A stretch of DNA of 64,000 nt, taken from the IMG/VR virus record IMGVR_UViG_2660238316_000001, positions 1 to 64,000 of that record. The stretch is one strand, 5' to 3'. Each line of letters opens with the position of its first letter. The stretch's first letter is position 1. The translations under genes and the position numbers were made by a program. The notes under the pieces are model-generated. The model saw nothing but the letters and a program-made list of their open reading frames with translations, did no database searches and had not been told where the DNA came from. The stretch is from an uncultured virus (IMG/VR IMGVR_UViG_2660238316_000001) (taxonomy: Duplodnaviria; Heunggongvirae; Uroviricota; Caudoviricetes). Of this stretch, positions 1 to 64,000 are shown piece by piece.

Positions 1-483
1 TTATTCCACTAAACATAATTCCCGCTCTACCTCGCGACGATTCTTTAACCCTTTCCACGACTGACCATCAGCATATATCCAGCGGCGTAACTCATCGCAA
101 GCGCCTTTGATGTCGCCAGTATTGAGCTTTTTAAGCAGCGTAGATTGGATAAAAGCATGCTGCCCGACGTTATAGGTGAACGAGTACAGAGCCGCTTTCT
201 GGTATTGGCTTAGTGGGATTTTCACAGCTGCATCAACAATGCGTTGTACCGGCGTCAGATCTTGTTGCAATAAAGCATCGCATTCCGCATCAGAATATTT
301 TTTACTGGGGATGATATCTTTACCGGTGTGGCCATCGCATACAGTGAGGACATTGACGACATCGTAGTAAGCCACATACTTGCGGCCCTCTAATCCATCT
401 TCACCACCTAGTAATACACCAGCAATAGCCAGTGCTCCGAAAGCAGAAACACCCATTAACTTACTGCGAAGAGTTGGAGACAT
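1..483 (-). CDS. Phage lysozyme (GH24 family, SAR-type endolysin)
   Basis: Ala/Gly-rich hydrophobic N-terminus followed by EG-x7-D-x5-T-VCDGHT catalytic region; close paralogue at 62657-63145. Confidence 0.95.
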   Translation of the reverse strand: MSPTLRSKLMGVSAFGALAIAGVLLGGEDGLEGRKYVAYYDVVNVLTVCDGHTGKDIIPSKKYSDAECDALLQQDLTPVQRIVDAAVKIPLSQYQKAALYSFTYNVGQHAFIQSTLLKKLNTGDIKGACDELRRWIYADGQSWKGLKNRREVERELCLVE

Positions 484-484
484 T

Positions 485-661
485 TTATTTCTTCCGTAAT
501 TGAAATTCTTTTCGCTTATAGTGCCAATTCACAATAAAGGTTCCCGTCGTGCAGACAATACCGACTACCATGGCCCATTCGTTTAGAGATAAGGCACCAA
601 TCGTTGTTGTTAACCCGCCGAACCACAAGGATATCGCGCTGGAATATTTATCCATCTTCAT
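485..661 (-). CDS. Holin with dual-start motif (58 aa, absent from ORF track)
   Basis: Reads MKMDKYSSAISLWFGGLTTTIGALSLNEWAMVVGIVCTTGTFIVNWHYKRKEFQLRKK*; GGGGAG RBS; immediately upstream of lysozyme. Confidence 0.9.
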   Translation of the reverse strand: MKMDKYSSAISLWFGGLTTTIGALSLNEWAMVVGIVCTTGTFIVNWHYKRKEFQLRKK

Positions 662-887
662 TGTCTCCCCCTGCCAGTTGGCCTGGGCATATATTTGCTG
701 CTTTTGGAAAATAGCTCGCCGCCGTGCCCCATCCAGACGCAGAGATTATTTGAGGATAATTGATGCTGGCGATGAACTATAAAAAACCACACAAATAGCG
801 AGGCCTAATAATTTAAATTATTATGTAAAAATACCGTCTCTTTCGGTGATAATAAGCCAACAACATAGACAAAAGGAAAATTGCTCG

Positions 888-1064
888 ATGAATACCGGTT
901 TTATTCTGCTCTGTATTTATGTAGTTGGCGTTATTATTTCTACTTTCATTATTTTCCCGCTGACACGTGACCAGAGCTTAGTAGTAAGGTGCTTATCATC
1001 ACTTTTAATTGGTATAACCTGGCCCTTAAGCCTGCCCGTTGCCCTGCTGCTCTCAATGTTCTAA
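888..1064 (+). CDS. GhoT/OrtT-family small membrane toxin
   Basis: 58 aa, two hydrophobic helices, C-terminus LIGITWPLSLPVALLLSMF resembles OrtT/YdcX; AAGGA RBS upstream of ATG 888. Confidence 0.8.
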   Translation: MNTGFILLCIYVVGVIISTFIIFPLTRDQSLVVRCLSSLLIGITWPLSLPVALLLSMF

Positions 1065-1125
1065 TTAATACGCGTTAGGAGCTTAGCCCAAAAGTATCGG
1101 GCCTCATCAATGCTTGGGATAAAAT

Positions 1126-1153
1126 GAAAAAACCCCGCCTGAGCGAGGTTTCT
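1126..1153 (-). terminator. Intrinsic terminator downstream of Q (tR'-like)
   Basis: AAACCTCGCTCAGGCGGGGTTTTTT hairpin plus T-run on minus strand. Confidence 0.65.
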
Positions 1154-1239
1154 TTGACTGTATGAGTGCAACTGCACAACCAACTGTTATCAGACTAATG
1201 CACTTTTTGCGGCCGCACCAACACTTTTATCATAAAAAA

Positions 1240-1659
1240 TTAATTTTGTATTTCGGCGTCCATCTCAAGGCGAATATCCATCATGGCAAGGCAACCATCA
1301 ACAAAGCCCTCAGCCATTTGTAGATTTATTCTTATTGCTCTTTCGTCTTTCTTTTGTTGCCTTGCAATAGCACGTTTAGATTGATTATAGACATAATGCC
1401 GAATGACCAATTCCCACTCGTCATACCGATGACGTTTTAAACGAGAAACACATCCATCAACGGCTAATCCATCATCATCACAACATGAAGGTCGTGATGA
1501 GGTGGTGTACGGGAGTAAACCTTTAAACCCTGCGGCAATAGAGGAATAGTCAATACCTGAATTATCTTTAGCCCATACACCCCAGCGTTCAAGAACAAGT
1601 TGAATATTACGCCTTGGTTTTTTCTGCCCTGAAGGCAAGTTTTTCGATATTCGCATCAT
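1240..1659 (-). CDS. Late antiterminator Q family protein
   Basis: RNIQLVLERWGVWA...SSIAAGFKGLLP...CCDDDGL...AEGFVDGCL motifs; upstream of lysis cassette. Confidence 0.9.
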   Translation of the reverse strand: MMRISKNLPSGQKKPRRNIQLVLERWGVWAKDNSGIDYSSIAAGFKGLLPYTTSSRPSCCDDDGLAVDGCVSRLKRHRYDEWELVIRHYVYNQSKRAIARQQKKDERAIRINLQMAEGFVDGCLAMMDIRLEMDAEIQN

Positions 1660-1737
1660 AACTCTTCTTCCTTCCGTGAAATATACTGTGTGTGCATAAC
1701 GCCCCGTCCTAATTAGGGTCGATGGTGGCGCTATTAA

Positions 1738-2010
1738 TTAAATGGGGGAGTTTATGGAAAATATGGCATTTCCAGGCCCCTGCCCATTTGGAGGTTTAAT
1801 TGCACAGCGCGGCAATACATCACAGTATTTGAGGCAAGTTATAGGGGCTGCGTGCTTATCTGCCCACAAGCCGCTATGACGAATATATTTTGTTAAATAG
1901 TTGACGTAGCTGCATCTCAACTTGATTTTATAATGCAGATACTCCCTGACTTCGAGCATGGCCGGTGTCAGTATGTTATTGTCAGATTTGATAAATGATA
2001 GTTGTGTCAT
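1738..2010 (-). pseudogene. Truncated DUF1367-like nin-region gene
   Basis: Only the first ~32 aa (MTQLSFIKSDNNILTPA...KIKL) resemble the family; the remainder does not. Confidence 0.5.
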
Positions 2011-2083
2011 CTTGCCCCCTTGAGTGATGACACAACAACTGCTTAGGTTGTCAGTTGTTCAGGCCGACAGAGCTATTATTCCG

Positions 2084-2266
2084 TTAAACATCGGGCATTG
2101 AAATTGTATACCCGGCTATTTCTGCCAATTCGATTAATACCGGTAAGGTCGCGACAAACTGATTATCTCTTAAGTGTTCCACACTCACTATCTCACCATG
2201 TTCGCAACGGAGTAAAACTGTACCATCCGAAGGCAGAAGCTTAATCAAGTTTTCTATAGGAATCAT
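2084..2266 (-). CDS. Small conserved-type prophage protein
   Basis: 60-aa ORF with AAGGA RBS in nin-like region. Confidence 0.55.
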   Translation of the reverse strand: MIPIENLIKLLPSDGTVLLRCEHGEIVSVEHLRDNQFVATLPVLIELAEIAGYTISMPDV

Positions 2267-2409
2267 TAGGTAACATCCTTATATTATTAACCCCCTACAG
2301 GGGACCCGATTAAACTCGATTTCCCTTCTAACTAAATTAATTAAAACCACATATTAGAAATAGCTGACATAACCCCATGAAAGAGGAAATATCAGCTGCT
2401 CTCATTTTA

Positions 2410-3054
2410 TTAAGTGTCTTTTTCCCAAGGGCATAGCTCGGTTAACGCGGTTTCCAGCGTGGAGATATCGTCAGAGCTGAGCAATGGGATCAGCTTTTCA
2501 ATTTCATCATCTGGTCGTTTATAAATCCGTAGATTTACGATCCTCGTAATGACATCTTCAGAGAAACGGTATTTTATGACCCGAGCCGGGTTGCCACCGA
2601 CGACGGCATACGCAGGAATATCTTTTGTGACAATACTCCCCGCAGCAATAACAGCGCCCTCTCCGACCGTAATACCAGGCATAACCATACAGCGCATTCC
2701 AAGCCAGCAGCCATCATTCAGTACGGTATTTCCTCTGGGCTGATAAGATTTTTTCACCATACTCATAAAGGGATAAAGGCTAATAAAATCAATGGAGTGA
2801 TTATGATTCCCGCCCATTAATATTACAGCTTCCGCACCAATACAGACATAATCACCAATAATAAGTTGGTCAATATGCCCAAGCGGCTCCCATTGCTGGC
2901 TAACGTTGTCGCCGTGGAGATAACGAACAACCGAGAGTTCAAACCCATCATCCCAACAGTCACTGTAGTAACTATGTTGGCCTCTGATCAAAATATTCGG
3001 GTTCTTGACGGAAAGATGCAGATACTCGACTTGTGACCAGTGTTTATTTTTCAT
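2410..3054 (-). CDS. CatB/CatC-like xenobiotic O-acetyltransferase (hexapeptide repeat)
   Basis: KHWS..LH..VKNPNI..HSYYS N-terminus, MGGNHNH, left-handed beta-helix repeats, VVGGNPARVIKYRF. Confidence 0.9.
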   Translation of the reverse strand: MKNKHWSQVEYLHLSVKNPNILIRGQHSYYSDCWDDGFELSVVRYLHGDNVSQQWEPLGHIDQLIIGDYVCIGAEAVILMGGNHNHSIDFISLYPFMSMVKKSYQPRGNTVLNDGCWLGMRCMVMPGITVGEGAVIAAGSIVTKDIPAYAVVGGNPARVIKYRFSEDVITRIVNLRIYKRPDDEIEKLIPLLSSDDISTLETALTELCPWEKDT

Positions 3055-3072
3055 GACTTTTTCCTTTTCGAT

Positions 3073-3106
3073 AAAAGAAAGCCACGGAACGTGTTGATTT
3101 CGTGGC
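3073..3106 (-). terminator. Attenuator terminator upstream of the acetyltransferase
   Basis: GCCACGAAA...TTCCGTGGC stem followed by TTTCTTTT on minus strand. Confidence 0.75.
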
Positions 3107-3111
3107 AGTGA

Positions 3112-3189
3112 TTATACGTTCAGATAACCACTGCTTTTAGCTATTCGAGGATGGAACATCAGCGGACAACGGAAATAATTTATATTCAT
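3112..3189 (-). CDS. Putative leader peptide MNINYFRCPLMFHPRIAKSSGYLNV
   Basis: 25 codons, AGGTGG RBS, stop codon lies inside an alternative hairpin overlapping the terminator. Confidence 0.65.
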   Translation of the reverse strand: MNINYFRCPLMFHPRIAKSSGYLNV

Positions 3190-3378
3190 AAAAACCACCT
3201 TTTAGCTTATTTTAAGTAGATTTTCTCATATGTTCAATTGTGATTTTTTATAACTAACCTTTTAACACTAGAGTTGCCTACCGCTACGTAATGGGTATTT
3301 TTGATCCCAGCCCAGTTTGGGCTGAAGATGGGCATTTTTGTCTGGGTAGCTTCAACCTCCACGTTAAACAGCAACCAG

Positions 3379-3445
3379 ATTAAATCATAGGGTTATATCA
3401 AAATACAACTAAAGAGTTATTTATATAATTAAACCTTTGGTTTAT
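3379..3445. promoter_or_regulatory. OR-like operator cluster
   Basis: 3379-3395 is the exact reverse complement of TAACCCTATGATTTAAT at 3992-4008; two more degenerate sites follow. Confidence 0.7.
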
Positions 3446-3454
3446 AATCTTGAT

Positions 3455-3874
3455 ATGAAAGAAGAAAAAAGCTCACTGGAACCGCCTATTGCGGCTCGAC
3501 TTTATCACTTAATGAATAAAACCGGCGTGAATAAGTCGGGGCTTGCTCGTATCTGCGGAATAACTCCTCAAGCCGCTGGTCGCTGGTTCACGAAAGGAAA
3601 GATAAGCAAAGATTCGGCATTAAAATTATCTGAAGCCTTTGGTGTTTCCCTTTCCTGGTTGCTAAGTGATGAAACGGATAACCCAGAGCTCCCCACCGTC
3701 TCAGAAGTCGTTTTAAGTGAAAGACAAAGGGAATTGCTGAATTTGTTTGACCGACTACCTGAAAGTGATAAAGACAATTATATTGAAGCACTTAGGACCA
3801 AAGTTGAGAACTACGACAAGTTATTCAATGAGCTATTGAAATCCAGAAATATCAAAGAATTATCCTTAAAGTAG
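3455..3874 (+). CDS. XRE/HTH prophage repressor (DicA/CI-like, no S24 peptidase domain)
   Basis: N-terminal HTH (KSGLARICGITPQAAGRW...FGVSLSWLL), short C-terminal LSERQRELLNLFDRLP domain; TATAAT at 3443-3448 lies 6 nt before ATG 3455. Confidence 0.9.
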   Translation: MKEEKSSLEPPIAARLYHLMNKTGVNKSGLARICGITPQAAGRWFTKGKISKDSALKLSEAFGVSLSWLLSDETDNPELPTVSEVVLSERQRELLNLFDRLPESDKDNYIEALRTKVENYDKLFNELLKSRNIKELSLK

Positions 3875-3902
3875 AAACAATAGACAAAATAAATCACCAA
3901 TG

Positions 3903-3925
3903 AAACCAGCTCTTGCTGGTTTTTT
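3903..3925 (+). terminator. Terminator of repressor gene
   Basis: AAACCAGC-TCTT-GCTGGTTTTTT. Confidence 0.8.
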
Positions 3926-3944
3926 CGTCTAAATTTCAAAATAT

Positions 3945-4008
3945 TAACCCTATGATTGATAATGAAGTAAAACTAATGATTGATATCAATATAACCCTAT
4001 GATTTAAT
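3945..4008. promoter_or_regulatory. OL-like operator triplet overlapping a PL-like promoter
   Basis: TAACCCTATGATTGAT (3945), TAAAACTAATGATTGAT (3968), TAACCCTATGATTTAAT (3992) at 23-24 bp spacing. Confidence 0.75.
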
Positions 4009-4188
4009 CCACTCATCAACGGCACAGCAGCCGCTTAGGTGAGCAAGTTCTGACAATCTGAAAGCAGATAAATCGTGAGTAAAGCATAATTTTTGGAATA
4101 AGAATGGAATATAAAAAGATAGACTAAATAACAACTCCATCAATATAATCAACCCACTCATACACCAATTTATATAAGGAGGATTGCC

Positions 4189-4272
4189 ATGTTGACCCGT
4201 GAAATGTTTTTAGTTTCGCTCGTCCTTAGCGATCGTCATTGCTCAAGCATTACTGGTATCGTGCTGCGATAA
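4189..4272 (+). CDS. Putative leader peptide MLTREMFLVSLVLSDRHCSSITGIVLR upstream of ABC-F
   Basis: Strong TAAGGAGG RBS, 27 codons, followed by several competing hairpins before the ABC-F start. Confidence 0.7.
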   Translation: MLTREMFLVSLVLSDRHCSSITGIVLR

Positions 4273-4384
4273 CCTGCTTGAGCGAAGCTAACTAAACAAT
4301 CTGAGAACTTCCCTCCGGCTTACCGGTTATCGTCAGTAATTTTTGACGATAGGCATTTTTATGCCTGAAATCTGGATAAGCATC

Positions 4385-6124
4385 ATGAGTACATTACTTT
4401 CTGCGCAATCTGTCAGCTACGACAACACCTTCGGTCCGTTACTGGCTGAGATTTCTTTTAGCCTGAAAAAAGGCGACCGCATCGGCCTGATTGGGCATAA
4501 CGGCTGTGGCAAAAGTACCCTTCTGAATATCCTCAGCGGTGCACTATCTATGACCTCTGGCACCATCACAACAGCAAATCAATGCTTGATGGCCACGGTA
4601 GAACAGCATCTGCCCTGCGCATTAAACGAAGCTACGTTGATAGATGCGGTGCTCAATCATCTGCCGGGCAGCCTGCACCAACCGGAACGCTGGCAAGCCG
4701 AAGTCCTACTCGCCACACTGGGTTTTGAGGAAAACGTATGGTCACTGACTGCCGCAACTCTGAGCGGCGGGCAACATACGCGCCTGCTGCTAGCGCGAGC
4801 TTTGATCCGCCAGCCGGATTTACTGCTGCTGGATGAGCCCAGTAACCACCTGGATTTACCAACTCTGCTATGGCTTGAACAGTTTCTACAAAATTGGGGA
4901 GGCAGCTTTGTACTGGTATCGCACGACCGCAGCCTGCTCGACCGCGTGACCAACTGCACCTGGATCTTGCGCGATAAAACCCTGCAATTTATTCGTCTAC
5001 CCTGCTCACAAGCCAGGCTGGCGTTAGAAGAAAAGGATAGCGCCGATGCTCATCGCCATCATGCAGAACAAAAGGAGATCGACCGCGTAGCGAAAAGTGC
5101 CAAACGGTTGGCTATCTGGGGCAGCGTGTATGACAACGAAAAGCTGGCTCGTAAAGCCAAGCAGATGGAGAAACAAGTTGATCGAATGAAGGAAGATCAA
5201 ACTCTATTAACGGCCGGCAATCAATGGCAATTGCGGCTCAATGGTGAAGCATTGCCTGCTGATCGTGTGCTGGCACTATCTGATTTGCAGGTGCGTCCTG
5301 CGCCGGATGCACCTGTTTTATTCGAACTGGATGAAGTTAGAGTAAAAAGTGGCGATCGCATCGCGCTAGTTGGCCGCAATGGCTGCGGTAAGTCATCGTT
5401 ATTACATAGCTTATGGCAGGAATTTAACCAGCCAGAAACCTCCGATGCGGGTATAGTTTTTCATCCAAAAGTCCGTATGGGATATTACGATCAAAGCCTA
5501 CATCAATTACACGATGACGATTCAATCAGCGACGCGCTGACGCCTTTTGCACCATTGACGGAAGACCAGCGAAAAATGGCGCTGATTGGTGCGGGCTTCC
5601 CTTACCTGCGGCATCAACAAAAGGTAAGTACCCTAAGCGGTGGTGAACGTTCACGGCTGCTGTTTATCGGCTTAACACTGGCAAACTATTCGTTACTGCT
5701 ACTGGATGAGCCGACCAACCACCTCGATATAGAAGGTAAAGAGGAACTGGCGGAAACACTAAAAACGTTCAAAGGTGCAGTATTATTGGTGTCACATGAC
5801 CGCATGCTAATTGAGCAAAGTTGTAATCGCTTCTGGTTGATCCACCAACAACGGCTCGAAGAGTGGCACGACCTGGCTCCGGTTTACAACATTCTGGCCG
5901 ATAAACCAGTAATAGCGCCGAGTTCAAGTTCAGCCATTGCTACAGCTGCTATTACCACCCTCATGAAAAGTGAGGAAGATTATTTGCTGACAGCCTTGCT
6001 GGATCTGGAGGCCAAACTGGCCGAGGATTTGGCGCGGAAACCTAAACACCAAAAAATCACATTACAACGTGAGTGGCAGCAACAAATCGACGAGCTTAAT
6101 AGTCTGCTAGGTTTAAGAGAGTGA
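4385..6124 (+). CDS. ABC-F family ATPase (ribosome-associated, possible antibiotic-resistance type)
   Basis: Two ABC domains (GHNGCGKST/LSGGQ/LLLDEPSNHLD and GRNGCGKSS/LSGGE/LLLDEPTNHLD), helical linker, no TM segments. Confidence 0.92.
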   Translation: MSTLLSAQSVSYDNTFGPLLAEISFSLKKGDRIGLIGHNGCGKSTLLNILSGALSMTSGTITTANQCLMATVEQHLPCALNEATLIDAVLNHLPGSLHQPERWQAEVLLATLGFEENVWSLTAATLSGGQHTRLLLARALIRQPDLLLLDEPSNHLDLPTLLWLEQFLQNWGGSFVLVSHDRSLLDRVTNCTWILRDKTLQFIRLPCSQARLALEEKDSADAHRHHAEQKEIDRVAKSAKRLAIWGSVYDNEKLARKAKQMEKQVDRMKEDQTLLTAGNQWQLRLNGEALPADRVLALSDLQVRPAPDAPVLFELDEVRVKSGDRIALVGRNGCGKSSLLHSLWQEFNQPETSDAGIVFHPKVRMGYYDQSLHQLHDDDSISDALTPFAPLTEDQRKMALIGAGFPYLRHQQKVSTLSGGERSRLLFIGLTLANYSLLLLDEPTNHLDIEGKEELAETLKTFKGAVLLVSHDRMLIEQSCNRFWLIHQQRLEEWHDLAPVYNILADKPVIAPSSSSAIATAAITTLMKSEEDYLLTALLDLEAKLAEDLARKPKHQKITLQREWQQQIDELNSLLGLRE

Positions 6125-6176
6125 GGACTAACGGATTCAAAAGTTTTTAACTCAAATATCCGCTGGGTGTATGACC

Positions 6177-6209
6177 AATAAGCCTCATCAGTTTCTGATG
6201 GGGCTTATT
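6177..6209 (+). terminator. Hairpin after ABC-F gene
   Basis: AATAAGCCTCATCAG-TTT-CTGATGGGGCTTATT inverted repeat. Confidence 0.65.
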
Positions 6210-6585
6210 CCATGCTTTCAGGTTGCTGGCTCCCACAAAAATCAGTACCAGTAAACATAAATCGCCAACTAGACAGTATAACTCTCGCCATAATTTCAAA
6301 CTATTTTCAGAGCCTCGCTCGCTATAATCCTAGGGTATTACCTGTGACAACATTCACCGTTATCTATCTGGATTCCCATAGAAATGAGTGGGTAAAAATT
6401 TCGCCGGTTGAACCTGGCTAAAATAATCAATGTAGAAACCATGGCCGGACATCGATTATTTATTTTTTTATCAGAGATAAGAAAAATATTTACTCCACGA
6501 AAAGGCTAAATACAGAGCTTTCTTGTAGAAAATCTATTGAGCAATAGATATACAGTGGTACTGCTTTAGTTAACACCATAAGGAA

Positions 6586-7285
6586 ATGGATGCTAGGGAA
6601 AAAGACAAACTGGAAAAAATGGTATTTTCCGGCGATATTGTCATGCTTAGCGACATTCATGGCCCTGCCAAGCTATTTTATATTGGTGAAAACGGTAAGC
6701 TTATTTGCACCGATCCACTTAGTTTTCATTTTGATGGTGCGAAAAAGATTATCGCTGAATTTAATAGCTCGGTGAGTAGAAAGGATTATAGTCACTCTGA
6801 AGGAAAACCACGACCAACACAGGTTCAGCGTTTGGTACGTGCTTCTGTACCTGATTTGCCAGCACAGCAAGCCTTCCGTACTATTAACACCAAGGCTGCG
6901 GAGCGACTGCTGGCTGCCGGAGGCGTTTACAACGGAAATGTTGAAGGTTATACGAAAACAGCCCAAGATTTAGGCGGTTAAGCAAGCTAAAGCAAAAGTG
7001 TTAGCTGACGGTACTAGAGAAACGTTCCCTAATGGAAATATGGCGGATGCTCATGCCGAAATAGGTGCTCTTCAACAAGCACATGAAGCTGGGGTCTCGA
7101 AGGGAGCCGATATAAACATGGTTGTGAGCGGTAAAGATGTCTGTGGTTACTGTAGAGGCGATATTGCTGCAGCCGCAAATGCCGCTGAAGTAAACTCGCT
7201 CACTATACATGCTGTCGATAAATATGGTGACCCAGTAAAATACACATGGGAAACAGGAATGAGATCTATCAAGGTGGCTAAATGA
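6586..7285 (+). pseudogene. Split polymorphic toxin with C-terminal nucleic-acid deaminase domain
   Basis: N-terminal fragment 6586-6981 is out of frame with 6998-7285, which carries HAE...VCGYC (HxE/CxxC zinc deaminase motif). Confidence 0.7.
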
Positions 7286-7692
7286 ATAAAGATATGGTGT
7301 TAGGCGGTTATTTCTTTAGCCCTTCTGGTGATAGGGAACAGTTAAAACCTTTAAAGAACCCTTCTGAGGATGACTTACTCCAAGTCCTTGAACTTTTCCG
7401 TGATAACGTTGGTGTGTTGGGTATGAAAAATAACGCTTGTGACGATATCGATCCTGAAGAGTTATCTTTATACACTGAATCTGGACGCTATATGTTGTTG
7501 CTAGGTGAAAATGATTGTGATGGTGAATATAACGTCAGGACGTTGCACAACCTAAACTCACCAGGTGGCTTGCAGCTTATGCACGGTGAACCTTATGGAG
7601 CATCAACTATAGTTGATGATTTTGATCCGGTGATCACTGCTTTTCGAGAGTATCTAGCTACTGGTAATGTATCGACAGACCTCCTTTATTAA
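7282..7692 (+). CDS. Probable cognate immunity protein
   Basis: Acidic 136-aa ORF overlapping the deaminase stop (ATGA). Confidence 0.65.
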   Translation: MNKDMVLGGYFFSPSGDREQLKPLKNPSEDDLLQVLELFRDNVGVLGMKNNACDDIDPEELSLYTESGRYMLLLGENDCDGEYNVRTLHNLNSPGGLQLMHGEPYGASTIVDDFDPVITAFREYLATGNVSTDLLY

Positions 7693-8189
7693 TATTGCTT
7701 AAGTCATCAAAATGGCGATCCAACCCAGCACCATTGCTAGGTTTTTGTGCTTGATCCCGACATCGTAATTACTCCAATAACGCGTCAAAACTCATGCTTT
7801 ATTAACGCGTCAAGGATATCCGAATTGGTAGTTTTGAGATTTATTAACGCCAATAAATTTGATGAAAACATCATGCTGCAGATGATTATATTTTTTGAGA
7901 TAACTTAGATAATTAATTGACAAGCCATATAACCTTATATTTAACAAAGTATTATTTATTCAAATTATGGGGATATAACAACATTCATAAGAAAACCGCA
8001 TTATTAGACAAGAGATAAAAAACATTGACACCCTCATGAAATATCCGTTGACCAATCAGCTCTGTCTTTAGAGCTACCATGGTTTTTATAACACCGAAAC
8101 TTTCCCCTACGGCGTGGAGTTCTGTATTCATTCCCTCTTCGGGAAAATTCTCAATTAAGATATCCTCGCCACTTTTATTTTGAAATCTC

Positions 8190-8435
8190 TCGCTCATAAA
8201 ATATTCATATCAATAGCATTCCCTTCGGCATGTCTGATTCTTAATGATGGCGCTACGTTAAGCCCTCTCATACCGTACACTTTTACCATATTCTGTGTAG
8301 CTTTAATGCTTTTCGCAGTGTCCATACTGCCATCGATCTTTTAATGCGCCCATTGGATGCAAACACCCGTTTCAACCCGTACATATTCAGGCTTGGCAAG
8401 GTTTTTTGATATTTTACAAGACCAATGCATCAAAT
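8190..8435 (-). pseudogene. Fragment of a peptidoglycan-peptidase-like gene
   Basis: Reads MHWSCKI...W AH*...YGMRGLNVAPSLRIRHAEGNAIDM with an internal stop; the RH.EG.AID motif resembles M15-type peptidases. Confidence 0.4.
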
Positions 8436-8568
8436 AAACCCTCTCTGGGGGATTAATGTTGCAAATATAATTACTGCCGCGCAAATCTTATTAATTTAGA
8501 TATAAAATTATCAATGCTTATTTTAAATGACGGACTTAATAATGAATTCCCTTTATAAGTATTATTAT

Positions 8569-9195
8569 CTATATACCAATGATAATACTCAACGTCATTG
8601 AACCATCTATTTTAACATTCTCTGTAATGGGGCCTTTCATATCAGCAACACTGCCAAGTCTCGGCATGACTTCAATATCAGCACTGAATACTTTTCCTGG
8701 TGCTTTTGTTGCATTAGCATGGACCCAGCTCAGCCCATTCAGTGGCCCAATGCTTAATGATAAAATAGCCGCAGCGGCTTCTTCCTGTTTACGGAAATAT
8801 TTTGCAGTACCATCAACCTTTGCATTTGAAAAATAAACGCCGTAATCACCTATTTTTCCGGCGCCATTAACAAAACCTAATCCATAGCGACCTCCGGACG
8901 TGCTACTGCCAGCACGGTTATCGCTACCGGTCACGCTAACGTAGGTTTCAGCATCACAAATTACTGACCAGTTTTTGGTTATTGAAGGCAATACGGTGAG
9001 TGCCGAAGGTTTAACAGTATGCCCTGCAATTTCACCGACGTTATAGACTCCGCCGTCTGGAGCCATGATAATACAACCAGGGGGGCTCACCTGACCTTTG
9101 ACTGTTAATTCTGCTGTTGGTGCTTTTGCGTTTGCTGCATTGAAGCCAAAAATCTAATAAGACAGTGCTGTTAGTGCTATCAGTTGCTTTTTCAT
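8569..9195 (-). pseudogene. DUF1120-type fimbrial-like protein with nonsense mutation in the signal peptide
   Basis: ATG 9195 MKKQLIALTALSY*IFGFNAANAKAPTAELTVKGQVSPPGC is in frame with the 8569-9090 ORF; TAG at 9154-9156. Confidence 0.75.
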
Positions 9196-9415
9196 GTTTA
9201 TAGTCTGAGGTTATTCTAATTACATTAGAAAATGTCAACACAATTGAGGTTATCAAAGTGATAATTTTATCAAAATTTGATATTGATCAACATTTTTCCT
9301 TATTGAGGTGATTAAACAATAAACAAAAAGGGGCGTATATCAGAATGGAAGCTGACTTATTGTAAGATATTTCTTATGCGAGATAATTTATTGTTATTTT
9401 TACAACAATAAATAC

Positions 9416-9610
9416 GGCTCTGTTGCAGTAATCCGTCGTCAGGCAATATGTTATTTTTTACGATGTTTTCTGCGTATACCACTGAAAATACAGCACTGTT
9501 CATTGATATGGTCGCGCAATGTATTTGGCTTGAACCTACACAATTTGGAGGAGATGATGGCAGAGTACGGTATTATCATTGACCATTCCCCGCTTTACCA
9601 TTGAGTCACG
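9416..9610 (+). mobile_element. IS6-family remnant (left end and decayed transposase N-terminus)
   Basis: GGCTCTGTTGCA terminal repeat at 9416; translated NLEEMMAEYGIIIDHSPLYH* resembles IS6 transposases. Confidence 0.7.
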
Positions 9611-9813
9611 GAGTGCCCCTGCGTCCATAGCCATTTACGTTCAAAATATAGATTGACTCTTTTCACTGTCCGGCGCAGCAGTTAGCTTTTCATGGCCATC
9701 AACCTGTCGATATGTTCACATTTCTGGTGGTAATACATAGATAAAGAACGTTGCATTAGATTAGTTAGGCGTCATTTTGCAAACGATGAAGCCGCTAAGT
9801 ACTTCTTTCAAAA

Positions 9814-9957
9814 TTTCATGAGATCAGAAGTTTAGCCGGACGATTGTATGAAAAGGAAAAAGGTAAGGAATTTGCGATGAAACTACTGGGGCATAAATCG
9901 GAGAAGATGACGAACAAGTATCTTGATACGAGAGGGAAAGAATACGTGATGCTATAA
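9814..9957 (+). pseudogene. Integrase 3' fragment
   Basis: FHEIRSLAGRLY...LLGHKSEKMTNKYLD; amino-acid identical to the end of 23607-24191. Confidence 0.9.
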
Positions 9958-10042
9958 AAGACCGAATATCAGATTTCGATAAGATTTCGATAAATTTCGA
10001 TAAACCACAAAATTCACCTTTAAAATCAATGGGTTAAAAATA

Positions 10043-10059
10043 GACCGAATACGATTCCT
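10043..10059 (+). other. att core (SdsR/RyeB terminator-derived), junction of elements 1 and 2
   Basis: GACCGAATACGATTCCT flanked by ATTTCGATAA x3 (9973-10003) and related TTCG repeats (10178-10207). Confidence 0.8.
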
Positions 10060-10468
10060 CTTTCAGGTTAAAATCAATAATATGATTATAAATCAATAGG
10101 TTGATCTCGTAACCTCCTGTGGCACACCTTGGTTTTCCTTATTACTCTCTCCTTTAAGTTCAAATAGTTATCTATTAATTCGGAATCATTCGTAAAAATT
10201 TCGTAACGCCAATGATGACTGGACATTAAAATATTATTGATCTGGCGAGGGTAAATTCACTATGCATCGATAATTCAATAAGTTACGATTTTTCCTTTTA
10301 GGCCCGAAAGCATGGCAACAGACCAAACAAGACATGATTGACAGCCCAAAATGCTAGTTTGTAAATACCTTTACTGCAACGTAAAAAATTATTGGCCTAA
10401 CCTTTTAAAACCTTTATAGATATGACAAAATATTTCCAATCGTAATAATATTATAAGGTTAGTTTTGT

Positions 10469-11887
10469 ATGCACAAGATATTCAGAGGTTTTTATACACC
10501 TAAAGAGGCTGATCTCGCGGCACTTTGGCAAGATGAAAAAACTATATTTATTTTTGATACCAATACTCTATTTAACCTTTATAGATGCGAAGAACAAACA
10601 AGAAAAGACTTACTTAGTGTAATGAATCAGTTGTCTTCACGCTCATGGTTCCCATTTCAGGTTTATTACGAGTATCAGAGAAACAGGAAAGAAGTAATTT
10701 CAGATAGTCTAAGAAGCTTAGAAACAACAAAAAAAACCCTTCAATCTATATCAACCCAAACTGATAAAGCATTATCTGAGGGGAAAATCAAAAAACACCT
10801 TTACTCTTCATTATCCGAAGAGCTTACTATTCTGCAGTCTGAGCTTAATAAGCCTATAGAAGAATTCATTAAAAATAAAATAGACCCACGAATTGAGCAA
10901 AAAATAAAAATTGCAGGAAGTGATTTTATTCGTTTAGAAATTGACAAAATAATTGGGGAAAACTGTGGCGAACTACCAACACAAGAATTAATTGATAAAA
11001 TAAATTCCGATGGAGAAAAACGCTATGCTGCCTCAGTACCGCCTGGGTTCAGTGATGCTAAAACGAAAAATGGAACCTGTTATTTCTCCGAAAGAATATT
11101 TACTGATAAATTTGGTGATCTTTATCTATGGATGGAAGTTCTAAAAAAAGCAAAGCAATCAGATGGTCATAATATATTTTTTATTTCGGATGATGCAAAA
11201 AAAGATTGGTGGTTTATGCATAATGGAGAACGCGTGGGGCCTTTAGAATCACTACAAACAGAAATATATAATGGATCGAATATAAATTCCTTTAGAATGT
11301 TAACTCAATCCAGTTTCTTGTTTGAGGCGCAAAAACACTTATCTGGTGTTACAGTTAATCAATCTTCAGTAGATGAAGTTCATAAGTTTTCAATGATAGA
11401 TGAAGATCAATTCTATGAATATGAAATGGATGAAGACAATTTCATTACGATGACTAACTTTAACCACGAAAATAGAAACATTAAAGATAATATACATTGG
11501 TATAATGAATTTTCAGATGAAGAAAACAAAGAAATAACTTACAGCGCCAGATACAACAATAAAAAATTGTTAGAAAATTACCGTGTAACTGTAGATGATT
11601 TTAATCAGTCAAAAGAACTATTAGAGTTGTTATTAGATAAAGCAACAAATTTTTATGCTAATAAACGCATTCATGCACCTATCAAGGTTGCTTTAAAAAC
11701 AGTATTAAAAAATGCAAATGAAAACATCGATAACACCCAAGTGTTAATTGACATACTTCATCACAGTCTATTTACCGGTGAGATATCAGAATTCCTCTTG
11801 AATTATAAAGAATATAACGAGCATATATACTCACATTTACACTTGCTAAACAAAAACATAAAAAAAGCTGAATCTTTATTAAATTAA
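10469..11887 (+). CDS. PIN-like domain protein (PIN_8/DUF4935 type), AT-rich moron
   Basis: FIFDTNTLFNLYR, VPPGFSD.K, KFGDLYLW, FISDDAKKDWW motifs. Confidence 0.85.
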   Translation: MHKIFRGFYTPKEADLAALWQDEKTIFIFDTNTLFNLYRCEEQTRKDLLSVMNQLSSRSWFPFQVYYEYQRNRKEVISDSLRSLETTKKTLQSISTQTDKALSEGKIKKHLYSSLSEELTILQSELNKPIEEFIKNKIDPRIEQKIKIAGSDFIRLEIDKIIGENCGELPTQELIDKINSDGEKRYAASVPPGFSDAKTKNGTCYFSERIFTDKFGDLYLWMEVLKKAKQSDGHNIFFISDDAKKDWWFMHNGERVGPLESLQTEIYNGSNINSFRMLTQSSFLFEAQKHLSGVTVNQSSVDEVHKFSMIDEDQFYEYEMDEDNFITMTNFNHENRNIKDNIHWYNEFSDEENKEITYSARYNNKKLLENYRVTVDDFNQSKELLELLLDKATNFYANKRIHAPIKVALKTVLKNANENIDNTQVLIDILHHSLFTGEISEFLLNYKEYNEHIYSHLHLLNKNIKKAESLLN

Positions 11888-12234
11888 CATGCTAGATATC
11901 TAATAATACTCTACCAGAATCGAATAGTTTAGGTAAATCCATTTTGGATGCCGGGCAATTAAGCCCGGCTTGTACTTTTATAATACTGGTCATATTTCAA
12001 TCGTTATTATCATCACTCTTCCCCCTCTCATTATTAGCCCGCTTTACTCTTGACTCATGAAACTAAATAAAAAACAATCCCATTTGTTATAAAAACGGTC
12101 ATTTTAATAAGCTTTAAATACCAATTGATCGGCGGTAACGATCAATGCCGCGAAAACGATCTGTTATACCTATTTGATATGTACATGGTGCAAACGTAAT
12201 ATTTCATTTTATAATGAATAATAGTGGTGACTAA

Positions 12235-12465
12235 GTGAAAACAGATGAAGAAATATTATCCACTGAATTTGAGATGATAATTTCACGACTACGTGAAAAG
12301 CCGAAAAGTATATATGGTGGCATTGTCATATTCCTAAAGGCCATAGAGTTTATATTTAAGTTTTTAACCTTTGCTATTCAACCCATTGCAATCCCCATTT
12401 TTGCACTTTCATTGCTGGCTTTTGCTGGAATTATTTTTCATTTTATTGTGTCTAAAATATTATGA
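12235..12465 (+). CDS. Small membrane protein (moron)
   Basis: 76-aa AT-rich ORF with hydrophobic C-terminal half, opposite strand to tail genes. Confidence 0.5.
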   Translation: MKTDEEILSTEFEMIISRLREKPKSIYGGIVIFLKAIEFIFKFLTFAIQPIAIPIFALSLLAFAGIIFHFIVSKIL

Positions 12466-12488
12466 TGAAAAACAAATATACGTATTTA

Positions 12489-12875
12489 TTATTGAGGCAG
12501 CTCCGGCCAAGTGATATCAGGTGCTGTCGATACATCTAACTGCTTTAAAGCAACCACGTATTTCTTCAATTTGACTAAACGAGTCGTACCTTCATCATCA
12601 ATAATTCCCAGCATCAGGTCAGTTTGCAGCGCGGTAAGCTCGTCCTGAACTAACCAGATTCTGCGGCTCCGTTCCCTTTCCGCTTCTGCCACCTGCATTT
12701 CTTGCAACCAAACCATATTTACGACGATAGCATCATGGGTAAATGCATCTAAATACTTTTGCGTAGCGAAATTGACCACTGTCATTCCGCGCCCACTTGC
12801 ATTTTCAAACACGACAACATAAATATTGTCGTATGCGTCGTTGTCTGGTTGCTCTTGATTAATTAGGTTTTCCAT
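12489..12875 (-). CDS. Tail fibre assembly chaperone
   Basis: C-terminal LQTDLMLGII...LDVSTAPDITWPELP typical of Tfa. Confidence 0.85.
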   Translation of the reverse strand: MENLINQEQPDNDAYDNIYVVVFENASGRGMTVVNFATQKYLDAFTHDAIVVNMVWLQEMQVAEAERERSRRIWLVQDELTALQTDLMLGIIDDEGTTRLVKLKKYVVALKQLDVSTAPDITWPELPQ

Positions 12876-12885
12876 TTTTTATTCC

Positions 12886-13974
12886 TTACGGGCCAACAAC
12901 GATGACATAAAATTCCGGCCAGTCAGTCCAGTCATAACTTACACCACCATCGCGGGCGTTCTGAATGCTAAATGAATTAGGCGTTCTATTCCAAATATTG
13001 GCGGAGTGAGCATTTAATGCACCATTTTGCGTGCCGCCATTAATCCCAACCGTTACCGCATACGCGCCGTTTGACGTTGACATGACAAAGTTATAGCCGC
13101 CAACGTTGGTACGGTTTATCGCAGCAAAGCCAAATGAGCTAATAATTGTGCCGTTTCCTTGCACTGCCGCCCACGCCCTGACTCGGTGGTCTGTGCGGTT
13201 AGACAAGTAGGTAGATAAGTAACCGCCCCAGAGCGGGCCGTAGATATTACCGTCAGCTGCTAGCCATGCGGCAGTATTACCCGCATAAACAGTACCTTCT
13301 GCTATCACTCCTGAGCCTTTTAAGTTACCTGCCGTAGTCAGAGTGCCGGGAAGACTAATAGCGGTACTGGTAGACTGGACTGCATTTACTATCCGGCTAT
13401 CATCGCCAGCGGCAGCAGTACCGGCAGTTTTTCCGATATCCAGCACTGCCGCCCCTTTAAGCCCTAAATTGGTTCGTGCGGCGGTCTTATCTGCTACATC
13501 GTTGAAGTTTTTGCTTTTCTGTAATGCATTGGTAGCAATGGCTGCGGTATCCGTTAAGCCAAGGTTAGCAATGGCGGCAGCTATTGCCTCTGGCCCTGCA
13601 GCCGCGATTTCAGCGAGGTTATTAGCCGTCTGCAAATAGGTGCTGGCCCCCTCTTTACGCCACACACCAATATCTAATGTGCCTGTGGGTTCTACGCCGG
13701 TGTTTTCTGACAATGCAATATAGCTATTGCCACCGTGGCTCACTCTCGCCCCTGCCTGGTAGGGGGCATCGGCAAACCAAATTAGCTGCCCAAGGTTTTG
13801 CAATTCCTGCAAGGCTAAATCGACCCGGTTATGCCACCAGTTTTCCCACTTGGCCTCGGGCGGATCTTCTGATGCGCCCCCTGCCCAACCACGCGCAATC
13901 AGACCATCGCCGGGGCGTTCAAATTGTGCGGGCACACTGGCCCACGGCTGATTAAAGCTGTCATTTCTGGCCAT
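12886..13974 (-). CDS. Tail fibre protein
   Basis: Start MARNDSF with GGAG RBS; NNLAEI/NFNDVADKTAARTNLGL fibre repeats; DGNIYGPLWGGYL motif. Confidence 0.85.
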   Translation of the reverse strand: MARNDSFNQPWASVPAQFERPGDGLIARGWAGGASEDPPEAKWENWWHNRVDLALQELQNLGQLIWFADAPYQAGARVSHGGNSYIALSENTGVEPTGTLDIGVWRKEGASTYLQTANNLAEIAAAGPEAIAAAIANLGLTDTAAIATNALQKSKNFNDVADKTAARTNLGLKGAAVLDIGKTAGTAAAGDDSRIVNAVQSTSTAISLPGTLTTAGNLKGSGVIAEGTVYAGNTAAWLAADGNIYGPLWGGYLSTYLSNRTDHRVRAWAAVQGNGTIISSFGFAAINRTNVGGYNFVMSTSNGAYAVTVGINGGTQNGALNAHSANIWNRTPNSFSIQNARDGGVSYDWTDWPEFYVIVVGP

Positions 13975-13987
13975 ATAGTGGCTCCAA

Positions 13988-14632
13988 TTAGATATAAGCG
14001 CCCATGCCGTAAGGCTGAGCGTCGAAGGTGCCTTTATAGGCAAAGGGATGATGGTTAACACGGATCAAGCTGGCTTTGACGCCTTGCGGTCGGGGGATTA
14101 AATCAAATAGCTGAATAAGCACTAAGACATTGGCGGGGATCGGTTTATCGACCCAGATAGTTTTCATGGTCATATCCTGCCCATCGATGATGGCGGAATT
14201 AACATCCAGAATGTAATCAACCGCAGTTTTGATTTCATCCAAGGTAGCGTTGGTGTTGTTTTTCTGGATCTTGGCTTTGATTAATACGCGATAGAGGTAA
14301 TCCGATACCGGAACTTTGCCGATTTGTTCATGCGGCGCTTTATACGGCGCGACATTATAGGGCTGTGCGCCGCCGGTACCGTTATAAGCAAATATCGATA
14401 AGTAATCGCTGCGGATGAGTGGCCGCTCAGTAAATCCGGCAATGCGACCACAGATATCCAGTTGATCGCCCTCGGCATTATCAATATCCAACAGGTTATT
14501 GATTTTAGTGATCTGCTCTTCCAGTGCAGATTGGCTGATGTCCGGTAAAATACTGATCCATTCAACTAATTTCGGCGCGTTTTTATATTGCAGGTAAATC
14601 CGTGACAGTGCTTTTTTGCGGTGGTTATACAT
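13988..14632 (-). CDS. Baseplate wedge protein (DUF2612-like)
   Basis: LDIDNAEGDQLDICGRIAG motif; follows baseplate J. Confidence 0.8.
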   Translation of the reverse strand: MYNHRKKALSRIYLQYKNAPKLVEWISILPDISQSALEEQITKINNLLDIDNAEGDQLDICGRIAGFTERPLIRSDYLSIFAYNGTGGAQPYNVAPYKAPHEQIGKVPVSDYLYRVLIKAKIQKNNTNATLDEIKTAVDYILDVNSAIIDGQDMTMKTIWVDKPIPANVLVLIQLFDLIPRPQGVKASLIRVNHHPFAYKGTFDAQPYGMGAYI

Positions 14633-15824
14633 AAACCACCTCGATATTCTCAGTACTAAACACGCCGAGCTGATTAAAGGCTATTCTCACTGCACTCTCA
14701 TTGGCCTGTTCGACAGCAGTACCGACGGTAATCGCATTCACAAAGCCATTACCGGCCACCAAATAATTGACTGGGGTAAATAAACGGCCCGCGCCAATAC
14801 TTTCACCAATTTTAAAACCCAACTTAGAAAAACCATTGGTTTGATCAAAGCCGGTAATGCTGTAATCGACAATCGCCTGCTTTATCTCTTCGTCAATAAA
14901 TTCGCTATTACTGGCGATCTCTACCCGTACATAAACCGGTATTAGTTGGGGGCGAAAAAAGGTTACGGTGATCGGGTTACCTTTTGGGGTAACAGTATCC
15001 AACGAGATTTTATTAGGGAAAGTGTTATAACGGTTTAACCCACAGCCGGGGCTTTTATTGATGGCAATACTGTTAATAACATCCTCGATGCTGCCACCAT
15101 CAACAAATATCGCCATTGAGTGACCGAGCACCCCATTCTCGTCGGCTTGATCCTCAAAATTTTCATAAATCCGCGCTCGTTTAACATCATCAATATTGAC
15201 CAGCGCCGCATAAATATTATCAATCTGATTGGAGCCAGGTAGCGCCACTGATTCATTGCGTCGGATGCGAAATGCGTTATTGGTTTCTTTATCCAACCCC
15301 ATTGACGCTGCAGTGTTATTTGTCACCGCCGTAATGCCGCCGATCGATGTGGCAATAATGGTCAGATTATGACTATTGGCCCCCTGCGCCCCTGCCAGCG
15401 TACAAGTGACATTCACCGTCGCATTCCCTGCCGCGTCAGTAATAACATCACCATCAGTCGCCCATAAGGTATTAGTCGCCCTATTTCTGATTAATGTCCC
15501 GGCATTGATCGGCGTAAAAGCGATGCCGCTAAAATTAACGGTAGCGGTTGAATAGGTCGCATTTTTGCGTTTGATTCCAGCGAACGCGGCAATGCGGTCT
15601 AATTGTTGGTCAATCGCTGAATTGGGATCGGCGGCGTGATAAGCATTAATTACCGCTTCATCCAAATTAGCTAATGCCTCACACCAGACCGCTATTGCCA
15701 GACCATCTGGCGATTCCGGGTTAATATTCCAGCCATCATCAATAGCAAGATAACGCTGGCGCATAGTATCCAGATATTCACTCAGCGTGGTGCCGCTAGC
15801 CCCGTCACGATTAATGGTGGCCAT
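14625..15824 (-). CDS. Baseplate J/gp47 family protein
   Basis: SPDGL..., QLDRIAAFAGIKR, GLDKETNNAFRIRR motifs. Confidence 0.9.
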   Translation of the reverse strand: MATINRDGASGTTLSEYLDTMRQRYLAIDDGWNINPESPDGLAIAVWCEALANLDEAVINAYHAADPNSAIDQQLDRIAAFAGIKRKNATYSTATVNFSGIAFTPINAGTLIRNRATNTLWATDGDVITDAAGNATVNVTCTLAGAQGANSHNLTIIATSIGGITAVTNNTAASMGLDKETNNAFRIRRNESVALPGSNQIDNIYAALVNIDDVKRARIYENFEDQADENGVLGHSMAIFVDGGSIEDVINSIAINKSPGCGLNRYNTFPNKISLDTVTPKGNPITVTFFRPQLIPVYVRVEIASNSEFIDEEIKQAIVDYSITGFDQTNGFSKLGFKIGESIGAGRLFTPVNYLVAGNGFVNAITVGTAVEQANESAVRIAFNQLGVFSTENIEVVYV

Positions 15825-16174
15825 TAGATAAGATCCTCAGTGAACAGGAAATCAAATGCGTCGTTATTAATATCAATCACCGCGGCAAATATCGTTATTT
15901 TGCGATTCTTCATATCGAGATCCATTTCAAAGCGGTTAATGGTCAGCACGCCTTTGGCCGCCAATAAGCGCTGTTTAATATTGGCTTCGGCAATATCGCG
16001 TGAGGTTTTGCCCAATATGCTTTGAAACCACGGCGTTCCCTCGGTGGCATCAAGAAAATACTCGCCAAGAAATAATCGTAGGCAGCAGATCATGGCTTGC
16101 CGGGTTTCTTCTTTGCCGCTAGCAAACTGGCTGCCGTGGGTAACAATGTCGCCATTTTGGAAATTGCGGATCAC
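15824..16174 (-). CDS. Baseplate gp25/W-like protein
   Basis: GTG start with GGAGG RBS; LRLFLGEYFLDATEGTPW motif. Confidence 0.75.
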   Translation of the reverse strand: MIRNFQNGDIVTHGSQFASGKEETRQAMICCLRLFLGEYFLDATEGTPWFQSILGKTSRDIAEANIKQRLLAAKGVLTINRFEMDLDMKNRKITIFAAVIDINNDAFDFLFTEDLI

Positions 16175-16247
16175 AGTGCCTCCGGAAACAAAAAGCCCCG
16201 GCATAAGCCAGGGCGATAATAGGTAGGATTCAATCAGGATAATGAGG

Positions 16248-16928
16248 TTATTGCGGCCCATCAGTGCGATCATTGCCGCGTTGCACGCCACCGTGGTCGT
16301 GGTCGCCAACTTCCAGCTCGCCAATCGCCAAACCACCTTGGGTAACCTCAGTGCGGCCATTAAGGGTGGTTTGCCCATTATTGGTAAACTCTGGGCCGCT
16401 ATAACTCATGCCAGATTCGGTAAGCGCCAATGTGGTACCGCCAGCCGTCAAAGTCATTCCACTATCAGTGAGGTGAATACGCACCCCGCCACTTTTGTTA
16501 CTTAAACCAATCCCCTCGGTCGGCAAGCCCGCAATCGCGGTTTGTTGTGAGCGGTAGCCAGGGGCAAAGAAAGCATCGGACGGATTAAACATCCGTGCAT
16601 CCAGTGGTGCTACCGGCCCCCCCTGACTGAGCCAATTGTCGATAGAACGTTGGCTGAAATGAATATAGCCCTCGGTACCCGCGGGTAATTCATGAAAAAC
16701 CGTCCATTCGGCACTACCAGAAAATTGCACTGGCACATGTTCAATAACGGGGAGTGTCTTAAATTGACCGTCACCGATATGGCGCTGAATGCCGCACTCC
16801 ACCACTGCGCGTTGCAAATCGGCGTTATAACTAATGACTTTACCAGGCATGCCGATCATCAGGTCACGCACCATATCGCGCTTGAGCAGCATCATGGTGC
16901 TATACAGCGGGTTGCTCTCAATCATCAT
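16248..16928 (-). CDS. Baseplate spike (Gp138/gpV-like)
   Basis: N-terminal OB-type region, C-terminal HDHGGV metal-binding tip. Confidence 0.85.
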   Translation of the reverse strand: MMIESNPLYSTMMLLKRDMVRDLMIGMPGKVISYNADLQRAVVECGIQRHIGDGQFKTLPVIEHVPVQFSGSAEWTVFHELPAGTEGYIHFSQRSIDNWLSQGGPVAPLDARMFNPSDAFFAPGYRSQQTAIAGLPTEGIGLSNKSGGVRIHLTDSGMTLTAGGTTLALTESGMSYSGPEFTNNGQTTLNGRTEVTQGGLAIGELEVGDHDHGGVQRGNDRTDGPQ

Positions 16929-16932
16929 TACC

Positions 16933-17826
16933 TCAGGGCATTCGCCATTGACTGATCAGCGTAGTTTTCCACGTATCACCCCATAAGGTGCCTTCGTGGT
17001 AGGTACGCAGCACATTAAACTGGCCGGTCTGCTGCTGAATATTCGCCAGATTATTGAGGTCGGTGTTATACATGCCGCTAAAATTAATCGTCCAAAAACT
17101 TGAGGTGACATTAATCACATCGGCCGGCTGAATTTGATGATTCATTTTGACGTCAATTTCCATGGTGCTGAGATACCAGCGCGGGACACTTTCCATACCA
17201 TTTTTAGCGGTGATCTCATGGGTCGCCCATTTTCTGGCGGCTCCCTCTCTGGCTAATAGCACCCTTGATGGCGTGATCATCCAGTAATATTTCCAGTCAT
17301 CTTTTACGCTATCGAGAATATCGCGACACAAGCGGCCACCAGAATTATAGGAAGTGGCAAAACGCGGTAAGTCGGAAAAGTCACCAATCACTTCAACATC
17401 AAGGCCAAAAGCCGCGGCGACATCTTTGAGCATTGCAATAGCAGGCGTATTCGCGCCCCAGGTTTTAAATATCGTGGTATTCCATGCCAGACCAATCGTG
17501 CGGCAATATAACCGCAGGCAGGTATTTACCCCCTCTTTGACCACTTCGACATTGTGAATCCGTCCGCTGAATATCGTGCCGATGTTGTCGCCATAACCAG
17601 CTTTTAATACCAAATTGCCATAACGCTTTTCTTTGTCGTCATAGCGCTGGATCAAGGCGCGGGTGCGCGCTGAAATGCCGTAAAGGGTAATTCTGGCGGT
17701 GGCATCGACATTCTGCGGGGTATTATCGACAGCAAAACGGATCTCTAATGGCGGCTGATAGGTAAGTTCATCGCCACTCACTGGGGTAATGGTCAGTAAG
17801 TAATTGCGGCCAAAATAGCTACTCAT
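16933..17826 (-). CDS. Baseplate hub protein
   Basis: ARITLYG...LKAGYG...IFSG motif and gene order. Confidence 0.75.
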   Translation of the reverse strand: MSSYFGRNYLLTITPVSGDELTYQPPLEIRFAVDNTPQNVDATARITLYGISARTRALIQRYDDKEKRYGNLVLKAGYGDNIGTIFSGRIHNVEVVKEGVNTCLRLYCRTIGLAWNTTIFKTWGANTPAIAMLKDVAAAFGLDVEVIGDFSDLPRFATSYNSGGRLCRDILDSVKDDWKYYWMITPSRVLLAREGAARKWATHEITAKNGMESVPRWYLSTMEIDVKMNHQIQPADVINVTSSFWTINFSGMYNTDLNNLANIQQQTGQFNVLRTYHEGTLWGDTWKTTLISQWRMP

Positions 17827-18109
17827 TATCGGGGTACCATGTCAGGCAATTATTAATGCCAAGATTGGCGATGGTCGGGGTCTCCCCGGCTAATATCAGT
17901 AGGCCAATATCGGTATTGAGTCCCGCCAATAAATTAACGCCAATATGCAAAGCACGCCCCAAAACTACCGGCTCGCCCTGTTCATAAATATCGACGCAGA
18001 AATAATTAAAACGGGTGAGCCAGTGCAAACGAAAAACCAAATAGTGATTATTTAATTGCACTCGAAAACGCTGTACCGCGTAACCATTATTTAATGGGAT
18101 AACTTTCAT
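17819..18109 (-). CDS. Small baseplate protein
   Basis: Gene order; 96 aa. Confidence 0.65.
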   Translation of the reverse strand: MKVIPLNNGYAVQRFRVQLNNHYLVFRLHWLTRFNYFCVDIYEQGEPVVLGRALHIGVNLLAGLNTDIGLLILAGETPTIANLGINNCLTWYPDNE

Positions 18110-18777
18110 TACGTGGCCTCGACAAAAACTTCACCAAATGAGTATTCACGTTGCCCCTGAGTGGCAGCACTATCGCCATAGGGTAAGTTGTCATTGGTTT
18201 CAGCAACGGTGTCGTAAATAATATTGAGCTGTAACAGTTCAACCACAATCTCCAGCCCGCCCTCATTCTCTTTTTTCAACTGGGTGCGGGTATTGGTGAT
18301 CAGGCAATTTTTATAGGCGGCCCCACGGCTGGCCACTAATTCGAACGGCGTATGTGAGCGCTGCAACTCACGCAATTGTTCGAGTAAATTTTGCGAACGG
18401 GTTGAGCGCGATTGTGATCCCAGGCTGCCGGAATACAAACTGGTGCCAACCGAAGCAGCCACTCCTGCCAGCGCCGCCGCCCGGCCAGAAAGCAAACTGG
18501 CCGCCATACCAGTAGTGATACTGGCTCCGGCCCCCAGTAGTCCGGCAATACTGCTATCTTGCTGGGCCAGCAGTTCACGAAACCAGTTATCCGACACACC
18601 GATAATCATGGTTAGCGCCAACGCGCGCGTCACCGCGTTATCGTGGGCGGTATTGGCATCTTCCAGCGGGAACTCACTGACATCAGTACGCAGCTCGCTC
18701 GACTCTTCCAGTAATGCATCAAAATAGAGATTGCCGATTTTCGGTCGGTTACGGGTAAATAGTCCGGTAATAGCCAT
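18109..18777 (-). CDS. Tail tube initiator/Dit-like baseplate protein
   Basis: FDALLEES...SEFPLE...DNAV motif; follows tape measure. Confidence 0.7.
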   Translation of the reverse strand: MAITGLFTRNRPKIGNLYFDALLEESSELRTDVSEFPLEDANTAHDNAVTRALALTMIIGVSDNWFRELLAQQDSSIAGLLGAGASITTGMAASLLSGRAAALAGVAASVGTSLYSGSLGSQSRSTRSQNLLEQLRELQRSHTPFELVASRGAAYKNCLITNTRTQLKKENEGGLEIVVELLQLNIIYDTVAETNDNLPYGDSAATQGQREYSFGEVFVEAT

Positions 18778-20441
18778 CAGTAGTGCTCCGTATGCATCAT
18801 GTCGCGCGCTTGCTGGGCCAGTTGAGTGGTGGCCTGTAGCACCCCGTCACGGATGGATTCACTATCACCGCCCACGGTACCCACATTGATAATATTGTGT
18901 TGTTCCAGTCTGACATCACCACGGGGCGGGGATGCGGCAACTGATTGCATGGGGGTGGTTTGGCGGTCGCTGTAGCCCTGAATCTCTTCCCATGAACGTT
19001 TGGGCTGGGCGTAATTTGATGAAGGTAGCGAGGCCCACACACCACCAAGCCCGCTGGTGGCATCAGCAAAATTCCCGTTCGTCACATTTTCTAGCTGACC
19101 GGCACGTTGAATAAGAAACAACGCGGCGAGATCCTGACTGCGTGGTGAAAAGTCGGTCAAATTAAGCGCTTTGACGGCATCATCCCAAGAGCCGCTGGTG
19201 AACTGATAACGACCGGCAGCCGAGGTTTTATTTTTAGTGCCGTCCGTTTGCGTGAACTCTTTTAATTGCCGTGGGTGGTCGCTGCTGTCATAGAATTGGT
19301 CGCCGCCAAACATCGTGTTATAGCCAGAATTAGCATAACTGGCGGTTCCCTCGGCTTTGGATAGCACCTCCAGATACTGGCGAACGTTGGGATCATCAAC
19401 CAGATTATTAAGGTCGCTGCTATCACTGGGGTAAGGCACGCCGGGGTTATTTTTAGCCCAGTTCTGCCGCCCTATCGCATCAGGATTACTCATGGCTTTG
19501 GCATCGTCGGCACTGGTAAAAATATTACCGGGCGTTAATGCCGCCGCCGCGCCGATGGTGACCGGATTGACCAGCAAGCGTGACAACCAGCCGCGCCCAC
19601 CAGCAGCACCTGCGGGTGGTTTCCCGCCACCGGGCAACATGCCGCCGACAAACTTTAATGCGCCGGCGGTACCGGCCAGACCGGCAGCAGTCAAAATCGC
19701 TTTGGAGACTTCGGGATTTTCTTTAATAAACTGATTAATACTTTCTAATAACGCATTGATGATTGGCAGTAAGTCGCCACCCATTGAACGGGCCAGATTG
19801 TCAAAGTTAGTCGCCAGATCCGCCATCTCTTTATTAAACTCATTGGCTGAGTCAATAAGTTTGGGATCGAGCGGTTTATATAACTCTTCAAAATTTTTCA
19901 GTGAGGCATTAAGCCCCTTGCTACCTCCCTCCAATAAGCGGGTAAAAGGATCATTATCACCGCTGCCAATTCCGCTGCGCAGATTTCGCCGCTGGTCATT
20001 ATCCATTTTGCCGTAAGCATCTATAAGATACTTGAGCGAGTCCATACCGGTTTTATTGGCAAATTCCGTCGGGTTAAATGCACCATTCCAATAGGCTTTA
20101 TCGCCTAACTCCCCTTGTCTGGCACGCTGTTGCAGGTCAGGGATTTTCTGCACAATCTGATTAGCCGCATCCGGACTAAGACCAAGACTGCGCATCGCAT
20201 AACGCAGACCATCGATCTGTTTAACGGTAAAGTTGGTGATTTTACTCAGCCTGTCCATTTCTAATACTGAGGCAGATAAATCAGCAGTCAGGGCTTTTAA
20301 GCCAACACCGGTACCGGCTGCGGCGGCCAGTTGCAATATGCCGTCTTTAATCCCTTTAACAGCATCATTGGCGGTTTGAAAGCTCTTTGCATCTGTTTCC
20401 AGGCCAAGGGAAACCAATAGAGAATCAATTGTCTCTGACAT
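18777..20441 (-). CDS. Tape measure protein with lambda-R-type lytic transglycosylase domain
   Basis: Start MSETIDSLLVSLG; AEGT...GYNTMFGG...SAAGRYQF...FSPRSQD...WASLP motifs. Confidence 0.85.
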   Translation of the reverse strand: MSETIDSLLVSLGLETDAKSFQTANDAVKGIKDGILQLAAAAGTGVGLKALTADLSASVLEMDRLSKITNFTVKQIDGLRYAMRSLGLSPDAANQIVQKIPDLQQRARQGELGDKAYWNGAFNPTEFANKTGMDSLKYLIDAYGKMDNDQRRNLRSGIGSGDNDPFTRLLEGGSKGLNASLKNFEELYKPLDPKLIDSANEFNKEMADLATNFDNLARSMGGDLLPIINALLESINQFIKENPEVSKAILTAAGLAGTAGALKFVGGMLPGGGKPPAGAAGGRGWLSRLLVNPVTIGAAAALTPGNIFTSADDAKAMSNPDAIGRQNWAKNNPGVPYPSDSSDLNNLVDDPNVRQYLEVLSKAEGTASYANSGYNTMFGGDQFYDSSDHPRQLKEFTQTDGTKNKTSAAGRYQFTSGSWDDAVKALNLTDFSPRSQDLAALFLIQRAGQLENVTNGNFADATSGLGGVWASLPSSNYAQPKRSWEEIQGYSDRQTTPMQSVAASPPRGDVRLEQHNIINVGTVGGDSESIRDGVLQATTQLAQQARDMMHTEHY

Positions 20442-20462
20442 GGAAACCTCATATTTTAGGTA

Positions 20463-20489
20463 TAAAAAAACCCGCGCGATGGCGGGTTT
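20463..20489 (-). terminator. Terminator closing the DUF4041 moron
   Basis: AAACCCGCCATCGCGCGGGTTTTTTT on minus strand. Confidence 0.8.
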
Positions 20490-20563
20490 GATATGGCTCA
20501 AAGGTAACTATTAGTTATATTTTATCATTTTACTTATTGGGTTATTGCCCCTATAAAATCACA

Positions 20564-22069
20564 TTAGATCATCTCAGGAAATTCTTCTTCGACTCTAGAC
20601 GTAACAGTCTCTGATTTTATCTTTTCGTTAGCTCTAGCCGCAATAATAGCTTGAGATTCCCTGTACTCTGGAGCCCTAGCAAACTCATCAAATGATGCAT
20701 CATAACCGAGTTCGCGAACTTTACTTTCAATATCAGATAACGGAACGCGGAAGAACTCTTTTCGATTATTAACCAAGTTAATACGCCGTTTCGAAAACTG
20801 TTGGTGAAGACTGGTCTCGAGAGAAGGGGCATCAACAGAGTAAATTAGTGCGTGTATGTCATATTTAAATGGAACAGAAGCCGAACCAAGTTCATTTACA
20901 CGATCTTCTGGTTCTAATCTGCGAGTTAAGCCGATTTTATAAATATCCTCCCCAAAAGCTCCAATATTTGAAATTACATATACGTGCCCACTTCTAGTTA
21001 ATTGTGCCTGTGATTTAGCTCGTTCAGACAAAGCACGAGCCTCTTCGAGTTGAGACTCTAGTTCAGAAATTCTAGCTTCAATCTGTTCTTTCTGCTCTTG
21101 GTTGGCTTTATCTAACTCTTTACGCGCCCGTTCCATTGCTTTTTCGAAGTCCCGTTCGGCTTTCAATTCTTCTTTTATCGCTTTGTCATATTCACGCTGG
21201 GCCTTTTCTTCCTCTCGTTGAAGCTCTCGATCCTCCCTCAAAATCTCCCTTTCTTTTTGTAGCTTAAGCTCTTTCTCATGACATAGAGTAAGCTCTTCCA
21301 GTCGAAGATTAAGATAGTTGCGAGTTATACTGATATTCATAGAATGACCGAACTTATTCAACGCATCGAAAGCAGTTTCAATTCTCTTATGTAACTGAGC
21401 AATATTTCCAGATTTTACCTTAGCTATAGCTGCATCACATTCGCTGTTAAACGCTCTTGTCAGCAATTTGACATAGCGTTTAATCATTTTTCCGCCTTCA
21501 GCCTTACTTCCATTCACCGTCCAATTAGTATCAGAGTCACAAGCTGCATCTTGACGTATAAGTGCCTTTTGGCGCTCTTTATTGCGTGTTATTGCTTCTT
21601 GGAAGGCTACCGAGTCATGGTAATCGAAACGAGGTTTATAAATGCCAAACTCAACCATATCAGCATCATCACTAACCTGAGAAAGTTTTTCTGTTAACTC
21701 TAAAAGCCGTGCTCTTTTTTCTCTATACTCTTCTTTTAACAAAATAAGTTCGCGCCGTTGTTCAGAAAGCTGCCGCTCTGATTCGTTTTCCTTTCTTTCG
21801 ATTTCATTTAGTTTTTCTTTTACTTCATTATCGATAGATTCTTTCGCGGTTTTTTCTTCTAGCTCTAGAGTTTTTCTGCGTTCTTTTTCTTCACTATCAA
21901 GTTCTTTTCGTAATCTCTCAGCCTCTTTTTCTATATCAACTATTTTGCTATATCTTTCGATATTTGCTCCATATTGCTTTTTTTCCTTATTTCTAACGTA
22001 TAAAAGTATCAATACAACAATGGATAAAACGGCACAGACAGCAACCAATCCCCAAATCATCGGATCCAT
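20564..22069 (-). CDS. TM + coiled coil + DUF4041 + T5orf172/GIY-YIG protein (PD-lambda-1/SNIPE-like defence candidate)
   Basis: N-terminal TM, RAFNSECDAAI (DUF4041), GHVYVISNIGAFGEDIYKIGLTRR...NRKEFFR nuclease domain. Confidence 0.85.
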   Translation of the reverse strand: MDPMIWGLVAVCAVLSIVVLILLYVRNKEKKQYGANIERYSKIVDIEKEAERLRKELDSEEKERRKTLELEEKTAKESIDNEVKEKLNEIERKENESERQLSEQRRELILLKEEYREKRARLLELTEKLSQVSDDADMVEFGIYKPRFDYHDSVAFQEAITRNKERQKALIRQDAACDSDTNWTVNGSKAEGGKMIKRYVKLLTRAFNSECDAAIAKVKSGNIAQLHKRIETAFDALNKFGHSMNISITRNYLNLRLEELTLCHEKELKLQKEREILREDRELQREEEKAQREYDKAIKEELKAERDFEKAMERARKELDKANQEQKEQIEARISELESQLEEARALSERAKSQAQLTRSGHVYVISNIGAFGEDIYKIGLTRRLEPEDRVNELGSASVPFKYDIHALIYSVDAPSLETSLHQQFSKRRINLVNNRKEFFRVPLSDIESKVRELGYDASFDEFARAPEYRESQAIIAARANEKIKSETVTSRVEEEFPEMI

Positions 22070-22160
22070 TCCATCAAATAAAAAGATACAAGAATTGTAT
22101 CAAAATATATCTAATAGTTCATCGGTTACTATTAAGCTAAACCCTCATAGCGTTGATTGT

Positions 22161-22364
22161 TTATGCTTTTCCCCTTTCCACCACCGCCATAATCTCATCC
22201 AACACCTCATGCATCAGTTGCACATCATCAATGGTGTAAGTGCCATCCAGCATATCTGACCATCTTGCCAGTGGCGGGCAATGTTGCCCGGCACCGGCAC
22301 AAGGTCGCCATAAAAACCAGTCTACGCGGGAGGGTGCTGCGGATTGTTTTCCGCGCTTTTTCCC
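22161..22364 (-). CDS. Tail chaperone -1 frameshift extension (gpT-like)
   Basis: Open in the -1 frame after slippery G GGA AAA at 22358-22364. Confidence 0.65.
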   Translation of the reverse strand, partial: GKKRGKQSAAPSRVDWFLWRPCAGAGQHCPPLARWSDMLDGTYTIDDVQLMHEVLDEIMAVVERGKA

Positions 22365-22711
22365 TCGCCGCTGAGTTGCCAAAAAGGGCCGATATTTTCC
22401 CTCAGTACCTGCCCCAGCAATACCAGGTAATTATGGGCTTCATCCTGGAACAGGTTTTCGCCCACCGGGATATTATCGGATTGGCGAACGATGCTACCGC
22501 TGTTAAAACACAGCTCTTTCAAGCGGTTTAAGCTCATCATATCGACGGAAGCTAAACTGGCGGCCATACCCATTGCGGTGACATTGGGGTTGATCGCCGG
22601 TAACAAACCAGACTTAGCCGCGATTTGCAGCATTTCGACCTGATCTCTGGCCGGTGATGTTGCCCCGCGAAAAAGGGTGTCACCGATCACGACTTCAATT
22701 TGACGCCCCAT
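22322..22711 (-). CDS. Tail assembly chaperone (gpG-like)
   Basis: Position between tube and tape measure; slippery sites near 3' end. Confidence 0.75.
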   Translation of the reverse strand: MGRQIEVVIGDTLFRGATSPARDQVEMLQIAAKSGLLPAINPNVTAMGMAASLASVDMMSLNRLKELCFNSGSIVRQSDNIPVGENLFQDEAHNYLVLLGQVLRENIGPFWQLSGEGKSAENNPQHPPA

Positions 22712-22713
22712 AA

Positions 22714-23118
22714 TTAAGTTTCCTCAGAGTCAGCAAATTCAAAAATAAATTGTTCATCAGACACACCACTTTTCCCGGCGCGGGTGGCTGAACCACGGTT
22801 AGTCATAATGCCGTCGAATCCGGCAAAACGTTCGTCAGTGCCGGTCTGTGAAAAGGTAAAAGTGGCATCAATACCGGATTTCTCCACCGCCAATAACTGG
22901 CGGGCCTGCACCGAGCCGGGGATCAGGTTGATGGTCAACCGTTTGGCGCGAGTTTTATTGTCCAGCCGTACTGACGTGCCGCCGATACCGCGTTTTAGCG
23001 CGGCGCGGGGTTCTAAATCTTCAATGGTGATCGGTGGGTCGGTATCACCAAAATCATCAATCGGGATACCAAAGACGGTGAGGTTAGAGCCATCAGCGCC
23101 GTATCTGTGCATGGTCAT
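22714..23118 (-). CDS. Tail tube protein
   Basis: 134 aa directly after sheath. Confidence 0.75.
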   Translation of the reverse strand: MTMHRYGADGSNLTVFGIPIDDFGDTDPPITIEDLEPRAALKRGIGGTSVRLDNKTRAKRLTINLIPGSVQARQLLAVEKSGIDATFTFSQTGTDERFAGFDGIMTNRGSATRAGKSGVSDEQFIFEFADSEET

Positions 23119-23124
23119 AAGGGA

Positions 23125-23594
23125 TTACTCCACGGTGGCATTGATTTCAGCGATATGACCGGCACGGCCTAAAATCACTAACAAGGTGGTTAATGGGAAA
23201 ACACGTTTTTTGCGTTGGTCTGAGGTCAGCGCAAGGACATCTTCCGGGCGGGAGCGGATAACAAAACCAAAATCAGCCACTTTAGTCACGCCATCGTCAG
23301 GATCAACATAAGAGCCGGTACCCAGCACACCGTTATTGAAAAAGCGTTTGCAGGTAGTGGCAACCGTAGACAGTAACCCGTCATAGTCGCGTGGTGTCAG
23401 TGCGCGCTTGGTGCCAACATTAGCAATGTAGTTGTAGCCATCCACCTGAATATGGTTTTTCAACACATCCAGATTGACCACATCATCAATAAATTCGCCA
23501 TAGGACGACATCGATTTACTGTTGATCACCCGGCTGTTATCAATTTGCCCGGCCAGTTCAATTTTAGTGAAAAACACCGCGTTCTTGGCTTTTA
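23125..23594 (-). pseudogene. Tail sheath (DUF3383-like), 5'-truncated
   Basis: Only the C-terminal ~155 aa (GEFIDDVVNLDVLKN...AGHIAEINATVE) remain. Confidence 0.8.
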
Positions 23595-24191
23595 GATAAT
23601 AATCCAGTGACACCGACACGCTCAGCTAAACCGGTGGTGAAACGTGAGCGCCTGGAACTGGATCAGTATCTCGCTATTCGTGAGGTCGCTGACACATTAC
23701 CGGCGTGGTTCGGGTTATCAATGGATCTGGCGCTAGTCACTGGCCAACGCCGTGAGGATTTATCTCTGATGCGCTTTGACCAGATTGTTGATGGCAGATT
23801 ACAGATAGACCAAGGCAAAACCGGAGCCATGATCTCCCTGCCCTTAGATCTTGAACTTAAAGCCGTTGGCCTACGCCTTAGCACCGTGATTGAACAATGT
23901 AAATTAGCCAGTAAAACAGACTTTATGATAAGTGCTGGCATCAGAAAAAATAGCCCTGACGGATCACTACATCCAGATAGCCTGACAAAGAAATTCGTAA
24001 CGGCGAGAAAAGGAACAGATTTTCGTTTTGATGAGAGTCCGCCAACTTTTCACGAGATCAGAAGTCTCGCTGGGCGATTGTATGAAAAGGAAAAAGGTAA
24101 AGAATTTGCGATGAAACTGCTGGGGCATAAATCGGAGAAGATGACGAACAAGTATCTTGATACGAGAGGGAAAGAATACGTGATGCTATAA
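23595..24191 (+). pseudogene. Lambda-type tyrosine integrase, N-terminally truncated
   Basis: Catalytic R (TGQRRED), K (QGKTG), HxxR (HEIR), H (LGH), Y (KYLD) present; N-terminal domains missing. Confidence 0.9.
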
Positions 24192-24293
24192 AAGACCGAA
24201 TATCAGATTTCGATAAGATTTCGATAAATTTCGATAAACCACAAAATTCACCTTTAAAATCAACAGCTTAAAAAGAGACCGAATACGATTCCT
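24048..24293 (+). repeat. 246-bp direct repeat copy 2
   Basis: Near-identical to 9814-10059. Confidence 0.95.
24277..24293 (+). other. att core, junction of elements 2 and 3
   Basis: AAAAAGAGACCGAATACGATTCCT; arm-type repeats at 24207-24237 and 24411-24440. Confidence 0.8.
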
Positions 24294-24457
24294 AAAGGTG
24301 AGAATTCTTAATTTTATCTATATAAAACAATAAGATAACCAGAGTCATGACCTTTAGCCTACGTTTAACACCGTCTTTAAAAGATCAACATGATCATATA
24401 GTTATCAGCTATTTCGAAAATTCTCGGGAAAATTTCGAGCGTTAAAATGAGGAAAAC

Positions 24458-24670
24458 ATGACTTCAACACTGTTTATAGTCTGCCTAATACTGACAGCCG
24501 TAATGATCACCATCCACCCTGCTCTCTCTATTCCTTTTGTTATCGCTACTTATCTGCTGGCAGGTAAAGGCAATATGCACATGGACAGTAACACGAGTAT
24601 CATATTAGGCATCATCGGATTTATTCTGTTATTGGTTCTGTTCGTTATTGTTAATGATGCTCTGAAATAA
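24458..24670 (+). CDS. Small multi-TM membrane protein
   Basis: 70 aa, GAGG RBS, almost entirely hydrophobic. Confidence 0.6.
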   Translation: MTSTLFIVCLILTAVMITIHPALSIPFVIATYLLAGKGNMHMDSNTSIILGIIGFILLLVLFVIVNDALK

Positions 24671-24713
24671 CTATTGATATTGTAACGTGGATTAATCGCT
24701 ACTCAATTTGACA

Positions 24714-24737
24714 GTCAGCTAAGAGCGAGAAGCGGAC
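24714..24737 (+). repeat. Palindromic cassette site B1
   Basis: GTCAGCTAAGAGCGAGAAGCGGAC. Confidence 0.85.
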
Positions 24738-24780
24738 GGCAGAACATTCCTTGAACTTAGCAATGTATCCTAATGACAAA

Positions 24781-26211
24781 TCAGCCTCGTAGCGATAATT
24801 TTTTATTTAAAGCTCGGTCGAGAGTTTTGAGCTCCTTATCTAAAATGGGAGTTATCTCAATATTGAATTCGATCAATTGTCCATAATCAAGACGCAATAA
24901 TTTACGGATAAAATTTGACCGATAGGCCCAAAGTGACTTACGACTGGTACAATACGACATCATATGAACTTGGACATTTGACTCAAAACTGTCCCAACAA
25001 GTCAACAAACTTACGATATTGCTAATATATTTTATTAATTCAGCTTGGATCTTTCTCTGATCAAGACGGTTTTTCACTTCTGTGAAAAAATTCTCAAGAT
25101 TATCTTGATAAACATCTTCGACTAATGATTCCAAAACAGGGTACAAGGGCATTGTTTTATTATTGCCCCCTCTACGAATAAGGCGCAACTTTATGTTTTT
25201 ATTATCATTACCTTTGGCATAACGAAGATAACGTACGACTTCTGTAATGCGATCCTGATATTCAGGACGTAAATTCAGTTCAAACTGTCGGAGCCAATCC
25301 TCTTTTGCACCTTTATCAAAAGCATGTATAGCTGCAAAGTATTGTGCTATTTTTCGTTCTTTCTGGCCTGCCCTAGGAGCGGTCGCATGTCGGAACTGCG
25401 CCTCATGCCAATTTAAAAAATTAACAGCTATTGAGGTCAATTCTTCACTTTCTCGTATGTAATACGTACTTGCGTTAATAAAAGTATGTAACCCCGCATT
25501 TTTACTAATATGCTGATAAAAAGAATAGGTGATACTTTCGTCCTCTGAAACATGGATAGTTTCACCGATTTTTTTCAGGCACCCATCGATCGCTGCATCC
25601 AGATATGCAAATGTCTCTTCCAATCCAGTCAGATAAGTGACCGCAGGATCATCAAAATCATAATTTACACGCGGTTTCATGCGCAGAATTTCGACAATTT
25701 TCTTTTCTAAAGCATGCACAATTTTCTGCGAATTCCATAAAAAATTGCCATTATCTTGTAAAAACTCTTCAAATATTGTAGCTGCAATAGCACCATCATG
25801 GGATTTATCCTCAAAAAAATCATAGTACCCCAAAGAATAGTGTTCGGGGCTGTCTTTAAGAACGTACTGCTTTCGCCATTTTGGCGCTAGGAGATTAAGA
25901 GGTGTTACCAGCAACATTAGATGTCTGAAACTATCAGTACTACTATGACGAGGATACTGTTTTTTCGCTATCTCAGTTCCAATCAAATCCCAAACTGACT
26001 TACGAGCATTTTTAAGGTCTGAAACCTCCGTGTATGATTTTCCACTCGCAAAACGTGATTTCAAAGAAAGCAAATCAAGATTAATATGGTCAATAAGTTC
26101 TTCTTCGTTGGTCCAATGCTTGGACCTGAATAATTGATTATTTGGATTATGATTTTTTTGCTCTGCCATTTTTATACCGCTCTTTAATGCCGTTAATTCG
26201 ATTATATTCAA
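24781..26211 (-). CDS. Hypothetical protein (~460-476 aa), cassette 1
   Basis: Long AT-rich ORF, no motif recognised. Confidence 0.75.
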   Translation of the reverse strand: MNIIELTALKSGIKMAEQKNHNPNNQLFRSKHWTNEEELIDHINLDLLSLKSRFASGKSYTEVSDLKNARKSVWDLIGTEIAKKQYPRHSSTDSFRHLMLLVTPLNLLAPKWRKQYVLKDSPEHYSLGYYDFFEDKSHDGAIAATIFEEFLQDNGNFLWNSQKIVHALEKKIVEILRMKPRVNYDFDDPAVTYLTGLEETFAYLDAAIDGCLKKIGETIHVSEDESITYSFYQHISKNAGLHTFINASTYYIRESEELTSIAVNFLNWHEAQFRHATAPRAGQKERKIAQYFAAIHAFDKGAKEDWLRQFELNLRPEYQDRITEVVRYLRYAKGNDNKNIKLRLIRRGGNNKTMPLYPVLESLVEDVYQDNLENFFTEVKNRLDQRKIQAELIKYISNIVSLLTCWDSFESNVQVHMMSYCTSRKSLWAYRSNFIRKLLRLDYGQLIEFNIEITPILDKELKTLDRALNKKLSLRG

Positions 26212-26266
26212 GAAGGGAAGGTGCGGCTCGTGGCCGCACTGATGATATTCGTCGCCCTCTTATACT

Positions 26267-26677
26267 TTAGTAACCATTAAAGTCTTCATCACTACCTTCT
26301 TGGGCTTTAATGATATCTTCAGCACAAACATCCTGAAGTGTACCTTCTGCATTGTTCAGGTCGTCAATTACTTCCTGAAACTTTTCACCGAGTTCAGCAG
26401 CCGATACTTTACCTTCTGCTATGAACTCAAGTGTAGAAATGGCTGCCTCTACATTTGGTAACTCATCCTTAACGCGGATAACTTCCTCACCAAATGGGAT
26501 ATCATCTAAAGGAATCCAACGGTTGCTGTCGATGTCAATACCGCGCTCCTCTTCGAGCTTACTCTCTACTGCATCGTTGATGCTTCCAGCTACATCAATG
26601 AACTCCTCAGACATCTCTTTTAATGCCTGAGCGCGGTCTAGAGCTTCTGCAATTTCATGCTGTGTTATGTCACTCAT
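26267..26677 (-). CDS. Highly acidic helical protein, cassette 1
   Basis: 136 aa, GGAG RBS, very D/E-rich. Confidence 0.8.
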   Translation of the reverse strand: MSDITQHEIAEALDRAQALKEMSEEFIDVAGSINDAVESKLEEERGIDIDSNRWIPLDDIPFGEEVIRVKDELPNVEAAISTLEFIAEGKVSAAELGEKFQEVIDDLNNAEGTLQDVCAEDIIKAQEGSDEDFNGY

Positions 26678-26907
26678 AACGATCTCCAGTACTAGTTTTA
26701 AGCTAATTGTTGATGTAATGTTTGCGAAAATTACCCCAACGACATGTGATCAAATAACTACCGCCTGATGAATCCTGACTAGCCAGTTATCAGCTAATGT
26801 CATAACCACGGACGTGATTGCTGTCGTTAAGGTCATCATACTTAAAATGGTCATTGAGTCAGGGATGCTAACTTCTATTTATTGCTTTTTTACCATGTGC
26901 AGCACTG

Positions 26908-27039
26908 TGATCTGCATGATATGGATTGGTATCATGCAGAGTTAGCAACGTCTGCTTCTGGCACAGAGCTGACGTCCGCTATGAGCGAAGAGCGGACGTT
27001 GCTAACAGCGTTCTGTTTGAATCAACGGGGAGCAGGTCA
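26908..27039. repeat. Composite junction: 45-bp IS3-like end, site A1 (26950-26973), site B2 (26974-26997), inverted 45-bp IS3-like end
   Basis: TGATCTGC...GTTAGCAACGTC and, reverse complemented, TGACCTGCTCCCCGTTGATT...GTTAGCAACGTC. Confidence 0.85.
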
Positions 27040-27227
27040 GCGCCTACAGCTACGCAGCTTAACCCGAAACATTATTCATTGTGGTTTTTGCAGCTTCCGC
27101 TGATACCACATATAGTGGATACGGGAGTCGGACGGGCCAACACCAGTGCAGAACGAGCCGGTTTCACTGCTGCGCTTTAATGATGCCAACAACCACGCTA
27201 AATTTAACGCTTTATGGGGGTACACAT

Positions 27228-27788
27228 ATGGACCAAGAAAGTTTGAAGAGACTCACTGAAGAGTATCATTCGAAATATGAAAAACATCTAACTCCTGAAC
27301 TCGACATGACGTCATTGGTATTAAAGGCCCACCTTTTCTTGGAAGAGATTTTGTACGAAATTGTCTTGCTTCACTGTAAGGCTCCTAAAGCTTTAGAGGG
27401 TATTCAATTCTCATTTCATCACAAATTGAAATTAGCTGAAGCGCTTTACGGAGTTCATATGTATAAGATAGAGTTCCCTAGGGGTATCTGGCCCGTACTT
27501 GATGCGCTAAACAAACTCAGAAATGAGTTGGCACATAGAATAGATAGTCCAAAGCTTGAAGATAAGATTGTTAATTTCTTAAGAGCTTCAGAAGAAAACA
27601 TGATGAAAGAAAAACCATCACGGCATTTTAATGAAATATTATGCGACCCTAAGCTTTTAACGGAAAGAATGCTCAATGTATTATTGTACGTGCTTGGATG
27701 GCTTGGTTACATGCATGGTATAATATACTTAAATCCTCCCGAAAAGTTTTTAGCCCCTCTATTTCCAGCAGTTAATAATAAAAGTTAG
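27228..27788 (+). CDS. Helical protein with Rx4H motif (HEPN/MtlR-like), cassette 2
   Basis: LVLKAHLFLEEIL...LNKLRNELAH; ATG 27228 with GGGGG RBS. Confidence 0.7.
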   Translation: MDQESLKRLTEEYHSKYEKHLTPELDMTSLVLKAHLFLEEILYEIVLLHCKAPKALEGIQFSFHHKLKLAEALYGVHMYKIEFPRGIWPVLDALNKLRNELAHRIDSPKLEDKIVNFLRASEENMMKEKPSRHFNEILCDPKLLTERMLNVLLYVLGWLGYMHGIIYLNPPEKFLAPLFPAVNNKS

Positions 27789-27799
27789 TTTTTGCTACA

Positions 27800-27865
27800 G
27801 TCCGCTTTTAGTACGAAGCAAACAAGCTAATTGGGCTGAATCTCCGCTATGAGCGAGGAACGGAA
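27800..27865 (+). repeat. Cassette sites A2 (27800-27823) and B3 (27842-27865)
   Basis: GTCCGCTTTTAGTACGAAGCAAAC and CTCCGCTATGAGCGAGGAACGGAA. Confidence 0.8.
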
Positions 27866-27964
27866 ATAGTTGCTCTGTAGTAGCCCAAGTTTAAACAGTA
27901 AACTTCATCGGTAAGGCATAGGTATAAATAAATACCGGCCTTTGTATTGCCCGACAAAAATAGA

Positions 27965-29542
27965 CTATAAGATTTTTCTCTCTATGGTGTTTGTAATGAT
28001 CAATACGTCATCAGGAATATTTCGCTTCCCCTCTATACGTATTGTGAATACAAAAAGAATAATCGCTGATTTCACAATTTTCATAAGTTGTAACAGATGC
28101 TTCTCAAATTTTTCTTTCTCAATAAATTTCACTTCATCAAAAAAATCATAAGAATTATATAAATCTGTTAACATACCTTTCTCGTGAATAACTAATAACT
28201 TATGCTCTAAATCATTCCTCCAATCTCTATAAAAAGCAAGCTCACCATTTTTATCGTTCAAATCCATTGCAATACTAAACAAACCGAACAATCCTTTATT
28301 ATTTATTTTGTTTATTTTATCCTTTCTTTTTTCATCACGAACCTGCCAGAAGTTATGAAAGTATATATTCCCTCTATCTGGTTTTAAATCAAATAATTTA
28401 CATAGAGCAACTGCTATTTTATCTAAGACACCAAAGCACGATCTAAATGCTATCCTTAACTTCTCAACATTTTCATATAATATCTCACCGTTATACAACT
28501 CAGAATAACACGTCTCAGAATCCTCATAAAAGAACTCACTACCAACCTTATATTCGAAGAACATTTTTCTTGCTAAAGAGTACTCAGCTTTAAGCCTGTT
28601 TAACACCATCTCCATTGGCACAATAAAATCCCCAAAAACGCCTTTCTCGGTGGTCGCAATAGTTATATTATCTTTAGATGATGCATAACAATTACAATAT
28701 AGAGAATGATCAGACAACATTATATTATTATCTATACAAAACCTCTGATAGTGTGATAAAGCATCATACTCCTCCCGCGTGAGCCTTTCATCTGTAATTA
28801 TATCCTCAACGGCATCTATACATGACTCACTCAAGATATCTTCGTTGTACTTTATTTTTCTTTGATAAGTAGCAATCCATGAAGGAATACATTTCCCTGA
28901 TTTTATTGCACATTCATAACCTCGAATAACTTCCCTAATCATTGTATATGTATATGTGGTAGATAACTCATTAAGCAACTCTAATGCTTCAGATCTGTTG
29001 ACCCATGCTTGGGGAATTGAGTCATCAATAGATATGGCTTGTTCATAATAATCCATTGATTCAGATATACGATATTGTCTTTTTAATGCATTAGCTAGGT
29101 TTACCATTAACTCAGGATGAGTCCCCCCATCTTCTAGGGAGAATTTATACGATTTCCAGTAATTATTTTTTACTTCATTCAGTTTAATGAAACTATCAAT
29201 ATCTGCATCGCCATGAGGATTAAAATCAAGGACTGCGCCCATGCCATTTGCCACGTTATAGTAATATGATGATTTTGTCATTATGGTCAGAATAGCATCT
29301 TTGTTATTTATAAATAGACTCAAACCTTCTTCTGCTATGCTTTTTATGTTACTAAAGCTTCCAATATCAATAAGATTTCCAGCCAAATTAGATAAAATAA
29401 TTATTCTATTTGCATTGATAGTATTTATATCATCTATGCCTTTCAGTAGTTCCTTTACATTTTTATAGGCAGAATCAAATGTTCCTGTATTTATAAGATC
29501 ATTTATATATCCCATTTTTGAAACTACATAGTTGATATCCAT
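27965..29542 (-). CDS. TPR + LA2681-type HEPN domain protein, cassette 3
   Basis: TPR-like VNLANALK..YRISESMDYYEQAI; AFRSCFGVLDKIA; WRNDLEHK (Rx4H). Confidence 0.85.
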   Translation of the reverse strand: MDINYVVSKMGYINDLINTGTFDSAYKNVKELLKGIDDINTINANRIIILSNLAGNLIDIGSFSNIKSIAEEGLSLFINNKDAILTIMTKSSYYYNVANGMGAVLDFNPHGDADIDSFIKLNEVKNNYWKSYKFSLEDGGTHPELMVNLANALKRQYRISESMDYYEQAISIDDSIPQAWVNRSEALELLNELSTTYTYTMIREVIRGYECAIKSGKCIPSWIATYQRKIKYNEDILSESCIDAVEDIITDERLTREEYDALSHYQRFCIDNNIMLSDHSLYCNCYASSKDNITIATTEKGVFGDFIVPMEMVLNRLKAEYSLARKMFFEYKVGSEFFYEDSETCYSELYNGEILYENVEKLRIAFRSCFGVLDKIAVALCKLFDLKPDRGNIYFHNFWQVRDEKRKDKINKINNKGLFGLFSIAMDLNDKNGELAFYRDWRNDLEHKLLVIHEKGMLTDLYNSYDFFDEVKFIEKEKFEKHLLQLMKIVKSAIILFVFTIRIEGKRNIPDDVLIITNTIERKIL

Positions 29543-29660
29543 TCAATCCTCTAAAAACTAAGCCAACGATGCCTATCATTATATGAGTGTGGCCAATAGA
29601 AAGCATGCCACCTCTGACAAAAAACTTTCCATGATGAAAAAAATCACACTACAGCACACC

Positions 29661-29763
29661 TGACCTGCTACCTTCAAATTAATGCAGATCGAACTTAGAG
29701 ACTTCCGCTCTTGGCACAAATTAGACTAACGATGGCCATTAGTCTACTTGAGCGAAAGCGGAC
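29661..29763 (+). repeat. 45-bp IS3-like end, site A3 (29703-29726), site B4 (29742-29763)
   Basis: TGACCTGCT...; TTCCGCTCTTGGCACAAATTAGAC; GTCTACTTGAGCGAAAGCGGAC. Confidence 0.8.
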
Positions 29764-29774
29764 ATCCTAGCCTA

Positions 29775-30323
29775 TTAGCTTGAGTGATGGGCATTCCACT
29801 CATCACGAGTAATCTCCCACAACTCTGAGTCCAGAAGGCCGCTGACAAACTCTTTCTTTTCCGTTCTTATTAGGCGCATACCGCTACTGACTGAAATGCG
29901 CTGAGAACGTATATTTTCAGTTGCTTTTGGAGCACGCAATACCGCCCTGTTCAAAGTGTTAAACCAGTAATCTGTCGCGGCAATACTGGCTTCGCGCATT
30001 AATCCGTACCCCTGACATTCAGGAACCAGCCAGAAACCACGATTATTATCTTCCTCATCATCCAGGCAGATAACACCTATTAAATTGTCAGGATTATCCC
30101 GGTGCCGTATGGTCCAAACCCAGGCGACTCCTTTTGCCATAGCTGGCAGCACGACGTTATTAACATAGTGTGCTGCGCCATCGTCAGGATAGGGCCAGGG
30201 AACCGATGACACCATATAACGGACAATTTCCCAGCGTGGATAGCGCTCTTGAATTTGTGATGCATCTTCGGCAACTATTGGCTTTAACAGCAAACGCTTT
30301 GTTTCTAGCATGGGTATTTGCAT
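29775..30323 (-). CDS. GNAT N-acetyltransferase (RimJ/RimL type), cassette 4
   Basis: LETKRLLLKP, GFWLVPECQGYGLMREA, N..SQRIS...GM motifs. Confidence 0.9.
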   Translation of the reverse strand: MQIPMLETKRLLLKPIVAEDASQIQERYPRWEIVRYMVSSVPWPYPDDGAAHYVNNVVLPAMAKGVAWVWTIRHRDNPDNLIGVICLDDEEDNNRGFWLVPECQGYGLMREASIAATDYWFNTLNRAVLRAPKATENIRSQRISVSSGMRLIRTEKKEFVSGLLDSELWEITRDEWNAHHSS

Positions 30324-30490
30324 GGATCTTCTCCTTACTGGTTAACATATCCATTACCATTTTTTACTGGTTCAATATTTACTGTGATTTATTTGGATGT
30401 ACAGAAGATATTCAGGTAATCGGACGGCAGACCAGCTGGGAAGTTGGCTTGATACTTATTGAATATAAATGTAACGGACATTTATAAACT

Positions 30491-30515
30491 GTCTGCTTCT
30501 TGGCACAGAGCAGAC
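30491..30515 (+). repeat. Palindromic cassette site A4
   Basis: GTCTGCTTCTTGGCACAGAGCAGAC. Confidence 0.85.
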
Positions 30516-30642
30516 TGCCTGAACTAATTACACCCACACGAGGTTACTACAGCGCTGGCAAGCCAAACCATCTATAACCATAACAAAATCACTTTACCCA
30601 AAAGTTAATAAATCAGGGAGTCCTTCCAAACTCCCTTTCAAT

Positions 30643-33600
30643 TCACTTATTAAAGTACGGATTCACCCGCTCCACCGCCTGCTGTACCAGTTTGTTTCTG
30701 GTCGCCATTAGCCGATCAATCTTTTCTCTTTTCTGATCCGCCGTGAGTATCCGGTCGCGCCTCATCATTTCAATCTGGGCATTCAGTGCCTTCACTTGTT
30801 TCTGAGTCGCTGTTAACCCCTGACGCTGCGATAATTTCCCTCTATTGTCCTCTATCAATTCATTAGCATCATCGCCACGCCCCTGCTTACGGAAGCTGTT
30901 AATAGTGCTATTAATCTGATTGGCTTCAGTCATCATGCGGTAAAAATCTTCTGTGAACTGGGTAGACTTAGCCGGATCTGAACCTCTGAAGAACGATTTA
31001 ATCACCGGCATTTCATCCAGGCGCATGGCCGGGGTTTCGCCGTAGTCTTTCAGGTTACGCATGAAAAGATTCGTAGCGCCCATCACATAGCCGCCCAGGC
31101 TGCCGGTATACCCCATAACAATATGATCCAGCATCTTAGGTGACATATTGGTAGCCTGCCCAACTTCACGCATTAGCAGGCTGGTCTGATCATTATAACG
31201 AGCACCCGCAATCAAATTGCTGTCGGCCATATTCTCAATCGGACCACCTTTGAAGAAATCATAGTTAACATAAGCCTCAGCAATCGGCATGGCGACTTGT
31301 GGGATAGGGTTGAATGCCATCGTTTCCATAAAGTTATGCGCCACCAGCTTGCCAAATTTTGCCTCGGTATCTTTACCGCCCAGCGCACGAACAAATCGCT
31401 CTGGTAAAGTGCCAAATATCGCACCAAACTCGAACGGTTTTGGAAAGCGAATATGCTGATCACCAATCCATACATGCCAATAGGTGTCTTTATCCCAGTC
31501 CTGTAGCTCTTCATAACGCTTATCGTCCCAATTTAGCGCCATCAGTGCCAGAGAGGCCGCCGTAATCATGCCGCCGCGCTTCAGCACTTCACGCGGGTTC
31601 TCTTTGATACCTCGGCCTAATTTACTCAGCCCCTGCATGCGGGCGTTGAAGAACGGCAGCATATCACTCAGGTTAATCATGATATTGCTGGCCCCCATCA
31701 TACTGAAATCCATTAAGTCGCGAGATTCAAAAGCTGCCTGAGCCTTACTTTTCCCCGATTTAATGGCGGCCTCATAAGTGGCCAGTCGGTTAGCATTCTC
31801 CGCCGCTTCGCTGAGATTTTTATATTTATGCAAACCCTGTTCAATCTTGCCCATCACCTCTTTGCTGTTACGAACAATAGAGGATTCAAATTCTTGTATC
31901 TGACTATCGTTGTAACCTTTACGCCGTAGAACACTACGAATGGTTTTAGCAGTCGATGCCGGATCATAAACATTCGAATAACCACCACCAAAAGTCGCGC
32001 CAGCAAACATCATATCCACCAGACTATCATCGGTGCGTAGGGCTTTTTTAAATCCGGCCCATGAGGCTATAACTGGCTTAAAACCATCTTTATTGATGGC
32101 CCATGAGTGGATTGAGTCACGTAAGAAGTTGCGGATAATAAAATCAGGCATTGATGTGGTGCTGACGGTCAGCACTTTTTTAGCCTGGCGGGCCGCTTTC
32201 ATAAAGGTGGAATTACTGCGCTCAAGGTCAATCATGGTAAAGGCGCGATACAGTTCAGGATCATTAACCTGTACCAGTTTTTCCTGCCCATCAACAAACA
32301 CCTTCACCACATCTTTGCCGATACGCTCAAAGTCCATCTTGTTCGGTGATTCAATCACCTCCAGCACACCGGTATCCGCAAGATTGACCACTGAGCGACG
32401 CATAGCTTCATTTTTCATTGAAGCATCGACCGATTTCGCCACGTAATTAAACAGGTTTTCGATAGGATCCTTAATGGTCAAATCACTGCCTTTTAACTTG
32501 CGCACAGTACTGCTCTGGTTAGCAATGCCTTTGCTGGTCCACGGCCCCTTCACCTCACCATTTTCTGCTTCACGATAATATGGCAAGTACCAGGCATCCT
32601 CCCACTGTGCGCGGCTTTCTGGATCAATCAATCCCATATCCTGTTGCAGATCCAGAATCGATTTAATAAAGGCATCATACTTTTTCTTCTGACCTTCGAA
32701 TAAAGACTCATTACCCCGGTTGAGGGTTTTCATATAAGCAATTTCGTCGGCATTAAAGTTGTTCTCTTTGCCCTCTTTCATCAGCCGTTCAGAGCGATGG
32801 CCGGCGATCCATTTAAAGAAGTTTTCCCGATGGTTTCCCAGTCCGTCGAGAATACCCATAAGAGCGTCCTCTTTACCGGTACCGGATTGTCGCTCTACTA
32901 TCCCTTCGGCTTTGTTATAGCGCGGCAAGCCATGCTCTAAAGTGGCGGCAGTAACAGAGCCTGCCCCGGCAGCCATACGCGCGCCAATGTAGGCAGAACT
33001 TCGTGCATCATTGATACCAGCGGCATCCTCGGCATACTTCAGCGGAGCCATGCCATCAAAGGTTTTAGTATTGAGTTTACGGCCAGTTTCTTTTAGCCAG
33101 ACTTTCAGTTCCGTTTTATCTTTGCTGGTCACTGTACCGTAGAAAGTCTTGGCCTTATCAAACCACCCCTGCTCAACGTTAAAGCCCATTTTTCGGTTGG
33201 TTTCAGCATCCATTGATGGGTTGGCAGTACGAGAGTAAAGCGCGTCACTATTGCGAATATCCTGCTTGGAGAGTATATTTTTACTTGAGCCGCTAAAGGT
33301 GTTCGCCCCGGGCAATTGGAGCCCGGTTGCATGAAGCCATTTAGCGGCTTTTTCTTTGTCTAAATACAGCAAGTCGTTGTCCAACTGCTTTTGTAGCGCA
33401 GCACGGTTATCTTTCCCGTACACGCTCGCAATCTTATTCACCTCTGCAAATCCAGCACCTTTACCATTCAGATGAATAGCGGCAATCACTGGATTCCCAT
33501 TAGCATCATGAGCTTCCACCAGTGAGACTAAAGCATCTTTCTCTGTTGCAGAACGCATGACAGCCACAGGGTCAGAAATTAGCTCAGGCAACCGCTTCAT

Positions 33601-36600
33601 ATCCTCTATTCGTACTGCGTGATCACGAATGGATGGGTCAGTAGCTTTATGGACCACGGACGCAGGCATGGTAAGCTCAATATTCCTTGCCCCAAGCGCC
33701 TGATAAACGGCTGGCGTATCGCCTAAACGAATCTGGTGGCGCGGGGCATTGTTCATTGCGGCAATATTTTCCACCTCCGCAGCAAACTGTTTTGCATCAT
33801 AGCTATCGGGTTTGAATGGATCTTTACGACCTTTGGAATACAGTGCGTCTGACCGAGAGAAAGTATTATCGAACTCCCGCGTTCCCGGCTGTTCGCCATC
33901 ATACATAGCAGTCTTTTTGAAGCGCCCGGCGACCGTGCGCAGAATATTACGTATTTCCGTTGGGGAAATGTCATTCGCATTCATGATGCCCGTTTTCTTC
34001 AATCCATTGATCAGCACAGAAACAAAACGGTCCCACATCGCTCCAAGGCCGGTGAGTTCTGAACGCTCAGCCATGTGAGCCAAAAACTCATTAGCCTGCA
34101 TTTCGAGAGACTCATTACGGTATGATTTATCGACCTCCCGCCAGACATCCTGAATTTCTTTATTTTTGCTGTCGCGCGTTTGATGTAACACTCGCATGAT
34201 ACGATCATATTCCACATCGCCAATGACGGAAGCTAGCCCATGGTGCGCCAAGACCTCATGACGCAATTTAGCCCTAAGTTCGCGGTCAGAAGTAATGTTA
34301 TCCGCTACCACAATCACCCGACTGAGTTCCGGTTGATAAATGGCATGGACAATGCCGAATTCTTTCGGGATCCCGCTCGGCATCATGGCAGCCGCTTCAG
34401 CTTGGGTTTGCACTACCTTAACTTTAATTTTGGCTGCACCATTCAAATTGCGCACCCAGACATCAGCGATAACTTGAGCCCGCCCTTGCCGTATTCCCTG
34501 AGTGGGTTTGTTACCAGCAGCAGTGTGACCAGTATCTGAAATCACATTGCCTTTGCCAATGTCAGTACCCTTACGCGAATAGAAAGTGATACCTTTATCG
34601 GTTGGTTTGGTTTTGATGGTTTGGAATAGGTGATCAAATGCCTGACGCACGCCGCCGTTTAATTCAGCTTCAGTTGGATAGGCATAAGTTTCAGGGTTTG
34701 CATGTTCGTCAGCTTTACGCAGGTTCACCAGATAGTCGTTAGTGATGCCTTTACTTTGTGCTTTATCAAGCAAATAACGCTCAAAGGCTCGCGCTGACAT
34801 TTCGAGTTTAGTCGTCCAGTAGGCTTTGCTTCGGCCACCGTCTAGCAATGCAGCACGCTCCATCATTCCACTATTGGTGACTTTATCGACGGCACTTTTA
34901 AAGGCGTCATGCACTTCTTGCCTGACTGGATGGATGACTTCTTGCCTTTTGCCGCCACTAAATTCATAGCGAGGACGTTTACGATCGGTAATAAATTCGG
35001 ATGAACGTTTACCGGACGCCTCGCCATGTACATCATAGGTGCCAAAATAGTTATCCAGTGCATGGAACCACTCATGCGCTAGCGAGCCTGCGCCATTACC
35101 TTTGGTGAGATTGATAACCACCTGCCCTGGCTCATAATGGGCTTTGGTTCCGCCCTTACCCCGTGCGCCAAATGCCAGCCCCAATTCACCATTGAGAGAG
35201 ATGGCTTTGGTCGGCACACTCAGTAATTCGGCCATATCGATCAGGGAGTCATAGGCGTCGTTTAATTCAGATTGACGGCGTGGCCCCTCAACATAGTTAC
35301 CAAACTGCACCCCGCGGAAACCGAAGGCATCACTAAATTGTTCAGGCGTCACATTACCCTTACGACGCTCAATACCAGTACGTGGCTCATTAGTCGCTTT
35401 GCGTTGTTCCTCGCGAGAGACTTTGCGTAATTTATCCAGTTTGGCTTCAATTTCAGCGCGATTCTCTGCCAGATAAGCTCGTGCCTCGTTGGGTGTTTTG
35501 AAGCCCGCTTTAAGCGGCAAAACGCCCATAGCCCCTTTGTAGCCAATAAACACGCTTTTATCTGCCCGCCGGGTATAGATCTCTAACTTAGCCTGTTTAG
35601 GGGCTGCTTCCCCTTTATCACTATTGAGCTGAGTCTCGATAAATGCCTTGGCTTTGGGTAATAGTTCCGCCATGGATCCCGCTGAAATATTTGCTATCAC
35701 TCCCCTTGGCGTGACCAGTTGATAAAGTGTTTTACCACCGGGATAGCTCTTGCCGTCAAAATAGGTGTAATGACCGGAGTGAACTGAGTACTTCGATGCT
35801 TCGGACATCTGCTCAGGTTTAAACTGTGAGATTAAATCAACAGTATCGGCGGCAGATCGTAAGGAGGACTTACTGCGAAAAATGGTTTTTATATCGTCAA
35901 CACTCGCATGGCTATTGATAATAGAACTCGCTAAATCACGAACCCCCTTAACCTGTTCAGCCCACTGATTAAGCTTATAAGGGGAGCCCGGTTTGGTCGG
36001 GATAAACGAGCGCAATACTGCAAGCAGCGCAAGTTTGTCTGACTTAACGCCATTCTCATGCATTTTGGTGTAATCAGGGTGCGGGAATAGTTTAGAAAGA
36101 GGCTGTTTCTTAATTTCTTCAATATCATGATCGGCTTTCAGTGACTCTGCCAATTGGCTCCATTTATGCTTCGCGGCCCCCTTAAGTTCCTCACCAAAAT
36201 CATCAATTTTTGCGTCTCTGTTTTTGACTTGACCCACTAGCTCAGGTACGGGCAATCGAACACCGTACCCCTTTCCTACCGGTTCAATCGTGGCACCCGG
36301 CATCTTGCCCCATTTGGAATACTTAGCGACTTTCTCACTGTTGAAGGGTTTGCCGAGATGCAGTCTCAATTCACCGACTTGCTGCTCACCAGACGCCACA
36401 ACGCCCTCATTAGAGGGCGCTGTTTTCGTATTTGCCGTTGTTGGCTCAGGTGGCAATCGCACACCAAAACCATCACCAACCGGTTCAATCACCGCCCCCG
36501 GCATCTTGGCCCATTTCGTGAATCTGGCTACTTTTTCATTGGGGAATGGCTTGCCGTGGTGCAATCTCAACTCGCCTTGTGGAGTTCCTGATTCAATATG

Positions 36601-38883
36601 CCCCTCTTTGGTTGATGCAATACCGCTATCAGTTGATTTTGCAGGTAATCGCACGCCAAAACCGTCGCCTACTGGCTCAATAACAGCACCTGGCATTTTT
36701 GCCCACTTAGTTAATCTGGCCACTTTCTCATTAGGGAATGGCTTGCCGTGGTGCAATCTCAACTCGCCAAGAGTTTCACCTTTTGCATAAGCTTCGGTAC
36801 GTGCATCTATAGGGACACCACCAGCACGCTGACGCTGATCGGTAATCGCTGTTTCAGACTGCGCTCCCATCGCCTCAGTAAAGCGGCGCACATCTTTACG
36901 CTGCCCTCCCTCAAACTGCGGCGCTTTCCCTGACTGAACATCATCAGGATTAACTACAGGTCCATCAGCAAAGATGATGTTTTTATCCGTAATGGCCTGC
37001 GGATCCGTTTGCCCATCGTAGGTATGGGTTTCTCTGACCGCACCTTGCTGCTCTGCCTGCTCCCTCGGCAAATACACTTGCCCACGAGTCTGTTCCCCGG
37101 CTGTGAATTGTGGCGCGGAACCCGCTTGAGGTTCATCACCTTGAATTGGTCCTGGCATTGGGAAACCTTCACCCGGATGAATATTACCGGGAGCTGGCAG
37201 GCGTGGAGTTCGCTGCGCCCGGATCTGATCAGCTTGCTGAAGTATCGATATCTCATCAGGTGTATAACCCTGCTCGCCCGACTCCATTTGTTGCTGAATC
37301 AGATCCTGTGCGGTCGGTTGTGCTTCTGGCTCTGCAAGTGAACGTTGAACATCGCTATCATCAGCAAAGCCTTGTACCCGAGGATCCTGACGTAAGTAAG
37401 CTGGGGTATCGCGGAAATCATCAATTTGAGAGTTGGGTACACCATTTTCACTGACTGAGTTTTGTTGTACTGCCACTTCAGGGGAACTCTGATTTTCTGC
37501 CTGCGGTGTAACTTCCTGCTGTTGGGAGGGATCGATATTTTCAGATACGGGTGAACCGTCAACATTAACGGGGTTTTCTGATGTTGCTTCTGCTGCTGAC
37601 CTGCGGCCACGAATTCCACCGATAGTTCCCGCTGCGCCACCAATGCCAGCCCCTAGCACTGCATTATTAGCACCGGTTTCTACCACCCCTTTCATTGGGT
37701 CTATTTTCTGACCTGCGGTGTCAATTAACTGCTGATTTTGAACATAGCGCTGGGCTGCACCCTGAGTGAACTCAGTTCCACCTTCCGCCGCCGCACCTAA
37801 TGAAGCCCCGGAAATAACACCAGAAGCCGCCCCTTTTTTGGTAAGCAAATTCAATAAGGTATGATCGCCCAATGTAGAAGCTGCAATGTTTATCGCTAGC
37901 ATGCGCGGATCTACCGTCACACTGCTGGCGGCCTGTTCTGCAACCTGATTGCGAGCTAGCGTTAATTTTTGTGTATCTGACAGTGCTGAGTTATTTGGAT
38001 CCGAATCTATGGTTGAAAAGGCTTTTTGAAAAGTAGGGCTTTGCACTAACTGATCAAAGGGCAATGCATTGATCTCATCGCGCATTTCATTACCAGAAGA
38101 ACCTTGTGCAGTACCTGCCATTATTCCGACAAATCCAGATTTTTGAGCCTGAATGCCCGCTTTAATTGCTGTTTCTTTTGCCGTTTCTCTCGCTACAAAT
38201 TCAGGTAACAGATTCTTAAGTTTCTGAAAAGTAAGTTCCTCAATACTTTTAGCGATGACCTTACCACCAAGTTTGGCAAATCCACCCACAGAGAACAGCT
38301 GAGAAAGTGTGGGTACTGCATTCATTACCCATGCATCTTTATCAAAAGCACCAGCACCAAGCTTCAGATTATCTTGAGAATCAGTTTCAATGAAAGGCAT
38401 CTCTGCTGCCTGCTTAGCCCCCTCACTGTAATTAGACTTTATTTTATCAGTGACATCACCAGCTAAATTACTTATGCCAGCTAAGGCACTAACCCCAACT
38501 TTACCGAGTGCTTTAGGTAAATCATTACCAGGATTTTTTCGAATTACATTCAACAACTCAGGATCAACATCCAGTGATATCCTTGGTTTTTCGGTGGCTA
38601 ATCTGTCCAATTTTCTATCAGCACCAACAACCATTTGGGATAATCCGTGAATAATTTCAGAAGGTGCTGTCGCTGCTGCGAAAGCAACATCTTTTAAACC
38701 TACACTAGGGTCATTCTCCTGCGGAGCTTTTGACTGCCGCCCAGCAGCTTCACGCGCAGCCCTGACGGCACCCCAGTCGAAACCAGTATTAGCATTCTCA
38801 CCTGGTTGCTGGATATTGAGTGTTTCACGATTACTGTTATTGGTTTGCTCTTCTGGACGTTGTTGTTGCGGATCGTAAGTCAT
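30643..38883 (-). CDS. Giant polyvalent internal virion protein (2746 aa; LPD1-, MuF-C- and LPD38-like domains)
   Basis: FGFRGVQFGN and LAHEWFHALD, RHEVLAHHGL metallopeptidase-like motifs, KIASVYGK, IRFPKPFEFG; last gene of late operon. Confidence 0.85.
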   Translation of the reverse strand: MTYDPQQQRPEEQTNNSNRETLNIQQPGENANTGFDWGAVRAAREAAGRQSKAPQENDPSVGLKDVAFAAATAPSEIIHGLSQMVVGADRKLDRLATEKPRISLDVDPELLNVIRKNPGNDLPKALGKVGVSALAGISNLAGDVTDKIKSNYSEGAKQAAEMPFIETDSQDNLKLGAGAFDKDAWVMNAVPTLSQLFSVGGFAKLGGKVIAKSIEELTFQKLKNLLPEFVARETAKETAIKAGIQAQKSGFVGIMAGTAQGSSGNEMRDEINALPFDQLVQSPTFQKAFSTIDSDPNNSALSDTQKLTLARNQVAEQAASSVTVDPRMLAINIAASTLGDHTLLNLLTKKGAASGVISGASLGAAAEGGTEFTQGAAQRYVQNQQLIDTAGQKIDPMKGVVETGANNAVLGAGIGGAAGTIGGIRGRRSAAEATSENPVNVDGSPVSENIDPSQQQEVTPQAENQSSPEVAVQQNSVSENGVPNSQIDDFRDTPAYLRQDPRVQGFADDSDVQRSLAEPEAQPTAQDLIQQQMESGEQGYTPDEISILQQADQIRAQRTPRLPAPGNIHPGEGFPMPGPIQGDEPQAGSAPQFTAGEQTRGQVYLPREQAEQQGAVRETHTYDGQTDPQAITDKNIIFADGPVVNPDDVQSGKAPQFEGGQRKDVRRFTEAMGAQSETAITDQRQRAGGVPIDARTEAYAKGETLGELRLHHGKPFPNEKVARLTKWAKMPGAVIEPVGDGFGVRLPAKSTDSGIASTKEGHIESGTPQGELRLHHGKPFPNEKVARFTKWAKMPGAVIEPVGDGFGVRLPPEPTTANTKTAPSNEGVVASGEQQVGELRLHLGKPFNSEKVAKYSKWGKMPGATIEPVGKGYGVRLPVPELVGQVKNRDAKIDDFGEELKGAAKHKWSQLAESLKADHDIEEIKKQPLSKLFPHPDYTKMHENGVKSDKLALLAVLRSFIPTKPGSPYKLNQWAEQVKGVRDLASSIINSHASVDDIKTIFRSKSSLRSAADTVDLISQFKPEQMSEASKYSVHSGHYTYFDGKSYPGGKTLYQLVTPRGVIANISAGSMAELLPKAKAFIETQLNSDKGEAAPKQAKLEIYTRRADKSVFIGYKGAMGVLPLKAGFKTPNEARAYLAENRAEIEAKLDKLRKVSREEQRKATNEPRTGIERRKGNVTPEQFSDAFGFRGVQFGNYVEGPRRQSELNDAYDSLIDMAELLSVPTKAISLNGELGLAFGARGKGGTKAHYEPGQVVINLTKGNGAGSLAHEWFHALDNYFGTYDVHGEASGKRSSEFITDRKRPRYEFSGGKRQEVIHPVRQEVHDAFKSAVDKVTNSGMMERAALLDGGRSKAYWTTKLEMSARAFERYLLDKAQSKGITNDYLVNLRKADEHANPETYAYPTEAELNGGVRQAFDHLFQTIKTKPTDKGITFYSRKGTDIGKGNVISDTGHTAAGNKPTQGIRQGRAQVIADVWVRNLNGAAKIKVKVVQTQAEAAAMMPSGIPKEFGIVHAIYQPELSRVIVVADNITSDRELRAKLRHEVLAHHGLASVIGDVEYDRIMRVLHQTRDSKNKEIQDVWREVDKSYRNESLEMQANEFLAHMAERSELTGLGAMWDRFVSVLINGLKKTGIMNANDISPTEIRNILRTVAGRFKKTAMYDGEQPGTREFDNTFSRSDALYSKGRKDPFKPDSYDAKQFAAEVENIAAMNNAPRHQIRLGDTPAVYQALGARNIELTMPASVVHKATDPSIRDHAVRIEDMKRLPELISDPVAVMRSATEKDALVSLVEAHDANGNPVIAAIHLNGKGAGFAEVNKIASVYGKDNRAALQKQLDNDLLYLDKEKAAKWLHATGLQLPGANTFSGSSKNILSKQDIRNSDALYSRTANPSMDAETNRKMGFNVEQGWFDKAKTFYGTVTSKDKTELKVWLKETGRKLNTKTFDGMAPLKYAEDAAGINDARSSAYIGARMAAGAGSVTAATLEHGLPRYNKAEGIVERQSGTGKEDALMGILDGLGNHRENFFKWIAGHRSERLMKEGKENNFNADEIAYMKTLNRGNESLFEGQKKKYDAFIKSILDLQQDMGLIDPESRAQWEDAWYLPYYREAENGEVKGPWTSKGIANQSSTVRKLKGSDLTIKDPIENLFNYVAKSVDASMKNEAMRRSVVNLADTGVLEVIESPNKMDFERIGKDVVKVFVDGQEKLVQVNDPELYRAFTMIDLERSNSTFMKAARQAKKVLTVSTTSMPDFIIRNFLRDSIHSWAINKDGFKPVIASWAGFKKALRTDDSLVDMMFAGATFGGGYSNVYDPASTAKTIRSVLRRKGYNDSQIQEFESSIVRNSKEVMGKIEQGLHKYKNLSEAAENANRLATYEAAIKSGKSKAQAAFESRDLMDFSMMGASNIMINLSDMLPFFNARMQGLSKLGRGIKENPREVLKRGGMITAASLALMALNWDDKRYEELQDWDKDTYWHVWIGDQHIRFPKPFEFGAIFGTLPERFVRALGGKDTEAKFGKLVAHNFMETMAFNPIPQVAMPIAEAYVNYDFFKGGPIENMADSNLIAGARYNDQTSLLMREVGQATNMSPKMLDHIVMGYTGSLGGYVMGATNLFMRNLKDYGETPAMRLDEMPVIKSFFRGSDPAKSTQFTEDFYRMMTEANQINSTINSFRKQGRGDDANELIEDNRGKLSQRQGLTATQKQVKALNAQIEMMRRDRILTADQKREKIDRLMATRNKLVQQAVERVNPYFNK
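36250..36768 (-). repeat. Three intragenic ~42-aa repeats in the giant protein
   Basis: GELRLH(H/L)GKPF..EKVA....W.KMPGA.IEPVG.G.GVRLP x3. Confidence 0.95.
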
Positions 38884-39455
38884 TTGGCGCTCCAAATTTC
38901 AGACGTAAAAAAAGCCTCGTTGTGAGGCTGTTCGATAGTATTAATAAGGTCCGGTTGCGCGAGATCTTTAATCCGTTCATATTCGAGATTAAGTCTGTGT
39001 TTTTCCTTCTTTCGCGCATTCATCAATCGACTACCGATAGTCCCCTTAACCTTCGAAACATTTTCTTTTATGGCAAACAAATGCTCCGCTTCTTCGCCGA
39101 TTGCAAGACGGCGCTTTAGTTGCTCTGTCATCCAGTTGAAAGCATTGATATACGCCTCTTTAATCGCTGTCGCAGGTTTACCGGTAAATCCCATAATTAA
39201 CATCATGCAACCATCACGAGTTATATTAAACATCGGCTGCATATCGCCATTTTTATCAATGAAATCAGTGGGCGCAAAATTGCGCTGGGTAAAATCATCG
39301 GAACATTTCAGGTTTCGAATTGCCCTTAGAACATCTTTGTGACGCTTGCTAAAGCATTGAGCAACCTTAAGTGAGGTGGTTATCACTTTGTTCTCTGACA
39401 TAACCACCATGTCTCGAAAATCAAATTGTGGGATGACTACCATTTGTTTGTTCAT
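38880..39455 (-). CDS. Rha family phage regulatory protein
   Basis: TTSLKVAQCFSKRHKDVLRAIRNL...TRDGCMMLIMGFTGK..IKEAYINAFN. Confidence 0.9.
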   Translation of the reverse strand: MNKQMVVIPQFDFRDMVVMSENKVITTSLKVAQCFSKRHKDVLRAIRNLKCSDDFTQRNFAPTDFIDKNGDMQPMFNITRDGCMMLIMGFTGKPATAIKEAYINAFNWMTEQLKRRLAIGEEAEHLFAIKENVSKVKGTIGSRLMNARKKEKHRLNLEYERIKDLAQPDLINTIEQPHNEAFFTSEIWSAK

Positions 39456-39468
39456 TGGCACTTCCTTA

Positions 39469-39550
39469 TTAGAAATGAACCTTTGGCGCATAGGAAACCA
39501 GCCCATCGAGGCGTACCAACCGTACTGGCTCCTCAAAGGCTCATTTCTAA
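39469..39550 (-). promoter_or_regulatory. Long structured RNA leader abutting the rha RBS
   Basis: TTAGAAATGAACCTTTG pairs with CAAAGGCTCATTTCTAA; inner GGAAACCAG/CTGGCTCC stem. Confidence 0.7.
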
Positions 39551-39645
39551 TCAGGTTCGATGATTTGAAGCACATGCGTTGTGCTGGGGAAACTGGAATA
39601 AAAAAAAACCGGCAGGCGAACCTGTCGAGGCTAGATTTCGTGCAT

Positions 39646-39720
39646 AAAAAAACCGAAGGGCTTTTTAAAGCTCACTTCGGCATCTTTGGATAATTTAGCG
39701 CGTTCCGTTTGGCTAAGCAA
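39646..39720 (-). promoter_or_regulatory. Late promoter-terminator module 4
   Basis: TTGCTT-17-TAAATT-ATCC-AAAGATGCC followed by hairpin and T-run. Confidence 0.8.
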
Positions 39721-39801
39721 GATTATAAATTGCAAATATCTCATACTACAATTGACGATACAGACTCCAATATTTTATAGTCTCAATTAAAAGCAATACA
39801 G

Positions 39802-40515
39802 TCAGTAGTATTCGGTGTTATACATGGCAGAGTATGCTTCTGTTACTCTGCCATCAGGGTATATGTCTTTTATTTTACAGGATACAGGGTTACCATGTGA
39901 ATCTATCGTACAGTCTCTTGTTGTTGAAACTTCAAGCTTATCATTAATGTAAGTTTTCGTTTCATAGTTAAATGGATTTATTGCTTTAGCATCAAATTCA
40001 GTCACTATTTTATTCACGAAATTCTCTTCATAACTTACGTCTAAAATAGGATATCCACTTTCGTCATACTCGTAATGTTTTCTTATTTTCCCACTTTCTG
40101 ATATTTTAACATCCGTTACAAACCCTTTATCATTCAGTAGTGTTTTAACATCTCCATTCATAGTTTGCGTAATGTTGCATTTCTCATTCAAAATTAACTT
40201 TCTTTCTTTGGTATTACTATTAATATAAAAATTACCATCTTTAACGTAATCCGTATCTATTTCTGATATTGGAGTGCGGACCTTTATTGAAGTAAAGCAG
40301 CCTTTCTCATCAATATTTGCATGAGCTTCAGAAATAACATTCCCATTGGCATCCAGCATTTTTTGACTGAGTGATTTAACAGGTCCATGTAACGGGTCTA
40401 ACCCAAATATGTTAGAGATGCTTGCAACATTCGGCGTAAAAACTAAAGATTCATTATTCCTATCGCAGGCACTTAATACCACAATCAGGGTGCAGACACT
40501 TATAATCCGTTTCAC
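39802..40515 (-). CDS. YnfC-family lipoprotein (moron)
   Basis: Lipobox LSAC; FTP.VASISNIFGLDPLHGPVKS motif; AT-rich. Confidence 0.8.
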   Translation of the reverse strand: MKRIISVCTLIVVLSACDRNNESLVFTPNVASISNIFGLDPLHGPVKSLSQKMLDANGNVISEAHANIDEKGCFTSIKVRTPISEIDTDYVKDGNFYINSNTKERKLILNEKCNITQTMNGDVKTLLNDKGFVTDVKISESGKIRKHYEYDESGYPILDVSYEENFVNKIVTEFDAKAINPFNYETKTYINDKLEVSTTRDCTIDSHGNPVSCKIKDIYPDGRVTEAYSAMYNTEYY

Positions 40516-40590
40516 TATGCACTATTCCTTATAATAAGTAGCTGATTACATAATATCAGGAGTCGCTAAGAATAATAAGAAACATATTTA

Positions 40591-41967
40591 TTACTTTGCC
40601 GCTCGACTATAAACTTCTCGTAACTGCTGCGCAGTAAAGCTATCACCAGAAACGAGTGTTTCCTGGGTGGTACTGTTTGTAGCCCTCTGCTGCCTTCCTT
40701 CCCTTTGTTTCTGTTTCCATGCCATAAAGGCCTGCTGATCCTGTGGGCTATTCAGATCAGGCGCTTCACCAAACTCTTTTTGGTACTCTCCTGCAAATGC
40801 TTCCAACTCTGCCGGGTCAATACCTGATTGATTTTGCGAACTACGTCCCCCGCCAACACCGTAGAGCTCCGAGGCCTGCTGACGGCGTTGCTCCGAGTTG
40901 CTCTTAATCTCCTGTTTTGCAGCAGTCAGTTGTTTTTCATCCATCATCGCACCATCTTTATTCAGTGCAGCCAGTTGCTTACCTTCATCTTTGCTAATAT
41001 CCAGCAGTTCTTTACGGTAGCCCTCACTTTCCTGACGCATAGCGGCTTTATCTGGCGGGTTAACCATGCTGCCAATGAACTTGGCCCTATCTGGTTGGTT
41101 AAGCTGACCAACCATCTGGCTGTAACCTCTGACCTTATTCATAAACTCATCGATAGGGATTTTAGCTACCTGGTTATCATTCACATCAGCGGAACCGAAT
41201 TGAGTCATAGGTTTGTTGGCGGTTGAACCATCGCTATAAGTGACTTTCAGACCGGGAATAACAAACTTGCCATCTTCACTGATACCAATATGAGCCAACT
41301 CTTTGCTCTTAATCTTCTTCCCTGACTCTGGATCGACTTCATCAATATTGCGTTCAATATAGGGGGCCAGCACAGTATTCATCGTTTTTAATACTTTCGG
41401 GTCGTTATAGTTCATTTCCCCGGAAAGCACCTTCGGCATAATCTGGTTAATCTCCATCACATTATCAATTGCTCCCTGACCAAAGAAACGCGAAGGGTGA
41501 AGCGGGTTATCCTTTGAAATTTGCCCATACAATTGAGGGTCAACCTGACCGGTGGTTTCAATTTGCTTATACAGCGCCTGAACAACCGGCATTTCTTCTT
41601 GCATGCGCTGCTGCCGCTCAGCTTGAGAACGTTGGAAATTAAACTCGTTCTTACGCATATTGAGTTCCTGCGCCCGCATGCCCAAGTTGGCATTTGCCGT
41701 GCGCTGACTAGCCTGCGCCAAGCCATAGTTCTTATTCCACTGCTCATCACCCACGCTATCACGCTGTGATTTATATTGATGATCACGATTGTCAGTTTCT
41801 TTGCGCCAGTTAACCTGATCCTGCGCCAGACCATAGTTACGGTCAGAGTCCTTAACCTGTTGCTGTTGTGCCGCATCCCGCAAACCCAGTTCACGGTCAC
41901 GACTGATAGCCTGATCCGCAGTATTGAAGCCTGCCAAGAAGCCGTCTGCTAAACCTTGTACGCCCAT
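40591..41967 (-). CDS. Probable DNA ejection/internal virion protein
   Basis: Q/E-rich helical 458 aa, position before giant protein. Confidence 0.65.
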   Translation of the reverse strand: MGVQGLADGFLAGFNTADQAISRDRELGLRDAAQQQQVKDSDRNYGLAQDQVNWRKETDNRDHQYKSQRDSVGDEQWNKNYGLAQASQRTANANLGMRAQELNMRKNEFNFQRSQAERQQRMQEEMPVVQALYKQIETTGQVDPQLYGQISKDNPLHPSRFFGQGAIDNVMEINQIMPKVLSGEMNYNDPKVLKTMNTVLAPYIERNIDEVDPESGKKIKSKELAHIGISEDGKFVIPGLKVTYSDGSTANKPMTQFGSADVNDNQVAKIPIDEFMNKVRGYSQMVGQLNQPDRAKFIGSMVNPPDKAAMRQESEGYRKELLDISKDEGKQLAALNKDGAMMDEKQLTAAKQEIKSNSEQRRQQASELYGVGGGRSSQNQSGIDPAELEAFAGEYQKEFGEAPDLNSPQDQQAFMAWKQKQREGRQQRATNSTTQETLVSGDSFTAQQLREVYSRAAK

Positions 41968-41979
41968 AATAATGATCCT

Positions 41980-42240
41980 TTAGAAGAAACTACTTGCCAG
42001 CAAACCTACTGCGGCACCAATACCCGCACCAATCGGCCCACCCGCAGCGCCATAGGTTGCACCAACCGCCATACCAGTACCGGCCCCCACGCCAATCATG
42101 CTCATTTGGCTCTGTTTCTGTTGGGATTTGAGCTGCTCATTTGCAGATTCGCGCTGTATCTCACGGTTAGAAGCATCACCTAGCCCTTGCATGGCCTGCT
42201 GCCGAGTATCCCGTGCAACATCAATCAGTCCGTATCCCAT
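41980..42240 (-). CDS. Small glycine-zipper virion/ejection protein
   Basis: GAGTGMAVGATYGAAGGPIGAGIGAAVG. Confidence 0.65.
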   Translation of the reverse strand: MGYGLIDVARDTRQQAMQGLGDASNREIQRESANEQLKSQQKQSQMSMIGVGAGTGMAVGATYGAAGGPIGAGIGAAVGLLASSFF

Positions 42241-42623
42241 TAGTTACTCCCCCCGCCAATACTCATTTGCTCGCGTAGGCTTGCACTGCCACCGGTTAAA
42301 ATATTCATCTGCCGATCTTGCTCAGCCTCCCGGATACCATTCTTCGCCCCGGCAGTGGCCAGTGCTGAGCGCAAGCCTAAACTGTTATCGTTCGGGTTTG
42401 CCGTCTGAGTAGTGCCATAACGCGCCAACTGATTTTGAGTACCCAACTGAGCAGAACGCAGACTGTTAGCAGAACTATCACTGACGCGGGTTAATTGCTG
42501 ATTCATCAGTTCGCCGCTGGTAGCCAAACCCATCAGCTCTTTTTGCTTTGGATAAAAACGAGTGAGCCAATCGTTATACTGATCACGAATAAGATTGGCA
42601 TAGGTATCAGATGCTTGTCCCAT
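42240..42623 (-). CDS. Probable internal virion protein
   Basis: Coupled ORF in ejection-protein cluster. Confidence 0.6.
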   Translation of the reverse strand: MGQASDTYANLIRDQYNDWLTRFYPKQKELMGLATSGELMNQQLTRVSDSSANSLRSAQLGTQNQLARYGTTQTANPNDNSLGLRSALATAGAKNGIREAEQDRQMNILTGGSASLREQMSIGGGSN

Positions 42624-42638
42624 AACTACCTCCTATCA

Positions 42639-43274
42639 TTAGCTGCCGCCAAAGATGCCAGTGGATTTACTACTCACGTCTTTGAGACCATAAGTCGATT
42701 TGCTGCTGACATCCTTTACCCCATAATTACGAGCGGCCATACCACCAGCAGCACCAACTAATTGCCCTACTGCCTGTCGGTCGCTAAGTGACTTCTGTGC
42801 ATCGCTGGTCGCTTTACTTAAACTCTGGCTGGCAATGTTGCTATAACCAGACAGTGCATCAGCTTTTTGCCCTGAACCCATAGCGACAACATCCTGTAAG
42901 CCGGCGACATATTTATCCTGTTGTGAGGTTTGCGCTCGGTTAGTAGTGTCGATTTGCCCTGCCACCTGATCACTTTGCAGCGTTTGCAGTGCTCCCTGAA
43001 ACTTACCGCTACTCGGATCAACACCACCGGCTGCCAGTTCCGTCGCCGCCTGTTGGCGTGCCTTACCAAACTCCTGTTGATAACCTAAGTTGACGGTCCC
43101 AGCAGCATCGTCGTATTTCGACTCGTTATTCATACTGTCTACTTTGCTAATAAACAGATTTTCCATTGGCTTAAGTTCGTTCTGGTACAGCGTCCATTGT
43201 TTACCCGCAATTTCAGCCGCTGCCAGTTCCTGAGAGGTTTCTTTAACCTCGGTGCTACCGCCACCTTTGCCCAT
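42639..43274 (-). CDS. Probable internal virion protein
   Basis: MGKGGGS N-terminus typical of podovirus ejection proteins; GGAGG RBS. Confidence 0.65.
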   Translation of the reverse strand: MGKGGGSTEVKETSQELAAAEIAGKQWTLYQNELKPMENLFISKVDSMNNESKYDDAAGTVNLGYQQEFGKARQQAATELAAGGVDPSSGKFQGALQTLQSDQVAGQIDTTNRAQTSQQDKYVAGLQDVVAMGSGQKADALSGYSNIASQSLSKATSDAQKSLSDRQAVGQLVGAAGGMAARNYGVKDVSSKSTYGLKDVSSKSTGIFGGS

Positions 43275-43289
43275 AATGACCTCCCATTT

Positions 43290-43436
43290 TCACCACCAAC
43301 GAACTACGGATAGCACGCTGGCCACACCATATAAAATGCCGACCAGTACAGTGGAGTAATACATGCGCCGGAGTGTTTTACTTCGTTCAAACAGTTCTAG
43401 AGCTTTCACAACCCATTCTCCTAGGTTAATATTCAC
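43290..43436 (-). CDS. Small membrane peptide ending RWW (48 aa, absent from ORF track)
   Basis: MNINLGEWVVKALELFERSKTLRRMYYSTVLVGILYGVASVLSVVRWW*, preceded by hairpin 43475-43510. Confidence 0.6.
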   Translation of the reverse strand: MNINLGEWVVKALELFERSKTLRRMYYSTVLVGILYGVASVLSVVRWW

Positions 43437-43529
43437 CCATCTTCTCCCTTGCCTTTTTCAAGGTGCAGAAAGTAGAAAGCCCCGGCTGCGGCTAACAGTT
43501 CGGGGCTTTCGCTTATCTACTCGTTTACA

Positions 43530-43904
43530 TTAAACCGGTATTTTGAATTTCATCAGTCCATCTTCGTCCACCAGACGCTCAAAACCGAGACGCCGCGCAA
43601 TTCGGATAAACCCTTTTCGTGCTGTATAAAACTCCGCCCAGCGCCCGCCTATCATCCGAGTCAGTTGCTGAACCTCCGGCGTGTACTTAACCAAACCTTG
43701 CTGCCCGCTACTGATACCCAGCCAAACCACCACATAAGGAATGCCTTCTTTCATTCGCGGGCGCAGGACTATCACGGCATCGTCCGCTGAAAAGCAAAAC
43801 GCCTGCTTTTTACGGCAGGCGTCCTGGACATGAATGAGGAGTTCCGGATCCCCGGCATCACTGGCTATTCGGGCCAGTTTAGAAGTGAAAGTAGTTTGCA
43901 GCAT
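43530..43904 (-). CDS. Hypothetical phage protein
   Basis: 124-aa ORF in late operon. Confidence 0.65.
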   Translation of the reverse strand: MLQTTFTSKLARIASDAGDPELLIHVQDACRKKQAFCFSADDAVIVLRPRMKEGIPYVVVWLGISSGQQGLVKYTPEVQQLTRMIGGRWAEFYTARKGFIRIARRLGFERLVDEDGLMKFKIPV

Positions 43905-44877
43905 CCAGCACCATGATAGGAATACTTGAAATGTAATAGGTTAATGGACCATGGGATGCCGGTTGATTTCTGGCCCACCCCCAGGCAGGGCCAATCTGCG
44001 TGCCGTTGCTGTTCACCCAGACATAAACCTGCCACGGGTAACTGTACATCGCACCAATATTGCACGGCGCGTACATGGGTCGGGCGATTCCCTCAACACT
44101 CCGCATGGAGCCTAATGCTGCACCGGTTAAAGGAACCAATTTAGGGCGGGCCAAAATATCGTAGCCCGAGTTATAAACCACTGAGCCATTTTGTTTCGAA
44201 TAGATTTCCAAGCCATATTTGCTTCGATTTAACGCACCATTACCAAAAATACAGACCTTGGCTCTAATGGTCGCGCCGCCACCGCCATTGACATAAAAAA
44301 CCCGATATCGGCGGTCAGTGGGGTCAGGCGACATACAAATGGTTTTACTGGCATCTGTTGTGTAGAAATAACACATCACCTGATCGGCTGCGAATGCCGG
44401 ATTAATATTACTGGGAAGCCAACCATCATAAATATCAATTTCTCCCTTAAACAGTAAGCAAGAGAATTGGCTGATATTGCTAATACCGGTGAAGTTATTA
44501 ACCCCCATAAATTGGATACCATAACCGCCCACCGATCCAGAAGCGGGCCAGATATAAACACCATAATATGAGGATGGAATAGCACCATAGTAATTAACTG
44601 AGTTTACTTTCAGTGTACGATTAGCATCCAAGTAAGGTTGATTATAAGCGAATCCACCAGGTACCCACTGACTACCACTAACGGTATAATCAAGCCAGGC
44701 ATAAGAAGACATCCAAAGAAAATAGTCATAGCCAGAAGGAATAGTAATCCCCGTATTCCATTCCCCATATGAAGTACCTTTACTGCCCATGCCAACTATT
44801 TTAGTGACCGTAGTTTTGTTATCCATCACGACTGATGTGCCATCAGGGCGGAATACTTCTAAACCGTAGCGCGACAC
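43879..44877 (-). CDS. Tail-associated protein
   Basis: Repeated YG(L/I)(E/Q)(V/I/F) modules; follows tail tip gene. Confidence 0.6.
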   Translation of the reverse strand: MSRYGLEVFRPDGTSVVMDNKTTVTKIVGMGSKGTSYGEWNTGITIPSGYDYFLWMSSYAWLDYTVSGSQWVPGGFAYNQPYLDANRTLKVNSVNYYGAIPSSYYGVYIWPASGSVGGYGIQFMGVNNFTGISNISQFSCLLFKGEIDIYDGWLPSNINPAFAADQVMCYFYTTDASKTICMSPDPTDRRYRVFYVNGGGGATIRAKVCIFGNGALNRSKYGLEIYSKQNGSVVYNSGYDILARPKLVPLTGAALGSMRSVEGIARPMYAPCNIGAMYSYPWQVYVWVNSNGTQIGPAWGWARNQPASHGPLTYYISSIPIMVLDAANYFHF

Positions 44878-44943
44878 TGCCAGATACCGTTAAAGTTAAA
44901 ATCAGGAGGGGGATTCTTACCCACGGACATACACGCGGTTAAA

Positions 44944-46050
44944 CTAATCAAGCTTGCCAAGACGAACCATAAGCGCACCTTTCTCATCATAAACCTCTAT
45001 TCTCTCGTTAGTGATAACCAGGCCAATACTGCCTGCACCTTGCCTGATGGTAATTCTTCCCGTATTTGAAACACTGAATAGGTCGCCAATTTTCAGATTA
45101 CCGGCGGCATCAACTGTGAACTTACCGTTATTTATCGTGGCGCTATTGAGCGTGGGCGTTGAAATGCTGATCCCCGCTTTAACTTCATCAGCGATAATCG
45201 TTTGAGCGTTCAAAATCTTAATAGTGGCTTCACGAATGGCAGCCTCATCAATGACCACTCGCCCGCCGGAAATAGAAAACGGAATCGCATAGGAACCGGT
45301 ATCGGTTGGATTATTCGGGTCAAAGACAAAAAATTGACTGGCCGATATGGCGACCTGAGCAATGGGTTTTCCGTTAGCATCAATGCCTGCGACAATCCCG
45401 ATACCTGCGGTGATCCCGCTGGCATCAACTTTGGTGCTCCACATTTTCTGAAATGCCTGGCCGCCGTTCTGGTCAAGATCATTGACGCTATTGGCGAGCT
45501 CACCGATTAATGGCGATTCATTAATCTCCTTATTAATCAGGTCAATAATTTCATCAATATCAGCAGCGGTTTTGGCTGGAGTTCCCTCACTGGCATTAAA
45601 TGGCCCCGCCATACCTGCGGAGTTAATAAAGCGAATCCAGTAATAACCTTGCCATCCCGGGTCAACTGGGTCGCCATAAACCGCCGCCGCCGAGCTGGCT
45701 ACCATCACCGCATTAGCCAGGTTATCTTCAGTGCTGCGATAGATTTCCGTCAGCGAATGCCCACGGTAATTCGGCATCTCCCATTCCAGCAGTACCGCGC
45801 CAAAACCGCCGTTGGCTTTAAAGTTTCGTGGTTGAGTGGGAAAAGAGGGGGCTGGGCCAGTATTATCATTGGGATGAGGTTTGAGCTGTAATTTACCGCC
45901 CGCCCCTGCACGTAACTTGGCTAAATCCAAATCAGCCAACTCGGCATAAGTGACGGCACGATGACGACCGTCACCGCGCTGCCCGGTCAACACCTCAATA
46001 TTTTCAGAGAGTGCCGCAGCATCACGACCCGCACGGAATCCTTTGGTCAT
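44944..46050 (-). CDS. Tail tip/host-specificity protein (FN3 + DUF1983-like)
   Basis: YYWIRFINSAG..GPFN; WSTKVDASG.TAGIG; ERIEVYDEKG.LMVRLG. Confidence 0.75.
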   Translation of the reverse strand: MTKGFRAGRDAAALSENIEVLTGQRGDGRHRAVTYAELADLDLAKLRAGAGGKLQLKPHPNDNTGPAPSFPTQPRNFKANGGFGAVLLEWEMPNYRGHSLTEIYRSTEDNLANAVMVASSAAAVYGDPVDPGWQGYYWIRFINSAGMAGPFNASEGTPAKTAADIDEIIDLINKEINESPLIGELANSVNDLDQNGGQAFQKMWSTKVDASGITAGIGIVAGIDANGKPIAQVAISASQFFVFDPNNPTDTGSYAIPFSISGGRVVIDEAAIREATIKILNAQTIIADEVKAGISISTPTLNSATINNGKFTVDAAGNLKIGDLFSVSNTGRITIRQGAGSIGLVITNERIEVYDEKGALMVRLGKLD

Positions 46051-47675
46051 GCTGGCATCTCCGCCATTGAGGTACTCAGGGTAATACGGTCAACTTGCGC
46101 GTAACCCCAGACCTCAACCGTCCATTTGCGGCCGGTGATCGGCGGCAACTTCAGAAGCCCATCCATTAAGGAGCCCGGTGGCAGCGACAGCACCGGCGCA
46201 CCATCAACAATCAAATTGACCCCCACGCGGATCACACTCTCGCTCATTATGCGCAAGCAGGAAAATGAGGTGCCGGGAGGGGCCAGAAATGGCTTGCTAC
46301 GCCATGTGATCGGCAACGGCGTGGTACTGACTTGAGAGATGGTTAATTTATCGTCTTTAATGGTATAGAGCGTATCCGACTCCAGATCATTAAAAGCAGT
46401 ATCAAAAACGGTGGTCAGGTGACGGATATCCATCGCTTGCGGATCGAAAATAAATCCGGCGCTGGTTCCTTTTGCCGTCTGGTAAATCGCCAGATATTCG
46501 CCTTCCACCTGCCATGCTTTGATACTTTCAGGATTGAAGTTTTTCCTCCATTGCCGTGGCTCGATAATCTGCTCAGTGGCAACTAATGCATTGCCAGTAC
46601 TATCAACCGATACCAATCCATTGGGTGACGCGTAGAGCGCAAAGCTATCCATACTCACCATGCTGCGGCGGCTGACACAGGCTTGCATCACCGGTAACTT
46701 GGCGTTGGTTATATTGGACGGAGTGATACCACTGAACAGATAAGGCCGCCCTTTGGTTCCCACCACCAGCCCGGCACCAATAGGCGCAATAGCCACAATA
46801 TCGTGCTCGGTACTTTGCTTGTAATTTTCCGGCCAGGCATAGGGGAGAAACGCCTCAGAGAACATGACTTGGTTACCAGCAAAACCAGCGGCTATACCGT
46901 TTGCCATCAGACACAAACCAATCATTTCATCCGGCGGCATCAGGAAGTTTTCGGTTTCCAACACCGGACCAAGTTCTTTATCCAGCAAAACATCCTGGTA
47001 GGTAAGAACACCAACGTCCAACTCGACCAACAGCAGATAATCAGCAACCCCGCCGCCAGAGGCAGAGCGATAAATGCGGCGGCGGGTGATATTTGAATTC
47101 TGGCTGCCAGGTGGTTGCAGGGCGAGGTCTACGCTACTGCCGGGGTACACAATGGTCACTTCCTGCGAAACTGGCCCCGGCGGCCCCTCTTCCCCGTAGC
47201 CCGTGACATAGGTTTCAACATAAAAACGGGTATCGTCATCGGTTGGATCATCATCATCATGATCAGCTGGCGGCGTAATTGCAGTGACCTCAATAGGATT
47301 AACTGGAGCTGGAATGCCCAGCCGAAAACTCACCGCCGGGAAATTACCCTCTCCTTGAGTCGCTATTTCATTGCTGGTGACCTTGGGATATTTGCCATCA
47401 GTGAAATAGACCCGCTCATATTTATCCTGCGCCACCGGACTGCGGATCGCGTCAACCAAGTCAGTCCAGGCAAACCAATAATCATCGCGGTAACGGAAAA
47501 TAGTGGTTGGCTTCAACTTAAATGTTTTCCCACCATCAATATCCGCCATAACCGGTGTAATAACGCCGTGGCGGAAATGGCAGTTTTTAGCAATGGTCGC
47601 CGCTTGCTCTGGCAATAGATGTGGCACCGCCCGCGGCATTTCGCCACGCATGGTAGTGATATCGATAGCTGACAT
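46047..47675 (-). CDS. Tail tubular/stabilisation protein
   Basis: RFYVETYVT.YGEEGPP, RRIYRS, FSEAFLPYAWP motifs. Confidence 0.7.
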   Translation of the reverse strand: MSAIDITTMRGEMPRAVPHLLPEQAATIAKNCHFRHGVITPVMADIDGGKTFKLKPTTIFRYRDDYWFAWTDLVDAIRSPVAQDKYERVYFTDGKYPKVTSNEIATQGEGNFPAVSFRLGIPAPVNPIEVTAITPPADHDDDDPTDDDTRFYVETYVTGYGEEGPPGPVSQEVTIVYPGSSVDLALQPPGSQNSNITRRRIYRSASGGGVADYLLLVELDVGVLTYQDVLLDKELGPVLETENFLMPPDEMIGLCLMANGIAAGFAGNQVMFSEAFLPYAWPENYKQSTEHDIVAIAPIGAGLVVGTKGRPYLFSGITPSNITNAKLPVMQACVSRRSMVSMDSFALYASPNGLVSVDSTGNALVATEQIIEPRQWRKNFNPESIKAWQVEGEYLAIYQTAKGTSAGFIFDPQAMDIRHLTTVFDTAFNDLESDTLYTIKDDKLTISQVSTTPLPITWRSKPFLAPPGTSFSCLRIMSESVIRVGVNLIVDGAPVLSLPPGSLMDGLLKLPPITGRKWTVEVWGYAQVDRITLSTSMAEMPA

Positions 47676-47698
47676 AGGGAGTGATTTCCGACAGGCAT

Positions 47699-47769
47699 AA
47701 AAAAAGCCCCACTAAAAAGTGAGGCTTGGCATCTTTGGGTAATTTAGCGCGTTGTTGATAAGAGAGCAA
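47699..47769 (-). promoter_or_regulatory. Late promoter-terminator module 3
   Basis: TTGCTC-17-TAAATT-ACCC-AAAGATGCC followed by AAGCCTCAC/GTGGGGCTT hairpin and T-run. Confidence 0.8.
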
Positions 47770-47956
47770 TGGGGTATTTATTTAATTTAAGGCGCATAAC
47801 TACCAGGCTGCGAGGTAGAGGATATTTTTCAATATATGTGGGAAATATCTGATGTTGTTCTATTTTCAGATTTTTGCTCACTATAATGGTTTGGAGTAAT
47901 CATCCAATTCCAATATACTTGGGCGGGAATATATAGGGTAATAACAAGGAAAAGTT

Positions 47957-48412
47957 ATGGATACGGTTGAGCAACTCAATGGAACATATTTTTATAAAGG
48001 AATGGTAAACCTTACGCCGCAGGAATTATTATTCTGGGTTATGATTGACGCTACAGAGGAGCAGTTAGGTGTACAAGATATGGTGGCTGTTGCATCCCTT
48101 ATTCTTGGCGGTAACTATATTTCAGTCCCTGGAAAACCATTAACTGCAACTCCGGGAACCTCCCCCGCCTCCCTATTTTTTAGAAAACATCTACGCTATA
48201 CCTTTAAGAGTCGGGTTCTTCCTACTCTTACACAAAAATCTTTTAGCTTAAGAAAGATAAAAATATTTTGGGTAAACAACCTAGGGGCGTTTGTTGGTCG
48301 TGCTGTCCCTGTCGTTGGATGGATTATTTTAGCTAATGATATAACTCAGATCAGCATTAAGACGGCTACACGCTACAACAATATTGTCCGAATGGAAGAT
48401 CAATTATGGTAA
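47957..48412 (+). CDS. STM2901-like protein (moron)
   Basis: MDTVEQLNGTYFY...ATPGTS.AS...LGAFVGRAVPVVGW. Confidence 0.75.
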   Translation: MDTVEQLNGTYFYKGMVNLTPQELLFWVMIDATEEQLGVQDMVAVASLILGGNYISVPGKPLTATPGTSPASLFFRKHLRYTFKSRVLPTLTQKSFSLRKIKIFWVNNLGAFVGRAVPVVGWIILANDITQISIKTATRYNNIVRMEDQLW

Positions 48413-48732
48413 CGTCCCCCAATGTTGAACAGCAGGTTATCGAGTTTTTTAAAAAAGAACTTCCTTTGGTAACAACAATTACCTTCAAAAAAATCCCTGT
48501 TGAAGTCGATTCTGCGCTGCAAAATAATTTTGTATTTGAAGACATTAGTGATGTCACCGACGCCTATTTCAAAGCATTTAACGTCAATTATGATAACTTC
48601 TATTGGAGTAATTATTTTCCTTGGAAAGAAAAAGGATTCTTTTCTCGTAAAGAACCTATCCAAAATAAAAAGCCACTGACAATAAGAATGTTTGCAGAAT
48701 CTGCAAAAGCTGGCCGCTGGCTATACGATTGA
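48406..48732 (+). CDS. DUF1493-like protein (moron partner)
   Basis: C-terminal PLTIRMFAESAKAGRWLYD. Confidence 0.75.
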   Translation: MVTSPNVEQQVIEFFKKELPLVTTITFKKIPVEVDSALQNNFVFEDISDVTDAYFKAFNVNYDNFYWSNYFPWKEKGFFSRKEPIQNKKPLTIRMFAESAKAGRWLYD

Positions 48733-48766
48733 AATAGCCAGGCAATTAAGCCCGGTTTTGCTATCC

Positions 48767-49159
48767 CTATTCCGGCGCTGTGGGCCACTCAATATTCGGC
48801 GCAAGAGAAACATCAACGTTTTTCACTGCAACGCGGTATTGCTTCCACGCTTTCAAATCAGCACGCAGTTTATCCGACACATCTTTTTCGCTATCCACCA
48901 GCTCCTCTATCTCATCAGCAATAGCACCTATCATGTCAGAAGCATGAGATAAAATAACCGTTTGCTTTTGCGTGACTTCAATAATCATCTGTTGCAGAAC
49001 GCGCGGCGCGGGGCCAGGTAACCATTCGCCATTTTCATCTGCGTAATAAGTTGGGTCTGGCCTGGGGCCATTCATTACAATGCATTTTTCCGGTAACTGA
49101 AACGTATCTGAATAGCTGATATATTCAACATTAGTCCCCAACTCTGAGTATGTTCTCAT
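48767..49159 (-). CDS. Tail fibre assembly chaperone
   Basis: LKAWKQYRVAV..VDVSLAPNIEWP. Confidence 0.85.
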   Translation of the reverse strand: MRTYSELGTNVEYISYSDTFQLPEKCIVMNGPRPDPTYYADENGEWLPGPAPRVLQQMIIEVTQKQTVILSHASDMIGAIADEIEELVDSEKDVSDKLRADLKAWKQYRVAVKNVDVSLAPNIEWPTAPE

Positions 49160-49161
49160 GT

Positions 49162-51402
49162 TTAAGCCCCCAATCCATCAATTGTCCACACAGCAACTCT
49201 ATAAGGGGCGGAGGTTATAGTGCTAGCCGAGGGGAATGAGTTAGCAGTCATTGCTGCTACATGCGCAACCCAAGTATTACCACTCCAGACGACGATATTA
49301 TCCCCCCATGGTATAGCTAAAGCCCCTACTGACACAGAGCCCGAACCAACGTTACTACCAAACCCTGCAACTCCCCATACCCCACCAAACTGGACTTCAC
49401 ATCGATAGTCTATTTTTCTGCCGATGAAGGGATTATCCAGCACTATTCGCTGTGATAATCCAAGGGTGGCGGGTGCGACTGCGGAACCACCCGGATAAAG
49501 ATATGTGAATTTTTGATGACTTTCGAGTGTAGCTATACGAGTTGATAACAATGTTATTTGAGTCGCTAGCTCCAGCGCATTTATTTGGCCTTCATTGAAT
49601 GCAGCGCCAGCAAGTTTAATTACCCAGCAAGTTGTGACACTAAGTACACGGTTTTCATCTGCGACGAGGAACCCAGGGGATTTCGATGCATCAAACAGTA
49701 AATCTTTTGCGCCTATTGTTTGAGCATTAGTTCCCGCCGCCTTGTTGGTTGTGCCTTTTACAAAAGCCCCACCTAAAGTAGATATATCTAATACTAACCC
49801 TGTAGAGGGTGAAAACTCAAAGGAGCCAGTGATATTCCTTGCCGCGTCCATTTGGAGTAACCCCACCGTCCCGGCAGATTTAACACCATCCCCTCGACCT
49901 ACTGTAGCCCCTAATGAACCTGAGTATTTACCGTTCTTATCTGGTACACGGAATGTTGTTGAACCATCCCCGCTAGAGAATTGACCTCGCTTTAAGGGAT
50001 CTCCCAACCAGGCGGCGTCCGTAATGACAGTCCGTTTAGCTTGTATTGCTGCCCATGCATCTGGGAATAGCGCACGACTTAATAGCTGCCCATCTTGTGG
50101 GGCTTCACCTGCCTCAATATGGTCACGAGTGTCTGTCTGATACGAATGAAGTAAAGGTAAACCGCCAGCTGGCTTTGCGTCTAACTGTTGCTTAGTGACT
50201 GCACCTTTCGGATCTGTGGCGTCACCGGCTAATATAAGGGGGCCGGTTAATGTGCCTCCTTTAATATCCAGCTTCACGGCCAACCCATCGGTCAGATCCT
50301 GATTGCTGGCTTTATCTGCAATGGCCTTATCAAACTCCGTCTGGCTGACTTTCTGATTAATCTGTTGTTCAAGCACTGACACATCGATGCTTTCTGCTGA
50401 TGCTTTCGCCCTGGCGGCGAACTGTTCCGCTTCATCCCTAAATCCCTTGGCGACAGTTTTATCTCCCGCGGCCGCTGTTGCAGAGTTTCCCGCGGCCTCG
50501 GCACCGGCCAAAGCCGATTGCTCACTCTGAGCGGCGGCGTTCTTGCTGCTTTCGCTTTCACTGGCGGATTGGGCGGCACTGTTCGCACTACCGGCAGCAG
50601 CAGAGGCTAATTGCCCCACTTCAGTATGCAGTCGGTTCACTTCACCGACCTGGGTATCAACCGCTAATTGTGCGGTTTCGGCACCTTCGCGAGCAGCTTC
50701 AGCCCGATCTGCATCCGTTTTCACTGCCAGCTTAATTTTAGTGGCGGTCTGTTCAACTGCGAGTGTTGATGCTTCGTCTGCTGCTGACTGGGCCTCATTT
50801 CTATACTGCAAAGTATTGGCTTCAGACAAAGCCGCAGCATTGGCGTTAGCAATAACAACACTCTCACTTTCAAACGCATGAATCGCTGATTTAGCGGCGG
50901 CAGCGGCACTGACACCAGACTCATCCCGGTAACTTTGTGCGACTGCCAACGCAGTGTCTAAATCCGCTGCATACTGTTTTGCTTCGTCACGATAATGGGC
51001 GGCGCTCTCTGCCGCATCTGTCGCACTGCTTTCTAAAACCGTAATAGTTGCCAGATCATTGGCTACCTGTTGCTGGATTTGTCGGAAGTACAGGATCACA
51101 TCAGGTGTAAGCTCTGACTCCATGATCTGCTGCTTCAGCAATTGATTAAGGGTGCTGGGGCCGGTGGTGTTATCCAGCGTGACTGCGCCATAGACAAAAC
51201 TACGGCCATTGACCGCCACCGTAATAGAGTAACTGCCCTCCTCTAACTGGAGACGATATGCGCCCACATTGTCGGTTCTAGCCGTGGCTGCAAAGGTATT
51301 TAGGACAGTCAGACTATTTGCTACCGCAGTCAGGGTGATTTGTGCATTGACCACCGGCTCACCCACCGGATTAATCATAATACCGGATACTGTTACGCTC
51401 AC
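49162..51402 (-). CDS. Tail fibre protein (Stf-like N-terminus)
   Basis: MSVTVSGIMINPVGEP, Ala/Ser-rich repeats, GDGSTTFRVPD collar motif. Confidence 0.9.
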   Translation of the reverse strand: MSVTVSGIMINPVGEPVVNAQITLTAVANSLTVLNTFAATARTDNVGAYRLQLEEGSYSITVAVNGRSFVYGAVTLDNTTGPSTLNQLLKQQIMESELTPDVILYFRQIQQQVANDLATITVLESSATDAAESAAHYRDEAKQYAADLDTALAVAQSYRDESGVSAAAAAKSAIHAFESESVVIANANAAALSEANTLQYRNEAQSAADEASTLAVEQTATKIKLAVKTDADRAEAAREGAETAQLAVDTQVGEVNRLHTEVGQLASAAAGSANSAAQSASESESSKNAAAQSEQSALAGAEAAGNSATAAAGDKTVAKGFRDEAEQFAARAKASAESIDVSVLEQQINQKVSQTEFDKAIADKASNQDLTDGLAVKLDIKGGTLTGPLILAGDATDPKGAVTKQQLDAKPAGGLPLLHSYQTDTRDHIEAGEAPQDGQLLSRALFPDAWAAIQAKRTVITDAAWLGDPLKRGQFSSGDGSTTFRVPDKNGKYSGSLGATVGRGDGVKSAGTVGLLQMDAARNITGSFEFSPSTGLVLDISTLGGAFVKGTTNKAAGTNAQTIGAKDLLFDASKSPGFLVADENRVLSVTTCWVIKLAGAAFNEGQINALELATQITLLSTRIATLESHQKFTYLYPGGSAVAPATLGLSQRIVLDNPFIGRKIDYRCEVQFGGVWGVAGFGSNVGSGSVSVGALAIPWGDNIVVWSGNTWVAHVAAMTANSFPSASTITSAPYRVAVWTIDGLGA

Positions 51403-52052
51403 TGTCCACCTCCCTGATACTGCGCTTCTTTCAATTGCTGGGCGAAACTCTCAGAGTTCTGTTTAACCCCCAACTGGTCGCTGAATGCCTGGTAATGCTG
51501 CATCGCTAAATTGAGATTAGCTCCGGCATCACCATCTTTGCTAAATGAACGAAACAGCATCCAATCCACCAACGGATTCACATAAAGCTCGTCAATCGGT
51601 ACCGGCGTTTTATCTGCCAGATCATGGATAGCAACCACAGTTGGAACTCTGGCAACGACCGCCTCGATATCCGTAGGCTGAGTGGCACCGGGAAACAGGT
51701 AATACACTTTGGGAGTTAATTCGTTATAGGTATAACGCTCAATTGAACCCGTCATCTGATGCCAGTCAGGATATTGGCTATCCAGAACATCGCGAGGTAC
51801 CGGCCTTAATGCCCTGCCGTCTACTAAACGAATCATCTCAATTAAACGGATCGCACCCTCCGGCAACCTCTGTCTGGTTCCCACTTCCGTGGTCATCACT
51901 TCAGTCGTAGCGCCCGCATCAGGTCGCGCCAGAATAACGGCCCGGATAGCATCATTGTAATAATCACATAGCTCCGCCAACGGCCAGCGTAGCCATGCAG
52001 TATCTTTGAGCTGGGTGTTAACCCGCCCAATAATCTCGGCAATGGTGATCAT
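51399..52052 (-). CDS. Head-tail adaptor (DUF6682-like)
   Basis: RW...EL..YYNDA......RPDA motif. Confidence 0.75.
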   Translation of the reverse strand: MITIAEIIGRVNTQLKDTAWLRWPLAELCDYYNDAIRAVILARPDAGATTEVMTTEVGTRQRLPEGAIRLIEMIRLVDGRALRPVPRDVLDSQYPDWHQMTGSIERYTYNELTPKVYYLFPGATQPTDIEAVVARVPTVVAIHDLADKTPVPIDELYVNPLVDWMLFRSFSKDGDAGANLNLAMQHYQAFSDQLGVKQNSESFAQQLKEAQYQGGGQ

Positions 52053-52648
52053 TAGAAGAACTCGTGTTTACGAACGGGGTTATTGAAGGCGGTGATCGGG
52101 GAGTTATCCAGTGCCTCACGGAATGCGCGACGGTAACCATCGACAAAGCGCACGCCAAAGTATTGTGAGCGCTGCGGATCAGTCCACGGTTTACCCGGCA
52201 TGATAAATAAATCTTCCAGCGCACCAATGGCGATCACATCAGCGTAATCATCTGCCAGTACATCCGGCACTTCAGTTACATCACGCTTGGGTTCAATGGC
52301 AAAATCCACAGTCACTTTGGTCAACGGCTGATTGAAAGTGATTTGATTGGCAGACTTGACGGTAAATTCAATGCCTGCCGTCAACATGACACCCGGTGCA
52401 CTGGCATTACTAAGCTGATTAGTGAGGTCCAATACCCGTAGACGCTTGACGCATTTCACCAGCTCACTGTCCGTCAGGATATAAGTCGTGCCCGGAGTAA
52501 CATCATTAAAAGTGACCGCGTCACGGCAGAGTAATGACTCACGACAAAAGGTGATCGCTGCTTCTAATGCGGCCTGTTTCATCATGATATCCAGCGGGCC
52601 GCTGATATGCTTTCGTATGGTTGGCAGAAATGCGTCAAGTGTCGCCAT
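52052..52648 (-). CDS. Head-tail adaptor-like protein
   Basis: AAITFCRES, MPGKPWTDP motifs. Confidence 0.65.
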   Translation of the reverse strand: MATLDAFLPTIRKHISGPLDIMMKQAALEAAITFCRESLLCRDAVTFNDVTPGTTYILTDSELVKCVKRLRVLDLTNQLSNASAPGVMLTAGIEFTVKSANQITFNQPLTKVTVDFAIEPKRDVTEVPDVLADDYADVIAIGALEDLFIMPGKPWTDPQRSQYFGVRFVDGYRRAFREALDNSPITAFNNPVRKHEFF

Positions 52649-52650
52649 GG

Positions 52651-53103
52651 TTATTCGGCCTCGGTGCTGGCGGCGCTCTTGGCCTGAATGGCTTCACGAA
52701 CACGCACGCGGAAATCATCTACCTTTTCCTGAGCACCCTGTTTGATATCCAGATCTTCAGATTCGACTAATGTCGCCAGTTGAACCGAGGTCAGTTTGGC
52801 AATATCAACCTCATCACCACCGATCTTCAGGACAAAACTATTTTTTGCGGCCTCAAGTTTGGCTTGTTCTATCAATTGCGCCGCTAATTCTGCATGTTCT
52901 TGCTCTGAGGCTTGTTGCAGATTGAGCGTACTTTCCAATTCATCGTGTCGAATAAATACTGTTGGAAAATCCAACAACTGATGGGCAATGGCACTTTCAA
53001 CATCGACCGGTTTATGGCGCGGGAAGACCAGGCGACTACCGGTAATGGTGTCACGTTTTTTTTCTTTTGGGCCGATATAGACCACTGCGATTTTATTAGG
53101 CAT
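52651..53103 (-). CDS. Hypothetical phage protein
   Basis: ATG 53103 with GGAG RBS; YIGPK..KRD motif. Confidence 0.7.
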   Translation of the reverse strand: MPNKIAVVYIGPKEKKRDTITGSRLVFPRHKPVDVESAIAHQLLDFPTVFIRHDELESTLNLQQASEQEHAELAAQLIEQAKLEAAKNSFVLKIGGDEVDIAKLTSVQLATLVESEDLDIKQGAQEKVDDFRVRVREAIQAKSAASTEAE

Positions 53104-53161
53104 GGGAAACTCCAGATTGCGGGTAGTAAAGTGGTTAATGACAAAGCTATTAGTCACTTAG

Positions 53162-53243
53162 TGAGTGAAGGGTTTACCGCACCTCGGGGCACTCCGACGG
53201 CTTACGCCGTTACGACCCCAACGGCACGATTCCCCTTCATTTA
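53162..53243. other. Multi-stem structured intergenic RNA element
   Basis: AGTGAAGGG/CCCTTCATT outer stem, GGGG/CCCC inner stem, ACGGC-TTAC-GCCGT hairpin. Confidence 0.55.
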
Positions 53244-53288
53244 ACTTTGTCAGCAGTTTCAAGCCCACCTAAGCAGGCTTGTGTGAAA

Positions 53289-53672
53289 TTAGTAACCGAC
53301 AGCCACGTACAGGATATTCACCACCAGTCGGCCATTTGCTGCACCACCGGCAATCACCGCAGTCACTTTCTCGTCTGCTGTTTGTGTGCTGTAAGGGACA
53401 ATGGGGACATTCTTCGCGACAGCGGCGGTATGGCTGGCGGCGGCCACTAATGTGGTGGTTCCGCTCTTAACCTCTACGGTGACACCCGCACCCAGCGCTT
53501 CACTCACTACACTCACACCATAAATTCGCATACCAATAGGCAATTCCAGAAACTCAATCACATCACCGACAGCAGCATCTTTCAAAATAATCTGCCCTTC
53601 TGCCAGCGACAGGTTTCCTTGTGGGCCTTGATATACCGCATCGCCAATAGAAGGCGCTTTAATAATTGTCAT
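53289..53672 (-). CDS. Probable capsid decoration protein
   Basis: 127 aa beta-rich ORF directly after capsid gene. Confidence 0.65.
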   Translation of the reverse strand: MTIIKAPSIGDAVYQGPQGNLSLAEGQIILKDAAVGDVIEFLELPIGMRIYGVSVVSEALGAGVTVEVKSGTTTLVAAASHTAAVAKNVPIVPYSTQTADEKVTAVIAGGAANGRLVVNILYVAVGY

Positions 53673-53732
53673 AACATTTTTCTCCAGACAAAAAGAAAGC
53701 AGACCGAAGCCTGCTTGTTGTATTACTGGGAT

Positions 53733-54956
53733 TTACTTGCCCAGAGTGACCGCTGAGTCCACTACCATGACGCCGTGGTCATTGACTCGGCCATCTTTCT
53801 GTTTGAAACGGATCTTCTTCAAACCGTTAATCCAGCGAATTGACACTTCAGTACCATTGCCATGGTCTACTTTCTCTTCGTTGTAACCGAAGAAACCGCC
53901 ACCATCGCCAGTACCGTAAGCGTTAGCCAGTGCCTGACCGCCCAGCAACATAGCGCGGTCAATGGTGGTACCGGTGGTGATAATCTTGGTGGATGCCGCC
54001 AAGTCATTATTGGATACCAGCACCTTAGAACCCGTATTAAAGCGAACAGGTGTACCGCCATATTTACGCACCAGTACGTTACGCCACATGGCGCATTCAC
54101 CTTTGAACAACGGGTGGTCGAAGCCCTTAGAACGCTGCACTGCTCGGGTCATCATTGCTTGCCAGTCTTTACCCGACGTGGAGGTATACCAGTCATTCCA
54201 CTGGCGCGGTGTCACGTACAGCACAAAGTACGGATCCTCATTAGCCAACTCATCTTTAGACATGCGGATCGGCTGTAACGGGTGAGCCATTTCATCAAGG
54301 AACAAGGCAATGTTATCGACAGTGGCCAGCGTGAACAGGTCCGCTGCATCCAATGTTTCCATTGAAGTTGCATCACCAGAATAGAAATGGCGATCATAGG
54401 TTGGCGGCAACACATCGTTAATCATGATCTTGCCAAACTCACCGTGATCAGCCAGCGGCACAATAGTGTCATCGGCCATGTAATCACCACGCGCCCCCGC
54501 CAGATGGAAAGTCGCAGACTGATCCTGCACATCGTTGAAGTAAGTTCCCAGCAAGGTGCGGGCGGTCTTGTTCAGGTTGTGCTTGAAGCGCTGCTCAGAC
54601 ATCTTGCCGCCAGCATCAACCAGGTGGCGGCCTTGGTTAATCTTCAGCGAGAAATCCGCGAATGCCAGATTTTCGCCGCGCCCCGCTAACTTCTCATCGC
54701 CCATAGTTGGACGCTTAGACAGTTTGTGCACGATCTGCATATCTACTTCATCACCCTTCTGCTTTTGCAGATCAGTGATACGAACAACCGGCGCATTGTG
54801 GCTGGTCTGGGTAGTACCTTTCTTATCAGGATTGACCGACTTCGGCGCTTCCTGTTGCTCGGTTAACACGTTAACAAATGAGCGGTTACGGTTTGCAGCC
54901 GTGAACAGCGCGACCTGCATCAGCTTATTCGCTTGGGCAGAGGTGATAGTCGTCAT
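53733..54956 (-). CDS. Major capsid protein (N4-gp56/DUF4043 family)
   Basis: PVVRITDLQKQKGDEV, HPLFKGE..MW motifs. Confidence 0.9.
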   Translation of the reverse strand: MTTITSAQANKLMQVALFTAANRNRSFVNVLTEQQEAPKSVNPDKKGTTQTSHNAPVVRITDLQKQKGDEVDMQIVHKLSKRPTMGDEKLAGRGENLAFADFSLKINQGRHLVDAGGKMSEQRFKHNLNKTARTLLGTYFNDVQDQSATFHLAGARGDYMADDTIVPLADHGEFGKIMINDVLPPTYDRHFYSGDATSMETLDAADLFTLATVDNIALFLDEMAHPLQPIRMSKDELANEDPYFVLYVTPRQWNDWYTSTSGKDWQAMMTRAVQRSKGFDHPLFKGECAMWRNVLVRKYGGTPVRFNTGSKVLVSNNDLAASTKIITTGTTIDRAMLLGGQALANAYGTGDGGGFFGYNEEKVDHGNGTEVSIRWINGLKKIRFKQKDGRVNDHGVMVVDSAVTLGK

Positions 54957-55015
54957 AGATACTCCATAAATAAAAAACCCGCCAAAGCGGGTTGAGGTTT
55001 AAGTCAATTGGATTA

Positions 55016-56083
55016 CTAGATTGCCTGGTCTAACAACGCCTCAATTTGGGCATCAGTCATCCCGGCAAACATTGCCTGTAACTGATCTGGAGAAGCGTTA
55101 GCAGCCTGCTCCAATGGCGAAGCTGTATGAGTCGTTGTTACACCGAGATCTGACGGTGAGCCAGGGACTTGAGTCGCCGCAGTTGCAGCGGCCAGTTTCT
55201 CGGCTGCAATCCGTTGCACATCTGCGTTGGTCTGCGTAGCCGCAGTGGTGGTGGTCGTAGCCTGCTCTTGTTGAACCGGTTCGACCGATTCACCGTAGGC
55301 AGCCTTGGTGCGTTTCGCTACTTCCGCAAAGCGCTCAGTTAAAGACTTGTCTTTCCATGCAGGGTCATTTTGCAGATTAGTATCAATGTGTACCGCCAGT
55401 GTGAAGCGGTCAGGGTCTTGATCCTGCCATGACTTCAAATCAGGTACGGCATTGATGGCATCTGCAACTGGATTACCACTCGGCTGATGGGTAGCTTGTG
55501 CTGGCTGGCCTTGTTGCAGGTAATCGATTTTCTGCACCACGGTGTCCAGCACTGCCGCCATCTCAGGAAAGTTTTCACGGATGAAATTGATTTGCTCAGG
55601 GGTAACCTGTGCTTTTTCAGGTAAGGGAACGGGCTGCATACCAGCAGAGTTGATTTGTCGCGTTAACGCTGCCAGTTGGCGTTTCGCTTCAGCTAACTCC
55701 GTTGCCGTTTGCTGATTGGTGCCTGCTAAGCGCTGTTTTTCTGTCCGCTCAGCCACCAGTACGTCATAAGGAATAACATGCTGACCGTCTTTGCTGAGAA
55801 TACCTTTTGGCTTCTCAGTACCTTCAGTTGTTGCAGTTTGCGTGGTTGCAGCCGTTTTAGTGATTGGCACTTCCGTGGTTTGTGCTGTACTCGCGCCCGG
55901 CGTCGGCTCGTCTTTCTTATCGCCCGTATTGACTACTGCATTGGTATCTTCAGTAACAGCAGCAACTGGGGTAGTCGTTACCGCTGCTGCCTGTGTTACA
56001 TCAGAAATATCCACATCACCAAAACCATCGATCAGTGCTTCCAACTCTTCTGGCGTTTCATTACCTGTTAATTCAATGTCCAC
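55016..56083 (-). CDS. Scaffolding protein
   Basis: Acidic, low-complexity; SKDGQHVIPYDVL; between portal and capsid. Confidence 0.75.
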   Translation of the reverse strand: MDIELTGNETPEELEALIDGFGDVDISDVTQAAAVTTTPVAAVTEDTNAVVNTGDKKDEPTPGASTAQTTEVPITKTAATTQTATTEGTEKPKGILSKDGQHVIPYDVLVAERTEKQRLAGTNQQTATELAEAKRQLAALTRQINSAGMQPVPLPEKAQVTPEQINFIRENFPEMAAVLDTVVQKIDYLQQGQPAQATHQPSGNPVADAINAVPDLKSWQDQDPDRFTLAVHIDTNLQNDPAWKDKSLTERFAEVAKRTKAAYGESVEPVQQEQATTTTTAATQTNADVQRIAAEKLAAATAATQVPGSPSDLGVTTTHTASPLEQAANASPDQLQAMFAGMTDAQIEALLDQAI

Positions 56084-56263
56084 GTTATGACTCCTGCATG
56101 ACTATTTACCGGATAGATCCGAATGAGAAAGGCGTATCGCTGCCCATGCGAATAAGCACCCTTGGGTAAGAGCGCTTAGCGGCATGCACCTTGATGGTAG
56201 AAAAAGAAAAGCCCACGAATTGTGGGCAAGTCATTCAGATGAAAATCAGAGATGCCAGAAAGC

Positions 56264-56349
56264 AAAAAGCCCCGCGGTTAGGCGAGGCTTAATTCAGTGC
56301 AATGTAGTGCATCTTTCGGAAATTTAGCGCGTATTCTTATAAAGTGCAA
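56264..56349 (-). promoter_or_regulatory. Late promoter-terminator module 2
   Basis: TTGCAC-17-TAAATT-TCCG-AAAGATGC followed by AAGCCTCGC/GCGGGGCTT hairpin and T-run. Confidence 0.8.
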
Positions 56350-56360
56350 TAGCTTGGTGA

Positions 56361-57200
56361 TTATCTGTATGTAGCTTTCGAACGTTCAAATTTGACATCT
56401 ATACAGTCATTGAATCCTAAAAATGTACTAATATCATAATTTGAAAATATATTTTTCGGTCCTAAAATTATTTTTTTAATTGGTTTTTTTGTTGAGAAAT
56501 TTAAGTTGAAATAAGAACTCAGAAAACCACCGCTTATTCTATGCTTTATTGGCCCCATAGCCATATTAGTTAATGTATTTGCATTCATGTTGTTAAATCC
56601 GAAAATCTTAGTGGTAAAAACTATTCTTTTTTCTTTTTCTTCCAAAAAAGCAGGGTTTTTAACTTTCGAAAATAGATAAGCCAAAGTATCTATTATTCTC
56701 ATATCATTTGTAATTCGTTCTTGTTGATCAGTTATTAACTCATTTTTTCTAAATCCAATATCAATTATTGTTTCAATTTCATTTTCTAACTGAGGTATAT
56801 CCATATATTCAACATCCATTAACTGAGGATATCTCCCACTATTATCAAGAGGGTTATTGCCCCGCCCCGCAATGACTAGTTCATCTTCATCAAATCCTAT
56901 AGATACTCCTTCACCATTTTGAGCGTATGCCCTCCATTGACTAAGTATATCTCCATCTTTTGAAAAGCAAGTCACATACTTAGGCATGTCATTATTATTT
57001 CTGTATAGAATATTTATATCATTAATCCAATCACTATTTTTTTCATTTATCACACGGTGAAGGACGTTATTAAAAGCATGAATGGCCCACCCTCCCTCAG
57101 TGAAATCATTCATATTATTAGTTGCCGAAAGCCACAAGCACTTACTTTTAATTATTTGCTGGAATGCATATGGGGAACAATAATGATAAATCATGGGCAT
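56361..57200 (-). CDS. DUF2971-family protein (AT-rich moron)
   Basis: IYHYC, MNDFTEG, CFS.DGDILSQWRAYA..G.GVSIGF, KNPAF.EEKE.R. Confidence 0.85.
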   Translation of the reverse strand: MPMIYHYCSPYAFQQIIKSKCLWLSATNNMNDFTEGGWAIHAFNNVLHRVINEKNSDWINDINILYRNNNDMPKYVTCFSKDGDILSQWRAYAQNGEGVSIGFDEDELVIAGRGNNPLDNSGRYPQLMDVEYMDIPQLENEIETIIDIGFRKNELITDQQERITNDMRIIDTLAYLFSKVKNPAFLEEKEKRIVFTTKIFGFNNMNANTLTNMAMGPIKHRISGGFLSSYFNLNFSTKKPIKKIILGPKNIFSNYDISTFLGFNDCIDVKFERSKATYR

Positions 57201-57226
57201 AGCTCATCTCCTTTTATTTATTATGA

Positions 57227-59353
57227 TTATAGGGGAATCGCATCTATCTGTCCTTGAATAGTCTGCATCATTTCTTCATGTAAAACGCCAATCTCTTCGG
57301 TCACATTCTGCATGTTTTGCAGCACCTGTCCCGTTTTCGCCTGAGTATAAGCATCATTGAAGCGCTGACCATTCGCTAATGTTGCCTCGCGTTCCGCTTG
57401 GGCATTAATACGTTGGGCTTCAGCCTCCAATTTTGCAACCTTACCGGCAATCTCACGCATTGCCAGCTCTTGCTGTTGCTGCTGTAACTGTTGTTCCTGC
57501 TGCGCCGCCTGCTGTTCTTCTGGTGTCATCTCATCCGGCGATTTTGGTGTACCCAATGCGCCACGGATCCGCTCAACAAATTCTTGTTTATTTGGCAGGT
57601 CTAACAGTTCTACCCACATATCCAACACGCTAACCTGAATCTGTTGAGGCAACCCGACAATAACTTCAGATAACCGCTGTGCCAATTGGGACTTATAGGC
57701 TGGTGTCTGTTGAATCGGTGCCAGAGCGATATGCGCACGTAGCCGGGATACATCGTTATTCATCCGGCCAGCCTCTTCGGCGGCATTCAATACCACCTCT
57801 TTGCGCTTGCGTGGATCATCACGATTAATCACTACCGGATAATTTCGGCGCTTGGTTAACTCTTCCAGCAAATAGCACAACAATAACTGGCCCACTTGTT
57901 GGCAAGCAAACTGATAGTTATCGTTGATCTCCGCCAAAGTAGTCGCACCCTGCTCTACCAAGTTACTGATCGCCACCCCACTGGATGCGTTGGAGTCTTG
58001 CCCGAGGAACGCGGAGTAAACCCCCAATCCGTCCTGAATCAACTTCATGGATTCCTGCATAACCTGAAACTGCTGCTGTGCAACTTGAAAGTCTTGCTGG
58101 ATGTTTAATGCATCTGCCGCTGTCGTCTTATTGGCACGGTTGGGATTTAGGTTAATCACCCCATCCGGGCGTTCAATTTCTTCGGCCAACTGTTTATCGG
58201 TCATGTTAGTCGCGTCCGCATCCTTAATCACTCGCTTGGCCTGCAATAGCCAGGTCAGTTTAATGCGGCGGAAATTCACTTCATCCTGTGCGGGAATGGC
58301 ACGGCAGGCCAAACCATACGGCGCTCCCGTTTTATCTTTGCGATAGCCCCAGAACGGAATCAGTGGAAACATACCTTGCGGCGCTGTACATGGGCGGTCA
58401 ATGATGAAATGAGGACCGACAAACCACGACTCACGGATCCGGCTGACACGAGCCATGGTGACCTGAACCCGGTCAGTGGCCACAGCCACAGCATGCATAA
58501 CGTTATTCTTGTCATATTCTACAACGCGGCCATTGCTTAATTGCAGGATTGGCAGGCGCTGGAAGGTCCGATAGTAGATAACCTGAAGCAATACGCGCTT
58601 ACGGTTGGATGATACCCATTCGGTGCTCTCACGGCTCCACGATTGATACTCTTCATAGGCGCTCATCAGATCCGATTCTTGCCCGGCCGCCAGTTCGGTA
58701 TCCACAAAGCCTTTCCACTCATTGAGGGAATAATCGATAATTTGCGATTTGTCGGGGAATGTCCCTTTCACCTCATCTACATCCAGCCAACGCTTACGCA
58801 TCAACCAACGGCAATCACTCAGATCCGCCTCGCGGCTGAACCAATCCCAGAACACCTCATTACGATGAACGGTAGACACTTTGAATTTATTATCGAATGG
58901 GTCACTGTTGCGGCGCACCTCAACCCATGATAGCCCGGCTTTAATTTGTTCAGCATAAGCATCGCTACGGGCCTTATTCAAACCACTTAGTCGGCAGGCA
59001 TCAGCAAACTCAGCATTGACTGCTTCGGCCATCACTTCCATTTCTTCGTTAGGATCATCAGCAATCACCATTAGATCGGTGCGGGTCTTAGCCTCCATGC
59101 CCAGCACGCCGTCAATAGTCGGAGCGATAAGGTTATGTTGCGTTAACGGTTGTCCGCGTTCTCGTAGCTTTGCTACCACCTCCGGTGCAAGCTGGTCACC
59201 ATCGTAATAGGCGCAGGCGGTGTTGGCATTAGTTCGCCAGTCTGGCTGATGGTCAATATCCGAAGAGATATCCATCAATCGCTCAAGCGTAAAGCGGTCA
59301 CGGTTTGCTGACTGAGATTGAGTAACCTCAGATTCATTAGTTGGGATATTCAT
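57227..59353 (-). CDS. Portal protein
   Basis: YYDGDQL...RGQP...NLIAPTIDGVLG, SGVAI motifs. Confidence 0.9.
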   Translation of the reverse strand: MNIPTNESEVTQSQSANRDRFTLERLMDISSDIDHQPDWRTNANTACAYYDGDQLAPEVVAKLRERGQPLTQHNLIAPTIDGVLGMEAKTRTDLMVIADDPNEEMEVMAEAVNAEFADACRLSGLNKARSDAYAEQIKAGLSWVEVRRNSDPFDNKFKVSTVHRNEVFWDWFSREADLSDCRWLMRKRWLDVDEVKGTFPDKSQIIDYSLNEWKGFVDTELAAGQESDLMSAYEEYQSWSRESTEWVSSNRKRVLLQVIYYRTFQRLPILQLSNGRVVEYDKNNVMHAVAVATDRVQVTMARVSRIRESWFVGPHFIIDRPCTAPQGMFPLIPFWGYRKDKTGAPYGLACRAIPAQDEVNFRRIKLTWLLQAKRVIKDADATNMTDKQLAEEIERPDGVINLNPNRANKTTAADALNIQQDFQVAQQQFQVMQESMKLIQDGLGVYSAFLGQDSNASSGVAISNLVEQGATTLAEINDNYQFACQQVGQLLLCYLLEELTKRRNYPVVINRDDPRKRKEVVLNAAEEAGRMNNDVSRLRAHIALAPIQQTPAYKSQLAQRLSEVIVGLPQQIQVSVLDMWVELLDLPNKQEFVERIRGALGTPKSPDEMTPEEQQAAQQEQQLQQQQQELAMREIAGKVAKLEAEAQRINAQAEREATLANGQRFNDAYTQAKTGQVLQNMQNVTEEIGVLHEEMMQTIQGQIDAIPL

Positions 59354-61059
59354 CAGATAGCCATCCAGTGTTTAGGTTTAGAACGGTCAATAGGTTGGTG
59401 TTTCGGACGTGCAGGCATTCGCGCACGCATTTCTTGTGCAATGGCATAGCTCATCACCTGGTCATCAAAACAACCCGTTTGGGCATTCATACGACCTCTT
59501 GCGTCATAAACGTAGGTATTCAATTCATTGATGGTGCCAATCCAGCGGACTCCAGAAGCATTCTCACGAAGCAGTGATTTAAGTCCTTCAATAATGACCG
59601 GCTTGCTTTGTGCTGTAGTTAGCCAGCCAAGCTTTGGTGTTTCATCATCATGATCACGGTCGAGGTATTGCTCTGAGTAGATAGAGCGGTGTGGGTAAAC
59701 TTCACGTAACTTCTGTATGACTGCGTGACCGTGGTTATTTCGTTCTGGACCGATAAATGCCGTGTTGTACCATTTGCCAACATGGGCTAGAAGTTGAGCG
59801 AACAATTCAGCATCCAGATAGCCGAACCAGTGGGCGACCTGTTCCCCGGTAGACTTTTTCACCACATCAAATGATGATCGGTCACGATTTTCCAAGCCCT
59901 CAGCGACATCCCCACCAATAGCGTAATCCTCATCTGGATCCGGCAGTTCCCACACCAATAAGTGATTCAGTAGCGTGCGTTGAAGTTCTTCTGCATTGCC
60001 AGCACGTAATACCTGAACTTTGGTTCGTTTACCGGTTACTGGCTCAATGTCATATACCAGCAACGGAGACTTACACTGACCTTCGGCCTGCATGACATTG
60101 ATGGCGGCAAATACGCGGCGGCCAGATGTTAGAAATGCCTCAGACGGCGTGCTGGGGAATTCCTGTTTCATTTCCTCCTGCTGCTCAATCTCTTTGCGGA
60201 TATACCACTGCTTTTGTTCATCGAGCAAAGTGATACCCATTGTTTGCTCAACAGCAGCAAAATACTCCTGATGGTATTTACTTAAACGCAGACCGCCAGT
60301 TGGCACTGAAGTTTGATATTTAGGATCTTGCCACCAGGCAAAGAAATGGAATTTATAATCTTGTGATGTGAGCGGTAGATTTAATTGGCCTAAATCCATT
60401 GCTCGCGTGCTCATGGTGTGGAAATCGCCGCCTACGCCTTCAGCAGTGCTTTCAATAAATACAATGCAGCCGTCTTTGATGGCGTTGAGCGTTCCCGTTC
60501 TGACCTCTTTCGCCTTGGCCGGATACTTGGCGCAAATTTTTCCATGCTCTGAAATATGTAGCCGTTGAACCGTCCCTGAGCGAAATGAGGTTGATACGCG
60601 GATCTTTGAACCATGAGCAAATTCTATATGCCCACCATTGGCACCTTCACGTCGGGTATTGATTTGAAACGTTGCGCGTAACCAAACAGGCAAGTTATCG
60701 AACGGAATAGATATTTTGGTACTGAATATTTCCCCTGCCGCCGGTAAATCCTGAGCAATGATCCCACAGGAGAGATTTTTGTTAAAAAGCGCCTGATCTA
60801 GAAGGTAGATATCTATACCTGTTGAGAAGCCTAGTTGGCGAGCTTTTAGAATGATATTTCGATAGTGCATATTCTTGAACAACTCTCGCTGTGCAGGGCG
60901 CATGCGAAAGGTCACTAGCTCGCCATCTTCATTGACTATCTTGTATAGGTTATTCAACCGCCACCAAACATCAGATAAATGAGCTTTGATATAGGCTATC
61001 TGTTCTGCCTCAGTCATTACGGCAATATCTGCATCGTTAAGTCTATCGTCTTGTTTCAC
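59353..61059 (-). CDS. Terminase large subunit
   Basis: ILKARQLGFST Walker A, ESTAEG, GGDVAEG, DDQVMS nuclease motifs. Confidence 0.95.
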   Translation of the reverse strand: MKQDDRLNDADIAVMTEAEQIAYIKAHLSDVWWRLNNLYKIVNEDGELVTFRMRPAQRELFKNMHYRNIILKARQLGFSTGIDIYLLDQALFNKNLSCGIIAQDLPAAGEIFSTKISIPFDNLPVWLRATFQINTRREGANGGHIEFAHGSKIRVSTSFRSGTVQRLHISEHGKICAKYPAKAKEVRTGTLNAIKDGCIVFIESTAEGVGGDFHTMSTRAMDLGQLNLPLTSQDYKFHFFAWWQDPKYQTSVPTGGLRLSKYHQEYFAAVEQTMGITLLDEQKQWYIRKEIEQQEEMKQEFPSTPSEAFLTSGRRVFAAINVMQAEGQCKSPLLVYDIEPVTGKRTKVQVLRAGNAEELQRTLLNHLLVWELPDPDEDYAIGGDVAEGLENRDRSSFDVVKKSTGEQVAHWFGYLDAELFAQLLAHVGKWYNTAFIGPERNNHGHAVIQKLREVYPHRSIYSEQYLDRDHDDETPKLGWLTTAQSKPVIIEGLKSLLRENASGVRWIGTINELNTYVYDARGRMNAQTGCFDDQVMSYAIAQEMRARMPARPKHQPIDRSKPKHWMAI

Positions 61060-61913
61060 AGCAAACCGTCCTGTCCTGAGTCCCTAACTTCCTTCACTGC
61101 TTCGCTGAGTGGTGTTGTAACTCCCTTGCCTTCTGACGTTAATTTTTGAGTCTCAGCCTCCAACTTAGAAGTGGCTGCTTTAATGCGGTAGGTATCAGCC
61201 TTTAAACGAGGTCCGTTGATGGCATCCAACTTCAATTTACTCAAACTGTTCTCTATTGATTCAATACGGCCAATGTTTCTATCCAGCGCTGATTCAGCCT
61301 TGAGCAGCTTGTCATACAGTTCTATTCGCGCTTCAACAGACTCCGCTGCCACTAAATCCTCGTGGATTTTCCGCATGGTCTTGGTAACTGATAATGCCCG
61401 CGCTCGGGTGAATATCAGTTCGTCATGAAGATCTGAATCTGCCGCCGCCTCAAACAAGTCATCTGCATTCAGATACCGCGCATAAGCGCCATGTTTTCTG
61501 GCTGCCTGATTACCGGGAGTAAAAGCGCCAACCGGATTGGGATTACCTGCATTACCTTCTGAATGACGGTTGCCTTTGGTGAATTGCCCGTTGCCAGATC
61601 TGCCGGAGTTCGGTTTCTCGGTTGGCTCTGACTCGGGATCGCGGTCATCGTCTGTGTCCGATGATAATTTCTGTTCTTCCTCTTCCACGTCATCACTGTT
61701 TGCGCACTGTTGCGCAGTAGCATCGGATTGCGCATTGTGCGCAGTTCTACGGGGTTTCTTTTGCGCAGACTGCGCAGCACGAGGTTTGATATAGCGGCGT
61801 GCAGATTGGTAATTAAGTCCATGCTGTTCACACCATTGCTGAGCGGTAATTCCTGTAGCCGCGTTATCAGCCAGAAAGGCAGCTTGTAACGCTTCCCAAT
61901 CATGCTTTGCCAT
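61056..61913 (-). CDS. Terminase small subunit
   Basis: N-terminal HTH (DW..LQ..F), GNQAARKHGAY motif. Confidence 0.85.
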   Translation of the reverse strand: MAKHDWEALQAAFLADNAATGITAQQWCEQHGLNYQSARRYIKPRAAQSAQKKPRRTAHNAQSDATAQQCANSDDVEEEEQKLSSDTDDDRDPESEPTEKPNSGRSGNGQFTKGNRHSEGNAGNPNPVGAFTPGNQAARKHGAYARYLNADDLFEAAADSDLHDELIFTRARALSVTKTMRKIHEDLVAAESVEARIELYDKLLKAESALDRNIGRIESIENSLSKLKLDAINGPRLKADTYRIKAATSKLEAETQKLTSEGKGVTTPLSEAVKEVRDSGQDGLL

Positions 61914-61988
61914 AGTGTTCTATTAGTCTGTTGTGGGCCATTATTGAGCCACCTCTTGGGAAGTGACTCTGTAATGACTTGCTTCAGC

Positions 61989-62525
61989 TCATTTATCCCC
62001 ATTGGATTGCTGTGATGGCAGACTGCGGATCAACTCTCTATCGTTATTAGCCCGGTCTAACAGGGTCAGTAACGGGTCAATCCACAGCACTGCTTGGCGG
62101 TAAGTCATTCTGTGGGGGGAAGTGGCACCAGTAAGGGTTCCGTCAGGTTGGCCGGAATTGCGCATTGCCCTGGCACGTAGACCGTCCGTATAGTCGTACA
62201 TCCGCTGAGCAGTAGAATCAGGAATATACCGATCAGCACATTCCTCAACTTTGAGGTCTTTGCGGTTTTCAATTTGCCTTTCCTCGCTTTTGGCAGAAAT
62301 GGTGACGTTATAGCTACCGGCCTGCGCAGCTATCTCATTGGAGCGCTGGAACTGAAAAGCCTGTAATGCCTGGGTGGCTTTTGATTCATCCAGATCACTT
62401 TGCAGTTGTGATAATTGCCCGGCCTTCTCAACAGCAGATTTGTGGAAATAGAAAGCGGTACCGCCAAGGCACAGGATCACCACCAGCAGAACGCTGGCAA
62501 TCGCGATAAGTAGTTTTGTGGACAT
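61989..62525 (-). CDS. Inner-membrane spanin (Rz-like) with o-spanin-like C-terminus
   Basis: N-terminal TM, coiled coil, after endolysin. Confidence 0.75.
   Translation of the reverse strand: MSTKLLIAIASVLLVVILCLGGTAFYFHKSAVEKAGQLSQLQSDLDESKATQALQAFQFQRSNEIAAQAGSYNVTISAKSEERQIENRKDLKVEECADRYIPDSTAQRMYDYTDGLRARAMRNSGQPDGTLTGATSPHRMTYRQAVLWIDPLLTLLDRANNDRELIRSLPSQQSNGDK
62105..62272 (-). CDS. Embedded outer-membrane spanin lipoprotein (Rz1-like, short; absent from ORF track)
   Basis: MKTAKTSKLRNVLIGIFLILLLSGCTTIRTVYVPGQCAIPANLTEPLLVPLPPTE*; lipobox LSGC, Pro-rich. Confidence 0.75.
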   Translation of the reverse strand: MKTAKTSKLRNVLIGIFLILLLSGCTTIRTVYVPGQCAIPANLTEPLLVPLPPTE

Positions 62526-62656
62526 ATCAAGATCCGGGCTTAATGCCGTTTACTATGAAAAAAGCAGGGGTAATGGCATACACCAGTGATTCAGATTTCA
62601 CGTAGCGTCACCAAAACAGCATGTAAATGGGTGTTATTAGCTAATTTATAACGGTT

Positions 62657-63145
62657 TTATGGCATCAGACATAATTCGCGCTCGACTTCACGACGATTGA
62701 CTAACCCCTTCCAGACCTTGCCACCAGCCTTAATCCATCTACGCAGCTCATCGCACGCGCCAGAAGTATCGCCACGGTTGAGTTTTTTCACCATGGTGGA
62801 ATTGGTCATGGCAGTAATACCAACGTTGTAGCCAAATGATGCCAGGGCAGCTTTACGGAAATCGGACATTGGAACGTTAACGATGCGGTCGATGGCGGCA
62901 AATACGGGGATCAAATCTTTGTGTAGCAAAGCATCACATTCAGCATCACTGTAACGTTTGCTGGGGATGATATCTTTGCCAGTGTGACCATCGCAGACCG
63001 TTAGCACGCCAACCACATCACGATAAGGCATATACTCACGCCCTTCCAATCCATCGCTGCCGCCCACAAGGGCAATTGCGATCGCCATAGCACCACCAGC
63101 AACTACACCGTATATTTTCTTCATTAAAGGGGAGGACACTGCCAT
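62657..63145 (-). CDS. Phage lysozyme (SAR-type endolysin)
   Basis: Hydrophobic N-terminus, LEGREY.PYRDVVGVLTVCDGHT. Confidence 0.95.
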   Translation of the reverse strand: MAVSSPLMKKIYGVVAGGAMAIAIALVGGSDGLEGREYMPYRDVVGVLTVCDGHTGKDIIPSKRYSDAECDALLHKDLIPVFAAIDRIVNVPMSDFRKAALASFGYNVGITAMTNSTMVKKLNRGDTSGACDELRRWIKAGGKVWKGLVNRREVERELCLMP

Positions 63146-63381
63146 TATTTATCCCCCCTGATTATTGTGTATCCCTCTCGCGCTGCTTTTTCGATAGCTT
63201 TTGTCTGCCGGCGCTGCCAGTAGGCGTTCAGAAAAAAGGTAGCCACCCCGATGATAATACCGATGACAATCGCCCAATCATTCAGGGTTAAATCTTTTAA
63301 TAGGTTACCCAGCTTCCCAACCAATACCAGCACCGCCCCTGTGAGATATGAGGCAAATGATGTTTTTTCAGGCATTTTCAT
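63145..63381 (-). CDS. Holin with dual-start motif (MKM)
   Basis: Two TM segments, LTLNDWAIVIG, GGAGG RBS, upstream of lysozyme. Confidence 0.9.
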   Translation of the reverse strand: MKMPEKTSFASYLTGAVLVLVGKLGNLLKDLTLNDWAIVIGIIIGVATFFLNAYWQRRQTKAIEKAAREGYTIIRGDK

Positions 63382-63472
63382 GCTCCACCTCCCCGATTTG
63401 GGGAAATAAAAAAGCCTGCTGGGCGAACCATGCAGGCTTTTGGGGTAGTCAGGACTGACCGGAACTGACCAA

Positions 63473-63546
63473 TAAAAAACCGGAGCAGCTTTTAAGCATA
63501 CTCCGGCATCTTTCTGTAATTTAGCGAGAGTTTATTCGTTAGGCAA
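63473..63546 (-). promoter_or_regulatory. Late promoter-terminator module 1 (pR'-like position)
   Basis: TTGCCT-17-TAAATT-ACAG-AAAGATGCC followed by CCGGAG/CTCCGG hairpin and T-run; second terminator at 63408-63441. Confidence 0.8.
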
Positions 63547-63988
63547 GCAAAATCTCGGTCCAAGGCATCGATATTATTTTAATAATAAAACAAGCGAGCA
63601 ACAATAAAGATCCTATGACTGAACTAATTAATGTCAATGGGAATATAATTATCCATACTCGCATCATTGAATTACTAATAACTAACTCTTCTTTTTTTAC
63701 TTTTAAAAGTGCATCATCGTATGTCTTAAGATTAGTATAATCGCTAGCCGCTTTTATAAGCTCCTGTGAAAGTCTCATTGCCTTATGCTGAATCGCCAGT
63801 TTGTATATTTCAAAAGAAACAAAAAGACATGTAGATATAAACATCGAGGCAATGGAAAGCCAAACAAGCCAAGGGGTAAGCTCTTTATAGGTGCTAATCC
63901 ATGTCGTGTAGAATACTGTAAAGCCAGCAACTATTATCAGATTAGTATATTGATTGGCATTATCATAATTTCTTTTTTGTATCTCCAT
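63539..63988 (-). CDS. AT-rich multi-TM membrane protein (moron)
   Basis: Three hydrophobic segments; true start may lie beyond the window. Confidence 0.6.
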   Translation of the reverse strand: MEIQKRNYDNANQYTNLIIVAGFTVFYTTWISTYKELTPWLVWLSIASMFISTCLFVSFEIYKLAIQHKAMRLSQELIKAASDYTNLKTYDDALLKVKKEELVISNSMMRVWIIIFPLTLISSVIGSLLLLACFIIKIISMPWTEILLA

Positions 63989-64000
63989 GATTTTTTCAAC

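Follow-up and report, generated by a model that had tools for sequence, protein, structure and literature searches.

The locus described here raises the question of how unrelated accessory genes, bracketed by short palindromic sites, come to lie side by side in a phage, and whether the sites take part in their movement. It belongs to the window, a 64,000-nucleotide stretch of DNA analysed as a whole, in which the array occupies a variable hotspot of a temperate phage, with an integrase remnant on one side and the gene for a polyvalent protein on the other (Table 1). Sequence comparisons make it likely that the array consists of four cassettes bounded by B and A sites, that these are 24-bp core-type sites of a tyrosine recombinase, and that a recombinase of about 200 residues is the likely enzyme.

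Table 1. Sites, cargo genes and bordering genes of the array, in window coordinates
Feature	Position	Strand	PWM score	Description
Integrase fragment	23607..24191	+		Lambda-type phage integrase, C-terminal catalytic part, 194 aa; context left of the array
B1	24714..24737	+	34.6	GTCAGCTAA GAGCGA GAAGCGGAC; left anchor of the array
Cassette 1, gene a	24781..26211	-		Orphan protein; ORF of 476 aa from TTG
Cassette 1, gene b	26267..26677	-		136 aa; same strand as gene a
A1	26950..26973	+	38.6	GTCTGCTTC TGGCAC AGAGCTGAC; right end of cassette 1
B2	26974..26997	+	46.6	Full consensus; left end of cassette 2
Cassette 2 gene	27228..27788	+		186 aa; Rx4H motif RNELAH
A2	27800..27823	+	16.4	Decayed; centre TAGTAC, outer arm GAAGCAAAC
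B3	27842..27865	+	34.4	3 mismatches, changes in both arms, centre intact
Cassette 3 gene	27965..29542	-		525 aa; TPR and LA2681-type HEPN; RNDLEH at residue 442
A3	29703..29726	+	26.5	Centre and inner arm intact; outer arm AAATTAGAC decayed in this lineage
B4	29742..29763	+		22 nt, 8-6-8 spacing; a base missing on either side of the centre
Cassette 4 gene	29775..30323	-		GNAT acetyltransferase, 182 aa; Pfam PF13302, E 3.9e-23
A4	30491..30515	+		25 nt, 10-6-9 spacing, one extra T; right anchor
Polyvalent protein gene	30643..38895	-		2750 aa; LPD38, LPD5, MuF_C, LPD1; conserved right border of the hotspot

Eight sites are present at 24714-30515, where an earlier note on this DNA had placed them, and their order is as it described: a lone B on the left, a lone A on the right, and an A and a B at each inner junction, giving B-cargo-A units. 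The sites fall into two classes with identical 9-bp inverted arms (GTCCGCTWY) and unlike 6-bp centres, GAGCGA in B and TGGCAC in A. The two patterns from the earlier note, with at most three mismatches, return one and three matches against none expected in shuffles, and the remaining sites differ by indels or more mismatches. Only B1, A1 and B2 (3/8) combine canonical spacing with a near-consensus sequence, which marks the array as a partly decayed, passive copy; the other five sites are degenerate. The outer (left) arm of B1 and the outer arm of A4 are phage backbone DNA. A1 and B2 abut directly, with a spacer of zero, and together with the 9-bp flanks GTTAGCAAC and GTTGCTAAC they form a 66-bp imperfect palindrome (26941-27006). 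The sites are confined to the array, in keeping with the earlier note, which had noticed none elsewhere in the window: a loose stem pattern with at most two mismatches finds no bona fide site outside 24714-30515 in the whole 84,588-bp phage record. Neither the window, as already remarked in the earlier note, nor the rest of the record holds a gene for a cassette enzyme. Because the phage lacks the recombinase gene, the array is best seen as a passive substrate that needs an enzyme from the host or from another element. The lambda-type integrase, a fragment here but complete (359-371 aa) in relatives L002 and L012, is not the cassette enzyme.

The cargo of the four cassettes amounts to five genes, of which that of cassette 2 lies on the plus strand and the other four on the minus strand. 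Their G+C content is 0.32-0.42 against 0.44-0.52 in the flanks, in line with the proposal that the cargo is AT-rich. Neither protein of cassette 1 matches Pfam, NCBIfam, PADLOC or PHROG; that of gene b could be assigned to no family, and that of gene a has just 10 homologues, every one annotated as hypothetical. Since these homologues are 462-467 aa long, the true start of gene a is likely the ATG at 26169. The cassette 2 protein matches PHROG 5483, a family of unknown function (E 3.8e-9), has no match in Pfam or PADLOC, and is possibly a small HEPN-like protein. The cassette 3 protein matches Pfam PF18733 (HEPN_LA2681, E 1.9e-40), with a weak TPR match and no PADLOC match, and is a candidate RNase-type defence or abortive-infection effector. 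HEPN-like Rx4H motifs had been claimed for two proteins; both motifs are present, but a Pfam HEPN domain occurs only in the cassette 3 protein. The cassette 4 gene shares 85% DNA identity with a Rahnella plasmid gene and is present in other contexts in other isolates.

Comparison with related DNA places breakpoints inside the sites. On the left, homology is lost at 24726-24738, at B1, in 12 of the 24 relatives whose left flank matches; on the right, only 7 of the 45 with a right-flank match begin matching at 30480-30514, at A4. The phage relatives keep the backbone-side arm and the centre and diverge from the cargo-side arm onward; some retain a half-site only, and in L012 and L026 half-sites are joined to unrelated DNA. 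Among 15 pairs that share the same cargo (at least 85% identity), the left context differs in 11, the right in 8 and both in 8, and identity shifts inside the site, the centre and inner arm being co-inherited and the outer arm not. The comparison also took in contigs from four further isolates, which come from four studies. Cassettes 2 and 3 form one block, from 26974/26978 to 29717/29718, which is found in three other contexts, and the two stay together in 4/4 of these isolates; homology to them ends at 29717/29718, the end of the A3 centre, where different outer arms follow. The two cassettes thus appear to act now as a single block. The cassette 4 match to other isolates ends at 30506 or at 30511, the former, in one isolate's contig, being the end of the A4 centre. 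A related prophage in two isolates has different cargo between 24609/24693 and 30651/30560. The coincidence of indel breakpoints with the A/B boundaries had been set beforehand as a test by the earlier note, and breaks inside the sites are what both the related phages and the other isolates display. Judged from these alignments, the B-cargo-A units are genuine modules found in various contexts, and strand exchange would take place within the site centre. Cargo also varies at the hotspot in many phage relatives without any site (L014-L018 and others); because of this, and of the small share of relatives that break at A4, other mechanisms must also act there.

The same grammar recurs across Enterobacterales. 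Some 170 loci on chromosomes, plasmids and phages were surveyed and gave 537 sites and 350 neighbouring pairs; because the loci were retrieved by exact match to a B pattern, B sites and well-kept sites are over-represented in the counts. The consensus of 144 A and 199 B unique instances has 9-6-9 spacing with inner flanks GTTAGCAAC and GTTGCTAAC. The order B, cargo, A, short spacer, B is kept in 295 of the 350 pairs: B-to-A intervals (n = 153) have a median of 1085 nt and A-to-B intervals (n = 142) a median of 17 nt, with 121 of the latter no longer than 60 nt. Co-orientation holds in 338/350 pairs and an inverted relation in just 12, a rarity that disfavours invertase-type flipping between inverted repeats. 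When sites were defined by their arms and the centre was ignored (n = 356), 184 carried GAGCGA, 117 TGGCAC and one a hybrid, so that 301 have either centre. The idea that A and B are one site in opposite orientations gives way to two discrete classes in co-oriented arrays, and that of modular, stacked B-gene-A units is upheld by the varied contexts, the breakpoints and the co-orientation. Watson-Crick pairs between the arms are as frequent as expected under independence at all seven stem positions (184 A and 129 B sites). Such independent variation agrees with duplex half-sites of a tyrosine recombinase and not with a selected hairpin.

Cargo in the bacterial loci consists of ordinary accessory genes, PADLOC matches 15 of the 53 cargo proteins in viral contigs, and it matches none of the window's five; defence genes, whose enrichment the earlier note had suggested testing, are not the main cargo overall. 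Of 148 cargo intervals, 92 have their largest ORF on the A-to-B strand and 56 have it on the opposite one. The five host genomes examined hold 6-28 copies each, clustered and on plasmids, which sets the sites apart from genome-wide REP-like repeats.

Breakpoints at short conserved sequences are also predicted if the sites are mere conserved linkers or boundaries and cargo is swapped by homologous recombination, through host RecA or phage Rad52/Red-type proteins, with identical stretches of 24-33 bp as possible patches. Such exchange would accommodate a hotspot that varies in relatives without sites. It does not explain why the sites have a 9-6-9 dyad whose arms vary independently, why two discrete centre classes alternate strictly and in a single orientation, why half-sites abut unrelated DNA, or why a recombinase gene is embedded between sites; moreover, identity steps sit at the centre and not anywhere along the shared 24 bp. 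As the account of these loci, homologous exchange is unlikely.

The enzyme that works the sites is probably a small tyrosine recombinase of about 200 aa, encoded outside the window and the phage record. Its catalytic domain (PF00589) spans residues 37-186, and inspection of the sequence shows the R, K, HxxR, H and Y motifs. Model matches are limited to the catalytic part, and the lack of an N-terminal core-binding domain of Xer/Cre-type size speaks against the protein as the enzyme. No NCBIfam model reaches its cut-off and no integron-integrase model matches; the nearest named models are those of Xer proteins, far under their cut-offs, and the protein belongs to no named family. A FimB/FimE-type DNA invertase was rejected, the invertase models, whose cut-offs are 222 and 221 bits, giving scores of 24.7 and 20.2. 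All eight homologues examined in bacterial loci (at least 85% identity) have B upstream and A downstream. In the 11 distinct recombinase contexts on viral contigs, both sites are present in five, one site in four and none adjacent in two, which are truncated copies. Around more distant homologues (about 80% identity) the sites keep these arms but have other centres, TTGTCT and GTGTAC. The recombinase is missing from four of five site-bearing genomes in one set, and in a sample of 301 genomes canonical sites occur in about 10, with a homologue of at least 85% identity in only three of those. Most site-bearing genomes examined thus lack the gene, and its linkage to the sites could mean that it is just another passenger. 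Both the identity of the small recombinase as the cassette enzyme and its chemistry are what we infer.

Absence of the small recombinase from most site-bearing genomes would also be expected if the sites were true recombination sites worked by a host enzyme, XerC/XerD or another chromosomal tyrosine recombinase, with the small protein as passenger or regulator. The 6-bp centre resembles that of Xer sites, and Xer proteins are the nearest named models, though far below cut-off. A host enzyme would not account for a recombinase gene placed precisely between A and B in 8/8 bacterial and 5 to 9 of 11 viral contexts, or for variant recombinases that accompany variant centres, and to our knowledge the arms have no likeness to dif. 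A host-encoded enzyme is accordingly quite unlikely.

The earlier note had proposed a recombinase or an HUH enzyme acting in trans. A candidate tyrosine recombinase outside the window fits the first, and the lack of compensatory variation between the arms makes HUH or hairpin chemistry unlikely. The units could still be pictured as transposon-like or REP/BIME-like elements that end in imperfect 33-bp inverted repeats and are mobilised by a transposase or a hairpin-acting HUH enzyme: the B end and the reverse-complemented A end, each taken with its flank, agree at about 29 of 33 positions, and A+B pairs look like the paired REPs of BIMEs. REP/BIME systems with a RAYT comprise hundreds of extragenic chromosomal hairpins and an HUH gene; the copies here are few and clustered, and none of the 43 most frequent neighbouring protein clusters is annotated as HUH or RAYT. 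Solitary units show no target duplication, and the outer arm remains with its context, which places the break inside the repeat and not at its outer end. Movement of this kind is very improbable. Equally improbable is a regulatory role to which the border position is secondary: operators of a dimeric DNA-binding protein are typically also dyad-symmetric with independent half-sites, but as insulating terminators or RNA hairpins the window sites lack a T-run downstream of the stem, the sites have no Rfam match, cargo lies on either strand relative to them, and breakpoints inside them would be left unexplained. The earlier idea thus survives in outline, shorn of HUH chemistry and of the single inverted site.

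In the tyrosine-recombinase reading, the inverted 9-bp arms would be the binding half-sites and the asymmetric 6-bp centre the place of strand exchange. Because the two centres form discrete classes, A is expected to recombine with A only and B with B only. Because array sites all point the same way, three outcomes are predicted. Recombination between like sites within one molecule would excise a circle, and the reverse reaction would insert it. Two replicons that cross over once at B x B and once at A x A would trade cargo yet stay separate, which would amount to recombinase-mediated cassette exchange in nature. Circular intermediates and a double-crossover exchange are what this arrangement suggests. 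The recombinase gene itself lies in the opposite register, with an A site on one side and a B site on the other. A wider reading, with about equal chances of being right or wrong, is that of a natural cassette-exchange system in which a roughly catalytic-domain-only recombinase of 200 aa and two heterospecific 24-bp sites let Enterobacterales phages, plasmids and chromosomes trade defence and other accessory genes slot for slot, with replicons unfused; it would be distinct from integrons and Xer/dif, its centre variants may form orthogonal networks, and P2 fun(Z) would be one of its cassettes.

The array resembles integrons in its small, unrelated cassettes of mostly one or two genes, with recombination sites as borders, a tyrosine recombinase as likely engine, arrays that lack a nearby enzyme gene, and defence genes among the cargo. 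However, each integron cassette has one attC, conserved by its fold, whereas here there are two sites of two classes, conserved in sequence without arm covariation, and their flanks GTTAGCAAC and GTTGCTAAC do not suit the attC end boxes RYYYAAC and GTTRRRY, which agrees with the earlier note that these are not attC sites. Integron cassettes are co-oriented behind a single promoter, unlike the cargo here, and an IntI-type integrase gene lies beside attI and its array; the window has only the lambda-type fragment, and the candidate recombinase gene lies between two sites.

The 9-6-9 sites have the core-site layout of Cre/lox, Flp/FRT and Xer/dif, with inverted arms and an asymmetric centre of 6-8 bp. 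Movement of the dif (pdif) modules of Acinetobacter plasmids is attributed to XerC/XerD. They too are accessory modules found in many contexts, with short inverted-arm sites (6-bp centre) at both ends and the enzyme in trans. In pdif modules one site type alternates in orientation and neighbours share a single site, whereas two co-oriented classes, two sites per junction and a dedicated small recombinase linked to the sites are found here. Laboratory recombinase-mediated cassette exchange uses engineered heterospecific lox or FRT sites. It shares with the array identical arms and incompatible centres (an incompatibility that here is presumed), by which a segment can be swapped but not excised or inverted between its own ends; we know of no natural system described with this design. 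The promoter-early stem-loop (PeSL) cassettes of T4-type phages and the morons of lambdoid phages are likewise hotspot accessory genes with short conserved elements on both sides. There the elements are signals for transcription, thought to act via homology, and homologous exchange has also been proposed for the boundary sequences of lambdoid phages. The array differs from both in its recombinase-site geometry and in the absence of a fixed relation to gene direction.

Rapid movement of anti-phage and other accessory genes is mostly ascribed to homologous or illegitimate recombination. If the proposed mechanism is true, it would account for such movement in enteric bacteria between hotspots on chromosomes, plasmids and temperate phages that are unrelated to one another, would be a third gene-cassette system beside integrons and dif modules, and would use two incompatible sites per cassette, a design hitherto known only from engineered lox/FRT pairs. 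With the site pairs, cargo of unknown function can be marked out simply as candidate defence genes; the window's orphan genes and HEPN protein are examples. The recombinase of 200 aa, its 24-bp sites and their natural centre variants could serve as a compact genome-engineering tool.

The earlier note called the system undescribed, and no formal description of an A/B cassette system was found in print, the one 2004 paper on fun(Z) repeats being judged by its title. That paper, by Nilsson, Karlsson and Haggard-Ljungquist (Mol Biol Evol 21:1), reportedly notes repeats at fun(Z), a variable locus of phage P2, and infers site-specific recombination, so the sites may have been seen before. The P2 record AF063097 has an A site at 15335-15358, in minus orientation, on one side of fun(Z) and a degenerate B site at 17432-17455 on the other; their order matches that in the window, which suggests that this classic locus is a cassette of the A/B system.

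The array at 24714 to 30515 is composed of four cassettes bounded by two classes of 24-bp site, A and B. All eight sites proposed in the earlier note were recovered at their positions, and the order read there holds: B1, two genes, A1 touching B2, one gene, A2, 18 nt, B3, one gene, A3, 15 nt, B4, one gene, and A4. At up to three mismatches, one site is recovered by the original A pattern and three by the B pattern, where the shuffled expectation is 0; the other four diverge by further mismatches or by indels of 1-2 bases. When the complete single-contig virus record (84,588 bp; its first 64 kb are the window) is scanned with a loose stem pattern, bona fide copies turn up solely from 24714 to 30515, in agreement with the view that the sites are confined to the array. 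A1 and B2 with their 9-bp flanks form a 66-bp imperfect palindrome. Only B1, A1, and B2 are near consensus with canonical spacing. Rfam gives no credible match in 24000-31000, and the inverted repeat beside B3 and B4 may be a chance match.

Features of the array and its flanks in the window (each site is given by its first base)
Feature	Position	Strand	Observation
Second indel, among tail genes	20494-22170		Without counterpart in related loci L001, L006, L026, L035
PD-Lambda-1 gene, in second indel	20564-22069	-	501 aa; PADLOC PD-Lambda-1 match, E 2.3e-169; Pfam DUF4041 + MUG113
Truncated tail-sheath-like ORF	23125-23619	-	DUF3383, profile positions 333-427 of 493; abuts truncated integrase
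Integrase ORF	23607-24191	+	Catalytic fragment of lambda-type integrase, left of array; full length in related loci L002, L012
B1	24714
Cassette 1, orphan protein			476 aa, probably 462 aa; ten homologues, all 'hypothetical'
Cassette 1, second protein			136 aa; zero database matches
A1	26950
B2	26974
Cassette 2 protein			186 aa; Rx4H motif
A2	27800		Altered centre
Inverted repeat	27823-27848, 29757-29782		19 nt left of B3 and 19 nt right of B4; 77% over 26 nt
B3	27842		Altered arms
Cassette 3 protein			525 aa; TPR + LA2681-type HEPN
A3	29703		Altered arms
B4	29742		Two bases lost
Cassette 4 protein			GNAT acetyltransferase
A4	30491		One base gained
Polyvalent-protein gene	30643-38895	-	Conserved right border of hotspot

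The exact B pattern retrieves 26 more viral contigs and 91 bacterial-genome stretches. Site-bearing genera include Pantoea, Erwinia, Kluyvera, Enterobacter, Klebsiella, Leclercia, Rahnella, and Citrobacter, with sites on both chromosomes and plasmids. The A consensus is (GTTAGC)AAY GTCCGCT TC TGGCAC AA AGCGGAC (144 unique instances) and the B consensus is AAG GTCCGCT AT GAGCGA AA AGCGGAC RTT(GCTAAC) (199 unique instances), so that an asymmetric 6-bp centre lies between two inverted 9-bp arms. Detection by arms only yielded 356 sites with centre GAGCGA in 184, TGGCAC in 117, a hybrid in 1, and mostly single-base variants in the rest, counts that are biased towards B because the loci were fetched by the B pattern. 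Watson-Crick combinations match the column-frequency expectation at all seven stem positions, including the most variable (97 observed vs 93.2 expected; 64 vs 62.8). The arms thus vary independently, which argues against selection for a hairpin and indicates that they act as separate half-sites in duplex DNA.

Sites follow a regular order along the DNA. A position-weight scan, at a threshold for which shuffled DNA gave 0 hits in 2 Mb, found 537 sites in ~170 loci. Among 350 neighbouring pairs, B is followed by A in 153 (median gap 1085 nt) and A by B in 142 (median gap 17 nt; 121 at no more than 60 nt). Another 43 are A-A or B-B and probably hide a missed degenerate site in between, while 12 stand in inverted relation. 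The largest cargo ORF lies on one strand in 92 of 148 intervals and on the other in 56, which suggests that cassettes bring their own expression signals. Genome-wide scatter like that of REP elements was not seen: five host genomes carry 6 to 28 sites each, clustered and on plasmids. On a Leclercia chromosome (L170 1485-1962 and L171), a 455-bp B-to-A unit is present twice in opposite directions at 95% identity, with a 95-aa membrane-like ORF as its sole content; homology between the copies begins at the first base of B and extends 87 nt past A.

The borders of cargo exchange fall within the sites, as the modular B-gene-A units of the earlier note would have it. In 52 related loci fetched using the end of the polyvalent-protein gene, homology on the left ends at 24726-24738, within B1, in 12 of the 24 with a left-flank match. 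On the right, homology starts at 30480-30514, at A4, in 7 of 45 loci with a right-flank match, but not in the others. Read base by base, relatives that break at sites keep the backbone-side arm and the centre and diverge from the cargo-side arm onward. Two relatives (L012 and L026) retain a half-site only, fused to unrelated DNA, and in two others (L002 and L013) the B site is gone. The more distant relatives L014 to L018 carry different cargo and zero sites, which indicates that other mechanisms also use this hotspot.

Same cargo at 85% identity or more accounts for 15 pairs among 147 cargo units, and the left context differs in 11 of these pairs, the right in 8, and both in 8. Within the pairs, sequence beyond the site agrees no better than chance, the variable outer-arm positions agree poorly, and high identity sets in at the centre and continues inward. 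Contigs from four studies, representing four other isolates of the same organism, were also aligned to the window; being contigs, they document presence in other contexts and not rare events such as excised circles. Cassettes 2 and 3 form a single block in all four isolates, which matches from 26974 or 26978 up to the end of the A3 centre (29717 or 29718). This block occurs in three left contexts with two outer arms, and to judge from these alignments, cassettes 2 and 3 already travel as a single unit. For cassette 4, one isolate matches up to 30506, where the A4 centre ends, and another up to 30511. None of the four contig sets covers cassette 1 (24738-26949), an absence that carries no weight either way. 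A related prophage in two isolates has 3224 or 4890 other letters in place of 24609/24693 to 30651/30560.

The candidate enzyme is a small tyrosine recombinase encoded outside the window. A tyrosine-recombinase profile search of the 2403 ORFs of the fetched loci located this 202-aa protein exactly in A-to-B intervals. It contains a PF00589 catalytic domain (residues 37-186) with evident R, K, HxxR, H, and Y motifs. All NCBIfam models stay below their cut-offs, the top one being an archaeal XerA model at 55 bits (cut-off 220); scores against the FimB/FimE-type invertase models are 25 and 20 bits, integron-integrase models give no match, and a PDB sequence search finds no relative. The family is large and strongly conserved: the best 120 of 8000 scored relatives are 76-96% identical, nearly all ~200 aa, and reside in Pantoea, Erwinia, Proteus, Providencia, Pectobacterium, Sodalis, Idiomarina, and other hosts.

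In bacterial homologues, the recombinase gene is itself bracketed by sites, with B upstream and A downstream in 8 of 8 examined at 85% identity or more. Both sites are oriented opposite to the gene, the gene-side arm of each is degenerate, and the arm towards the neighbouring cargo is canonical; a terminator-like hairpin lies between the gene and the downstream A site. Of 11 distinct contexts in viral contigs (at least 83% identity), five have both sites, four have one, and two have none adjacent; the latter are truncated copies, yet lie within arrays. Around recombinases of ~80% identity (loci L183 and L208), the flanking sites have similar arms but the centres TTGTCT and GTGTAC. Together with GTTCGA, these centres recur on like arms in the genomes G180, G300, G040, G087, G109, and G012, and TTGTCT-centre sites with canonical arms are present elsewhere in genomes of the ~80% homologues. 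Such sites may represent further, orthogonal classes. A perfect inverted repeat, ACTCAAATCTCC ... GGAGATTTGAGT, precedes the gene at 7529-7575 of locus L156 and also in L180, L181, L107, and L128; it spans the Shine-Dalgarno sequence and reaches the start codon.

The recombinase gene is found on 346 plasmid records. In the IncFIB conjugative E. coli plasmid pPGRT46 (L210, NZ_KM023153 45628-58233), it lies inside an array; betT, a DUF2254 protein, and two hypothetical proteins are among the cargo, and an IS26 copy sits just past the last site. The gene was not found in the 84,588-bp record of the window, and most of the site-bearing genomes examined lack it. The joint presence of recombinase and sites (3 of 3 genomes) was dropped as independent evidence, since the gene carries its own flanking sites and the overlap is trivial.

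Taken together, the site geometry, the division of centres into two classes, the uniform orientation in each array, the breakpoints at the centre, and the recombinase gene lying between sites are consistent with core-type site-specific recombination, carried out by a tyrosine recombinase. A would pair with A, and B with B. Recombination between like sites within one molecule would excise a circle, the reverse reaction would integrate it, and one crossover per end between two replicons would swap the cargo. The eight same-cargo pairs with both borders in sites would fit either a double exchange or two single events. We infer that A and B are incompatible, that circles form, and that the 200-aa protein is the enzyme. 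With no enzyme and five decayed sites, the window array is best read as passive and ageing.

Feature tests place the system outside integrons, dif-module arrays, REP/BIME families, and FimB-type switches. Integrons and dif-module arrays resemble it in outcome, while engineered heterospecific lox/FRT exchange resembles it in design. An integron attC made of A, spacer, and B was rejected because a lone B and a lone A end the array and the spacer is not co-inherited with the cargo. An invertible segment driven by the neighbouring integrase was rejected because that gene is a truncated lambda-type integrase with full-length counterparts in relatives; it is part of the phage's own integration module. 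Inspection dismissed a sigma-54 promoter, suggested by TGGCAC, for its wrong spacing to the GC element, and an intrinsic terminator was dropped for lack of a T-run. The junction of the DUF3383 ORF with the integrase looks like a backbone deletion joint and is common to the related loci L001, L006, L026, and L035.

Literature searches of main texts, by words and by four 15-letter site strings, found no account of the sites or the small recombinase. Palindromes, inverted repeats, and hairpins go unmentioned in the accessible part of PMC13586616 (NAR 2026), which concerns P2/P4 hotspots, and the accessible portions of papers citing Nilsson 2004 (fun(Z) locus) and Odegrip 2006 give no detail on them. 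In phage P2, fun(Z) has an A site at AF063097 15335-15358 and a degenerate B site at 17432-17455, in the expected cassette order. Judged by these sites, this lysogenic-conversion gene is a cassette of the present system.

PADLOC, Pfam, NCBIfam, and PHROGs leave 4 of the 5 window cargo proteins without function, and PADLOC matches none of the five. Neither the array nor the tail region gave a megablast match in the phage collection; against plasmids, the sole match to the array is the GNAT gene, at 85% on a Rahnella plasmid. Relatives carry Shedu (L004), ShosTA with a caspase-like protein (L009), and a PDC-S45 candidate (L001) in the same hotspot. On viral contigs, PADLOC matches 15 of 53 cargo proteins (1e-5), one of them an ArsR regulator on the Csa3 model. 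In bacterial loci, the cargo found most often consists of ordinary accessory genes: LysR regulators, dehydrogenases, arsenic/metal resistance genes, transporters, and acetyltransferases. One 5-kb viral-contig cassette (L053/L076, 5001-9954) encodes a thymidylate-synthase-like protein and an alpha-glutamyl/putrescinyl-thymine pyrophosphorylase-type protein of DNA hypermodification, and also holds a PD-Lambda-2_B-like M78 peptidase gene.
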